DNA of 64,000 nucleotides from Pristiophorus japonicus (Eukaryota): NCBI RefSeq assembly GCF_044704955.1, contig NC_091983.1:46934001-46998000 (forward strand), read 5' to 3'. The notes beneath the pieces are model-generated. The model made no database searches, was not told where the DNA came from, and saw only the letters and a list, made by a program, of their open reading frames with translations. Positions 1 to 64,000 of this stretch are shown here, in pieces. A program made the translations under genes and the position numbers. How positions within the stretch are numbered: position 1 is the first letter of the stretch; every line of letters starts with the position of its first letter.

Positions 1-329
1 TACAGCATAGCCTGGAGCCAGATCTCTTCAGCAGCAGCTTATTTAAGTGCACTTCAGCTGAAGAATTCCCAACATTAACAGGGACGTACAACGTCTGTCC
101 CAGTCCTTCCCCCTCCAATAAACTACATGTACCCAAAAAACAATATTGTTTATAATGCCACCTGACATTGCAGGATCAGGAAACTCACTGATATAAAGAT
201 TTCAGAAAGGTTCATCCTTTACTGGCTTACACAATGCCTGCAAATTAATTAACACTCAAGTGTGAGCTGATAGTGCCTTTCCTAAGTAGTCTCTTGCCTA
301 TTTTAGTACTCAGCTGAGGTGTTCCCTCA

Positions 330-2210
330 GTGGCTCACAGTGCCAGGTGAAAACCTCCCGAGGCTCAGATGGGAGCTCTTGAAATTCTCGCTGTTGGTGA
401 CCTGTAGGAGTTGGGGCCTGAGAGGAGGCGGCTTCAGACTGCAGAAGCTTGCTGGCAGCTGGAGCAGTCTGTCCAAGCTGGCTTTTTGGCATCAGCGAAA
501 ACAGTGATTGAGGAGAGGACGAGGGTCCAGGCATGCTGCCATATTCAGACAGGGTAATAGGTTCCACTCCCATTGCACGATCCCTGCTTTTGGGTTGCAG
601 CTCAGCATTATTGCTGATATGCAGCAGAATAAATTGTAGGAAATCTGATATTTGATTGAAGCCTTGGCCTGTCCAAGGTGGCGGTGATGGTGGAGGCCAG
701 AGCCTTCATGAGCTTCCTTGAGCATTCCTATTCTTGGTGCTAAAGACTCCTGCAGGGAGGGTCTAGCTGCAGCATCCAGTCAGGTGACCACACATTCCAT
801 GGTTGACAGCAAAGTGTTGATACTGTTGTAGAACCTCACGCATGTTAGTAATGGACTCCTACACCATGTCCATTTTGCTGTAGCTCCCAGGCAGGCAGTC
901 CAATACATTCAGCAATTTTTGAGTCCCTAAAGTCTGCACCTCTGCCTTCTCCCGAGTTTTCCTTCTGAAGAGCCATGTCCTAGGTTGTGTTTTCCATTTT
1001 CATCTGCTCCTGCCCACTTGTACTCTGTAAATCATCCTGTGCAGACTCCTCTAACTCACTATCTATACCACCTAGTGTTTGGAAAGGTATGAGCGAATGA
1101 TGGTGCATCTTTGGGAGTGTTGTCCCCTTCTGTCTACACAGCTGCAGGGTCCAATTCATCTGAAGGACCTAAAAGGAGGGCCGAGGGGAAGGGTTAACAT
1201 GGAATGGCAAGGGTAAGCAGTAGCTGGTGAATGGCAGTGCAATGCAATGGGAGTACCTTCATTGCCCTGGCTGAGCGGTTCAAGAAGGCAGCTCACTGCC
1301 ATCTTCTCAAGGACAATTAGGGATGGCAATCAATGCTGGCCTTGCCAGCAATGACCAATTCCAAGGAATGAATTAAAAAAAATGCAGCCTCAGGTTGAGA
1401 TACTCTGTGTATCAGTTAGACAGTTAAGTGGAATGGGAAAAGGCCTCCAGTCTCAACATCACCAATGCTGTGTGTCCTCTCTTTGCCATTGACATCGATA
1501 TTGGAGTCCTGATCTTGCACTCTCCCTCCCATTGTGTGCCATCGTCTCCTACAAGAAGAGTGGAATTGCACTAATGTGTGCTCTGTTTAAGGGTTGTGAA
1601 ATGAGTGAGTCAGTTTAGCACAGTGTGCATGCTGAGAGGAATAAGCAGCAAGTATGAGCAAGAGGGAAACTTAGTTGTGAGGGCAGAAGCTGCTGTTGAG
1701 AATGTGAGTTCAAGTAGAAGGAGGTATAGTGAAGTGTCTAATTATGATTGCAAGAAAGGCTTGTGAGACATACCAGGGAAGGATTGATAGTGATGGGACT
1801 AAAGTAGGGCATTGTAGAGCTGTGCAGAGAGTAAGAGAGATTGGTGAGGTTGTTAAATTGCATTCAAGTCCTGTAGCTAAAATCTGTTGTTTCAAGACTA
1901 TGTAGAGAGCAGCGAAGAGGAAATTTACATTGGCAAGTCTGATGAGGTAATTAAAAGTCTTCCTTCACTGCAGTCAGGGCCTTGTAACTATGCTGCTGAC
2001 ATTGACCTCTTCAGCCACCTCTCCCCGCTGCTGCTAGCTCATTTTTTCTGGGCACCCTTTGCAATAGGATCTCATTCCTGGGCCTTACTTGTTCCACAAG
2101 GAGCTACACTGCAGTATCTATTTTTGTGATCAGGCATTCCTCATTCTGCCTGCTGTCTCAGTAACACGTTATCCGCTCAACACCACTGAAAATGCACCTC
2201 CCCTTTAAGA
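330..2210 (-). pseudogene. Highly decayed Harbinger-type Myb/SANT gene remnant
   Basis: Minus strand ~2020-1930 reads EVAEEVNVSSIVTRP*LQ*RKTFNYLIRLAN, matching the Myb exon-1 motif of the other Harbingers here. An exon-2-like ETMAHNG follows an AG near 1550. Many stops. Confidence 0.5.
1274..1382 (+). mobile_element. 3' tail fragment of RTEX-like LINE/SINE
   Basis: Same tail (CAATTAGGGATGG..CAAT.AATGCTGGCCTTGCCAGC..poly-A) as at 7076-7200 (minus) and 10730-10825. Confidence 0.6.
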
Positions 2211-2459
2211 GCTGCTGGGAGTTAAGAAGTGGCAAGCCTAAAAGATTTTCTGTCTTCCCAAACAGCGAGCTGCCTATATGCAGTACAATCAGTGCTCCAG
2301 AATTTAAATGAGGCCTGATCACAAAAATCGATTGGGCCCCCTGCCAACATCATCAGGCAGGGACGGCAGGATGCCTCATTCAGTGAGAACCCTAGCTGTG
2401 CCACCTTGTTGCTATACAATAGATTGTCAGCCATTTCTATTGAGGTTGCATGTTCCTTT

Positions 2460-2670
2460 TGTTGTGTTCCTAACACAGATGAGACTACACACAGGGAGGT
2501 TACAGTAACAGTGACCTCAGTCTTTATTAAGACACTCCAGAGTGAGGAACAGGCCTTAGGGGTCGGCTTATATACAGTGCTCCCAAGGGAAGCTGGGATC
2601 CCTTGGGACTTCAGGGAATTCACTCCCTGGTGGCGGAACATGGGAGTGCGTGCTTTACAAATACAGAACA
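2460..2670 (-). mobile_element. Solo LTR of Gypsy family A (211 bp)
   Basis: TG...CA ends, 5-bp TSD CCTTT (2455-2459 and 2671-2675). Same length as, and highly similar to, the LTRs at 12422-12632 and 16672-16882. Confidence 0.95.
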
Positions 2671-3066
2671 CCTTTTGTTTCGTATTCTGAAGCAGGTCTC
2701 AGTTCTTTGAGCACGGTTTCTGGTGCTGACAAACAAAACTTCTAATGGACCAGAAGTTCAATTACAATTTATATTAATATGAACATTGGAATGAAATCAT
2801 TGCGATGTATTTAAGTGGCTCCTGATCAAAAAATTGTTGCACATATTTATACTTCCAATGATAGGAAAAGTACACCCTCAAAAGTGTTGCTGATATGAAG
2901 GAATACAGCTTATTTCATGGCCGTTTAGAATGGCAGGCGTTAGCCACACAAATTGCCAACAGTGTTGCATCTTCCCACCACCTCCCTACGCCCATGTTTT
3001 GCCCACAATTATAGATCTGGGACCAGCCATCATTCAATTTTTGATTATGCTGCGGAAATGCTGCTG

Positions 3067-4290
3067 CAACAACAACAACAACAAATTATATTTATATAGT
3101 GACTTTAATGTTGTAAAACATTCCAAGGCACTTCACAGGAACGTTGACCCCGAAATGAGCTTTCGACCACATATCTGCACCATAACTAAGACCGCATATT
3201 TTCACCTCCGTACCATCGCCCATCTTTGTCCTTGCCTCAGCTCATCCGTTGCTGAAGCCCTCACCCATGCCTTTGTTGACTATTCCAACGCACTCCTAGC
3301 CGTACTCCCACAATCTACCCTAGGTAAACTAGAGGTGATCCAAAACTCGGCTGCCCATGTCCTAACTCGCAGGAAGTCCCGCTCACCCATTACCCCTGTG
3401 CTCACTGACCTACATTGGCTTCCAGTTAAGCAACGCCTTAATTTCAAAATTCTCATCCTTATTTTCAAATCCCTCTATGGCCTCGCCCCTTCCTATCTCT
3501 GTAATCTCCTCCAGCCCCACATCCCCTGAGATGTCTGCGCTCCTCTAATTCTGCCCTCCTGAGCATGCCTGATTATAATCTCGCAATTATTGGTGGCTGT
3601 GCCTTCTGTTGCTTATGTCCCAAGCTCTGGAACTCCCTCACTAAACCTCTCCTCCTCTCCACCACTCTTTCCTTCTTCAAGACGCTCCTTAAAACCTACC
3701 TCTTTGACCAAGCGTTTGGTCACCTGTGCTAATTTCTACTTATGTGGCTCGGTGTCAAATTTCTTGTCTCATAATACTCCTGTGAAGTGCCTTGGAATGT
3801 TTCACTATGTTAAAGGTGCTATATAAATACAAGTTGTTGTTGTTATTATTAATAAACAAAATTTGACACCGAGCTACATAAGGATTGGTCAAAGAGGTAG
3901 GTTTTATGGTGCATCTTAAAGGAGGAGAGAGAGGTAGTGAGGTGGAGTGGTTTAAGGAGAGAATTCCAGAGCTTGGGGCCCAGGCAGCTGAAGGCATGGC
4001 CGCTAATCGTAGAGCAATTAAAATCAGGGATGTGCAAGAGACCAAATTAGAGGAGCGCAGAGATCTTGGAGAGTTGCAGGGCTGAAAGAGGTTACAGAGA
4101 TAGGGAGGGGAGAGGCAACAGAGGGATTTGAAAACAAGGATAAGAATTTTAACATTGAGATATTGACGGACCGTGAGCCACTGTAAGTCAGTGAGCACAG
4201 CGGTAATGGGTGAACGGGACTTGTTGCGAGTTAGGATACGGGCTGCAGAGTTTTGGACGAGGTCAAGTTTACGGCAGGTGCAAGGTGGTG
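3067..4290 (-). mobile_element. L2 LINE 3' fragment split by the plus-strand L2 (tail 3067-3140, body 3851-4290)
   Basis: Body encodes LVQNSAARILTRNKSRSPITAVLTDLQWL. Joining 3067-3140 to 3851 onward reproduces the continuous L2 end seen at 11275-11400 and 63530-63660. Confidence 0.8.
3142..3844 (+). mobile_element. L2 LINE 3' fragment
   Basis: Encodes TAYFHLRTIAHLCPCL...DYSNALL...IQNSAAHVLT...ITPVLTDLHWLPV (L2 ORF2 C-terminus). Tail GCTATATAAATACAAGTTGTTGTT. Confidence 0.9.
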
Positions 4291-7075
4291 CAATGTGCAA
4301 ACAGTCAAGGAAAGTATGAAGAGTGGGTGATAATAATAGTCTCCTTACTTTTCTCTTAAAACTTGAACAACTGTGCTCGTTATTCACTGCAATTACCTGT
4401 ATTATACCCATTAAGTAAAGAATAGCAAGGAAAATGAAAAGTATTCCATGCTATTGGATATCTCTTTCAAAGGGCACAGGAATTGCATAGAATTACATAG
4501 AATGAACAGGCCATTCAGCCCAACCATTTCATGCCAGCATTACTGCTCCACCCGAGCCTCTTTCCATAACTCTATCAGCATAACCCTCTATTCCCTTCTC
4601 CCCCACATCCGCCCCTTAAATGCAGCTATACTATTCGCCTCAACCATTCCCTGTGGAAGCGAGTGATGGGCCACATGGCCTGTTTTTGTGCTGTAAGATT
4701 CTACTTAGCATTAAAAGTCTTCCAATGAGGACAGAATTCCATCATGAGTCACAATCTGAATCTAAAACATTTTCTTGGAAGATTTATTCAAAATGGATCT
4801 GACAAAATCTATTGTAGTAACAGAAGAATTACAGAGCTTGAAGATATTTCAGAGATTGAATATGCCAATCAATATCAGGGAGCATCATCAATAGAATCTG
4901 GAATTTCATTCCATTCATGAAATGCCCAAATCATAGCTGATTGTCTACAGGGGTTACATACTGGCACAATACTCATACCTTGATACATCAGAGAACATTC
5001 TGATACTCCTCAGTGTTTAGAAACTAATGTGTCTATAATTGAATCTTAATAATTGCATAACAATTTTGTCAGAAAATGTTAGACAAGATTTTCTTTATAA
5101 TGGGAAGGAAGTGTAAAGAAGCATTTTTAAATTCTATACATGGATCTGAATTATACTTAGCTCAGATATGAATCTATTCCCATTCTAGTTTTCCTGTACA
5201 TTTTTGTATATACACAATGATAAAATATGGAAATCATTTTCAAACCACTTTTCTTGGCATGTTCCGTTAGATAGATAACAGCATTTCATTTATATTACTG
5301 TTTCTCTATTATGTTTTTTCCTCAGTTTCATTCTGTGCAGTCCTTTCTGTCTTGATAACATGCAGTATAGTAAATGTGCTGGAGTGTAGATTTGAAGTCA
5401 GGCTTATGATACTGGAATGCCTGAATTTCTCAAGTCATAGCCAACCGATGGAGGTTATATGGTGGGACAGGCCTTCTTTGAGTGAAGTTGCAGAATAGAT
5501 CTCTATCCCAGAGAAAATCATTTTTTATATATTACTAACTTAAAACCTCTAGCTTTTATCACATTTCTACAAATATTTACAGGAAAAATAAGTCAAGTAG
5601 CTAGAAATTAAAATAAAAGTACAACGGAGGTAATTCTGACTTTGAGTAATAGCGTAAAATGGCCGATTTCGGATCACCCACCTGTTATACATTGCTTCCG
5701 ATTTCCCTTTCCATTGAAGTCTGGGATGGTGCATTTCTTGATATGATAAAGTGAATTGATTTACAAGATTGTGAACTTAAAATCAATACTCACGAACAAT
5801 TGAAAGTTTGGTAAAAGTTGTAAAATTCAAAATAAAACTCGTGTTTCCTATGGGACGTATGGGACCAGAACTATAAGAATCAATAGTTCAATCTGTTTTT
5901 GTACCTCACCTTGCAAGCCCTGGTGAATTGTGATATTCACACAATTATACAGACTTCCATAACATGTTTCCCTTGCTGTTATTACCTAGAATTACATAGA
6001 ATTTACAGCACAAAAACAGGCCATTCAGCCCAACTAGTCCATGCCGGTGTTTATACTGCACACGACCCTCCTCCCACCCCTCTTCCTCAAACCCTATCAG
6101 TGTATCGAATTATATAATATCAGCATATCTTTTTCTCCCCAGCCCGGTTTGGACAAGAGTGCAGGACACATGGATAGAAATGTTTGGGAGGCTCTTTTGA
6201 TGGCTCGGTGTTGGTGAAATTGGTCTTGGGCTGGAAGTCAAATGAAAAGAATATCAGCAGTGTGTAAAAGGGGCAATAGCGAATCGGCAGTCCATCTTAC
6301 GATCCCGCCCCAGACCAATCTTGCCCCCAGTGAGTTTATTCAACAGCTGAGCCATACAGACCAGGAAGCTTCCCCGTTCAATGAGTTAGCTGATCGGATT
6401 TGTGGCTCCAGTAGAGTTGCTACTGATCAGCAAATCTGGCTTAAAGAACAAAAATTAAATTGGCCAAGGTTCCAACCAACACCCACTGTCACGCATGAAT
6501 AATAGTCGCATAGGAAAGGTACCCTAGTACCCATGGAAAACCCAGCACAGTACCGAGCATTTATGCTTCCTGAGAAAGAGCAAGAAAGAGATACAGAGAA
6601 TGGGACGGGGAATTTTAATAAATTACATATTCACTCAATTCCTACTCAGTTCCGATTTAAAAATGCCTGATTTTCAATCGTTTGTTGTGCCTCCTTAAGT
6701 CAGTCAAGAACCTGAAACATGTCTGAAAATTGGGGTCCTATTATGTCAATAGGATATGACAATGTCTTAACCTGGCAGCTGTAACAGCTACAACCAGGTC
6801 TGAAAACTGAAGGGGCCTTTCCTGAAAAGTTAATATTTTCTCTTAAAAGTACAGGACTGTGCTGCCCAGACTCCCTCACAGCCCCCTTCCCGAACCACTG
6901 ACCTCCTTAGAACCTCCATTAGGCTGCTTTCCCGCTCGGGAGTTAATATACTCCACCCCCCAAGGGCTTGATTGTAATTTGGGGTAACCTAGTTAAGCTT
7001 AACTGAACTGTTCCTTGTTATTAAAACTGCTGTTCCCAGGTGTTACTAGTTACAATACCAACATCTCTGATAAGG

Positions 7076-7835
7076 TTTTTTTTATTCGTTCATAGGATGT
7101 GGGAATTTCTGACAAGGCCAGCATTTATTGGCCATCCCTAATTGCTCTTGAGAAGGTGGTGGTGAGCTGTCTTCTTGAACTGCTGCAGTTCATGTGGTGA
7201 AGGTACACCCATATTGTGTTAGGGAGGGAGTTCCAGGATTTTGACCCAGCGACGATGAAGAAACAGCGATATATCTCCAAGTCAGGATGGTGTGTGACTT
7301 GGAGGGAAACTTGGAGATGATGGTGTTCTCATGCGCCTGCTGCCCTTTGTCCTTCTAGTTCGTAGAGGTTGCAGATTTGGGAGGTGCTGTCGAAGAAGCC
7401 TTGGTGAGTTGCTGTAGTGCATCTTGTAGATGGCACACACTGCAGCCATGGAACGCCAGTGGTGGAGGGAGGGTTTAATGTGGTGGATGGGGTGCCAATC
7501 AAGCAGCCTGCTTTGTCCTGAATGGTGTGAAGCTTCTTGCGTGTCATTGGAGCTGCACTCATCCAGGCAAGCGGAGAGTATTCCATCACACTCCTGACTT
7601 GTGCCTTATGGATGAGGAGTCGTGAGGTGAGAAACTCGCCACAGTATACCCAGCCTCTGACCTGCTCTTGACGCCACAGTATTTATCTAGCTGGTCAAGT
7701 TGTGATTCTGGTAAATGGTGAGCCCCAGATGTTGATGGTGGGAGATTCACTGATAGTAATGCCGTTGAATGTCAAGAGGGACTCTTTAGACTTGGTCTTG
7801 TTGGAGATAATCGTTGCCTGGCACTTTTGTGGCAT
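7076..7835 (-). mobile_element. RTEX-like LINE 3' fragment
   Basis: Encodes MEYSPLAWMSAAPMTRKKLHTIQDKAGCLIGTPS and MPQKCQATIISNK...ESPTINI, with a poly-A tail at ~7076. Clade assignment is from recalled motif. Confidence 0.65.
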
Positions 7836-9989
7836 GAAGGTACTTGAAACGCTGGCTGTACTTAAAGTAGATAAGTCACCAGGGCCAGATGGGATGCGTA
7901 TTCGGATACTGAGGGAGGAAAGGGTGGAAAGTGCAGAGGTAATAGTCATAAACTTCTAATCCTCCTTAGATACATGGGTGGTGCCAGAGGTGCAGGGCGC
8001 TACCGGTTACCACTGCCACTAATCTCCTGCAGAATTTAGTGGGAGTTGTTAGCAGTGCCGCGCAGGGCGAAAAGTTGTTTGCGCTCCATTAGTGCCTCCC
8101 CGGGAGGTGCAAACAACTGAAATTTCTAGGCCATTTACCGTTTCAAATCAACAACATTTTATGCAATCCAGGACATAAACACATTGTAAGGTCCTACAGC
8201 AGGGTTGAGGAGGACAGAAATAACGTTACAAAATGTTCTATAAATGTTTATTGTGGATAGAACAATGAACACCTGTGGCCTAGTGTTTTTCACTCAATGA
8301 AACATTGTATATCTAGAAGTTCAATTTGGGATGGATTAGGATTGCAACTCATTCTTCTGAATTAAAATATGTATTAGCAGATCTATTTGTGTGAGAGATA
8401 GTTTTTATTTGGATACATCATGTACCACCATATGAACTCTTCCACTTCAGAAAGCAGTAGAATAAACCATTCTATATAGAACAAACGATGGAGAATGAAA
8501 TAGGGTACATAAGAGTCAAATTAGAGACAGAAAGTGAATTTAGCAGAGGGAAAGAAAGAAAGTGGAATAAGAGAGAGGAAAAAAATATATAATGGAAAAG
8601 TAAGAAAAATATTTAAAAGAACAAGCAGTAGAAGACCCTAATAAATCTAGTTTGCCTTCTGCCGTTCTGGTGGTCGCATGATACAACAATAATACATTTG
8701 TTCACTAACGATAGCAATCAGTCTCTATCAATTAGTCTTCAACAGACCCAGTATGAGGCAAGGAAAACCCCAGTGGTGAAGAGCTTTGGGAGCCCTGGGT
8801 CTAAAGTTACCTTTTTCCTCCCAAACATGCTACACTCACCACGTCTCAAATACTCAATCCTAAAATCTTATTTACTGAAAGAAATCTATCAAATTTGAGT
8901 TTCTGAAATAACTTTGTATCCTGAAAATTATTGCCTTCCAACACGAACAGAAGTGTGGATGGCAAGGCTGGCACAAAAAAGTTTTTATAAACTTCTGGGA
9001 ACAATTTACTACCTGTTGGAGTGAGACTGCACAGATTCATTGTTTCCTTTCTGTGCCTTTAAGGTTGAGTGTCATGTCAGGACGAGTAATCACGTCATTA
9101 ACAGAGTCCTTTTGACGAAAATTACCAGCAATGAGATTAATTTGCATTAATGAAGTACATCCAGCAATTTCATCCCACGCAATGACCTTCAATGGGGAAG
9201 TTCACGGCAAGGCAGCAATTTGTTCAGTTTTGTCGAAGCTAACAGCAGCATGGTGCAAATCGTCCAGCAATCTGTGGAGAATTGGGCCTCATTGCTTATC
9301 TCTTCCTCGCCATGAATTGCTGGATGTTTTACGAACTAATAATGGCGAGTGCCGTTAACTCGCTATTATTTATCCAGTAACTTCTGGACCATAATCAACA
9401 TTCTGAAACAAAGGAAACAGAAGAGACAAAGTAGCATGACACGAGTTTCTGTGTGGTCTCTGAGCTCACAACAATGGCCTAGATATTGGGTCGGTATAGG
9501 TACCCACTGGTTTATAGAATTTGGAAACTGTCTAAGCTAAAAGCCTAAACACATAACACATTCTATATGTGTCTAGTGGTGATTTCCTTCAGGGAAATCT
9601 AGAGCTTGGAATTTATGAGTACACTTCCACTTTGGGTCTGTTCTCTTGTAATATGTCACAATGTCATGCAAGCAGTGAAGTAGTCTGCAAATGTTTAAGT
9701 TGAAGAAAGACATGCACTGTGACAGACTTATCCCAATTTCAGCTTATCATACATGTCAGTAAGTGAGCATGTGTCATGTAGTTAGGTTATGTTCTAATAT
9801 GGTTGTGTGAGGGTGCCAAGGCTTTTAGTTGTCAAGACTTGTGTCCTGCTTGGGTATGGATATATATATGAGAAGCAATGGAAGTGCTATAAGGTTGTGA
9901 GAGAGTTTGCTATGGGTCATCAACATGAAGGGATGACAGGAAGCACTTTGCAGGAGATACACTTGAGACACCTGCCTGATAACTTCCCC

Positions 9990-10277
9990 CCATCTCGACT
10001 CAGCTTTTGTTTCCTAACTTATGCCATTACTATCTCAATTTGGCCCATCATCCCTTTTGTCTCTCAAATCACTCCTGCCTCCCACCCTATCACAGACCTT
10101 CCCTTTTGTTCTTTCCTCCCCTCCCCTTTCAGGGCCCCTGCGCTTCCTTAAGCATCTGTTACATTTCAAACTTTTTGCCAGTTCTGACGAAGGGTCACAA
10201 ACCCGAAACTTTGACTCTGTTTCTCACCACAAATGCTGCCTGACCTGCTGAGATTTCCAGCATTTTCTGTTTTTATA
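9990..10277 (+). mobile_element. Penelope-type terminal repeat remnant with hammerhead-like core
   Basis: Pyrimidine-rich tract, then CTGACGA-AGGGTCACAAACCC-GAAAC, then GCTGCCTGACCTGCTGAG...CCAGCATTTTCTGTTTTTAT. Related to 62300-62468. Confidence 0.6.
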
Positions 10278-10396
10278 CCTGATAACTTATTTTAGTAACT
10301 CCCTGAAAATATGTCATTTCTTTTTGCAAGGGCTGTTTCCATGATTGTGTGCTATGGGTACAGTGGCTGATTTTCCATCCACTTAAATGAGTCGAT

Positions 10397-10825
10397 GCAG
10401 GGAGTACAGTAGTTTAATTGTCTGTTACTGGATTAGTAATCCAGAGGGCTGGACTAATAATCCAAAATAAGTTCAAATCCCACTGTGGCAATTTGAGAAT
10501 TTGAATTCATTTAAAAAAAAAACTGGAAATAAAAAGTTGGTATCAGTAAAAACCAATGCCCCTCAGGGAAGGAAACCTGCTGTCATTGCCCAGTTTGGCT
10601 TATATGTGACTTCAGTCCCACATCAACTTTGATGACATTTAATTGATTCCTGAAGTGGTATGACAAGCCACTTAGTTGTATCAAACTGCTGGACGCCTTC
10701 ATCGCATGAACTTCAGTGGTTTAGGAAGACAGCCCACCAGCACTTTCTCAGGGCAATTTGAGATGAGCAATAAATGCTTGCCTTTCCAGAGATGCCCACA
10801 TCCTGAGAATCCATAATAAAGAAAG
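10397..10825 (+). mobile_element. tRNA-headed SINE with RTEX-like tail
   Basis: B-box-like GTTCAAATCCC at ~10471. The 3' end matches the LINE tail at 7076-7200. Confidence 0.6.
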
Positions 10826-10829
10826 AATA

Positions 10830-10980
10830 ACATTGAGTCTAGCTGCGACCATCTGTCAGGCATGATGCATTGTTGTCTTTGGAGGAGGGTGCCCTGGATT
10901 GCCAAACAGGGCAACCCTCCTCAATTCCCCTCATGCAGCTGCATTTCCACTTGCTAGCCTTCAAATGGGGTTTGAGTGGT
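10830..10980 (-). pseudogene. Short Myb/SANT exon-1-like remnant of another Harbinger
   Basis: Minus strand reads VALFGNPGHPPPKTTMHHA*QMVAARLNV, resembling the LFG...W..(I/V)A..VN segment of Harbinger Myb domains. Confidence 0.35.
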
Positions 10981-11274
10981 ATGAAAAGAGGCATTGGTCA
11001 TGTATAATGCTTTAAATGACGCCTCATTGAATAGTCTCCAAATAAGATTGTGTCATGCTTGACTGGCCTTAGAAGAAATATGAGCAAAAGTGAGGTGCAC
11101 ACATTACTTCACCTTTCCCCTGAGACCAGCAAACATCATCATCCTTTGCAACAAGGTATGTGAGACCAAGTGACTGCACGGACTCAGTCAGAAACCTCCC
11201 TCCATATGCCTTGCACCTTTATTTTAGGCAAGGATTCTACTATGAGAATTATCACTGATATTCTTTTATCAAGG

Positions 11275-11901
11275 ACAACAACTTGTACTTATATAGCACC
11301 TTTAACGTAGTAAAGCGTCCCAAGGCGCTTCACAGGAGTATAAGACAAAGAATTTGACACTGAGCCACATAAGGAGAAATTAGGGCAGGTGACCAAAAGC
11401 TTGGTCTAAGGTTTCAACGACCGTCTTAGAGGTAGAGAGTTGGAGAAGTTTAGGCAAGGAATTCCAGAGCTTGGGGCCCAGGCAGCTGAACCAATGGTTG
11501 AGCGATTCTAATCAGGGATGCTCAAGAGGGCAGTATTAGAGAAGTGCAGAGGTTGTGGGGCTGAAGGGGATTACAGAGATAGGGAGGGGCAAGGCCATGG
11601 ATGGATTCGAAAACATAGGTGAAATTTTGGTGTTGCTTAACCGCAAGCCAATGTAGGTCAGCGAGCACATGGGTGATGGGTGAATGGGACTTGGTGCGAG
11701 TTAGAGCACGGGAAGCCGAGTTTGAGATGAACTCTAGTTTACATAGGGTAGAATGTGGGAGCCAGCCAGGAATGCGTTGGAATAGTCAAATTTAAAGGTA
11801 AGAAAGACATGGTTGAGGGTGTCAACAGCGGATGAGCTGAGGCAAGGGTGGAGATGGGCGAAGTTACGGTGGTTGAAATAGGCAGTCATAGTTATGCTGT
11901 G
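11275..11901 (-). mobile_element. L2 LINE 3' fragment
   Basis: Encodes TAYFNHRNFAHLHPCLSSSAVDTLNHVFLTFKFDYSNAFLAG. L2 tail at 11275. Confidence 0.9.
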
Positions 11902-12695
11902 GACACCAACATCTTGGTTGTTCATGCTTGCAAACATTGCACCACCATGCCTACGCCGCAAATATGCATCTCCAGAGAATACAACCATTAAACCAGCAAA
12001 GACATGCTGACCCAGGCCGACTTGAACAACCTACCACCAACCCGTTTCAAATTTTGAACAGCATTTTGTACCGTCGCTGAAGCCTTCAGTGATTTTGCCA
12101 CTGTCTTGCTGACCGATGGCGAAATTCTTTGGAAGATCTGTGACACATGGAACGGATTCCTGATAGAGGACCCCACGGTACAAGCTGAAGGATCAAACCT
12201 TCCTCACAAACAGTGGCCAAACATCAACCACTTCAGAACTGGTCATGGTAGATGCTGCCAACTTCTCCAGAGGTAGAAGATTAAAGCATCCCCATCAGAC
12301 AACTGTGGAGCTCCTAATCGGACCCGGGAGCACATTACTGCGCACTGCCCTCAGAGAAAATTCACAGGCAGCCTACAAGATATCTACGCTGTTATACTTT
12401 ACAACTTTGGCCTGGATATCTTATTGTGTTCCGAACACAGATGAGGCTGCACACAGGGAGATTAAAGTAACTGTGACCTCAGTCTTTAATAAGACACTCC
12501 AGAGTGAGGAACAGGCCTTAGGGGCTGGCTTATATACAGTGCTCCCAATGGATGCTGAGATTCCTTGGGACTTCAGGGGATTCGCTCCCTGGTGGCAGAA
12601 CATGGGAGTGCATGCTTTACACATACACAACATCACTCCCCCAACAAAGTCAAATTGAAAACTATTTACAAGGTGAGGCGGTCGGGAGCCTTTCT

Positions 12696-15600
12696 TTACC
12701 TGGTGCACCGCCTCGGTACAAATGTCTGTTCTGGTGTGTTGGCTGTGCCCTCGCTGGGCTGGCGTGTTGTTGGCCCTGCAGGGCTGTTGGGTGTGATGGG
12801 TTCGATTTCCTGGTCCGGTGTGGTGTCGTTGATCCTTTGGGTGTGTGTTGTGGGCTCGAAAAAGGAGGTGTCTGCTGTGGGTTGTTCAGGGCAATCTGTG
12901 AACCGCAGCCTCGTTTGGTCCAGGTGCTTTCTGCAAATTTGTCCATTGTCTAGTATGACTACAAACACCCTATTTCCTTCTTTAGCTATCACCATGCCTG
13001 CGATCCACTTGGGACCATGTCCATAGTTTAGCACATACACAGGGTCATTCAGATCAATTTCCTGTGACATGGTGACACGACCATCATTTACATTTTGTTG
13101 CTGCCGCTTGCTCTCTACCTGATCATGCAGGTTGGGGTGAACCAGCGAGAGTCTGGTTTTAAGTGTCCTTTTCATGAGTAGCTCAGCCGGGGGCACCCCT
13201 GTGAGCGAGTGGGGTCTCATGCGGTAGCTGAGCAGTACTCGGGACAGGCGGTTTTGGAGTGAGCCTTCTATGACTCGTTTAAGGCTCTGTTTGATGGTTT
13301 GTACTGCCCGCTCTGCCTGTCCATTGGAGGCTGGTTTAAACGGGACCAAGGTGCCTTGTTTGATCCCAATGCGGGTCATGAATTCTTTAAATTCGGCACT
13401 GGTGAAACATGGCCCGTTGTCACTGACCAGTATGTCAGGTAGGCCGTGGATGGCAAACATGGCCCTCAGGCTTTCAATGGTGGCGGTGGCGGTGCTTCCC
13501 GACATTATTTCACATTCAATCCATTTTGAAAAAGCACCACCACCAGGAACATTTTACCGAGAAACAGGCCCGCATAGTCGACATGGATCCTCGATCATGG
13601 TCTGGAGGGCCAGGACCACAAATGTAGTGGTGCCTCTCTGGGCGCGTTGCTCAACTGAGCACATACGCTGTATTGCCGTACACAGGACTCTAAGTCAGAG
13701 TCGATACTGGGCCACCACACGCAGGATCTGGCTATCGCTTTCATCATTACTATAACCGGGTGTGTGCTGTGGAGATCCGAGATGAACGTCTCCCTGCCTT
13801 TTTTTGGGTAGCACTACGCGGTTACCCCACAACAGGCAGTCTACCTGAATGGACAGCTCGTCATTTCGCCACTGGAATGGCTTGATTGGCTCTTGCATTT
13901 CAACGGGGATGCTGGCCCAGCTCCCATCTTTCTCCCCAAAAACTCCACTTCTGTTGCCATGAAGACGCATTTCAACCTCTTCAGCCGCAGCCCTACGCGA
14001 TCCAGTCGCTGGAGGACCTCCTCCAGGTTTTGTAGGTGCTCGGCGGTGCCCTGACCCGTGACCAATATGTCGTCCTGAAAAACCACCATGCATGGTACTA
14101 GAAACATAGAAACATAGAAAATAGGTGCAGGAGTAGGCCATTCGGCCCTTCTAGCCTGCACCGCCATTCAATGAGTTCATGGCTGAACATGCAACTTCAG
14201 TACCCCATTCCTGCTTTCTCACCATACCCCTTGATTCCCCTAGTAGTAAGGACTTCATCTAACTCCTTTTTGAATATATTTAGTGAATTGGCCTCAACAA
14301 CTTTCTGTGGTAGAGAATTCCACAGGTTCACCACTCTCTGGGTGAAGAAATTCCTCCTCATCTCGGTCCTAAATGGCTTCCCCCTTATCCTTAGACTGTG
14401 TCCCCTGGTTCTGGACTTCCCCAACATTGGGAACATTCTTCCTGCATCTAACCTGTCTAACCCCGTCAGAATTTTAAACGTTTCTATGAGGTCCCCTCTC
14501 ATTCTTCTGAACTCCAGTGAATACAAGCCCAGTTGATCCAGTCTTTCTTGATAGGTCAGTCCCGCCATCCCGGGAATCAGTCTGGTGAACCTTCGCTGCA
14601 CTCCCTCAATAGCAAGAATGTCCTTCCTCAGGTTAGGAGACCAAAACTGTACACAATACTCCAGGTGTGGCCTCACCAAGGCCCTGTACAATTGTAGCAA
14701 CACCTCCCTGCCCTTGTACTCAAATCCCCTCGCTATGAAGGCCAACATGCCATTTGCTTTCTTAACCGCCTGCTGTACCTGCATGCCAACCTTCAATGAC
14801 TGATGTACCATGACACCCAGGTCTCTTTGCACCTCCCCTTTTCCTAATCTGACTTGAGTAGGCTCTCCATGTTTCTCTGGAAGATCGCTGCAGCCGACCG
14901 AATTACAAACGGGCATCTGTTGTAGATGAACAGTCCCTTGTGTGTGTTGATGCAAGTAAGGCTCTTTGATGACTCCTCCAGCTCCTGCGTCATGTAGGCC
15001 GAAGTCAGGTCAAGCTTGGTGAACGTCTTGCCTCCTGCCAACGTCGCAAATAGGTCGTCTTCCTTAGTAGCGGGTATTGGTCCTGTAGCAAGAAACGATT
15101 AATAGTCACTTTATAATCGCCGCAAATCCTGACCGTGCCATCACTTTTGAGTATTGGAAAAATCAGGCTGGCCCACTCGCTGAATTCCACTGGGCAGATG
15201 ATGCCCTCGCGTTGCAGCCGGTCCAGCTCAATTTCCACTCTCTCCCTCATCATGTGAGGTTCCGCTCGCGCCTTGTGGTGAATGGGTCATGCCTCTGGGA
15301 CCAAGTGGATCCGCACCTTCGCCCCGGAAAAGTTTCCAATGCCTGGCTCAAAAAGGGAAGGACATTTGTTCAGAACCTGGGTATATGAGGCCGCATCGAC
15401 ATGTGATAGCGCTCGGATGTCATCCCAGTTCCAATGCGGGGCCATCGCCCAGGACAATCCAGAGTGGCAGTTCGTGCACCGTGCCCTCGAAGGTGACCTT
15501 GATCATGGCGCTGCCCAGGACAGTGATACGCTCTTTGGTGTACGTTCTCAGTTTCGTGTGGATGGGGTTCAGGGCTGGTCTGAATGCCTTGTTGCACCAC

Positions 15601-15760
15601 AGTCACTCAAACATCTTTTTACTCATGATGGATTGGCTAGCGCCAGTGTCCAGTTCCATGGCTACGGGTAAGCCATTCAATTTTACGTTTAGCATTATAG
15701 GTGGACATTTCGCCGAAAATGTGTGCACCCTATGTACTTCAGTATCTGCCTCCTCTCTCT
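12696..15760 (-). pseudogene. pol: Gypsy A pol fragments: protease, partial RT, integrase
   Basis: ELDTGAS (protease); VRICGDYK, KLDLTSAY and VFQDDILV (RT); LVSDNGPCF...PASNGQAERAVQTIK (integrase). Several frameshifts and a CR1 insertion. Confidence 0.92.
14099..14849 (-). mobile_element. CR1 LINE 3' fragment inserted in Gypsy A RT
   Basis: [19 protein letters not shown]...RVVNLWNSLP and an (ATAGAAAC)n tail. Removing it restores ESLLKSVPCMVVFQDD. Confidence 0.96.
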
Positions 15761-16639
15761 GAGGCTCGAAGTTGCTTTGATCCACCATGGACCGATCATC
15801 CTCTGCCACGTGGTGGTTAGCAGGTTTTGCACAGCTTGCAGCTTGTATGCAAGCTCGTTGGATGTGCCCCATTGTTCCACAGCTCTTGCAAACATACCCT
15901 TTGAAGCGGCATGAATAGGCTGAATGGAAGTATCCACAATGCCAACAAGTGTGAATTGCCTTACATTCATCCTTTGTTGCGGACTCTGAGTCATCTGGGT
16001 CACCTGAGGCCTGCTGGCAGTTGCAGACTCGTGGGTTCTGCCCTGTACATTTCTGCTCGCAAGCACAGTTCCAGTTAATTTATGAACATTGCTAGCACTT
16101 GTGTGCTGAGAGATTTGTTTGGTGTTATCACTGGTGGACATAAACACCTGTGCTATCGCAATGGTCTTACTGAGGGTCGGTGTCTCTACAATCAAAAGTT
16201 TTCGTAGGATGGTCTCGTGGCCAGTGCCCAGTACAAAAAAGTCTCTGAGTATTTGCTCCAGGTAGCTATCAAACTCACATTGTCCTGTAAGTCGCCTTAG
16301 CTCGGCGATGTAGCTCGCCACTTCCTGACCTTCAGATCGCTGGCACATGTCGAACCGATATCTCGCCATCAGCACGCTCTCCCTCGGGTTAAGATGCTTC
16401 CGATCCAGTATACACAGCTCCTCATATGACTTATCTGTGGGTTTCACTGGAGCCAGAAGATTCTTCATGAGGCTGTAGGTCGGTGCCCCACAAACTGTGA
16501 GGAGGACCGCTCTCCTTTTTGTAGCGTTTCCTTCTCCGTCCAGCTCATTGGCTACAAAGTACTGGTCTAGCCGTTCGACATAGGATTCCCAGTCCTCACA
16601 CTCCGAGAACTTCTCCAGGATGCCCACAGTTTGCTGCAT
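15695..16639 (-). pseudogene. gag: Gypsy A gag (frameshifted near the zinc knuckle)
   Basis: MQQTVGILEKFSECEDWESYVERLDQYFVANELDGE...ARYRFDMCQRSEGQEVASYIAELRRL. A parallel copy starts at 40176. Confidence 0.9.
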
Positions 16640-17294
16640 CTTTGTGTTTGATGCATATTCTTATCGGCAGTTATTGTGTTCCTAACGCAGATGAGGCTGC
16701 ACTCAGGGAGGTTAAAGTAACTGTGACCTCAGTCTTTAATAAGACACTCCAGAGTGAGGAACAGGCCTTGGGGGCCGGCTTATATACAATGCTCCCAAGG
16801 GATGCTGGGATCCCTTGGGACTTCAGGGGAAGAGCTCCCTGGTGGCGGAACATGGGAGTGCAGACTTTACAGATACACAACATATCTGACTTAGATATTG
16901 ACAAATGATTTGCTTGGCTGCTACCCATATGAAAGATGAAGAAGGGGAGGATTGCCTTCCACCCTTGGAAGGGCCATCCTCTCTTGTTGTAGCTTCTGTG
17001 CCAGTGCCTCCAACTCTTCAGGACTAAGGGAGCACTGTTGTCTACATTATCTCACTGCACAATTAGTCCAATTTTCTGCCTCTTCATATTTCACACTCCC
17101 CAGCCATGTGTGTTACTGGTTAAGCTCCCTGAACATATATTCCATGTACCATTGAGCTATTCTAATCATGGTGAAGGATTAACATATTCATTGCAACTAG
17201 CCCTTTGAGTTGCTGTCACAGGTAGCCGTAGGCCACAACCCCATTTTTGCTACTGATGCAAAATCGGGCGTATAGACTGCACGTCTAAAGAGGT

Positions 17295-17830
17295 TGCAAT
17301 GTTACCAATAAAACATTGGCCACACCCCATCTGGAGTACTGACTCCAGTTCTGGTTACCTCATGATTTGAAGGCGATTAGTGCCTTTGAGAGGGTACAGG
17401 AACAAGCAACAAAGATGATTCTGGTATCAGAAAGTAAAATATGATAAAACCTAAAGAAGTTGGACTTGTTTTATTTGGAAAAGAGGAGATTTTAAGATAA
17501 ATTCTTAAAGTTTTCAAGACTATAAACAGAATTGGAAAAATTGATCCAGTCCAATTGTTTGCTCTGATGAAAGGTTCAATGCATAGTTCAAATTTAGAAG
17601 TTAAGAGAAAGAAGGGAAATCGTGCAAAACTTATAGTCAAAAAATAAGGGAATTGAATGATAAATTACCAGGGAATGCTCCTGCGGAGTAACCTTGGGCC
17701 ATTCTACAATGTTAAAGGCTCTATATAAATGCAAGCCATTGTTGTTGAAGGGTATTGAAGTGAAAAATGTAACTGGGTTCAAAAAACAAATGGCGATTCT
17801 GAAAAAAACAGATCGAGAATACGAATAATA
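17295..17830 (+). mobile_element. Old degenerate CR1 fragment
   Basis: CACACCCCATCTGGAGTACTGACTCCAGTTCTGG (PHLEY..QFW-like) and GAGAGGGTACAG. Confidence 0.6.
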
Positions 17831-18033
17831 AGAAGTTGGTAGTTGGTATTCGATCTATAAAAAGGCACACACAGCGTCTAGAAGACAAAAGTACATTTTT
17901 AAAAATTTGTTTTAATTTTAGTTTTTATTGGTGAATCCAAGGCTGCTGACACTCACCCTGTGATAGGCATCCATGGCTCACTACTTCTGATGTATGCCCT
18001 GAATCCCGTGGGACTCTCTGACAAAGCGACTAT

Positions 18034-18713
18034 TGGCCCAGAAATCCTGGTCGGCTGCTCCCCGTGGGCAATCGAGAGAAAAGCGTGTGCACGTCAGGAC
18101 ATGCGCAGGGCTGGAGCTGCAGTCACATGGCTCTGGGGCAGCCAATCCAGGTAAAGTATGTTCTCATTCATAATAATGGGAACTCTGTAATTTGGAGTTC
18201 CCATTATTATGAATGAGAAAAACCCCCAAACACACAAAACTCTAATTAAAAATAGAAAAAGTACACCACATATTGTTATTAATTTAAATTAATGTATTTA
18301 AAAAATCTATATTTTTCTGATTTTTAAAATTTTTTTTTAATTAAGGTTTAAAATAAACTTACCGTAGTGGGGAGGGTTTTTAACAATAAAATGTGTTTTT
18401 ATAATTTTATTTTAAATTGTTTTTGTGTACTTTAAAACTCTTGTACCTGTAAAAGTAGGCTATGTGCCTGCTTTTATCAGGTGCAAGAGTTTTCAGAACG
18501 TTTACTGGGCAAGATATGGATAAATACCGCAAACTTGCCCTTGCAAATGTCCTCACTCCCGAGATACGGAAGGTCTGTCAAGCTCCAGCTTGACAGATCG
18601 GAAAAGCTGGTTTTCAGAGCATGCGCATTGTGCGTTCAAAATCGGCTTTTGCAATGCCTTCCCGGGTCTGTACACACTCTGTATGGACCTGGGAGGCCGG
18701 GATTTCTGGCCCA
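18034..18713. mobile_element. Non-autonomous TIR element (MITE, Harbinger-like ends)
   Basis: Imperfect TIRs TGGCCCAGAAATCCTGG / CCGGGATTTCTGGCCCA, flanked by TAT on both sides (1-bp boundary ambiguity). AT-rich centre, CpG-rich arms. Confidence 0.8.
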
Positions 18714-18914
18714 TATTAATTGCAGCTCAATCTGAAATGCAGCCATGGTCGGGCATTCCGTTAGTTGGCATTTGTTTCTGCTGATGTTAATAACCCTTCA
18801 ACTAGGCTGAAGTTTAATATTTTGATATTTCAAATAACAGTGTCGATATTTGATGTCTCCAAGATAAGAGGAGACTAATTGATGTCCTGTTACTGACTGC
18901 TCCATTTTTAATTG

Positions 18915-19289
18915 GGGCAGAGGAGCGGTGAGAGATCGGGGCCCAAGAGCGTCGTGATCGGGGCCCAGGAAAGGCGAGGGCCCAGGGGCAGCATGGGCCA
19001 GCCCACACTGCGATCTATGGACAGTAGGAGCATGTGTGCGCACTAAGTCCGTACAGCAGAGCCTGGTCTCCAGTCGTCTTGGTTAACCCTTAGCAGTGGA
19101 TCAAACCTAGCTCTGTCAAGCCCGTGTGGTAGCTGGTGTGCAATGGCTACCCCACATTAAAATAATCCACGCACAGGCATCTTCCACCCTTCAATATGTA
19201 GTTCGGGACCTAGAATGTCAGGTCCCTCAATGAAACATATGTGAACTCATCCCTTTTTGGTGTGGAAGCGGGGGACTGCCTAATAATAT
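18915..19289 (+). mobile_element. RTE-related non-autonomous retroelement
   Basis: GC-rich head with repeated GATCGGGGCCCA. The 3' end GTGGAAGC..GGGACTGCCTAATAATA resembles the RTE tail at 28400-28444. Confidence 0.6.
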
Positions 19290-20481
19290 ACTTCTGCAGT
19301 GGACGGAAGTCCTACCCTGCTGGAGATGACTCTGAGTAAGAACATTCAGGCTATGATCTTTAGCTGTCCCTAAAATTTTGAGGTGCTTCTGTATCTTAAC
19401 TACATGAAAATAGGTGAGGGAGCGATAGTCTTACCAAGCAATAAAAAGTATCTTTAAGTCCAATTTAATTAGTTATTGTTCTAAGTTTTTTTTTAGTACA
19501 ACCTAATAAGTCGAGTGACTTCTTTGTGAAACTCACAAATAACAATAATGTGGTTATAATTCAATTACAGCACTGTAATGTCTAATGTTGTCTGTTTTTC
19601 TGACCTTTAAACATCATGGGCAGAAGTTTTCATTAGGATGCACTGTTTGTTTCAGCACAATATGCTCGAAATCGGCCAAACCAGCGCAAAAGATTGAGGA
19701 ATTTCAAGCGCAAATTACGTCCAGCTTCTTTAAAGGCACCAAACAGTGGTGTTTTTAGACAGTTGTCAAGCTTATACTGGAATGGATTAGTTTTCCCCTT
19801 CCCTTCAGGTTTCAGTTGTGTTTGTGTGCCTTAATTGGATTGTAAACTTTCTGTCTGGAGGACTTGTGGAACAACGATGAGATCAAATATTTATCAGTGC
19901 TATTTACCAGAGATACCTGTCAAAGCCTGTTTTCATTTTGCTTTCTTATCACTTGCAGGGCAATCATTTCTTTTGATACAATTGAAAGACCACTGAAAAT
20001 ATTCTTCGATAAAGAGCTTAGCCAGTCTTATCCAAAGAAATTGATAAAAGAAAATCAATCCAGTTGTTCCCAAGTATAAGGAATCAATTATTTTGTTACT
20101 GGTTTGTTCCTGAATTGAAGTGGACAGTCTAGCACGCTTCCTTTGGAAGTGTCTAATGTTGTCCTTTTCTCTGACCTTTAAACATCAAGGTTGGATTTTC
20201 AGCTTTTGCGATTTCGGGCGGTAAGGACCACCTTGAAAAAGTTTGCGTCGTCGCCTGCAAATTTCACCAAAAGGTGAGGTTACATGATCGGGGTGGAAAA
20301 TCAGGCGTTTCACAAGGAGGTTTTTGTGTCCCGGCTGAAAATCATGGCATTAAAAAAGATTGCTATTTCACGCATGTGCAAACGCTTTTCAATTTTCCCG
20401 GCGCGGGCGGTCCTTTAGGATGCGCCGGTTTCCTGTGCACGTGCGCAGATGACCCGGCCCACTTCAGACACAGCGGCAGAG

Positions 20482-22469
20482 ATGGCGCAGCAAGTGGGCA
20501 GGCAGCATGCCAGACGATTCTCTGCAGAGCCTGCTGAGGCCTTAGATCAGGCCATTGAAAGGAGCTAGTCTGCACTTCATCTGGTTGGGGAAGGGAGGCC
20601 GTTGTCCAGCATATTTAAATGAATCAGGAGGAAGATAGCCTAGAAGGTGTCAGCGGCAGACACGGTGGCCAGAACTGGCACACAATTCTGCAAGAAGTTC
20701 AACGACCTCAAGGGTATTCACATTTATGTAGGCCTGCCATGGTTGAAGATCAATGTCTCACACAATGTTAAGTTTTTGATTGAGCTGTCCTTCCTCAATG
20801 TGTTGCAGACCATGGTGTGAGTTGCATAATACAGCACAAAGCTGGAGGCTCAATTTTCCAGCCAATCAGGATGCACCGACCCTCCTGTCCCCTAATCATT
20901 GTCAAGCCTCCTAGCACTGCACTCCCACTGTTGATATGCGTTTTTCAAACATCACCCTGAGACGCTATGCTACCTACTTCTCACCTCCTCCCACTCTTGA
21001 AAAACCTCAGTCACCAGCCACACAGATTGAACTGAAGACATTTGCACATTCACACAGTTGCAGCTGTAGAACTATGGAAGGCACATGTGGCACAACAGGA
21101 GGTGGACCCTCAATGAACCTTTCTTCTTGCTCTTATTGCAGGCCAAGGTCTCCCAAAACAAACGGGAGCAATGTTGTAAAGGAAGCGGACAGCCGGAGCT
21201 GCTGGAGCTCACTGACATTGAGCAGCGAGTGTCAGCCCTCAAGGGCACCCCAGTTCGCACAGTGGCTGGGGGTGATGCCGAGCCCCCTTCGGGTAGTGAG
21301 GGTATGTAAATGGAACTTGCGAATGATGTGACGTCCTCGACACTTAATATCAATTGGCCTGCCTCGCCCCTTTACATATACATGTCCAATGCCTCCTTCC
21401 TGCTATCGCCCTGCCCCCTCCCATGCTGCTAACCACACGTCTGTTGTTTTCTGCTTACAGATGACCAGCCAGAAGCGCTCCAGCTTTCCCGTGAGGCATC
21501 TACATCTGCCACGGGGGAGACGATGAGGGAGGGGATGAGAGTGTACTGCCTGAACATCACAGCCCACCAGTCGAACCGTCTGACAGCACAACATCTGGGG
21601 ACGAATGAGATTTCCCAGGGTTTGAGGACTCTGGGGCTCCTGGCCCCAGTGGTCTACAGCAATGCCCAGTGGGAGGGGAAGCTTGGAGGCCAGTTACCCG
21701 GATGGTGAGTCGGCCCAGTGGCCCTGCTCAAGAACAGGCAGACGTGGACCTGGAATTGGTGACAATATCCAGGGAGAAAACACAGATGCACCACGAGCTC
21801 ATGGGTGCATTGGTTAGGATTCCCCAGATCATCGACAATCTTGCTATGAGTGTTGCAGAGGCCGCCTCACGCATTGTCCCTCAGGACTCCAGCGAGGCCA
21901 TCCTTGCTCACTCACAGAGGCAGATAGCCTCCAGCAGCGAGAGTGGCATTCCAGAGTGTGTCGTGCATGCCATTGATCACGTCACAGCTGCGATCGAATC
22001 ACAGGCACAAGCTACGCTGCAGCTTCGTGATGTCATGTGATCAATGACTGGTACCATCCTCTCTGTGTTCCCCACTGTCCAACGGGGAAGTGACGGTGCC
22101 GAAGCAGGCCAGCAAGTTGTGGTGACACATCGTGCTCCGGATGCGGAGGCCCAGCCCTGTGTGAGTGTCATTGGTTCCCAGGAAATGGAAGGTGCTGTCT
22201 TTCCTCCGGATCACAGCATTCAGGCTCCCACCATTGACTCTCCCACCATGCATCTGACGTGGTCCACACCACAGCCATCAGAGATGGCTGCCGCCGATGC
22301 TGGGGCACGGCAGTCCACAGCCAGGCCTTCCAGGCCCAGAGCAGGTCCAGAACGGCCTCATAAGCCATCTGCACTGTCTGGCCCACCAACACAGCAGCCC
22401 TCAAGCAGACTTGCTGTAGGCACTGAGGCCTCATTGATGAGGAGCAACAGGCATGAGAGGGGGAAATGA
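20482..22469 (+). pseudogene. Harbinger Myb/SANT-like DNA-binding gene, 3 exons
   Basis: Exon 1 ARRFSAEPAEAL...KVSAADTVARTGTQFCKKFNDL (in-frame stops). Exon 2 at 21142-21301 (AG/GT) reads AKVSQNKREQ..GSGQPELLELTDIEQRV. Exon 3 starts at 21461. Confidence 0.85.
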
Positions 22470-22717
22470 AGGGAAGGGGGGAAATCTCTGAGCAAGTCCA
22501 ATTAGAAGCGGGACAACCTAGTGCAGATGCCTTGATGTATTCTGATTACGCATGTAAATAGTTGTTTGTCATTAATACATTTGTTGTTGAGTTACTTGCA
22601 GCAGAACGTTGTTTATTGTTTGCTTTTATTTTGATGGGTGGAACTGTTTGTTACTTCCTTGGATAAAAATGTCACTTTGACCCTTTGCCGTTGGTGTCGT
22701 GTGAATCATTCCAAAGT

Positions 22718-23881
22718 TCACTGTAGATGTGCCTTTATGGTCGCACGTATTAGCTGCACCCCACAACTTCCTCCATTCAAGCAAACTGGTCCATTATGAG
22801 CTGGCGACGTGCGGCTTTTGCTCCAGCAGCATCTCCACGCTGTCTTCCCCCATGGATGGGATGGCTGTCCAATCGCTGCCTCACCAGGCTCCTCTTCATC
22901 GTCCTCCTCCGCCTGAGGTGGGCCTGCAATCCCCACTGGCAATGCCTGGCCCCTCATTATGGCCAAGTTGTGTAGCATGCAGCACCCCACAATAAATTCG
23001 GAGACCAGTTGCGAGGAGTATTTGAGCACCCCAATTGTCTGTTCGATGATGTTGCAGGTGGCTGCATGGCTGTCATTGTAGCGATGCTCGGCTTCTGTGG
23101 TGGGGTTGCGGATGGGGGTCATGAGCCAGGTGGCTAGGACGTATCCTTTGTCCCCGAGCAGCCAGCCGCGCCATTCCCTTTGTCGCTGAAACATTTGTGA
23201 GTCACTGCTCTCACGCAAGATGAATGTATCATGTGCTCTCGCTGGATAGCGGGCATTCACTGCGAGGATGCGCTGAGTGTGGTCGCACACCAGCTGGACC
23301 TTTCGGGAGTGGTATCCCTTTCGGTTTCTGAATAGCTCAGCATTGTGGAATGGTGCTCGCCTGGTCACGTGTGTGCAGTCAATGGCTCCTTGAATCCTCG
23401 GTAAACTTGCAATTCTGCCAAACCCAAGTGCCCACTCATTCTGGCTGTCCCTGCTCATGGGGAACTTTATGAAGTCCATTCTGCAGGTGTACAGAACCTT
23501 TGTAATGTGGTGAATGCAGCGATGTGTAGAGTATTGAGAGATGCTGCATATGTCCCCTGCAGCTGCCTGGAAGGAGCCGGAGGCATAGAAGGCCAGCGCC
23601 ACAGTCACCTTCACTTTGATGGGCAGCGGAGTCGTGTTGGGGCTGGTAGGCTGCAGGTCTGCCTGTAGAAGATGGCATATCTCTGTCAGCACTTCCTTTC
23701 GGAAGTGCAGCCTTCTCACATACTGCCCCTCAGAGAGCTGGTGGTATGAGTGTTGGTGCCTGTAAACCCATGGGGGGTAAGCCTTCCTCCCCAAACGTAT
23801 TTGGCCTCTCTTCATTCTTGGGCCGACATGGCCAAGACCTCTTCTTCTTGCTTGAAGCCGCCTGCCAATAGCAACCAGCAT
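22718..23881 (-). pseudogene. Harbinger (HARBI1-like) DDE transposase
   Basis: ALAFYASGSFQ, GAIDCTHV, NRKGYHS, HDTFIL, LLGDKGY, IIEQTIGVLK, CCMLHNLAI. Lacks the QHFRSLDHSGGCLQ segment present in copy 2, and the C-terminus is frameshifted. Confidence 0.93.
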
Positions 23882-24995
23882 GATTTACTGGCAAACTTGT
23901 AATGCCGCATTAAATTCTCTCACTAACTATATAAGGACAATGTAATGGCTGATAAAACTGCTGCTTTCAAGTCGGAGCTTCACGCAGTGTGCTGTGCATA
24001 AACGTTGCGGGCAATGTAGGATCCTCCTCCCTCCATTTAAATACGCCGCCAATACCGCCTGCTGTACCTTGGGAACGCCTGATTTTTCAGACGTTTCCTG
24101 GGGCAGGCATTAAATGAGACGTTAGGGCCAAGTTTTACATCCGGGGCGCTAGCGGAGCGTTGCACGACAATTGACTACATGATCTCAGTGAAACTGGAGC
24201 ACGGGGCGGTAATTGTTTGCGCGCTGCAAACCATGAGCAGAATTTGTCCTCCGGGGCACTAACTGAGATGCAAGTGAGCCAAGAGTCCAGCCCATGCATA
24301 TATGGAGCTGTCTATCTCCCATGACATCACACACACAAAGTGAAGATATAATTCAGACCCCATTTTTATTCTGTATCTATTTTTACAAAATCATTTGAGT
24401 TAATATTATATATAGTTAAATAGCAAAACTTACAGCAATTTGGGAAGCAGAGAAATGGAGTTGGTTGAAGTATTGGACTTTCAGTGCAGTTTAGGCTGAG
24501 GAACTGGTGGTTGCAAAATTGAGGTGCTAGAGTGCCATCTCTAGCAGGAGGGTTTAAGAGGTGGAGAGATGGAGTGCTGTCATTTATCCTTACATACTCC
24601 GAAGGCAGTGACAAGAGATAACAGTGGAGGTCAATGCCAGGAGAGTAGCCCCAAGGACCTGAATGCAGTGCAGGAAGACGTTTAATAATCTCACACGCAT
24701 GGTCAAGGTCGGTGAATGCATCTTCAAATGCCATATCCTACCAACTGCACCACTAGATTCATCCACTGCGCAATTCACTGCACCCAAAACACTCACCTAC
24801 CAACAATCTCTAACAATCAGGACTCGTACCTAACATTCAAATGGTTTACCTCACCCTCACACACTTCGCACGTTGCAAGCCTCGCACCCACATCTCAAAG
24901 CTTACACACACTGGCAGCTATTCAACTATGACAGCCACAGCATTCAAACATATTGCACGACACTCACTGACACATTTCATTCTTTCTGGCAGGAG

Positions 24996-26166
24996 AACAT
25001 AAGAACATAAGAAATAGGAGCAGGAGTAGGCTATTCAGCCCATCGAGCCTGCTCCGCCATTCAGTAAGAACATGGCTGATCTTCTCCCTCAACTCCACTT
25101 TCCTGCACTATCCCTATCCCTTGATTCCCTTAATATTCAAAAATCTATCGATCTCTGTCTTGAATATACTTAACGACTGAACCCCCACAGCCCTCTGGGG
25201 TAGAGAATTCTAAAGAGTCATCACTCTGTGAATGAAGACATTTCTCCTCATCTCAGTCCTAAATGGCCGACCCCTTATTCTGAGACTGTGACCCCGGTTC
25301 TAGATTCCCCAGCCACGGGAAACTCTTCCCTGCATCTACTACGTCAAGCCCTGTAAGAATATTGTATGCTTCCATGAGACCACCTCTCATTCTTCTAAAC
25401 TCTGAAGAATATAGGCCTAGTCTACTCAATCTCTCCTCATAGGATAATCCCGGAATCAGTCTGGTGAACCTTTGTTGCACTCCCTCTATGCAAGCATATC
25501 CTTTCTTAGGTAAAGAGACTAAAACTGTACAAAATACTCCAGGTGTGGTCTCACCAGGACCTATATAATTGTAATAAGACATCTTTACTTTTATACTCAA
25601 ATCCTCTTGTAATAAAGGCCGACATATCATTTGCTTTCTTAATTGCTTGCTGTACCTGTATGTTAACTTTCAGTGATTTGTGTACAAGGACACCCAGGTC
25701 CCTCTGAACACCAACATTTCCCAATCTCTCACTATCTAAAAAATACTCTGCTTTTCTATTGTTCCTACCAAAGTGGATAACTTCACATTTCTCCACATTA
25801 TATTCCATTTGCCATGTTCTTGTCCACTCACTTAGCCTGTCTATATCCCCCTTGATCCTCTTTGCATCCTCCTCACAACTTACATTCCCACCTAGCTTTG
25901 TATCATCAGCAAACTTGGATAGATTTCATTTGCCCCCCTCATCCAAACCATTGATATATATTGTGAATAGCTGAGGCCCAAGCACTGATCCTTGCAGTAC
26001 CCCACTAGATACAGCCTGCCAAACCAAAAATGACCCGTTTATTCCTACTCTCTGTTTTTTGTCCGTTAACCAATCCTCAATCCATGCTAGTATATTATCC
26101 CCAATCCCATGAGCTCTAATTTTGTTTAATAATCCCTTGAGCCCTAACTTTGTTTAATAACCTCTT
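24996..26166 (-). mobile_element. CR1 LINE 3' fragment in Myb exon 2 of Harbinger 3
   Basis: (CATAAGAA)n tail and MEYNVEKCEVIHFG. A short internal tandem duplication lies at the 5' junction (~26110-26166). Confidence 0.93.
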
Positions 26167-26397
26167 GAACGTGGTGTACAACCAGAGGCAGCAGGAACTA
26201 ACAGGAGGGGGAGAGGCATGCCTGCATGTTTTAACCCCCATCGAGGAGACAGTGCTTGCCATTATGGCCATTGGTTAGGCTGTGACCACCGGTGGGGCTG
26301 AAGCAAATGATGAAGAGGGTATACTCATACCTAATGCTCTTTCTCGCATCCAGCTTCTCTCTCATCCCTCAATATCTTCTGGCTTACAACCTGCAGT

Positions 26398-26779
26398 AAA
26401 GAAAAAAAAAACATTTGCATTTATATAGCACCTTTGATGAACACCGGACGTCTTAAAGCGCTTTACAGCCAATGAATGTACAATGTAGTCACTTGTAATG
26501 TGGGAAACGCGGCAGCCAATTTACGCACAAGCAACGCCCACAAACAGCAATGTGATAATGACCGGATAAACTGTTTTTGTTATGTTGATTGAGGGATAAG
26601 TATTGGCCAGAACACTGGGGATAACTCCCCTGCTCTTCTTCGAAACAATGCATTGGGATCTTTTACATCCACCTGAAAGGGCTTTGTTTTAACGTCACAT
26701 CCGAAAGACCACACCTCCAACAGTGCAGCGCTCCCTCAGCACTGCACTGGAGTGTCAGCCTAGATTTATGTGCTCAAGT
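26398..26779 (-). mobile_element. Deu-domain SINE (SacSINE1-like), head missing
   Basis: Similar to 33917-34330. Contains ACAGTGCAGCGCTCCCTCAGCACTGCACTGGAGTGTCAGCC and an L2-type tail. Confidence 0.8.
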
Positions 26780-27439
26780 TGATGTAATCATGCACCTCTT
26801 AGTTTCTCCTTTCCCTTCACCACAACCTAAATCTTATTGCTTTTCATTTCAGACAATCAAGAACTGGAACTTGACCAGTCAGTGGAGGAGAAGCAGGAAG
26901 AAAGGACTCTATCATGTGATTTCACAGTCACAGCCAACAGCTCAGATACTGACAATGCACGTCATTTAAAGGATAGATTAGAGGCAGGATCTGCACACAG
27001 TGAGACACCGGGCACAAGTGCACTGGAGCCAAGGCAGGGGGAAAGAATAGTGTAGGTGCCAGATCACCGGAGGGCGAGGTCACACCCTAGTTCTGCTGCA
27101 GAGAACTCAGATGAGGACTTTGATGGGCCAGGCTACAGAACAAGGCTGATGGGTGAACATAATCAACTGCTTGGTGCACTGGGAGTCCTGCCGAAAAGCC
27201 TGCGCTCAATGTCAAAGAGCACGGAGGAGTCCATCACCAACTTGGCACAGGACTTTGCACAGAGCTTGGAGCCCATACTTTCCAACATGGAATGGCTAGC
27301 CACCTACATCAGCACACCTGTGGAACCAACCATGATACAGCTGATGACTCAGCTTCCATTGCAGCATGAGCAGCAACCACCCAAAGTCTGAGTGCTGCCA
27401 TGGAAGCTCAGACTGCTGTTATCCTGGCTCTGGATACTC

Positions 27440-27990
27440 ATGTGCAATCTGTTCTCAAAAAGATCTGCTCCCTAATGACCCTCTGGGGACATGGCCTCCT
27501 GCAGAGAGCCCTTCGCCCCCTCCCCCTCCTCCTTCGGTTCCGTGTGAGCTCTGCTCATTCTCGCAGTCATGCTTAATGCCAAGAGGAAGACCTATGATGT
27601 CCAGGCCACCCATGTCTGGGAGCAACTCATTTGTGCACAAGCCTTTAAGGCCCCCTAAAAGTTCTTCAGCACCACCCAGACCAATCTCTGTAAACTTTTA
27701 TACCTTTAAATATGTATGTGAAAACCAGAAGAAATAACCCAGTAACGAACCCAGTAAGTAGTTCATGATCCCTTTAAATAGCACTGCTGGGGGAGTTCTT
27801 CATGCGACTTAATGTCACCTTCGGCTGTCTAAGGTTAAGAGAGGGTGTAGGCTGGAGCATAGAGCTCCATAATGGCAGTGCTTGCATCAAATCGGCATTG
27901 CATGCTGATTGGCCTCACAATCTGCTCTGCCTGCTGTCAGTGTTCATTCGGTGCACTTGCGCTATCCTCTTTTCGAAGATGATGTCCAGC
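27440..27990 (-). mobile_element. Second copy of the transposase 5'/promoter end of the Harbinger 3 lineage
   Basis: LPLGIKHDCENEQ parallels LPLGIEHDWENEE at ~32040. The flanking CCCTTTAAATAGCAC...GGTTAAGAGA is shared with 32240-32330. Confidence 0.65.
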
Positions 27991-27991
27991 G

Positions 27992-28444
27992 CACTCGACC
28001 AGCTTCGCTGGGCAGGCCATATTGTTTGCATGCCAGACATGAGACTCCCAAAGCAAGCACTCTACTCGGAGCTCCTTCACGGCAAATGAACCAAAGGTGG
28101 GCAGAGGAGACGTTACAGGGACACCCTCAAAGCCTCCCTGATAAAGTGCAACATCCCCAATGACACCTGGGAGTCCCTAGCCAAAGACCGATCTAAGTGG
28201 AGGAAGTGCATCCGGGAGGGCGCTGAGCACCTCGAGTCTCATCGCCGAGAGTGTGCAGAAATCAAGCGCAGGCAGCGGAAAGAGCGTGCGGCAAACCTGT
28301 CCCACCCACCCGTTCACTCAACGACTATCTGTCCCACCAGTGACAGAGATTGTGGTTCTCGTATTGGACTGTTCAGCCACCTAAGGACTCATTTTAAGAG
28401 TGGAAGCAAGTCTTCCTCAATTCCGAGGGACGGCCTATGATGAT
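27992..28444 (+). mobile_element. RTE (BovB-like) LINE 3' fragment
   Basis: LDQLRWAGHIVCMPDMRLPKQALYSEL...RYRDTLKASL...CPT.DRDCGSRIGLFSHLRTH, tail GCCTATGATGAT. Confidence 0.9.
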
Positions 28445-29266
28445 ATTGGAATGGCCAACACATTATTAGGATTGCTAAGATGTGGCCCCTGCAGAAGGGC
28501 AGCGGCTCCATGGAGTACGAACCTGCTGTCCTCTCTCAGGATGACAGCATTCATCTTTGCACCATTGCCACTCCGCCAGTGCCCTTGCAGTTGCCTGTCA
28601 GCCAGCCAGCTAGACTGTTGCAAGCCAGACTGAGACGGTAATTTCTGAAGCCAGGCCTTCTAGGCTCAGAGCTACTCGCGGTTGCCCTCCAAGGCCATCT
28701 ATTGTCTTCTCAACTGAAGTTCAGCAGCCTTCCACCAGCTATGCTCGAGCCACTGGGAAAACAGCTCGTCGAAGCACCAGGGGAAGCAAAGGCACACGGA
28801 AGTAGCACTAAGATAATGCACAAGGGTGGTTAGGTTATTTTTGTAAGTGTTATGTCATGATTTCATTTATAAATTTGGATTGGAATGTGTACTTTGTGTT
28901 GGCTTTTATTTTTGCATTGTGGGAAAGTGACAGCGGAAAGGTAAGGAGCATGGGACTGTTGGTAAATGGGCATTTGGGATTACTGATATTGCTCATGAAT
29001 TATTTGCTCACGTAGAGCTCGAGCAGTAAAGGGCTATCTACCTTGTAGCCTCCATTCCTTTTCCCATTCTTCCTCTTCCTCCTCTTCCTCTTCCTCCACG
29101 TGTTCCTCCTCTACTTTCTCTTCCGCGTGCTTCTGCTCCTCAGCTTCTTGCCTGATAGGTGGCAGCAATGACTGTTCCCCCGTAATGGCCAGGTTGTGCA
29201 ACGTGCAGCAAACTACCTCAAATTTTGAGACCTGCTCAGCTGAGTACTGCAGGGCTCATCCAAACT

Positions 29267-29762
29267 CATAGAATGGTTACAGCACAGAAGGAGTCCATTC
29301 CGACCATCGATTCCATGACAGCTTTTTGCAGGAGCACTTCAGCTAATCCCACACCTTTGCCCTTTCCCCGTAGCCCTACAATTGTCTTTCCTTTATCTAA
29401 TTCCCTGTTGAAAGCCACGATTGTGTCTGCCTCCACCTCCTTTTCAGGCAGTGCATTTCAGATCCTAACCATTTGTTGCCTAAAATATCTTTTGCCAATC
29501 ACCTTAACTCTGTGTCCTCTGGTTCTTGCCCCTTCCGCCAATGGGAACAGTTTCTCTCTATCTACTCTGTATAGTCCCCTCATGATTTTGAATATCTTTA
29601 TCAAATCTCTTCTCAACTTTCTCTGCATTAAGGAAAACAACCCTAGCTTCACCAGTCTATCCACATAACTGAAGTCCCTCATCCCTGGAATCACTCTTGT
29701 AAATCTTTTCTGCACCCTCTCAAAGACCCTCACATCCCTCCTAAAGTGTGGTTCCCAGAATT
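29267..29762 (-). mobile_element. CR1 LINE 3' fragment
   Basis: ERVQKRFTRVIPGMRDFSYVDRLVKLGLFSL. Confidence 0.9.
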
Positions 29763-30815
29763 GTCTGTGACTCTCATTCTCTGTCTGTCAGTGTCTGTGT
29801 TTCTGACAGCGAGGGGAGGGGGAGGAGGGGGGTAGAGGGAGAGAGGGGGGGAGCAGGGGGAGGGATGGGGGAGAAGGGGGAGGGATGGGGGAGAAGGGGG
29901 AGAAGGGGAGAAGGAGGGGGGAGGGGGAGGGGGAGGGGGGCAAGGGGGGGAGAAGTGGGGGAGGGGGGAGGAGGAGAAGGGGGAGGGGGGAAGAGGAGAA
30001 GAGGAGGAGGGGGAAGTGAGATGGGAGGGAAAGGAGATGGGGGGGAAAGAAGAAGGGGGAGGGAGGCTGAACAGGCCGGGGCCGGCCGGGCCCGAGACTT
30101 CGGGCAGGGCCCGTCCCCAGCACCAGATTTACAGGTAGGTGACGTTGGGTCGGGTCGGGGGAAGCATGGGTTGGGGGGGTGGTGGGAGGGAGGTCGGTTC
30201 GGTTTGGGTCGGGGGGAGGGAGGGAGAGGGATGTCAGGTCGGGTCCAGTCGGTGGTGGGGGTGGGGGAAGCGGGAGTCAGGTCGGTGTCGGTGTCAGGTC
30301 CGGTCTGGAGGCGGGGGAAGCGGGAGTCGGGTCGGGTCCAGTCCGGGGGGTCGGGGTCGGGTCCGGTCCAGGAGTGGGGAAGGGGGGAGGGGAAGCGGGA
30401 GTCGGGTCGGGGTCGGGTCCGGTCCAGGAGCGGGGGCGGGGGGAAGTGGGAGTCGAGTCCGGTCGGGAGGAAGCAGGAGCTGGCCATGGGAGGAGCCTTA
30501 TTCACGCAGCCCCAGTGAGGCCATTCGGCCAGGGCTAGGGGCTGCGTGCTTCGGGCCCCTCCCACACAGTTTTGGGTGCCTGGAGCTACTGAACATGCAC
30601 GCCCACTATAGCGCATGTGCAGAGGTCCCGGCACTGTTTTCAGCGCAGGGACCTGGCTCCGCCCCCTACAGCTCTTACTGCGCTGCGCCGAGCTGCAAAT
30701 GACCTGCAGGGAGCTGGAGAATCTCGAAGTTTTTTTTAGGCGCACTTTGTGGCGTGAAAAACGGGCGTCCAGGTCGGGACTGCGCCGTTCTAGGCGCGGC
30801 TCAAAACTTGGGCCC
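29763..30815. mobile_element. Right arm of G-rich TIR element (left arm absent)
   Basis: Purine/G-rich and (GGGTC)n tracts, then a CpG-rich arm highly similar to 43790-44111, ending AAACTTGGGCCC. Confidence 0.88.
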
Positions 30816-31154
30816 TATATTACAACAGTGACTACACTCCAAAAAGTACTTCATTGACTGTAAAGCGCTTTGAGATGTCCTGTGGTCGTGAAAGGCGCTA
30901 TATAAATCCAAATCTTTCTTTCTTCCTTCTAAATTTCATCTACCACATATCCAGTTCACCAGCCTGTCTATGTCTTCTTGAAGTCTAACCAGACAACTTC
31001 ACCTCAGAAAGGCCTGAAATTTAAAGCGGTTTTGCATCCGATTGAGCAAGCAAAAGAAAATTTCAATCGGGGTGGCCACTTTTTCTACCCATCCAACCTG
31101 AATCCCAACAGCTGTTTGGTGCCCTTTCTGGCGGTGAGCTCTGCCCTGTACACC

Positions 31155-31707
31155 CAAATCAAGTCATTAATATATATCAAGAAAAGCAGTGGTCCTAGTA
31201 ACGACACCTGGGGAGCACCACTGTATACCTTCCTCCAGTCTGAAAAACAACAGTTCACCATTACTCTCTGTTTCCTGTCACTTAGCCAATTTCATATCCA
31301 TGTTGCCACTGACCCTTTTATTCCACGTGCTTCAACTTTGCTGGCAAGCCTATTATGCGGCACTTTATCAAATGCCTTTTGGAAGTCCATGTGCACATTG
31401 TCAACCGCATTGCCCTCATCAACCCCCTCTGTTACCTTATCAAAAAGCTCGATCAAGTTAGTTAATCACAATTTGCTTTTAACAAATCCATGCTGACTTT
31501 CCTTAATTAATCCACACATGTCAAGTGACTGTAAACTTTGACCCTGATTATTGTTTCTAAAAGCTTCCCCACTACTGAGGTTAAACTGATGACCTGTAGT
31601 TGCTGGGTTTATCCTTACACGCTTTTTTGAACAAGGGTGTAACATTTGCAGTTCTCCAGTTCTCTGGTACTACCCCCGTATAAGGAGGATTGGAAGATTA
31701 TGGCCAG
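31155..31707 (-). mobile_element. CR1 LINE RT fragment
   Basis: Reverse strand gives DFQKAFDKVPH and SGAPQVSLLGPLLFLIYINDL-type RT motifs. Confidence 0.85.
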
Positions 31708-32340
31708 CAACAGCCTGAAAGGAACCAGACGCAAAAAATCTCAGAGCCACAGACGCTTCACAGCCATAGGTAATGCAGTCCATGCCCTGTTCTGAGGTTT
31801 GAATTGTGGAAGCAGCAGCTGGCAGATTTCAGTCATGACCTCTTTAGAGAAACAAAGACATCACAAGCATTGGACCTCGCTGAAGTTCAAGTAACAGAGT
31901 TGCTCCCTAAACACACACTGTAAATATGGTCTCCTGCTGAGACCCTGTCTCGCCCTCCACCTCCTCCCTCTTCTAGCAACTTGTCGTGCTCTGCGTGGCC
32001 TCTCTTCATTCTCCCAGTCATGCTCAATCCCAAGAGGAAGACCTACTAGTCCATCCATGTCTGGAAGAACTGGTTTCAGCAAAAGCCTTGAAGTCACCAA
32101 AAACGTACTTCAGCACCAGCCAGATCACTCCCTGTAGACTATTAAAACTTTTAACAAGTATGGAACAGCACCCAAAACATGTAGAATTGTAGCAACAGCC
32201 AGAAGAAATGATCCAGCAAGCAACCTGTAAGTAGTTGATGGTCCCTTTAAATAGCACCATTGGCGGGGGGAGAGTTCTTCATGCCGTTTAACGGCGTGTT
32301 TCAGCTGTGCGAGGTTAAGAGAAGGTGTGGGCTGCACCGT

Positions 32341-32578
32341 GATTGTATGTTTTAAAGTTTAATTTGTTTTAATTGCCGGTGTTTTTAGTGTCCCCCTCCC
32401 CTTTTATAGGGGGCACTTGTCAAATGTGGATTTTAATGCCCTAAAAAAAAAACACAAAAAAACCCTACAAAAATACAAAAAAAACAACAAAAAAAAGAGG
32501 ACTATCATAAGTGTCTGGAGTGTCCCCCAGATTGGGGGGCACTCGATCTAATGTTATTTTGTACTCCCCAAAAAGAGT
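32341..32578 (+). mobile_element. 238-bp insertion with 15-bp TSD, probably the 3' end of a Tx1/L1-type LINE
   Basis: TGTGGGCTGCACCGT is repeated at 32326-32340 and 32579-32593. Two related hairpins are separated by an A-rich tract. Confidence 0.7.
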
Positions 32579-32829
32579 TGTGGGCTGCACCGTTGTGGTC
32601 AAAAATAGCAGCACTGGTGTCAAATCAGCATTGTACACTGAGTGACGTTATGATCTGCCTGCTCTGCATGTGGTTTGGTGTGTGCGCTAACCCCTTTGCA
32701 CATACGGTGTCCGGTGCACTTCCCGTCAGAAGTGTGCGCGCACATCATGGATGCCATTTTCAATCTTTGGGAGGCCTACAGAGCCCAATTTAGCCACCAA
32801 CATGACTTTTCTTTTTAAAAGTTCCTCCA

Positions 32830-33155
32830 TAGCTTGACCGCAGCATAACCCTACAGCGTCTTGGCGCTCTATGTGCCAATGTATGCCCTCGGTTCTTCCA
32901 ACTTTGGCCTCATGTGGATCACTCCTCCCTCTGCTTCACCATTGGTGGCAGAGCCTTCACTTGTCTCGGTCCTACATTTTGGGGCTTCTATCCCTAACCC
33001 CTCCCATCTTGCTAATCTCTCTCCACCTTCAAAAGCCTCTTCAAAACCAACTCCGTTAACCACATTTCTCACTGCTGCTTGCTGGGCTTTTTCTCTCCTT
33101 GGAACCTTGGAATATTTACTACAGCAAAGATACTTATATAAATGTACATTGTTGT
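32830..33155 (+). mobile_element. Old L2 3' fragment
   Basis: CCATTGGTGGCAGAGCCTTCA...CCTTCAAAAGCC...TATATAAATGTACATTGTTGT, similar to 3590-3840. Confidence 0.65.
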
Positions 33156-33916
33156 GGTACAATGTACATTGAATTTTTAAAGCTTCTTGTAGGATTTTTC
33201 ATTAGAACTCTTTTGATGGTCTGATCTGAAATGTTTGCTTATCTTCCTCCTTCACATGATGAGTGTCTCTCAAGCAAGGCCATTTATAATACATTGTAGG
33301 TGCAGTTCAATACCTTTTTAGTAATAGGAATTATGTTTCTATGTTTGTAACTATTTTAAAAAGTTGACTCTGATTTATTTTGTAAGTTTCAGTTTGGGAA
33401 CTTAGTGACACAGGCCTTAAAGCAGCATGCTTTTGTTTGAGGTCTGTGTTCAAATCCAGACTATACCATTGGGATTAAAATCTTCCTAGATTATCAATGC
33501 AAAATAAGCTTAGGTAAGATCACTCGATTTTTAGTGGGCTCACCCTACTAATCTGTCCATTAAATTGAAGAATCATTTTGAACAGCATGACTTGCTCCAA
33601 GAGTGGGAACAGGCCCAGCCCCTAAGGTAACAATTGTTTGGATGTAAGAGAAGTAATAGGAGCAGGTTTAGAGAATTTCTATTAGCGTAGTAGTGGCCTC
33701 CTTTCCCTCCATTTCACCCTAACTTGTCACCTGTTGAAGGTCTCAGCCTTGGCCCAGGCCTTCAGTAAAAAAGTCAATGCTGATTTTTGGGGCTTTTCTG
33801 CCGCTTTAACTAGTCCCTGCCTCTTCTGAATTTTCTACACTTATACTGGACTCCTAGTTACTGATAAGATACCCTCTGAGAGTCAATCTTGCATAAATAA
33901 TGACCTCAGCACCACT

Positions 33917-34330
33917 ATGGCTCAGTTGGTAGCACCCTTGCCTCTGAGCTGGAAGGTTGTGGGTTCAAGTCCCACTCCAGAGAATTGAGCACAAAATCTA
34001 GACTGACACTCCAGTGCAGTACTGATGGAGTGCTGCACTGTCTGAGGTGCCATTTTTCGGATGAGACGTTAAACCCTCTGTCCTCTTAGGTGGAGGTAAA
34101 AGATCCCAGGGCACTAGCTCTATTGGTCTGGTGTCCGGACCAATATTTATCGCTCAACAAACACCACCAAGATAGATTATCTGATCATTATCACATAACT
34201 GTTTGTGGGAACTTGCTGGGTGAAAATTGGCTGCTGTGTTTCCTACATCACAACAGTGACTACACTGTAAAGTGTCTTATGACGTCCTGAGATCCAGAAA
34301 GGCGCTATATAAAAGCAACTCTTTCTTTCT
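33917..34330 (+). mobile_element. Near full-length Deu-domain SINE (SacSINE1-like)
   Basis: tRNA-like head TGGCTCAGTTGG (A box) and GGTTCAAGTCC (B box), Deu core TTTTCGGATGAGACGTTAAAC, tail AAAGGCGCTATATAAA. Confidence 0.85.
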
Positions 34331-35099
34331 GACGGGTTGGCATCATGGCACGGTCTGGGCAAAGGGTAGAAGTCCCTCCAGCCCTCCAAGGGCAGGAAGA
34401 GGCGAATTTAGGCCTTATTCTCATTATTAACAATAGTTTGGTGATTTTTTTATTTTCCTCAATATAAGAGATGTCAATTCTGGGGGGATACATTATTTTC
34501 TTGCTAACCTCGTGTTAGCATCATGCATTTCCAGGTCACATATAATACAACCAGATGTGCAGTAACCTTCCCTACACTCCTTCTACAGTATACTTGATGT
34601 CCAACTCAGAAAACCTCCCAAGTGCCTTCATTTCTAGTCTCGATTGGCCTTATAACTAAAGGTGTAAGTGATATTGACAATTTATGACAGTTTGATGCAT
34701 TAAGCCCAACAAAAATTTAGTTGACTTACCCAAATGGATTTTTACATAGGAAGTGACTTTGGTCAATTATAATTACTGGAATAATGAGAGTTTGATCCAA
34801 CCAGTCTGGTTTGGTCTGGATTCAAACCTAGGCTTAATAATAAATGCACAAAATTCCAACTCTTTGGTTTCCAAGATTAAATAAATATATATTGTCTTGT
34901 TTTAAAAAAATACTAAAATAAAATGACAATTTATATCAGTTGACCATCACAACTGTAATGTGATTTCATTGGTATCTTGCTGAAGTATTTATTCTCCAAC
35001 AACAATGGTTATCTCAAGAATCAGATTATAGATTGTTTCTGATTATGGTTCACATCAGAAGGATTTCGGGTTGGTTTGGTTTGGTTGTGGAGAGAGATG

Positions 35100-36140
35100 T
35101 CTGGTGTGGTGCTGGAGGATTGGAGGACTGCCAGTATTGTACCATTATTTAAAAATGGAGACAGGGATAGACCAAGTAATTACAGGCCAGTCAGCCTAAC
35201 CTCGGTGGTGGGTAAATTATTGGAAAAATTCTGAAGGATACTATTAATTGTTATTTAGAAAGACACGGATTAATCAAGGAGAGTCAGCATTGATTTGTTA
35301 AGGGATGGTCATGTCTGACTAACTTGACTGAATTTTTTGAGGAGGTAATAAGGAGTGTCGCTTAGAGTAGCATATTTGATGTAGTCTACATGGATTTTGG
35401 CAAGTTTTTGACACGTCCCACATGGCAGACTGCTCAGAATATTAAAATTCCATGGGTCCAAGGGAAAGTGGCAAGTTGGATCCAAAATTGTAGTTGTAGG
35501 AAGCAAAGGGTAATGGTCGACAGGTGTTTTGTGGCTTGAAGGCTGTTTCCAGTTGGGTTCCACAGAGCTCAGTACCAGGTCACTTGCTTTTTGTGGTATT
35601 CATCAATGATTTAGAATTCAATGTAGGGGACATAATTAAGAAGTTTGCAGATGATACAAAAATTGGCTGTGTGGTTGAAAGTGAGGAAGAAAGCTGTAGA
35701 TTACAGGAAGATATCAATTGACTAGTCAGGTGGGCAGGAAAGTGGCAAATGGAATTCAATCCAGAGAACTGTGAGGTAATGCATTTGGGGGGCGGGGGCT
35801 AATAAGGCAAGGCAATACACAATAAATGGTAGGACACTAAGAAGCGTAGAGGAACAAAGGGACCTTAGAGTGCATGTCCACAGATCCCTGAAGGTAGCAG
35901 GATCGGTAGATAAGGTGGTTGAGAAGGCATACGGGATACTTTCGTTTACTAGCCGAGGCATAAAATATAAGAGCACTAGTAAGGCCTCAACTTGAGTACT
36001 GTGTGCAGTTCTGGTCACCACATTATAGGAAAGATGTGATTGCACTAGAGAGGGTACAGAGGAGATTGCCAGGACTAGAGAATCTTAGCTATGAGGAAAG
36101 ATTGGATAGGCTGGTATTGTTTTCTTTAGAACAGAGGAAG
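35100..36140 (+). mobile_element. CR1 RT fragment inserted in duplicate copy 1
   Basis: VFINDL...KFADDTKIG and [20 protein letters not shown]. Absent from copy 2. Confidence 0.9.
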
Positions 36141-36429
36141 CTGTTCAAAAATGTTAAAGTGGAAGTAACAAATGAGATGAAAGTTAGTGGCCTTGTTAAA
36201 TAATGATTTGTGGCTTTCTTATGAGTCAGAATCAGTCTGATCTAGAAAAGGTAAAATTAGAAACAGCAACAATAGATAAAGGAGAGACAACAGAAGAAGA
36301 TTCAAGAGAGGTAACAAGAGAAGCCTTCAGTTAGGTTACAGTGATACCTTCACCATCACTACCTCCAGGCAAAGCTGCATAGTAGCATTCTTTTGTTTTA
36401 AACGACTTAGTGCCAATTGACCTCTCTGT

Positions 36430-38023
36430 GGGCCCAAGTTTCCACATGATTCGCGCCTGATTTTTAGGAGCAACTGGTGGAGAACGGACTATTTTAGAAA
36501 TCGCAATTCTCCACATATTTTTTTCTGCAGCTCTAGTCAGGTAGAACAGTTCTAGTTTAGAACAGAATTTTTTCTTCAAAAGGGGGCGTGTCCGGCCACT
36601 GACGCCTGATTTGAAAGTTTCCATTTGAAAGAGTGAAAATGTACTCCGAACTAAAGTAGAATGGAGCCAGTGAAGATTTTTGTAGAACTTATAAAATCTT
36701 TTCTACACATTAAAAAATCAGGCGCAGGTTACAAATTAGGCGTCCAGAACGAGGTGGGGGGGAGGGGGGGGTGAAGGGAACTCATTAAATTTGACAATAA
36801 ATCCTTATTTATACTTCTACAAATATTATACAAATAAATCCAACCTGAATAAACATTTATAAGCCAAGAAAAGATTAAATAAACCATCTTCCTACCTGTG
36901 TGAAAGTGCTTCAGCCAGGGAGAATTCTGCAGCCGTNNNNNNNNNNNNNNNNNNNNNNNNNNNNNNNNNNNNNNNNNNNNNNNNNNNNNNNNNNNNNNNN
37001 NNNNNNNNNNNNNNNNNNNNNNNNNNNNNNNNNNNNNNNNNNNNNNNNNNNNNNNNNNNNNNNNNNNNNNNNNNNNNNNNNNNNNNNNNNNNNNNNNNNN
37101 NNNNNNNNNNNNNNNNNNNNNNNNNNNNNNNNNNNNNNNNNNNNNNNNNNNNNNNNNNNNNNNNNNNNNNNNNNNNNNNNNNNNNNNNNNNNNNNNNNNN
37201 NNNNNNNNNNNNNNNNNNNNNNNNNNNNNNNNNNNNNNNNNNNNNNNNNNNNNNNNNNNNNNNNNNNNNNNNNNNNNNNNNNNGAGAGAGGGGGGGAGGG
37301 AGAGAGAGAGCGGGGGGGAGGGAGAGAGAGAGGGGGGGAGGGAGAGAGAGGGGGGGAGAGAGAGGGAGGGGGGGGTGGGGAGAGAGAGGGGGGAGGGAGA
37401 GAGAGAGAGGGGGGAGGGAGAGAGAGCGGGGGGGGTGGGGAGAGAGAGAGAGGGAAGGGAGCGAGAGAGAGCGGGGGGGGTAGAGAGCGGGGGGGGGAAG
37501 AGAGAGCGGGGGGGGCGGTTCGGGTCGGGGAACAGGAGCGCGGGTCGGGTCGGGTCAGTCGGGGGGGGGGGAGCGGGTCTTGGGTGTCGGGTCGGGGCGG
37601 GGGGGGAGCGGGTGTCGGGTCGGGTAGGGTCTGGTCGGCGGCGGGGGGGAAGCGAGTGTTGGGTCTGGTCGGGCGGGGAGCAGGAGCTGGCCGTGGGAGG
37701 GCCCTCATTCACGCAGCCCCAGTGAGGCCATTCAGCCAGGGCTAGGGGCTGCGTGCTTCGGGCCCCTCCCACACAGTTCGGCGCCTGGAGCTACTGCACT
37801 TGCGTGCCGACTGTAGCGCGCATGTGCAGAGGTTCTGGCACTGTTTTCAGCGCCGGGACCTGGCTCCGCCCCCCCCACAGCTCGTGCTGGCTGCGCCGAG
37901 AGCCAGAGGACCTGTAAGTAGGTGGAGGATACCGAGGATTTTTTTAGGCGACGTTTTAGGCGCGAAAAACGGGCGCCCAGCTCGGAGGGGCGCCCGTTTT
38001 TTTTTTTGTGGAAACTTGGGCCC
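36430..38023. mobile_element. G-rich non-autonomous TIR element, complete
   Basis: TIR GGGCCCAAGTTTCCACA / TGTGGAAACTTGGGCCC, TSD TGT. Empty site CTCTCTGTGTACC at ~39027-39039. Contains an N gap at 36937-37283. Confidence 0.95.
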
Positions 38024-39930
38024 TGTGTACCTCTACTGATACAGAGCTTTATTGCAGTGTGAACATTAATCATCAGGACACTGGATGGTGTCCAATCACA
38101 GGGGTGTGGGTCTGCTGATCGCAGGAGACAGTTACAGTTCAGCTTGGTGGGCCGGAGGAATGCACTCCCACTCCTCTGGCCCACGAGGATTGCTGGTAAG
38201 GCACTTAGCTGCTGGATTCAGCTGACCTCACCTCCCTTTAGTTGATGACCCAGGAATCCCGGCTGGCCAGGGTTAAACCTATAATGGAAATAAAGTGTGA
38301 GACTCGCAGCCTCTGACATTATTTAAATGAACCACCCACCTCCCGGGAGTGGGTTATTTACCTGCCTCCCCCACACCCCATACGTACCCCCTCCATTAAA
38401 ACCAGAAGTGGGCGGGTTTGGGGCGGGTTTGAGGCGGGTTGGGCTCAGGTTTGACATTTTTAACATTTTAACATTCCACCCGATCCAACCCACCTGTGTT
38501 TGGAAGTTAGAATTACTCCCTTTGGTTCCAGGCTGGCGATCAAGATTAAATAAATATATAATTATCATTTTTTTAAGACAATTTATATCAGTTGACCATG
38601 ACAACTGTAACGTAATGCCATAGGTATCTTGCTGAATCATTTATTCTCCAACAACAATATTTACCTCAAAAATCAGATTACAGATTGTTTATGATCATGA
38701 TTCACATCACAAGGATTTCAGATTTATTTGGGTGTGGAGAGAAATGTGTGTGTAGATGATTGAAAAAATGTTAAAGTGGAAGTAACAGATGAGATGAAAG
38801 TTAGTGGCCTTACTAAATTATGATTTGTGGCTTTCTTATGAGTCAGAATCAGTCTGATCTAGCAAAAGTAAAATGAGAAACAGCAATAATAGATAAAGGA
38901 GAGACAACAGAAGAAGTTTCAAGGGAAGCTTTCAGTTAGGTTACAGTGATACCTTCACCATCACTACCTGTGGGCAAAGTAGCACAATAGCGTTCTTTTC
39001 TTTTAATTGACTTAGTGCCAATTGACCTCTCTGTGTACCTCTACTAATACAGAGCTTTATTGCAGTATGAACATTAATCATCAGGACGCAGGATGGTGTG
39101 AGTGGATTCCAAACCGCACACCTGGCTTTTGCTTGGTTTAAAATTCAGGTGAAAGACATTTTAATTCCTGCTCGGAGCCCAAGCCTGTATAATAATGAAA
39201 ACAGTGTAGGAGACAGCAGAGGCAGAGATGATTTCCCTTCCCTTTCTGCTGGAGATGGAATTTACATGATTTGGCATTGCTGAGATTTTCTCAAAGGATG
39301 AAAGCGACAGGAGGTGGAGAGAAATCAATAGTAGTGTATTACATAGGTACAGGAATAGGGCGAAAGGTATTACTGTGCTGTCCAATGTGATCTGTGCTAC
39401 CACAGATGCAATTATACTCCAGTTACTGATCTGAGACCAGTATCTGCCAACTGCCCACAGATCCTGTCCAGTAGTCTGAACAGTAGCCTGGTGCAACAAC
39501 AGCTGAGCTCTGTGCACATGCTCCTACACGTGTACTGAACTTTACTTCCCCAGCATCTCATTTCTAATGGTAAGAGAGAAAGAGTATAGTAAGAGTTCCA
39601 TAACAACAGGATAAGGCAGGATAACTCCTTCAATACATCTAGACCACTTATCCACCATAATCTCTTGGTATTTCTAATAATCCTGAATCCCATTTATTGA
39701 CAAGTAAAGAAAAAGCGAGTTGGATTTATATAGTGCATTTCGCGACCATCAGATGTCTCAAAGGGCTTTACAGCCAATGAAGTATTTTTAGACTGTAGTC
39801 ACTGTTGTAATGTAGGAAACACGCAGCCAATTTGCACACAAGCAAGCTCCCACAAACAGCAATGTGATAATGACCAAATCTTCTGTTTTTTTGTTATGTT
39901 GATTCAGAGATAAATATTGGCCAGGACACC

Positions 39931-42900
39931 TGATATCTATGTAAACTTGTATTTACTCTGTACAGCCACCAGAGGGCTCATCCCTCGATGTCCCAAGGGA
40001 TCCCATAATCCCTTGGGAGCACAGGTATTTAAGGAGGCTTCACTGATTGGAGAGGCACTCTGGAGACCTGCAATAAAAGACTAAGGTCACACTTTACTTT
40101 GAGCTCACAGTGTTCAGACTGACTCTTTCTCCATACACAACAACTGGCGATGAGATACAGATAGCGAACCCAAAGATGCAGAGAACAGTGGGCATCCTGG
40201 AGAAATTCTCGGAGGGAGATGATTGCGAAACTTTTGTGGAGCGACTTGACCAATACTTCGTGGCCAACGAGCTAGATGGGGAAGAGAGTGCTGCCAAATG
40301 AAGGACGATCCTCCTCACTGTCTGTAGGGCATCAACATATGGCCTCGTGAAGAATCTGCTCACTCCAGCGAAACCCACGGAGAAATCATGCGACGATTTA
40401 TGCACACCAGTCCGAGAGAATTTGAACCCAAAGGAAAGCATTCTGATGGCGAGGTACCAGTTCTACACCTACAAAAGGTCTGAAGGCCAGGAAGTGCCGA
40501 GTTATGTCGCTGAGCTAAGATGCCTTGCAGGATATTACGAATTTGAAGGACATTTGGAGCACATGCTCAGAGACTTTTTTGTACTTGGCATTGGCCATGA
40601 AAGCATACTTCACAAACTTTTGACTGTAGAGACCCCAACATTGAGTAATAGCGATAGCCCAAGTGTTCATTGCCACCAGTGACAATACGAAGCAAATCTC
40701 TCAGCACACAAGTGCTGCTACAAGTACTGTGAACAAAGTGATGTTGTTTTTCGAATCGTAATGTACAGGGCAGGTCACAAATAGCTGCAGCTATACATCC
40801 GCAGATGTCTCAGAATCCACCATCAAGGGTGATGAATGCAAGGCCATTAACATCCTGTTGGCACTGCGGGGGTGATCATCGTTTTCATTCATGCCGATTC
40901 AAAGAGTACGTTTGCAAGGGCTGTGGAACAAGGGGACACCTCCAACAAGTGTGCAGGCGAGCTGCAAGGCCTGTTAAACCTGCAAACCATCATGTTGCAG
41001 AGGAGGACGGATCCACGGAGGATCATGACGAACCAGAGCCTCAAATCGAGGAGGCAGAGGTACATGGGGTGCACACATTCACCACAAATTGTCCCCTGAT
41101 AATGCTGAATATTGAACTAAATGGTCTTCCAGGATGACATCTTGGTTACAGGTTGGGACACAGTCGAGCATCTGAAGAATCTGGAGGAGGTTCTTAGTCG
41201 ACTCAACCACGTGGGGCTCAGGTTAAAACGCTCAAAGTGCGTTTTCCTGGTGCCTGAAGTGGAGTTCCTGGGAAGGAGGATTGTGGCGGACGGCATCAGG
41301 CCCAGCAACACAAAGACGGAGGCAATCGCGAATGCACCGAGGCCACAGAACGTGACGGAATTGTGGTCGTTTCTGGGACTCCTGAACTACTTTGGCAACT
41401 TCTTACCGGGTTTCAGCACACTGTTAGAACCACGACATGTCTTACTATGAAAAGGGGATGAATGGATTTGGGGCAAAAGCCAAAAAAATATCTTTGTAAA
41501 AGTGAGAAAATTGTTATGCTCAAACAATTTGCTTGTGTTGTATGATCCATGTAAGTGTTTGGTGCTAGCATGTGATGCGTCATCATAGGGCATGTCTATT
41601 GCAACAAGCTAATGATTTTGGGAAACTGCAACCGGTTGCTTATGCATTCAGGAGTCTGTCTAAGGCTGAGAGAGCCTACAGCATGATTGAGAAAGAAGCA
41701 TTAGCGTGTGTCTATGGGGTAAGAAAATGCATCAATACCTGTTTGGGCTAAAATTCAAATGGGAAACTGACCATAAGCCACTTATATCCCTGTTCACCAA
41801 GAGTAAAGGGATAAATACCAATGCATCGGCCCACATCCAGAGATGGGCGCTCACATTGTCCACATACAACTACGCCATTCACCACAGGTCAGGCACAGAA
41901 AACTGCGCCGATGCTCTTAGTAGGCTGCCATTGCCCACTACGGGGATGGAAATGGTGCAGCCCGCAGATCTAGCCATGGTTATGGAAGCATTTGAGAGTG
42001 AGCAATCACCCATCACTGCCCGGCAGATCAAAACCTGGACAAGCCAGGACCCTTTATTGGGGCCAAGTTTCTGCCTGAGTTGCTCCTGTTTTTTTGGAGC
42101 AACTGGTTTAGAATGGAGTATCTTAGAAATTACAATTCTCGGCATTTAGTTTGCTCCAGTTCTAGTCAGTTAGAACAGTTTCAGTTTGGAACAGATATTT
42201 TTTTTTCAAAAGGGGGGCGTGTCTGGCCACTTATGCCCATTTTGAAAGTTTAGGCAGTGAAAACTTACTCCAAACTAACTTAGAATGGAGTAAGTGTAGA
42301 TTTTTGTACGCTCAGAAAAACCTTGCCTACACTTAAAAAATCAGGCGTAGGTTCCAAATCAGGCATAGGAATGGGTGGGGGGAGGAGGGTTTAAAGGGAA
42401 GTTTACAAACATTAAACACTTCAGTTTTACAAATAAAGAGTCATCATCAATAATAAATGATAAATACATCAATAAATCAACCAATAAATCAATCAAAAAA
42501 AATGAATAAAAAATAAAGAAAATTTAAAAAATCAATAAAAAAAAAAAATTCTACTCACCGACTGCAGCACCAGGAGCCCTCCATCAGCGTGCTGGTACGG
42601 GCCCCCCCCCAGTGTGTGTCTCTCTCTCTGTCTGTCTGTGTGTGTCTCTCTCTCTGTCTGTCAGTGTCTNNNNNNNNNNNNNNNNNNNNNNNNNNNNNNN
42701 NNNNNNNNNNNNNNNNNNNNNNNNNNNNNNNNNNNNNNNNNNNNNNNNNNNNNNNNNNNNNNNNNNNNNNNNNNNNNNNNNNNNNNNNNNNNNNNNNNNN
42801 NNNNNNNNNNNNNNNNNNNNNNNNNNNNNNNNNNNNNNNNNNNNNNNNNNNNNNNNNNNNNNNNNNNNNNNNNNNNNNNNNNNNNNNNNNNNNNNNNNNN

Positions 42901-45673
42901 NNNNNNNNNNNNNNNNNNNNNNNNNNNNNNNNNNNNNNNNNNNNNNNNNNNNNNNNNNNNNNNNNNNNNNNNNNNNNNNNNNNNNNNNNNNNNNNNNNNN
43001 NNNNNNNNNNNNNNNNNNNNNNNNNNNNNNNNNNNNNNNNNNNNNNNNNNNNNNNNNNNNNNNNNNNNNNNNNNNNNNNNNNNNNNNNNNNNNNNNNNNN
43101 NNNNNNNNNNNNNNNNNNNNNNNNNNNNNNNNNNNNNNNAGAGGGGAGAGAGGGAGGGGGAGAGGACGGGGAGAGAGGGGGAGAGGGGAGGGAGGGAGGG
43201 GGAGAGGAGAGGGAGGGAGGGCGAGCGAGAGGAGAGGGGGAGAGGGGAGGGAGGGGGAGAGGAGAGGGAGGGGGGGAGGGAGAGGAGAGTGAGTGGGAGA
43301 GGAGAGGGAGGGGGAGAGGAGAGGGAAGAGGAGAGGGAGGGAGGAGAGGAGGGGGGAGGGGGAGAGGAGAGGGAGAGGGGGGAGAGGAAAGGGAGGGAGG
43401 GGGAGAGGAGAGGGAGGGGGAGAGGGGAGGGAGGGAGGGAGAGGAGAGAAGAGGGAGGGGGAGAGGAGAGGGAGGAGGCTGAACGGGCCCGGCTGACGTG
43501 AAGAAGCCAGGCCCAAGACTTCAGGTGGGGCCCGTCCCCAGCAAGATGCCGGGCGGGCGGGCCCCACTGAAGGAGTTAAAGGCAGGTGGCCGGGGGGAGC
43601 CGGAGCTGGGGGGGGGTAGGCGGGGGGGGGCAGGGGGTGGGGTCGTCGGAGCGGGAGCTGTGGGGGGGGGGTCGGGGGGGGGGGGAGCGGTCCGGGGGGG
43701 GGAGTGGAGAGGGGGTGGGGGTTTGAGAGAGCCAGCTGAACAGGGGAGGAAGCTGGAGCCAGAGCAGGAGCTGGACCAGGGAGGTGCAGCCTGATCCTCG
43801 CAGCCCCAGTGAGGCCATTCGGCCAGGGCTAGGGGCTGCATGCTTGGGGCCCCTCCCACACAGTTTCGGGCGCCTGGCGCTACTGCACATGCGCGCCCAC
43901 TGTAGCGTGCCTGTGCAGAGGTCCCAGCACTGATTTCAGTGCCGGGACCTGGCTTCGCTCCCCACAGCTCGTACTGCGCTGCGCCGAGCTCCAAAGGACC
44001 TGCAGGGAGCCGGAGAATCTGCAGGTATTTTTTAGGCGTACTTTCAGGCGCGAAAAACGGGCGTCCAGGTCGGGGCTACGCCGTTCTAGGCGCGGCCCGA
44101 AACTTGGGCCCATTATCTCTAGTCAAAAGCTGTGTGCTTCACGGGAGCTGGTTCAGTGTCCCAATGGAAATGCAGGAAGAGATAAAGCCGTTCCAGGGCT
44201 CAAAGATGAAACGTCTATACAGGCAGACTGCCTTCTGTGGGGCAATCGTGTAGTGGTCTCCAAGAAGGGCAGAGACACCTTCATCAATGACCTCCACAGT
44301 ACCCACCCAGGCATCGTAATGATGAAAGTGATAGCCAGATCCCACGTGTGGTGGTCCACTATCGATGAGGACTTAAGAGTCCTGCATTCACAGATTTAAT
44401 ACATGTTCGCAGTTAAGCACTGTACCCAGGGAGGCGACGCTAAGTTTATGGTCTTGGCCCTCCAAACCGTGGTCTAGGGTACACATCGACTATGTAGGCC
44501 TGTTCTTGGGTTAAATGTTCCTTGTGGTTGTAGACGCGTACGCCAAGTGAATTGAATGTGAGATAATGTCGGCTAACACGTCCGCTGCCACTACGGACCT
44601 GCGGACCATATTTGCCACACACGGCTACCCGATGTCCTGGTGAGCGACAATGGGCCATGTTTTACCAGGGCTGAGTTCAAAGAATTCATGACCCGTAACG
44701 GGATCAAACATGTCACATCTGCCCCGTTTAAACCAGCGTCCAATGGTCAGGCAGAGAGAGCAGTGCAAACCATCAAGCAAGGCTTGAAGAGGGTAACTGA
44801 AGGCTCACTGCAAACATGCCTATTCCGAGTCCTGCTTAGCTACCGCACAAGACCCCACTCACTCACTGGGATCCCACCTGCTGAATTGCTCATGAAAAGA
44901 GCACTTAAGACAAGGCTCTCGTTAGTTCAACCTGATCTACATGAACAGGTAGAGAGCAGGTGGGTCAACAAAGTGCATACCATGATAGCGCAAATGTGTC
45001 ACGCGAGATTGAAATCAATGATCCTGTATTTGTATTAAATTATGGACAAAGTCCCAAGTGGCTTCCCGGCACTGTTGCGGCCAAAGAGGGGAGCAGGGTG
45101 TTTCGGGTCAAACTTTCAAATGGACTCAGTCACCGGAAATCAAACTCAGATTCGTGGACTACCCTGAGCAACCCACCTTGGACCCTACCTTTTTTGATCC
45201 CCCAACATACACACCAGTGGCAACCGGCACCACGGTTGACCACGAAGCAGAACCCATCATCCACAGCAGCCCAGCAGGGCCCAACACACCAGGCAGCCCA
45301 GCAAGGCCAGATGCACAGCAGCCCAGCAGCCCAGCAAGGGCCCAACAAATGATTCCACAACTCCAGCTTTCACACCGAGATGATCAACCAGGGCAAGAAG
45401 GGCCCCAGATCGACTCACATTGTAAATAGTTACACTATTGACTTTGCGGGTGGGGGGCGAGTGTTGTTATATATGTAAACTTGTATTTACTCTGTACAGC
45501 CACCAGAGGGCTCATCCCCTGGAGTCCCAAGGGATCCCATAATCCCTTGGGAGCACAGGTATTTAAGGAGGCATCACAGGTTGGAGAGGCACTCTGGAGA
45601 CCTGCAATAAAAGACTGTCACACTTTCCTTTGAGCTCACAGTGTTCAGTCTGACTCGTTCTCCATACACTACA
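39931..45673 (+). mobile_element. Gypsy LTR retrotransposon B, internally deleted
   Basis: LTRs at 39931-40142 and 45465-45673, TSD ACACC, PBS TGGCGATGAG at 40145 (tRNA-Ser(GCU)-like), G-rich PPT at ~45446-45462. Carries gag with CCHC knuckles, RT VFQDDILV, RNase H CDASS and ETDHKPL, integrase SDNGPCF. Protease and RT N-terminus are deleted at ~41125. Confidence 0.97.
42059..44111. mobile_element. G-rich non-autonomous TIR element inserted in Gypsy B pol
   Basis: TIR GGGGCCAAGTTTC / GAAACTTGGGCCC, TSD ATT. Removal restores the frame QDPLLSLVKS. Contains an N gap at 42670-43139. Confidence 0.95.
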
Positions 45674-45919
45674 ACACCGGGGATAACTCCCCTGCTTTTC
45701 TTCAAAATAGTGCCATGGGATCTTTTACATCCACTTGAGAGAGCAGATGGGGCTTCGGTTTAATGTCTCATCTGAAAGATGGCACCTCCAACAGTGCAGC
45801 ACTCCCTCAGCATGGCACTGGAGTGTTAGCCTAGATTTTGTTGTGCTCAAGTCCCTGGAGTGGGACTTGAACCCACAGCCTGCTGACTCAGAGGCGAGAG
45901 TGCCGAGCTAATATCTTCA

Positions 45920-46340
45920 TGAAAGATGTCTTTTTGCACCACCTGTGTCATTAATCTGTTCCATCCTCTTAATAAAGAAGTTCCTCCTGCATTTCCTACT
46001 TTCATTTTTTGTGCTTAAATTCTGGTTAAAAGCTGGGACTGGGAGTGGGGGAGGAAGGGGGCGGGGGGTTGTGGGGGAGATCGGTAAGGCCGAGGGAAGA
46101 TCGCAAAGGCCAGTGAGAGATGGGAAAGGTGTCTAGTGCTTAAATTCTGCACACAGCAGAAAAGCTTACTTGGAACTAATTTGTCCAAACCTTTTATAAT
46201 TTTAAACACTTCTATCATATTCCCTCCCAGTCTTCTCTTTCAAAGAGAGAAAAGTCCCAGTCTTTCCTCAAATGCCATTTCCTTAAATTCTGGGATTATT
46301 CATTTAATCCTTCTCTGCGGCCCCTCCAATAACTGAATAG
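45920..46340 (-). mobile_element. Old degenerate CR1 fragment
   Basis: MIEVFKIIKGLDKLVPSKLF. Confidence 0.6.
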
Positions 46341-47249
46341 GCAATAAAAACTTTCCACATCAAGTTTAAAGCGTCCCAGTTGATCACCTGAGCACATTTA
46401 AATTTCAGGGTGGAGTTATACTGCAGGTGGCAGGAGCTGAAAGTTGCGTGAGATTGCCTGTTGGGAGAGGTCTCGCATAGCTTTGCTTTAGTGTGCCCAG
46501 GTGTCAGGTCACTCGCTGTGCTGCAACAGTGCCTGTTAGTGTGTATACAAACCCCCTCTGCATCAGCATCAAAGGAGCATTATGACTGCGGCCTTTGGTG
46601 CAAGGAGTTGCAGATGTATCAATGCTGTGGCTTCAGGGAGTACCAGCTCCTTTGCTCATTTTGAAGCTTTCATTATTTGCTGGGCCAGAGTAGAAAAACT
46701 CTCAATAAATCAATTTTGCAGTCAGCAATACAGTTTATTTCACAGGCAAACAAAATAAAGTCAGTGTAGCAGTTAAATACTCATGCCATTTTTCTGCTAT
46801 AATTTTTGGACAATCAAATCTGGACAAAATAAACCAGAATTTAAAATCTGAACCTTTGAAAGTATCAGTAATAAGCACCGCAAAACTCTAACCTTGATAA
46901 AATAACTACTTGATTTTGAAGTTCAAGGCTCCTCTCATTACTAAAAAATGTAATTCTAAACAAGCAAGTTAATTTTTAAAATTATCAGCCTCGTACACCT
47001 CGCTTAACATCCGCCCCAGGAAATGTCTGAAAAAAACCGGCATTCCCAGGGTGCAACAGGCGGTATTGGCAACGTATTTAAATGGAGGGAGGAGGATCAT
47101 ACATCACAGGTCACATTGACTGCAACGTTTGCGCACAACATCCTGCATGAAGCTCCGACTTGCAAACGACAGTTTTATTTGCCATTACAGTGTCCTTACA
47201 AGGTCAGTGAGAGAATGTAATGGGGGTATTACTCGTTTGCCAGTGTATC

Positions 47250-48393
47250 ATGCTGGTTGCTATTGGCAGGCGGCTTCAAGCTAGAAGAAGGGCTGCTGGC
47301 CATGCCGGGCTATGGATGAGGAGAGGACGAAGACATCTGGGGAGGAGGCCTTACCACTGATGAGTTTACAGGCACTAACGCTCATACCTCCAGCTCTCTG
47401 AGGAGCAGTGTGTGAGAAGGCTACACTTCTGAAAGGAAGTGCTGCCAGAGATATGCCATCTACTACAGACAGACCTACAGTCTTACAGCGGCAACTGGAC
47501 TGCTCTGCTCGTCGCAGTGAAGGTCACTCTGACGCTGGCCTTCTATGCCTCCCGCTCCTTCCAGGCAGCAGCAGGGGACATATGCAGCATCTCTCAATAC
47601 GCTACACATCACTGCATTTGCCAAGTCACAAAAGCTCTGTACACCAGCAGAACGGACTTCATAAAATTCCCAATGAGCAGGGACATCCAGAATGGATGGG
47701 CACTTGGGTTTGGAGGAATTGCGAGCTTCCCGAGGGTTCAAGGAACCATTGACTGCACACATGTGGCCTTGCGAACACCATTCCACAATGCTGAGCTATT
47801 CAGAAACCAAAAGGGATACCACTCCCTAAATGTCCAGCAGGTCAGCGACCATCCTTGCAGTGAATGCCCGTTATCCAGGGAGTGCACATGATGCATTCAT
47901 CTTGCGTGCGAGCAGTGTCTCACGAATGTTTCAGTGACAAAGGGAAGGACAGGGCTGGCTGATCGGGAACAAAGGATACAGCCTAGCCACCTGGTTCATG
48001 ATCCCACCCACCCCTCCGCAATCCCATCACAGAAGCCGAGCAGCGTTACAATGAGAGCCATGCAGCCACCCGCAACATCATCGAACAGACAATTGGGGTG
48101 CTCAAGCAGCACTTCCGAAGCCTGGACCACTCTGGAGGCTGTCTTCAATACTCCCCTCAACAGGTCTCTGAATTCATTGTGGGGTGCTGCATGCTGCACA
48201 ACTTGGCCATCATGAGGGGCCAGGCATTGCCAGTGGGGATTGCAGGCCCACTTCAGGAGGAGAGGACGAGAACGATGATGAAGAGGAGCCTGGCGAGGCC
48301 CCGATTGCATAGCCACCCCATCCACCAGGGAGGCAGCGTCCAGACACTACCAAAGCATGAGCTTGCATCGCCAGCTCATAATAGTTTGGTTGA
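47250..48393 (+). pseudogene. Harbinger transposase, copy 2 (stops and frameshifts)
   Basis: MLVAIGRRLQARRR start, LAFYASRSFQ, GTIDCTHV, RNQKGYHSLNVQ, LKQHFRSLDHSGGCLQYS, CCMLHNLAI. Confidence 0.92.
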
Positions 48394-49403
48394 ATGGAGG
48401 AAGCTGAGGGCTACCTCTAATACTGGCCATGCTATGTGCCACCATATAAGCACATCCAAGCTGGGCTTTTGAATGATACAAATGACACCAACAGCAAAAG
48501 GTCAAAGTGACATTTTTATCAAAAATAGTTACAAACGATGCACCCCCAACAAAACCAAACAAGACAATAAACCATCATAACCAAACTATACAATAAACAG
48601 TGTTCTGCCGTAAGTTACTTTACAAGTGCATTATTAAAAACAACTATTTACAGGCGTTCTCATAAAATATCAAGGCATCTGCAGAAGGCTGTCCCACCCC
48701 TTAATGGGACTTAGCTAGAGATTTCCCTTCCTTTCTCTTCTTCTACCTCCTATGCCTGCTGCTCCTCCTCAATGAGGTCTCAGTGCCTGCAGCAAGACTG
48801 CATGAAGGCTGCTGTGTTAGGGGGCAGACAGTGCAGACGGCATATGAGGATGCCCTGGACCAGCTCTGGGCCTGGAAGTCCCCGCTGTGGACTGCTACAC
48901 CTCATCAGCGGCAAACGCAGTCACTAGTGGCTCGGGTGTGTATTGTGCAGGGTGCATGGTTGGAGAGTCAGTGATGAGAGCCGGAATGCTGTCATCCCGA
49001 GGAAGGACAGCAGCTTCCATTTCCTGAGAGCCACTGAAACTCCGACAAGAGCGGGCTTCAACATCCGGAGCACGCTGTGTGACCACAACTTGCTGGCCTG
49101 CTTTGGCACGATCCCTTCCCCGTTGGACAGTGGGGAAGACAGATAGACTGGCACCAGTCATCGACCGCAGCACATCACCAAGCTGCAGCATTACTTGAGT
49201 CTGCGATTCGGTGGATGCTGCAACATGATCAAGGGCACGTGCCATACACTCTGGAGGCCACTTGCCTCTGTGAGTGGATAAAGATGGCCTCGCTGGAGTC
49301 CTGAGTTGTATTGACAAGTCGTGAAGTTGCCTCCACAACAGTCGCAGAAAGTTTGTTGATGTTCCCTGGGATCCGTCCCAATGCAGCCATGAAATTACAA
49401 CAA

Positions 49404-50128
49404 GGGGGTCCTTGTGCATGAATCCCAAAACGTTAGTTTGCAGGTGCAGCAGGTAATCAGGAAGACGAATGGAATGTTGGCATTCATTGCGAGGGGGATG
49501 GAGTACAAAAGCAGGGAGTTCCTACTGCAACTGTGCAGGGTATTGGTGAGGCCGCACCTGGAGTACTGCGTGCAGTTTTGGTCACCTTACTTAAGGAAGG
49601 ATATACTAGCTTTGGAGGAGGTACAGAGATGATTCACTAGGCTGATTCCGGAGATGAGGGGGTTACCTTATGATGATAGATTGAGTAGACTGGGTCTTTA
49701 CTCGTTGGAGTTCAGAAGGATGAGGGGAGATCTTATAGAAACATTTAAAATAATAAAAGGGATAGACAAGATAGAGGCGGAGAGGTTGTTTCCACTGGTC
49801 AGGGAGACTAGAACTAGGGGGCACAGCCTCAAAATACGGGGGAGCCAATTTAAAACCGAGTTGAGAAGGAATTTCTTCTCCCAGAGGGTTGTGGATCTGT
49901 GGAATTCTCTGCCCAAGGAAGCAGTTGAGGCTAGCTCATTGAATGTATTCAAATCACAGATAGATAGATTTTTAACCAATAAGGGATTTAAGGGTTATGG
50001 GGAGTGGGCGGGTAAGTGGAGCTGAGTCCATGGCCAGATCAGCCATGATCTTGTTGAATGGCGGAGCAGGCTCGAGGGGCTAGATGGCCTACTCCTGTTC
50101 CTAATTCTTATGTTCTTATGTTCTTATG
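49404..50128 (+). mobile_element. CR1 LINE 3' fragment
   Basis: [20 protein letters not shown] and a (TTCTTATG)n tail. Confidence 0.95.
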
Positions 50129-50735
50129 AACTCACAGTGCATGTCCGTGTTTTCCCTGGCCATTTCCACCCAAGTCCAGTTCCATGCCTGCCTGTTGTTG
50201 AGCAGTCCTACTTTGCCGACTCACCCTCTGGAGAGCTGGCCTCCGAGATTCCCCTCTCACTGCGCATTGCTGTCGGCGACTGGGGCCAGGAGCCAGGAAA
50301 ATTGTGCTCATCCCCCAGATGTGCTTTGTCGCAACAAGCCAACTGGTGGGCTCTTTGGGTCAGGCATTGCAGTCTCCTCGCACGCCTCATCATCTACATG
50401 ATTTCTCTTTCACAAATCCATGCTGATTCTGCCCAATCCTATCGATGGCTCCCTGCACGCCTGTCGTGATTGTGGCTGCTCTTCTGCAAACAGAAAACAA
50501 CAGATGTGTGGTTAGCAGCAGGGAAGGGTGATAGCAGGAAGGTGGCATTACACATGTACATGTGAAGGTCCCTTGCCACTTCATAAGACATCTCAATGAA
50601 GTCACATCAGTCGTGCAATTTATTTATATACTCTCACTACCTGAAGGGGGCTCAGCATCGCCCTCGGCAACTGTCCGAGCTGGTGGTCCAATGAGGGCAG
50701 GCACCTGTTCCTCCAGTTAGAAATATAGAAACATA

Positions 50736-53700
50736 GGGCTAGAACCTCCACTTTTTTTGCATGCTTAACACCCACTTTACCGCTGACATGACATATAACG
50801 CCAATATATCGCCCATTTTGGCACAAAATGGAAATTGACAGGCTTTTTTAGGAGACTTATTGCCGAGTGTTATTTTCCCAATGGGCTTAACGCCGGGAAA
50901 AAATATTACTGCCCGCCCACTTTTTTGGGGCGGAATCAGCAGAATGGGCAAAATCAACGCCCATAATATCGTCCAGTGTTACTTTCCGCAGGGAATTAAT
51001 GCCGAGATTCAATATGAACGCCCGCCCATTGTTTTTTGTTGTAAAGAGTATATTTACTAGCGGCCATGGAGATCGCCCATCATTAATTTCACCACCTCGC
51101 ACACATATCGCCCACAATATCGTTCGCTCAAAAAAACGCCCATAAAAAGTGGAACTAACCGGAACGAATGCCAGCGGTGTGGCTGGCATTTGTTAAATCC
51201 CGCTCTTACGTGAGGAGCTGATATCGGAAAGATTTGCCTGAAAGAGCGCTGATATGAGTGACAATGCTGACACACTGCTGTGTATGTGCAGCTCAAACAT
51301 CAATGGTGCCCATAACCTTGGTGCCAGTTAAAGTTTACGTTGATTGATGTTAAGTTGTATTTAACCCTTTCATGTTAAGGAATCACCAGTGTGCAGCTAC
51401 CTGAGACAATACGCAACAAGGTTATGTTAAATAACAAAAATTTTATACCAACATTGGTCTGAAATCATAAGTATCACAGCCAATAACACCCAACCCCTGC
51501 CCACACCCCACTTTTTCCACCATTGACATCAATCACATGTTCAACATGTCCACCAACACAGAATACAAAGGCAAAGCAGGAGCGTGGTCCCCAGCCCCCA
51601 TACATTGCAACAAATTGCATACACCCAGATGGAGATATAACACAGCCATCACCTGCGGACATGCACCTCACTTTCCTTCCCCCCCTCTCCTACTTCTCCC
51701 CAGCTCTACCCCTTCCCCTCCTCACTCCACGGCGCCTGGCCGAGGAGCTACTCAGGCAGTGCTTCATTGGTGGGGGATGAAGGCAGAGGTGGTGGTTGCA
51801 CGGGTTCGGGAGCGGGGGGGTGCCGAGAGGGCAACATTCTCTGATGCAGAAGCAGGATCTTGGTCCTTGCTCTCATCTGTCGTTCGCAATGGTGGTGCGG
51901 GACCTAGGGGTGGAGTGCCATGCTCGGGGACCACTGGGAGGCCTGTGGCAGCAGTGTTCCTGGCTATCGCATCCAGGGCCTCCACCATGCATGGAATATA
52001 CTCGGTCATGGTGGCCAGGTGTCGGGATATGTCCCCCAATGCTTTGATGAGCTGATCACCAATGTCTACAGTCCTCCTGGACAACTGTACCATTTCTCCG
52101 TTGTCATGCCGCGCTCATGGAATAGACCTGCCGCGTCCACGAAGCCTCTGCGGGGTCGGCGTCGTCCAGGGGACAAATGGGGTGCCCTGTGGCGAGGTGC
52201 TTGTGGTCAGTACCTTCAGAGTGGAGGCAGGAATGACCGGAGAACCAGTAGATGGCCTTGGGGTGGAATGGCTTCTGGAGCATGGCGATGCAGGTTCTTC
52301 GAAGTCCGCACTCTCATCCATCGAGAACAGACCCAGCGGGTTGACGAGCGACAATCGGAGCTCCTCAGCACCAGATGTAGAGGATCGTCCACCGACTCCT
52401 GCCACGCACCCCCAATTCTGGCCTCTGTGGCCTTGCCTGGGGCCGTGCTGATGGCTGAGCTGCAAAACACAAATGAGGTTATTAGAGGAGAAGTGGGCGC
52501 TAGGGTGACAGGATGAGTCCAGCGCTACACACAGCATATGCACGACAAAAGCACGAGCGCTCTCAAAATCATCGCAGACATTGTGCATTGCAATGATTTT
52601 CATTAGGCCAGCATTATTTCTCTGACACTTTTAGAAATTATCTATCACATATGATTGTTTGGATATGAGCGGGTGTGGCATCTATTGACTTCACATCACG
52701 CAATGGTGTAAGCTTTACACACGCGGCATCACTTCAGGGTCTGCAGATGCGTCCGTGGCTGTCCGGGGGTGCTTCCCCACGAGTGCGAGCACCCGCTCCT
52801 CCATCGCAGTGATGTCGCTGCTGGGGACTGGTGGCCCCCCACCCGTTCGCCTCTGCACGGAGCTCATCGTCAATAGCTTCTTCTGTAAAAGGTGACAGGA
52901 CGACATAGCAAGGATATCACGCAATGATCTCATGCCAGGTACTGTCACAGAGACTGATACAACACATAAACGACAGATGTAATCATGATTATTATGATAA
53001 TTATCATTCTTTACCTAAAGATGTACACCGTGACCGCAGGCTTTGAGTAAAACATTCCCGGTAAAAGTGCAAGACCTCACATATGCTGATGGTTACTCAT
53101 GACTGTTACAAATCAAATTATATAAGTACATGTAAATCAATGTAATACTTACTCTTGTGGATCCCACAAGGTTGTTCCATCGTTTGCGGCATTGGTTGCC
53201 CTCACGAACCTCGTTGGTCACCGACGAGACCACCTCTGCTATCTCGGTCCATATCCTCTGGTAGGCCTTTGGGGTGGGTCCCATGGCCTCCCTGTGTTGG
53301 ATTACCCCAGCGTAACTCGACCCCCTGCAGGAGGGAGGCATTTGCGTCGGCCGAGAACCTCCTGGTACTTTTGCGGCATCCAATGTGCTCCTCTCTCACC
53401 TCACTACTCTCTCCAGAGTCAGTCTCCACAGCGTACTGTGATGCCTCCTCCTCTCCCTCCATTATAGGGCAAATTTGGTCAAATATGTGGCTGGTAACAG
53501 CTAATTTTTGTTTGCCTACTTGCTGTGAAGCTCTAAAGTCTCCTTCCTTCCTTCCAAAGCAGCCACACCACACCCAGCCATGCCTTCAGTCCCTCTGAGC
53601 TCCCTCTCCCTCTCTCTGTCAACTCTTCTGCACATGTCATAGTGACCCTTGACCTCCTGAATCGTGGGAATCGAGCGTTGCCCTGCCATTGCTTAGGATG

Positions 53701-53903
53701 GCCACACTTTACGGCAGAAGGTCAAAAGAATTTAACGCCACCGCGCATTTGATATCGCTGGCCAGAGCGCACATTTTCAAAAATGTAAACTACATTTTTT
53801 GAGAATGGGCGAGAAGCCAGCGATCTGAAAACCCTTTTTTACCACCCACACCGGAAATAATGCTCATTTTTGGGCGATAAGCAAAAAGTGGAGGTTCTAG
53901 CCC
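50736..53903. mobile_element. Harbinger derivative retaining the Myb gene but lacking the transposase
   Basis: TIR GGGCTAGAACCTCCACTTTTT at both ends, TSD ATA. Three-exon Myb gene on the minus strand. Only LLREELISERFA* (51203-51241) resembles transposase. Confidence 0.9.
51690..53462 (-). pseudogene. Myb/SANT gene of the nested element (exons 53462-53153, 52882-52723, 52459-51690)
   Basis: RRFSADANASLLQGVELRW...AYQRIWTEIAEVVSSVTNEVREGNQCRKRWNNL, then GTAAGT. Exon 2 KKLLTMSSVQRRTGGGPP. Basic C-terminus RRGRGRAGEK*. A few frameshifts. Confidence 0.85.
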
Positions 53904-54837
53904 ATAGAAACAGTTCTGTTAAGTCCAGGATCTGAGGCGGACCCCCGCCTGTCCGGCACTGCTCATGCCCATTGTGTGACAGCTTCGCCTGCAATGAGAA
54001 AAATAGGAAGGGTTCAGAAAGGGTGCACCTCCTGTTGTGCCACATATGCCTACAATATTTCAATAGCTGAGACTGTGTGGATGTGCAAATGTCTTCACTT
54101 CAATCTGTGTGAATATTATATGAGCTTTGTGAACGATTGATAGGAGGGGAGAAGGACGTATGAAACCCATATCAGCAGTAGGAGTGTATTGCGAGGAAGG
54201 TTCTCAATGATTAGGGAACAAGAGGGTATGTGCATCTTTAATGAAGAGGCAATGGCTGGAGAAGTCAGCCTTCAGCTTTCTGATGCATTGTGATAACTGC
54301 ACCACAGGCTGCGAGATTTTGTGAATGGGCAGATACATGAAAGACTTCACATAGTGTCTGACATTCATGTTGGAAGGATAGCAGGCATACATAAATATGA
54401 ATGGTACCCACCCTGATGAATCTGGTAAGGTCATTGAACTTTTTGCCTCATTGGGTGCCAGTTCTCGCAACCGTGTCTGCCGCAGACACCTCCTGAGCAA
54501 TTTCAAACTATACCCATTTGAAAATTGTTGGGAGTGATCTCCCTCCACCAACCAGATGGAGTGATGTCCACCTCCTCTCCACTGCATGAACTAAGGCCTC
54601 AGCAGCCTCCGTTGAGAAATGCCTGGCACGCTGCCTAGCGTCCTGGGGCTCCATCTCTGCAGAAGTACCAGAAATTGGATGGATCATCTGCACATGCGCG
54701 GAGAAAGCTGCCATGCCTGGAAATAACATCTGCGCCCGGAAAAATAAAAATATGACTGCACATGCACAAAATGGCCGCCTCTTTAACTGCAGTGATTTTC
54801 GACTTGGGCGCACAAAGCCCATTGTGTAATGTCTGAT

Positions 54838-56127
54838 TTAATTGCTTGCTGTACCTGTATGTTAACTTTCAGTGATTTGTGTACCAGGACACCCAGGTCC
54901 CTCTGAACATCAACATTTTCCAATCTCTCACCATTTAAAAAAAACTCTGCTTTTCTATTTGTCATACCAAAATGGATAACTTCACATTTCTCCACATTAT
55001 ATTCCATTTGCCATGTTCTTGTCCATTCACTTAGCTTGTCTATATCCCCTTGAATTCTCTTTGCGTCCTCCTCACAACTTACATTCCCACCTAGCTTTGT
55101 ATCATCAGCAAACTTGGATATATTACATTTGCTCCCCTCATCCAAATCATTGATATAGATTGTGAATAGCTGGGGCACAAGTACTGATCCTTGCGACACC
55201 CCACTAGTTACAGCCTGCCAACCCGAAAAATACCCGTTTATATCTACTCTCTGTTTTCTGTCCAGTAACCAATCCTCAATCCATGCTAATATACTACCCC
55301 CAATCCCATAAGACCTAATTTTATTTAATAAACTCTTGTGTGGCACCTTATCGAATGTCTTCTGAAAATCCAAATACACCACATCCACTGGTTCCCCCTT
55401 ATCTATTCTGCTGGTTACAACCTCAAAAAATTCTCAACAGATTTGTCCAACATGATTTCCCTTTCATAAATCCATGCTGACTCTGCTCAATCCTATTATT
55501 ATTTTCTAAGTGCCTGTTACCACTTCCTTAATGAGACATTCTACCATTTTCCATACTACTGAAGTCAGGCTAATTGGTCTGTAGTTCCCTGTTTTCTCTT
55601 TTCCCTCCTTTCTTAAATAGCAGGGTTAAATTTGCTACTTTCCAATCCGCCGGAACCTTTCTAGAATCTATGAAATTTTGGAAGATGACAGTCAATGCAT
55701 CCACTATCTCCATAGCCACCTCTTGCAAAAGCCGAGGAGGTAGGCCATTCTGTCCAGGGAATTTACCGGCTTTTAGTCCCATTAATTTCTCCAGTACTCA
55801 TTTTTTTACTAATACTAATTTAATTCAGTTCCTCATTCTCGCTAGACCCTTGGTTCACCATTATTTCCAGGAGGTTTTTGCATCTTCTTCCATGAAGACA
55901 GATACAAAGTATTTGTTTAATTTCTGTGCCATTTCTCTATTCCACATTATAATTTGTCCTGTCTCAGCCTGTAAGGGACCCACATTTACTTTCGCAAATC
56001 TTTTCCTTTTTACATACCTATAAATGCTTTAACCGTCTGTTTTTATGTCTCTTGCTAGTTTACTCTCATATTCTATTTTCCTTTTCTTAATCAAATTCTT
56101 GGTGATCCTTTGCTGAATTCTAAAATC
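54838..56127 (-). mobile_element. CR1 RT fragment
   Basis: DVVYLDFQKTFDKVPH...SGVSQGSVL...KFADDTKLGG. Confidence 0.95.
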
Positions 56128-56512
56128 AGAAGGTTGTGGTTCAAGTCCCACTCCAGAGATCTGAGCACAAAAATCTAGGCTGACTCTTTGGTGCAGTACT
56201 GAGGGAGCTGTCTTTTGTGTGAGATGTTAAACCGAGGTGGACGTAAAAGATCTCATGCCATTATTTTGAAGAAGAGTAGGGGGTTATCCCCAGTGACGTG
56301 GCCAATATTTATCCTTAATCAACATCATTAAAAATAACAGATTATCTGGTCATTATCACATTGCTGTTCATGGGAACTTGTTGTGTGCAATTTGGCTGCT
56401 GTGTTTCCTACATTACAACTGTGACTATACTTCAAAAGTACTTCATTGGCTGCAAAGTAGATTGGGACATCCTGAGATTGTGAAAGGCACTATATAAATG
56501 CAACTCTTCCTT
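56126..56512 (+). mobile_element. Deu-domain SINE
   Basis: GGTTCAAGTCCCACTCCAGAG head remnant, Deu core and L2-type tail. Confidence 0.82.
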
Positions 56513-57792
56513 GTTTTACTTTTAAAACATCATCAAAAGCCATTCATCTCATTGCTCTTTGTGGGATTTTACTGCCAGATTTATCTACAAAACAACAGTG
56601 TTTACACTTTAAAGTGAACCATGGTGGGATATCCAAAGGAGGTGAAAAGTATTTTCCTCTTTTACCAAGTTAACTAATTTTCAAATTTAGTAGTATGGTA
56701 GAAGTAGTACAAGTGGTCCATCTACATTTGTTGGGCATTAGGAATTGAAAAAAAAACAATGTAAATTGCATATGATATTGATTGCTGAAATGTAAAAAGG
56801 TTTATAATAAATCATCAACATGCCTGGAATAAGCATTTGGTAATCTGCACCATGGTTTTCAGAAAGTGAGTAGAATACTCACTATTTGGTAAAATTACCA
56901 GCATTGTTAAATGTTGGCTTATTCACCACATGTTATGAAGAAGATAAGACATATATCTGAGAGAGTCAAAAAATATCTCTCAATGCATAATTCAAGGCTG
57001 CAATGACATGTTATTCTGTTACTGAGTGAACAATAAAACCTGCTTCTTGAATTTTTTTAACTTGTTGAAACTATATGAGCTGCTTTGCATGCCATCCATA
57101 TCTCTATTTGCATTTCTTGTGGCTTACCAGTTATATCAACTTTGCGAGAATCCTTTGGAGCGTCATACCCTCATCTCTTCGGAGATGAAGCCCGCTAAAC
57201 TTATACCTGAAATTCATTCCGTTTCAGTATGCAAAGTACATGCTGGCATGTAGGCGACTTCAAAGAAGAGTTTGATATCAAGAGCTAGCAGAGAGTTTTC
57301 ACGTCCCATCCTTTCCAATGTACTGGTGCTACATTACATACTTGAGTGGTACTTTCCTCAAGGAGCACTTGATATTAAAGATACGACTGAGAAAGTGATT
57401 TTATTCAGACTTATTGCTTGTCCCTAAGGCTTTTTTTTGTAATTTTGCCTGTGCGAGGGTGATTGACCTTTGTATCACAAAGCCCTTGCATTCTTTGTAA
57501 TTGTCTACTTTCTCTTGCTCTCTAGAGTCAGTTATTTCCGTAATAGTGCTGTGACTTTGCAGTTGTTTTTTTACTGTTTTGAATTCATGTCTGCTGTGAA
57601 TACCATCTTGGATTCAGTGGTGTCAGTCACTCCTGTAGGTAGTCTGACCATCTATCTTTTGTGGGAGTTGGCTCTTACTGCCCTATATCGACTTGTATGA
57701 TTGCATACACCCAGGTGTGTAACAATAGTACCCTCTTGCAACCACAATTGGAAATTTGTGTCATTTACAAATGTACTTCTTCAATCTCCTCA

Positions 57793-58932
57793 AAACATAG
57801 AGACATAGAAAATAGGTGCAGGAGTAGGCCATTTGGCCCTTCGAGCCTGTACCACCATTCAATATGATCATGGCTGATCATGCAACCTCAGTACCCCTTT
57901 CCTGCTTTCTCTCCATACCTCTTGATCCCTTTAGCCGTGAGGGCCACATTTAACTCCCTTTTTTAATATATCTAACGAACTGGCCCCAACAACTTTCTGT
58001 GGTAGAGAATTCCACATGCCCACAATTCTCTGAGTGAAGAAATTTCTCCTCATCCTGGTCCTAAATGGCTTATCGCTTATCCTTAGACTGTGATCCCTGG
58101 TTCTGGACTTCCCCAACATTGAGAACATTCTTCCTGCATCCAACCTATCCAATCCCGTCAGAATTTTACATGTTTCTATGAGATCCCCTCTCATTCTTCT
58201 AAATTCCATTGAATACAAGCCTAGTCGATCCAATCTTTCTTCATATGTCAGTCCTGTCATCCCAGGAATCAGTCTGGTGAAACTTCGTTGCACTCCCTCA
58301 ATAGCAAGAATGTCCTTCCTCAGATTAGGAGACTAAAACTGTACACAATATTCAAAGTGTGGCCTTACCAAGGCCCTGTATAACTCTAGTAAGACCTCCA
58401 TGCTCCTATACTCAAATCCTCTCACTATGAAGGCCAACATGCCATTTTCCTTCTTCACCGCCTGCTGTACCTGTATGCCAACCTTCAATGACTGATGTAC
58501 CATAACATCCAGGTCTCGTTGCATCTCCCCTTTTCCTAATCTGTCACTATTCCGATAATAATTAGCCCTCCTGTTTTTGGCACCAATGTAGATAACCTCA
58601 TATTTATCCACATTATACTGCATCTGCCATGCATTTGCCCACTCACTTAACCTGTCCAAGTCACCCTGCAGCCCCTTAGCATCCTCCTTACAGCTCACAC
58701 TGCCACCCAGTTTAGTGTCATCTGCAAACTTAGAGATATTACATTCAATGCCTTTATTTAAATCATTAATTTCTATTGTAAATAGCTGGTGTCCCAGCAC
58801 TGAACCTTGCGGTACCCCACTAGTCTGCCTGCCATTCTGAAAAGGACCCGTTTATTCCTACTCTCTGCTTCCTGTCTGCCAACCAGTTCTCTATCCACGT
58901 CAGTACATTACCCCCAATACCATGTGCTTTAA
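57793..58932 (-). mobile_element. CR1 LINE 3' fragment
   Basis: KFADDTKLGG...LVRPHFEYCVQF and an ATAGAAAC-type tail. Confidence 0.95.
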
Positions 58933-58934
58933 GG

Positions 58935-59540
58935 CAGGCCCTTGGTGAGACAAGGCTTAATACGACTCAATGAGGTGCTTTATTTAATTGTAAGGTGAAC
59001 ATGCCATTTAGGAAGGATGTGAACATACTTTAGGAAGGACGTGAATGCTTTGGAGAGGGTACAGAAGAGAGTTCCTAGAATGGTTCCAGGGATGACTGAT
59101 TCCAGTTAAGTAGATAGACTGGAGAACCTGGGGTTATTCTCCTTAGAGCAGAGAAGGCTAAGAGGAGATTTGATAGAGGTGTTCAAAATCATTTAGGATT
59201 TAGATAGTGCAACTAAAGAGAAACTGTTTCCAATGGCTGAAGGGTTGATAATGAGAGGGCACAGATTTAAGGTGATTGGCAAAAGAACTAGAGGTGACAT
59301 GAGGAAAAACTTTTTTATGCAACAGGCGGTTAGGATTTGGAATGCACTGCTTGATAGGGTGGTAGATACAAATTCAATAGTAGCCTTCAAATAGAAATTG
59401 AATAAATACTTAAAGGAGAAAAAAACTGCAGATGACAGAGCGGGGAAGTGGGACTTCATGGACTGCACTTCGAAAGAGCCGGCACAGACTCGATGGATCA
59501 AAGGGCTTTATTCTGTACTGTATGATTCTATGATTCCATA
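58935..59540 (+). mobile_element. CR1 LINE 3' fragment (other subfamily)
   Basis: GAGAGGGTACAGAAGAG...AGAGGAGATTTGATAGAGG and a (ATGATTCT)n tail. Similar to 29267-29762. Confidence 0.85.
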
Positions 59541-59807
59541 CAGAACAACAGTTATGATTGTACTCACTTAATTAATATTACCATAAAATAAAGAACGTGA
59601 ATATAAAGGATCCCATGGTATTATTAAAAGAAGAGCAGGAACGTTCCTGGCCAACATTTCTTGCACAATCAACATCACAAAAAAAAAAGATTATCAGGTC
59701 ATTTCTCTCATTGCCGATGTGGGAGCTTGCTGTGTGCAATTTGACCCTTGAATTTGCCGACATCACAACAACTGAAATGCATTGGCTGGAAATCCTTTGG
59801 ATGTCTT

Positions 59808-61777
59808 GAAACATAGAAACATAGAAAATAGGTGCAGGAGTAGGCCATTTGGCCCTTCGAGCCTGCACCACCATTCAATATGATCATGGCTGATCATTCC
59901 CTCGGTATCCCTTTCCCACTTTCTCTCCATGCCCCTTGATCCCTTTAGCTGTAAGGGCCATATCAAACTCCCTCTTGAATATATCCAATGAACTGGCATC
60001 AACAACTCTCTGTGATAGGGAATTCCACAGGTTAACAACTCTCTGAGTGAAGAAGTTTCTCCTCATCTCAGTCCTAAATGGCCTACTCTTTATCCTAAGA
60101 CTGTGTCCCCTGGTTCTGGACTTCTCCAACATCGGGAATATTTTTCCCGCATCTAACCTGACCAGTCCCGTCAGAATCTTATACGTTTCTATGAAATCCC
60201 CTCTCATCCTTCTAAACTCCAGTGTATAAAGGCCCAGTTGATCCAGTCTCTCCTCATATGTCAGTCCAACCATTCCTGGAATCAGTCTGGTGAACCTTCG
60301 CTGCACTCCCTCAATAGCAAGAATATCCTTCCTCAGATTAGGAAACCAAAACTGAATACAATATTCCAGGTGAGGTCTCACCAAGGCCCTGTACAACTGC
60401 ATTAAGACCTCCCTGCTCCAATACTCAAATCGCCTAGCTATGAAGGCCAACATACCATTTGCCTTCTTCACTGCCAGCTGTACCTGATGCCAACTTTCAA
60501 TGACTGATGTACCATGACACCCAGGTCTCATTGCACCTCCCCTTTTCCTAATCTGCCACCATTCAGATAATATTCTGCCTTCGTGTTTTGCCCCCAAAGT
60601 GGATAACCTCACATTTATCGACATTATACTGCATCTGCCATGCATTTGTCCACTCACCTAACCTGTCCAAGTCACCCTGCAGCCTCTTAACGTCCCCCTC
60701 ACAGCTCACACCACCACCCAGTTTAGTCTCATCTGCAAACTTGGAGATATTACACTCAATTTCTTCATCTAAATCATTAATGTATATTGTAAAGAGCTGG
60801 GGTCCCAGCACTGAGTCCTGCGGCACTCCACTACTCACTGCCTGCCATTCTGAAAAGGAGCTGTTTATCCCAACTCTCTGCTTCCTATCTGTCAACCAGT
60901 TCTCTATCCACGTCAGTACATTACCCCCAATACCATGTGCTTTGATTTTGCACACCAATCTCTTGTGTGGGACCTTGTCAAAAGCCTTTTGAAAGTCCAA
61001 ATACACTACATCCACTGGTTCTCCCTTGTCCACTCTGCTAGTTACATCCTCAAAAAATTCCAGAAGATTCGTTAAGCATGATTTCCCTTTCATAAATCCA
61101 TGCTGACTTGGACCGATCCTGACACTGCTTTCCAAATGCGCTGCTATTTCATCTTTAATGATTGATTCCAACATTTTCCCCACTACTGATGTCAAGCTAA
61201 CTGGTCTATAATTACCCATTTTGTCTCTCCCTCCTTTTTTAAAAAGTGGTGTTACATTAGCTACCCTCCAGTCCATAGGAACTGATCCAGAGTCGATAGA
61301 CTGTTGGAAAATGATTACCAATGCATACATTTCTAGGGCCACTTCCTTAAGTACACTGGGATGCGGACTATCAGGCCCCGGGGACGTATCAGCCTTCAAT
61401 CCCATCAATTTCCCTGACACAATTTCCCGCCTAATAAGGTTATCCTTCAGTTCCTCCTTCTCACTAGACCCTCGGTCCCCTAGTACTTCTGGAAGGTTAT
61501 TTGTGTCTTCCTTCATGAAGACAGAACCAAAGTATTTGTTCAATTGGTCTGCCATCTCTTTGTTCCCCATTATAAATTCACCTGAATCCGACTGGAAGGG
61601 ACCTACATTTGCCTTCACTCATCTTTTTATCTTCACATATCTATAGAAGCTTTTGCAGTCAGTTTTTATGTTCCCAGCAAGCTTCCCCTCGTACTCTATT
61701 TTCCCCCTCATAATTAAACTCTTAGTCCTCCTCTGCTGCATTCTAAATTTCTCCCAGTCCTCAGGTTTGCTGCTTTT
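59808..61777 (-). mobile_element. CR1 LINE 3' ~2 kb including RT
   Basis: ORFs 60563-61618 (NYRPVSLTS, QHGFMKGKSCLTNL, DFQKAFDKV) and 59884-60657, with an (ATAGAAAC)n tail. Confidence 0.97.
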
Positions 61778-62299
61778 TGAGGATGGGGAAGGTGCTATCT
61801 ATATGCAAGTTCTTTCTTGCTGGGATGTTGCCATATGCCACTACCTAATTCTTCTTGTCTTTGATAAGCAAGGCTCAAATTATAGACCAACAATTTATTT
61901 TACATAAGAGGTGCATAAAAAGTTCAATATAAAACAGCGACTCTACAGTAATTTACAAACCTTGTTATTTCTTTTCAATATATCAGTAACAACAAAGACA
62001 CTTTAAACTTCTAAATGGATGTTTATTTCTTATTGGCAAAACACCTACATAGAATCCGAATAACGCAATCTCCCTGCTCACCTCAGACTGATTAACTGGG
62101 CTCAGGCAGCCTCAGATAAGCTTCTTGCTTAAAATCAACCATTGACCTCGCCCCTTCTCCTAGGTCTGATCCAGGTTTCTACCCTGGAACCAGTTGGCAA
62201 TGAAACCCACTAATAAGATCAAGATGAATTGATGTGTGCCAAATAACTTCAATGATCCAAACAAAAAACCCAAAAACCCGCAGACTTCAGAAATCTGAA

Positions 62300-62468
62300 T
62301 CAAAGACAAAAAATGCTGGAAACACTCAGCAGATCTGTCAATAATAGTCAGCATCTGTGGAGGGGACATATGTTTCAAGCGTAGAGCCTGCATCAGAACT
62401 CAGTTCTGGCGAAAGGTTTGCACCTGAATTGTTAGCTCATCTGTTTTCTCCAAAGGTGCTGACTGACC
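62300..62468. repeat. Inverted pair of Penelope-type terminal repeats
   Basis: Centre CAGAACT-C-AGTTCTG, arms GTCAGCATCTGTGGAG / CTCCAAAGGTGCTGAC. Each arm resembles 10180-10275. Confidence 0.6.
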
Positions 62469-63529
62469 AACTTAAATGAGCTGTTTGAAGACATGTCAGA
62501 ACAAGAGAAAAGTTAAAATGGAGTGGTGAGACTTCACCACAAACTTCCTGCCCCAGCTGGCCAACTGCAATTTTAAATTGCAGGTAGCAAGGCCACCTGC
62601 CGAAAGTTGACGGGATTCCTCTTTAAATATGCAGATCAGGCTTCAATGATTTCAATTATTGCCCCCTTCTGCAATATTAACCGAAGGCCCGGGGCAGGAA
62701 GCAGCTGAAACTTCTCTGCCAGGCCAAACCTAACAGGGCTGGATTGATGTCCTGAAAAGGTCCTGCAGGGTCAGTTTCTCCCCTCCCCCCCCCGCCCCCC
62801 CCCTCCTCCCCCCTGCCCCCACCGCCCCACCACCCCACCAGATCAACCTACCTTAGTGCTAATGGCTATTCCTGTGGGTCCTCAGTGTCAGCTTCCTGCC
62901 GCCCAAAATCCCTCTGCCACCCGTTGGCTACGTAATGATGTTGGCCAGATTCAGGTGATAAAATCAGCTGGGCCTTACTTTATTCCCACTTCGAGCCGCC
63001 TGCGTGTCGGTCTCACTTCCTGTTAAAACTGAAATAATTTCACACATTGTTGTTCCCAGAACCATTCAGACTAAATGTATAAAAGACGTACAAGATATTG
63101 ACTCCTTCGGTTCTCTGCCTGAGCGTTGCAGTAAGAATTGAATTGTTACTTCTCTGTAACCACACTTAGAGAAATAACGGCATGTCATCAAGACACAATC
63201 TTACTAATTACCAGTGCATGCCCCATCAATATCCATCGTCAAGATTATGAGACTTTGTGTATCATTTCATTAAAGTAACATCAGTACCAACCCTTCATGT
63301 CCAATTACTAACAATACAGAATCCAAATCAATACTCCCATACAGACAAAAATACTTCACAAAAAACTACAGAGAAAGGAAAGCAAGATTCCTTTTGCCGT
63401 TTTCCACATTGCAGAAGATATTTTTATGTCCATAATATTGATATTCCCTTGCTGTGAAACGGTATTACCTGCCAACAAATAATTTTCTTCGTTATCTCCT
63501 TGCTTCAGTCCATAAATGTTTATCTGACA

Positions 63530-64000
63530 AACACAACAACAACTTGCATTTATATAGCACCTTTAATATAGTAAAATGCGCCAAGGCATTTTCACAGAAA
63601 ATTTGATACTTAGCCACATAAGGAGATATCAGGACAGATGACCAAAAGCTTGGTCAAAGAGGTAGGTTTTAAGAAGCATCTTAAAGGAAGAGAGAGAGGT
63701 AAAGTGGCAGAGTGGTGTAGGGAGGGAATTCTGGAGCTTAGGGCCGAGGCAGCTGAAGCCCCAGCCATCAATGGTGGGGCAATTAAAATCGGGGATGCAC
63801 AAGGGGCCAGAATTGCAGGAGGGCAGAGATCTTGGAGGAGATTACAGAGATAGGGAGGGGCGAGGCCATGAAGGGATTTGAAAACAAGGATGAGAATTTT
63901 AAAATTAAGGCATTGCAGGACCGGGAGCCAATGCAGGTCAGTGAGCACAGGGGTGATGGGTGAACGGGATTTGGCACGAGTTAAGATATGGGCAGTAGAG
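63530..64000 (-). mobile_element. L2 LINE 3' fragment, running off the window
   Basis: LTDLHWLPVLQCLNFKILILVFKSLHGLAPPYL and an L2 tail at 63530. Confidence 0.92.

Follow-up and report, generated by a model that had tools for sequence, protein, structure and literature searches.

The Harbinger element at positions 50736-53903 of the analysed window (64,000 nucleotides of Pristiophorus japonicus; NCBI RefSeq assembly GCF_044704955.1, contig NC_091983.1, positions 46,934,001 to 46,998,000 of the forward strand) is a dead copy of a Myb-only family, here called J, which, with a probability that we put at about 0.65, formed one half of a split transposon and was complemented by a transposase-only family, Q. 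Both the multi-copy Myb-only family J and its transposase-only counterpart Q with matching ends are present in this genome.

Structure of the element and spread of family J

Direct reading of the sequence gave a TIR-bounded unit of 3168 bp with exact 21-bp terminal inverted repeats (TIRs) at 50736-50756 and 53883-53903, and with ATA on both flanks (identical letters at 50733-50735 and 53904-53906) as a 3-bp target site duplication (TSD). Together with a three-exon Myb/SANT gene with GT-AG splice sites and the tail of a Harbinger transposase, these features make the element a member of PIF/Harbinger, and the description of the unit in the first-pass annotation was confirmed in all of these parts. 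The features of the element and its host are as follows.

47013..54839, no strand: host element, decayed copy 2 of the distant Harbinger family A (self-alignment to copy 1 at 20298-24104)
50733..50735, no strand: left TSD (ATA), same letters at 53904-53906
50736..50756, plus strand: left TIR, 21 bp, ACCT variant, with 2962 exact genome matches
50757..51201, plus strand: left subterminal region with repeated CGCCCA-type motifs (motif counts)
51202..51202, plus strand: deletion junction common to the whole family J (alignment to parent P; junction matches)
51203..51241, plus strand: transposase C-terminal remnant LLREELISERFA*, continuous with the full frame in family P
51242..51667, no strand: 3' untranslated region between the convergent genes (alignment to parent majority)
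51668..52459, minus strand: Myb gene exon 3, low-complexity region and basic tail (GT/AG borders)
52723..52882, minus strand: Myb gene exon 2 (GT/AG borders)
53153..53462, minus strand: Myb gene exon 1 with Myb/SANT domain PF13873 (Pfam match, GT/AG borders)
53463..53882, minus strand: Myb 5' region and right subterminal region, the outer part of which evolves in concert with Q
53883..53903, minus strand: right TIR, 21 bp, exact inverted repeat of the left TIR
53904..53906, no strand: right TSD (ATA)

The deletion at the junction took away about 1350 bp (parent positions 484-1835), comprising the 5' region of the transposase gene and all but its last 12 codons; a junction had been expected within 51150-51260, and it is real, with its position now corrected to about 51202. 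The domain PF13873 in exon 1 scored 29.4 bits against a cut-off of 21.7 (window frame 53096-53380) and was above the cut-off in two further J copies as well. The CGCCCA-type subterminal motifs are likely Myb binding sites. The ACCT variant of the TIR is common to families J, D, M and Q, whereas P, V and U carry TTTT or CTTT. As had been remarked before, the Myb gene of the window copy is frameshifted, and six such lesions were seen: exon 1 has lost 2 bases at 53279, and exon 3 has five indels of 1 base each.

According to an empty-site alignment, the element is inserted in 26 bp of additional sequence in copy 2 of family A, at a site that by its frame reads as exon 2 of the Myb gene of that copy. 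The window holds two decayed family A copies (20298-24104 and 47013-54839), about 68-78% alike and with convergent transposase and Myb genes, the second of which is interrupted by a LINE piece (49404-50124) as well as by the element. The transposase of copy 1 ends in AARRQLIMDQFA* at 22815 on the minus strand. The parallel drawn earlier between this end and the tail LLREELISERFA* stands insofar as both are present, but copy 1 is only a distant relative, and it was rejected as parent or source, since its protein is 45-50% identical to the majority transposases of P and Q and its ends are different. Elsewhere in the window, 12529-16852 and 39959-45567 are two decayed regions with gag- and integrase-like frames which, from motifs of this kind, we take to be LTR-retrotransposon-like.

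The target site in the window, and also those at loci L069 and L203, is a repeat resembling the tails of LINE copies in the window (e.g. at 14102). Targeting of this repeat as a rule was discarded, as the flanks of J copies vary and fit a looser palindromic preference, approximately purine-rich, GAC, three duplicated bases with a central A or T, GTC. Among 78 two-ended copies, window included, 31 TSDs were identical, 22 had one mismatch and 25 had two or three, when only about 3 of the latter would be expected from decay; one flank of the mismatched copies may carry bases of the donor site.

In the 5.9 Gb of genome searched, a junction query of 201 bp returned 3938 candidates, of which the best 40 were scored and, the window itself aside, aligned near end to end at 94-95%. 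A junction pattern matched 2351 times with at most one mismatch, and a control not at all. The first-pass annotation had asked whether the deletion spread as a family, and with the junction at thousands of loci with different flanks it clearly did. The J sample consisted of the 39 best other matches and, from one contig, the first 40 pattern loci that were distinct; of these 40, 24 extend as far as Myb exon 1, at least 4 have a 1.7-kb form that lacks Myb, and the others are truncated or interrupted. Twenty-six aligned copies are 93-95% identical to the J majority sequence, whose Myb frame, the consensus frame that had been proposed as a check, is open over 419 amino acids; the sole indel common to many copies in this coding region is one of 3 bases. 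All 54 copies with enough sequence fell into one clade (SH-aLRT 100) with clear subfamilies. An intact Myb gene was found in 0 of the 26 J copies having all three exons, and the family is thus a fossil. A further deletion form, L205, has Myb exon 1 alone between J-type ends. Eight sequencing runs were listed as matches, none of them an RNA run, and no listed piece of the run contigs covering the junction region (X5, X7) dates the junction or places it in another species.

Parent lineage, transposase-only family Q and shared ends

The majority sequence of family P (4568 bp) has an open full-length transposase frame facing the same Myb gene as that of J, and the undeleted transposase tail has 1734 genome matches, a count that takes in P and D. 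The first catalytic D is kept in none of 32 P copies, 31 of which read glutamine (Q), and one additional P-type copy with an ACCT end likewise has Q at this place; none of 60 P and D copies retains the catalytic E. In the same columns, which we take to be catalytic from the DDE motifs of Harbinger, 51 of 62 database homologues have D and 40 have E. A single D-to-A change lowers the activity of Ping about 150-fold (PMC2836001), and the P transposase is likely to be catalytically dead. P was dismissed as an autonomous parent because both catalytic acids, the first D and the E, are lost.

Family V has lost the E (E to Q) and kept the first D, and it is represented by 80 exact matches to a 37-letter marker. 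A two-gene type, U, is also present in the genome, and only in the U majority are an intact DDE transposase and a Myb gene found in one unit, as expected for an autonomous element, in contrast to J, P and Q. In the transposase tree, from which five of 30 loci were omitted because they were rearranged or short, Q is the sister group of the V/P lineage and both lie within U (SH-aLRT 95.7). From trees rooted on U we infer the order of steps as E to Q (V), then also D to Q (P), then deletion (D or J), with the Myb gene kept throughout. Family D is a second deletion form, in which parent positions 679-1519 (840 bp) are removed and the Myb gene is kept. A transposase-side element with J-type downstream alleles was also considered, with 133 matches; the 20 examined were D family in 15 cases, P in 2 and incomplete in 3, and the candidate was given up. 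Private divergence is, roughly, 3.4% for U, 3.6% for V, 2.8% for P, 2.6% for D, 3.3% for J and 3.1% for Q.

Several side observations concern this lineage. A tandem duplication of about 110 bp in the left end (parent positions 134-262 and 243-371) sets V, P, J and Q apart from the majority of U copies; with it, the subterminal motif count goes up from 7 to 9-14. Locus L264, of U type, has retained the transposase but, of the Myb gene, exon 1 alone. The genome contains at least two further abundant Harbinger families whose TIRs are related, one of them seen as a nested element at L194; one marker variant has tyrosine (Y) in place of the first catalytic D, and additional dead-enzyme Harbinger families may exist in the genome.

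Among 30 loci picked by the ACCT left end, 10 belong to family Q, which is about 2.9 kb long and 74-80% like P. Its majority transposase frame is open over 403 codons, and among 14 copies 12 keep the first catalytic D, 12 the second and 14 the E. Of the Myb gene just about 100 C-terminal codons are left, without the Myb domain; at L192 and L211, for example, the Myb deletion fuses the start-codon region in frame to the C-terminal tail, giving a 122-codon frame. The Q frame matches 62 HARBI1-like (PF13359) database proteins with a top identity of 63%, the best being from sharks and rays, and no solved structure matching it was found. Two Q markers have 2783 and 2703 exact genome matches, the first count taking in some M copies. 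When 30 loci were picked by the Q transposase tail, 27 had the Myb deletion and 3 were uninformative, so that the Q transposase was joined to a Myb gene at 0 of 30 loci, and 0 of the 100 listed junction-side matches reach Myb exon 3. A re-united element of Q transposase and Myb was set aside on this count of 30 loci and 100 listed matches, though a rare one may exist, and a full element with J/Q-type ends was found at none of the sampled loci. A third family, M (1.7 kb; 10 copies aligned), has a J-like left part and a Q-like right part and thus carries both deletions; its members are J x Q recombinants with neither gene that spread as copies (at least 4 of 40 junction loci).

In the interior, J and Q differ by about 20%. 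There, over the 3' region and the tail of Myb, J has 34 derived alleles in common with P and none with Q; for the 3' untranslated region at 51242-51667 the counts are 17 and 0. The ends behave in the opposite way. At the left end, 16 derived alleles are shared by J and Q, three of them (the TIR itself) by construction because this TIR had served to select the 14 Q copies, and 0 by J and P; at the right end, where the Q sample was mostly chosen irrespective of the TIR, the counts are 7 and 1. Right ends of Q with the old TIR have J-type alleles at 9% (n=12) and otherwise carry P-type alleles, whereas among Q right ends with the new TIR the J-type share is 59% (n=16; p 9e-6). Left ends are mosaic: some of their alleles appear earliest in Q, others in D/J. 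Most P copies are without the ACCT TIR, and no copy of U or V has it. Between copies, left ends of U differ from those of J and Q by 25-27%, those of J from those of Q by 12%, and those within J or within Q by 10-11%; U carries the same subterminal motif as J and Q. J and Q were active together and their ends recombined repeatedly, although such exchange indicates co-activity and not by itself dependence.

Selection on the retained genes

In all frames, private changes evolved neutrally (omega 0.94-1.05, with 0.98 for the J Myb gene) and served as a neutral control. The transposase core of Q, by its substitution pattern, is clearly under purifying selection, with an omega of 0.29-0.36 on the Q stem and 9 nonsynonymous and 11 synonymous (9N/11S) linked variants; over the whole Q frame omega is higher (0.56-0.74), because the N-terminus changed fast. 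About half of the Q linked variants equal the allele of P, and these may be ancestral states. The Myb remnant of Q is neutral also in shared changes (19N/4S; linked 7N/0S).

For the J Myb gene, shared variants amounted to 18N/18S (omega 0.31, p 6e-4) with a loose filter and to 18N/13S (omega 0.44, p 0.02) with a linkage filter. The dN/dS below 1 that had been suggested as a test is thus moderately borne out (0.31, 0.44), but under the linkage filter with all CpG sites taken out the count of 16N/8S is not significant (p 0.17). An initial count of 0N/7S for residues 34-141 was not upheld at that strength under the linkage filter, strict filtering inside the Pfam domain leaves 1N/1S, and variants within the Myb gene of P look neutral (16N/6S). 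Along the branch that leads from the V/P ancestor to J, 3 of 70 codons changed in the Myb domain versus 44 of 238 in the C-terminal part (p 0.002). The within-domain omega on this branch is 0.3-0.4 and not significant (3N/3S), and Myb domain 0-fold sites compared with pooled noncoding sequence gave p 0.05. The introns adjoining the domain also changed little (4/235 and 11/260), so the low change may be regional. The Myb frame and its splice sites were preserved, without a stop, across 86 substitutions on the branch to J. When the majority sequences of P and U were compared, 21 non-triplet indels were counted in about 2100 noncoding bases and 1 in 2460 coding bases, which falls within the final codons of Myb. 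Of the 21 noncoding indels, seven or eight also separate P from V, whose majority was built from few copies, so that three 1-base coding differences there may be noise. Selection on the J Myb gene is, at the level of these alignments, moderately supported, frame preservation being the better sign of it.

The dead transposase of P has on the branch to P an omega of 0.36-0.38 (49N/38S, p about 1e-5) and no stop or frameshift, and the same method applied to the C-terminal part of Myb gave about 1.1-1.2. Its 0-fold rate of 0.049 is lower than both its own 4-fold rate (0.12) and the rate of its 5' region (0.11) but no lower than that of pooled noncoding sequence (0.038), and therefore part of the low omega could be due to regional differences in rate or to recombination. 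Apparently the dead transposase was kept under selection in P, possibly in a non-cutting structural role; D and J show that it could later be dispensed with.

Shared changes are richer in transversions (31 transitions/92 transversions) than private ones (1501/2260; p 0.001). Source lineages diverged by 4-15% though the ages of the families barely differ. Such long branches and transversion-rich shared changes suggest mutagenic transposition or time in a faster-evolving host.

A proposed split transposon, its alternatives and known systems

In Harbinger transposition, the Myb protein binds the ends and brings the transposase into the nucleus (PMC9179366, PMC13668399). In the split transposon that we favour, P and then D and J would supply the Myb protein and Q the cutting enzyme; the J Myb protein would bind the common subterminal repeats and bring the Q transposase to the ends of both families. 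Ends would be exchanged by gap repair or template switching between co-active copies and be kept alike by repair from each other's copies. DNA transposons are reported to evolve neutrally within genomes (PMC7070016); selection might still arise if few source copies were active at once and a source with a working gene of its own did better. The earlier suggestion that a Myb-only partner could supply or titrate the DNA-binding subunit is supported in its first half by Q with its matching ends, and for titration no evidence was found.

As the main alternative, J and Q could be ordinary deletion derivatives moved by the full two-gene U, with the J Myb gene as a passenger and the like ends as products of gap repair among co-active copies. 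A U with intact D/D/E and Myb, of similar age and with the same subterminal motif, does exist, and given that cross-mobilisation works between the proteins of Ping and Pong, which are 62-77% identical (PMC2836001), the U proteins could have moved J and Q as well. The usual neutrality of DNA transposons within genomes (PMC7070016), the lack of significance of the J Myb signal under the strictest filter and the spread of M with neither gene (at least 4 of 40 junction loci) would fit as well. We consider this account less likely in view of the left ends of U, which are 25-27% away from those of J and Q when these are 12% apart, the restriction of the ACCT TIR to copies other than U and V, the J Myb frame and splice sites that outlast 86 substitutions without a stop, and the purifying selection on the Q transposase core. 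Evolution of the families in another host or vector, with repeated horizontal transfer and purifying selection arising from transfers that needed both halves together, is a good deal less probable still. Source branches of 0.04-0.15, far above the age differences between families, and shared changes richer in transversions would be in agreement with it, as would the purifying selection that horizontal transfer imposes (PMC7070016). All intermediates (U, V, P, D, J, Q and M) are found in a single genome, however, and the 62 homologues of Q reach just 63%, the best being from sharks and rays, though an unsampled donor may exist.

Vertebrate genes derived from Harbinger Myb genes exist; NAIF1, MSANTD1-4 and HARBI1 are domesticated Harbinger genes, and the Myb/SANT domain of NAIF1 and MSANTD1-4 presumably belongs to the same Pfam family as that of J. 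With these precedents and the great abundance of J in mind, one might see in J a repressor titrating the transposase or the ends, or an element en route to domestication as a NAIF1/MSANTD-like gene, a route also proposed in the first-pass annotation. We give this hardly any credence. The domesticated genes are conserved and single-copy, whereas J, with thousands of TIR-bounded copies and no intact frame under selection, decays neutrally (private omega 0.98; 0 of 26 three-exon copies intact), and the window copy has six frameshifts. The joint amplification of J and Q with co-changing ends fits help better than repression.

Canonical PIF/Harbinger elements have short G-rich TIRs, 3-bp duplications, a DDE transposase and a Myb/SANT protein, both of which are needed (PMC9179366), and proteins from related elements can be mixed, as for Ping/Pong (PMC2836001). 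J and Q are alike in short TIRs, 3-bp duplications and the DDE and Myb/SANT components, but their genes lie on separate similar-ended families and their TSDs are varied N-W-N, not only TWA. The one-gene arrangement is a known kind, since it has been published for sea kraits and Caenorhabditis inopinata. In the latter, Harbinger-1M_cIno comprises MADF/Myb-only and DDE-only elements of one family with shared ends, for which supply in trans is proposed but left undemonstrated (PMC13668399); J and Q are likewise Myb-only and transposase-only with like ends. That system has 19 MADF-only and 5 DDE-only loci with one intact DDE gene and is still active, whereas J and Q have thousands of copies each and, compared with what the accessible text describes, add an interior divergence of about 20%, ends that changed together, recombinants, a stage with a dead transposase, and tests of selection. 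Harbinger-Snek of sea kraits has solo-ORF variants, 2263 transposase-only and 452 DNA-binding-only in L. colubrina (PMC8437027), and resembles J and Q as a set of multi-copy vertebrate Harbinger variants with one of two genes. There, however, 269 intact full elements occur alongside the variants, which are regarded as probable non-autonomous deletions (PMC8437027), whereas J and Q are diverged sister lineages and no full element with J/Q ends was met in the samples. A non-exhaustive literature search, with sources seen in part, returned no closer published system than these two. Compared with what was seen of these sources, new features here are a stepwise series that passes through a dead enzyme apparently maintained by selection, ends that co-evolved in both directions across about 20% divergence, and a recombinant with neither gene.

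Tentatively, we go further and propose an obligate two-partner vertebrate DNA transposon, the partners having diverged by about 20% with their ends matched by recombination, in which the dead transposase (omega about 0.36) would have been selected as a non-cutting subunit before its loss and a cheater with neither gene arose. If true, this would represent selection within a genome on trans-acting genes of a DNA transposon, which is unexpected under current theory. It directs attention to what a non-cutting Harbinger transposase might do, a matter that bears on the domesticated Harbinger proteins, and J and Q give concrete testable pairs for the complementation put forward as a proposal for C. 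inopinata. Every intermediate of the proposed Harbinger split is still readable in this genome, and a split Harbinger with matched halves, kept frames and a cheater would be a fossil record of labour division among selfish elements.
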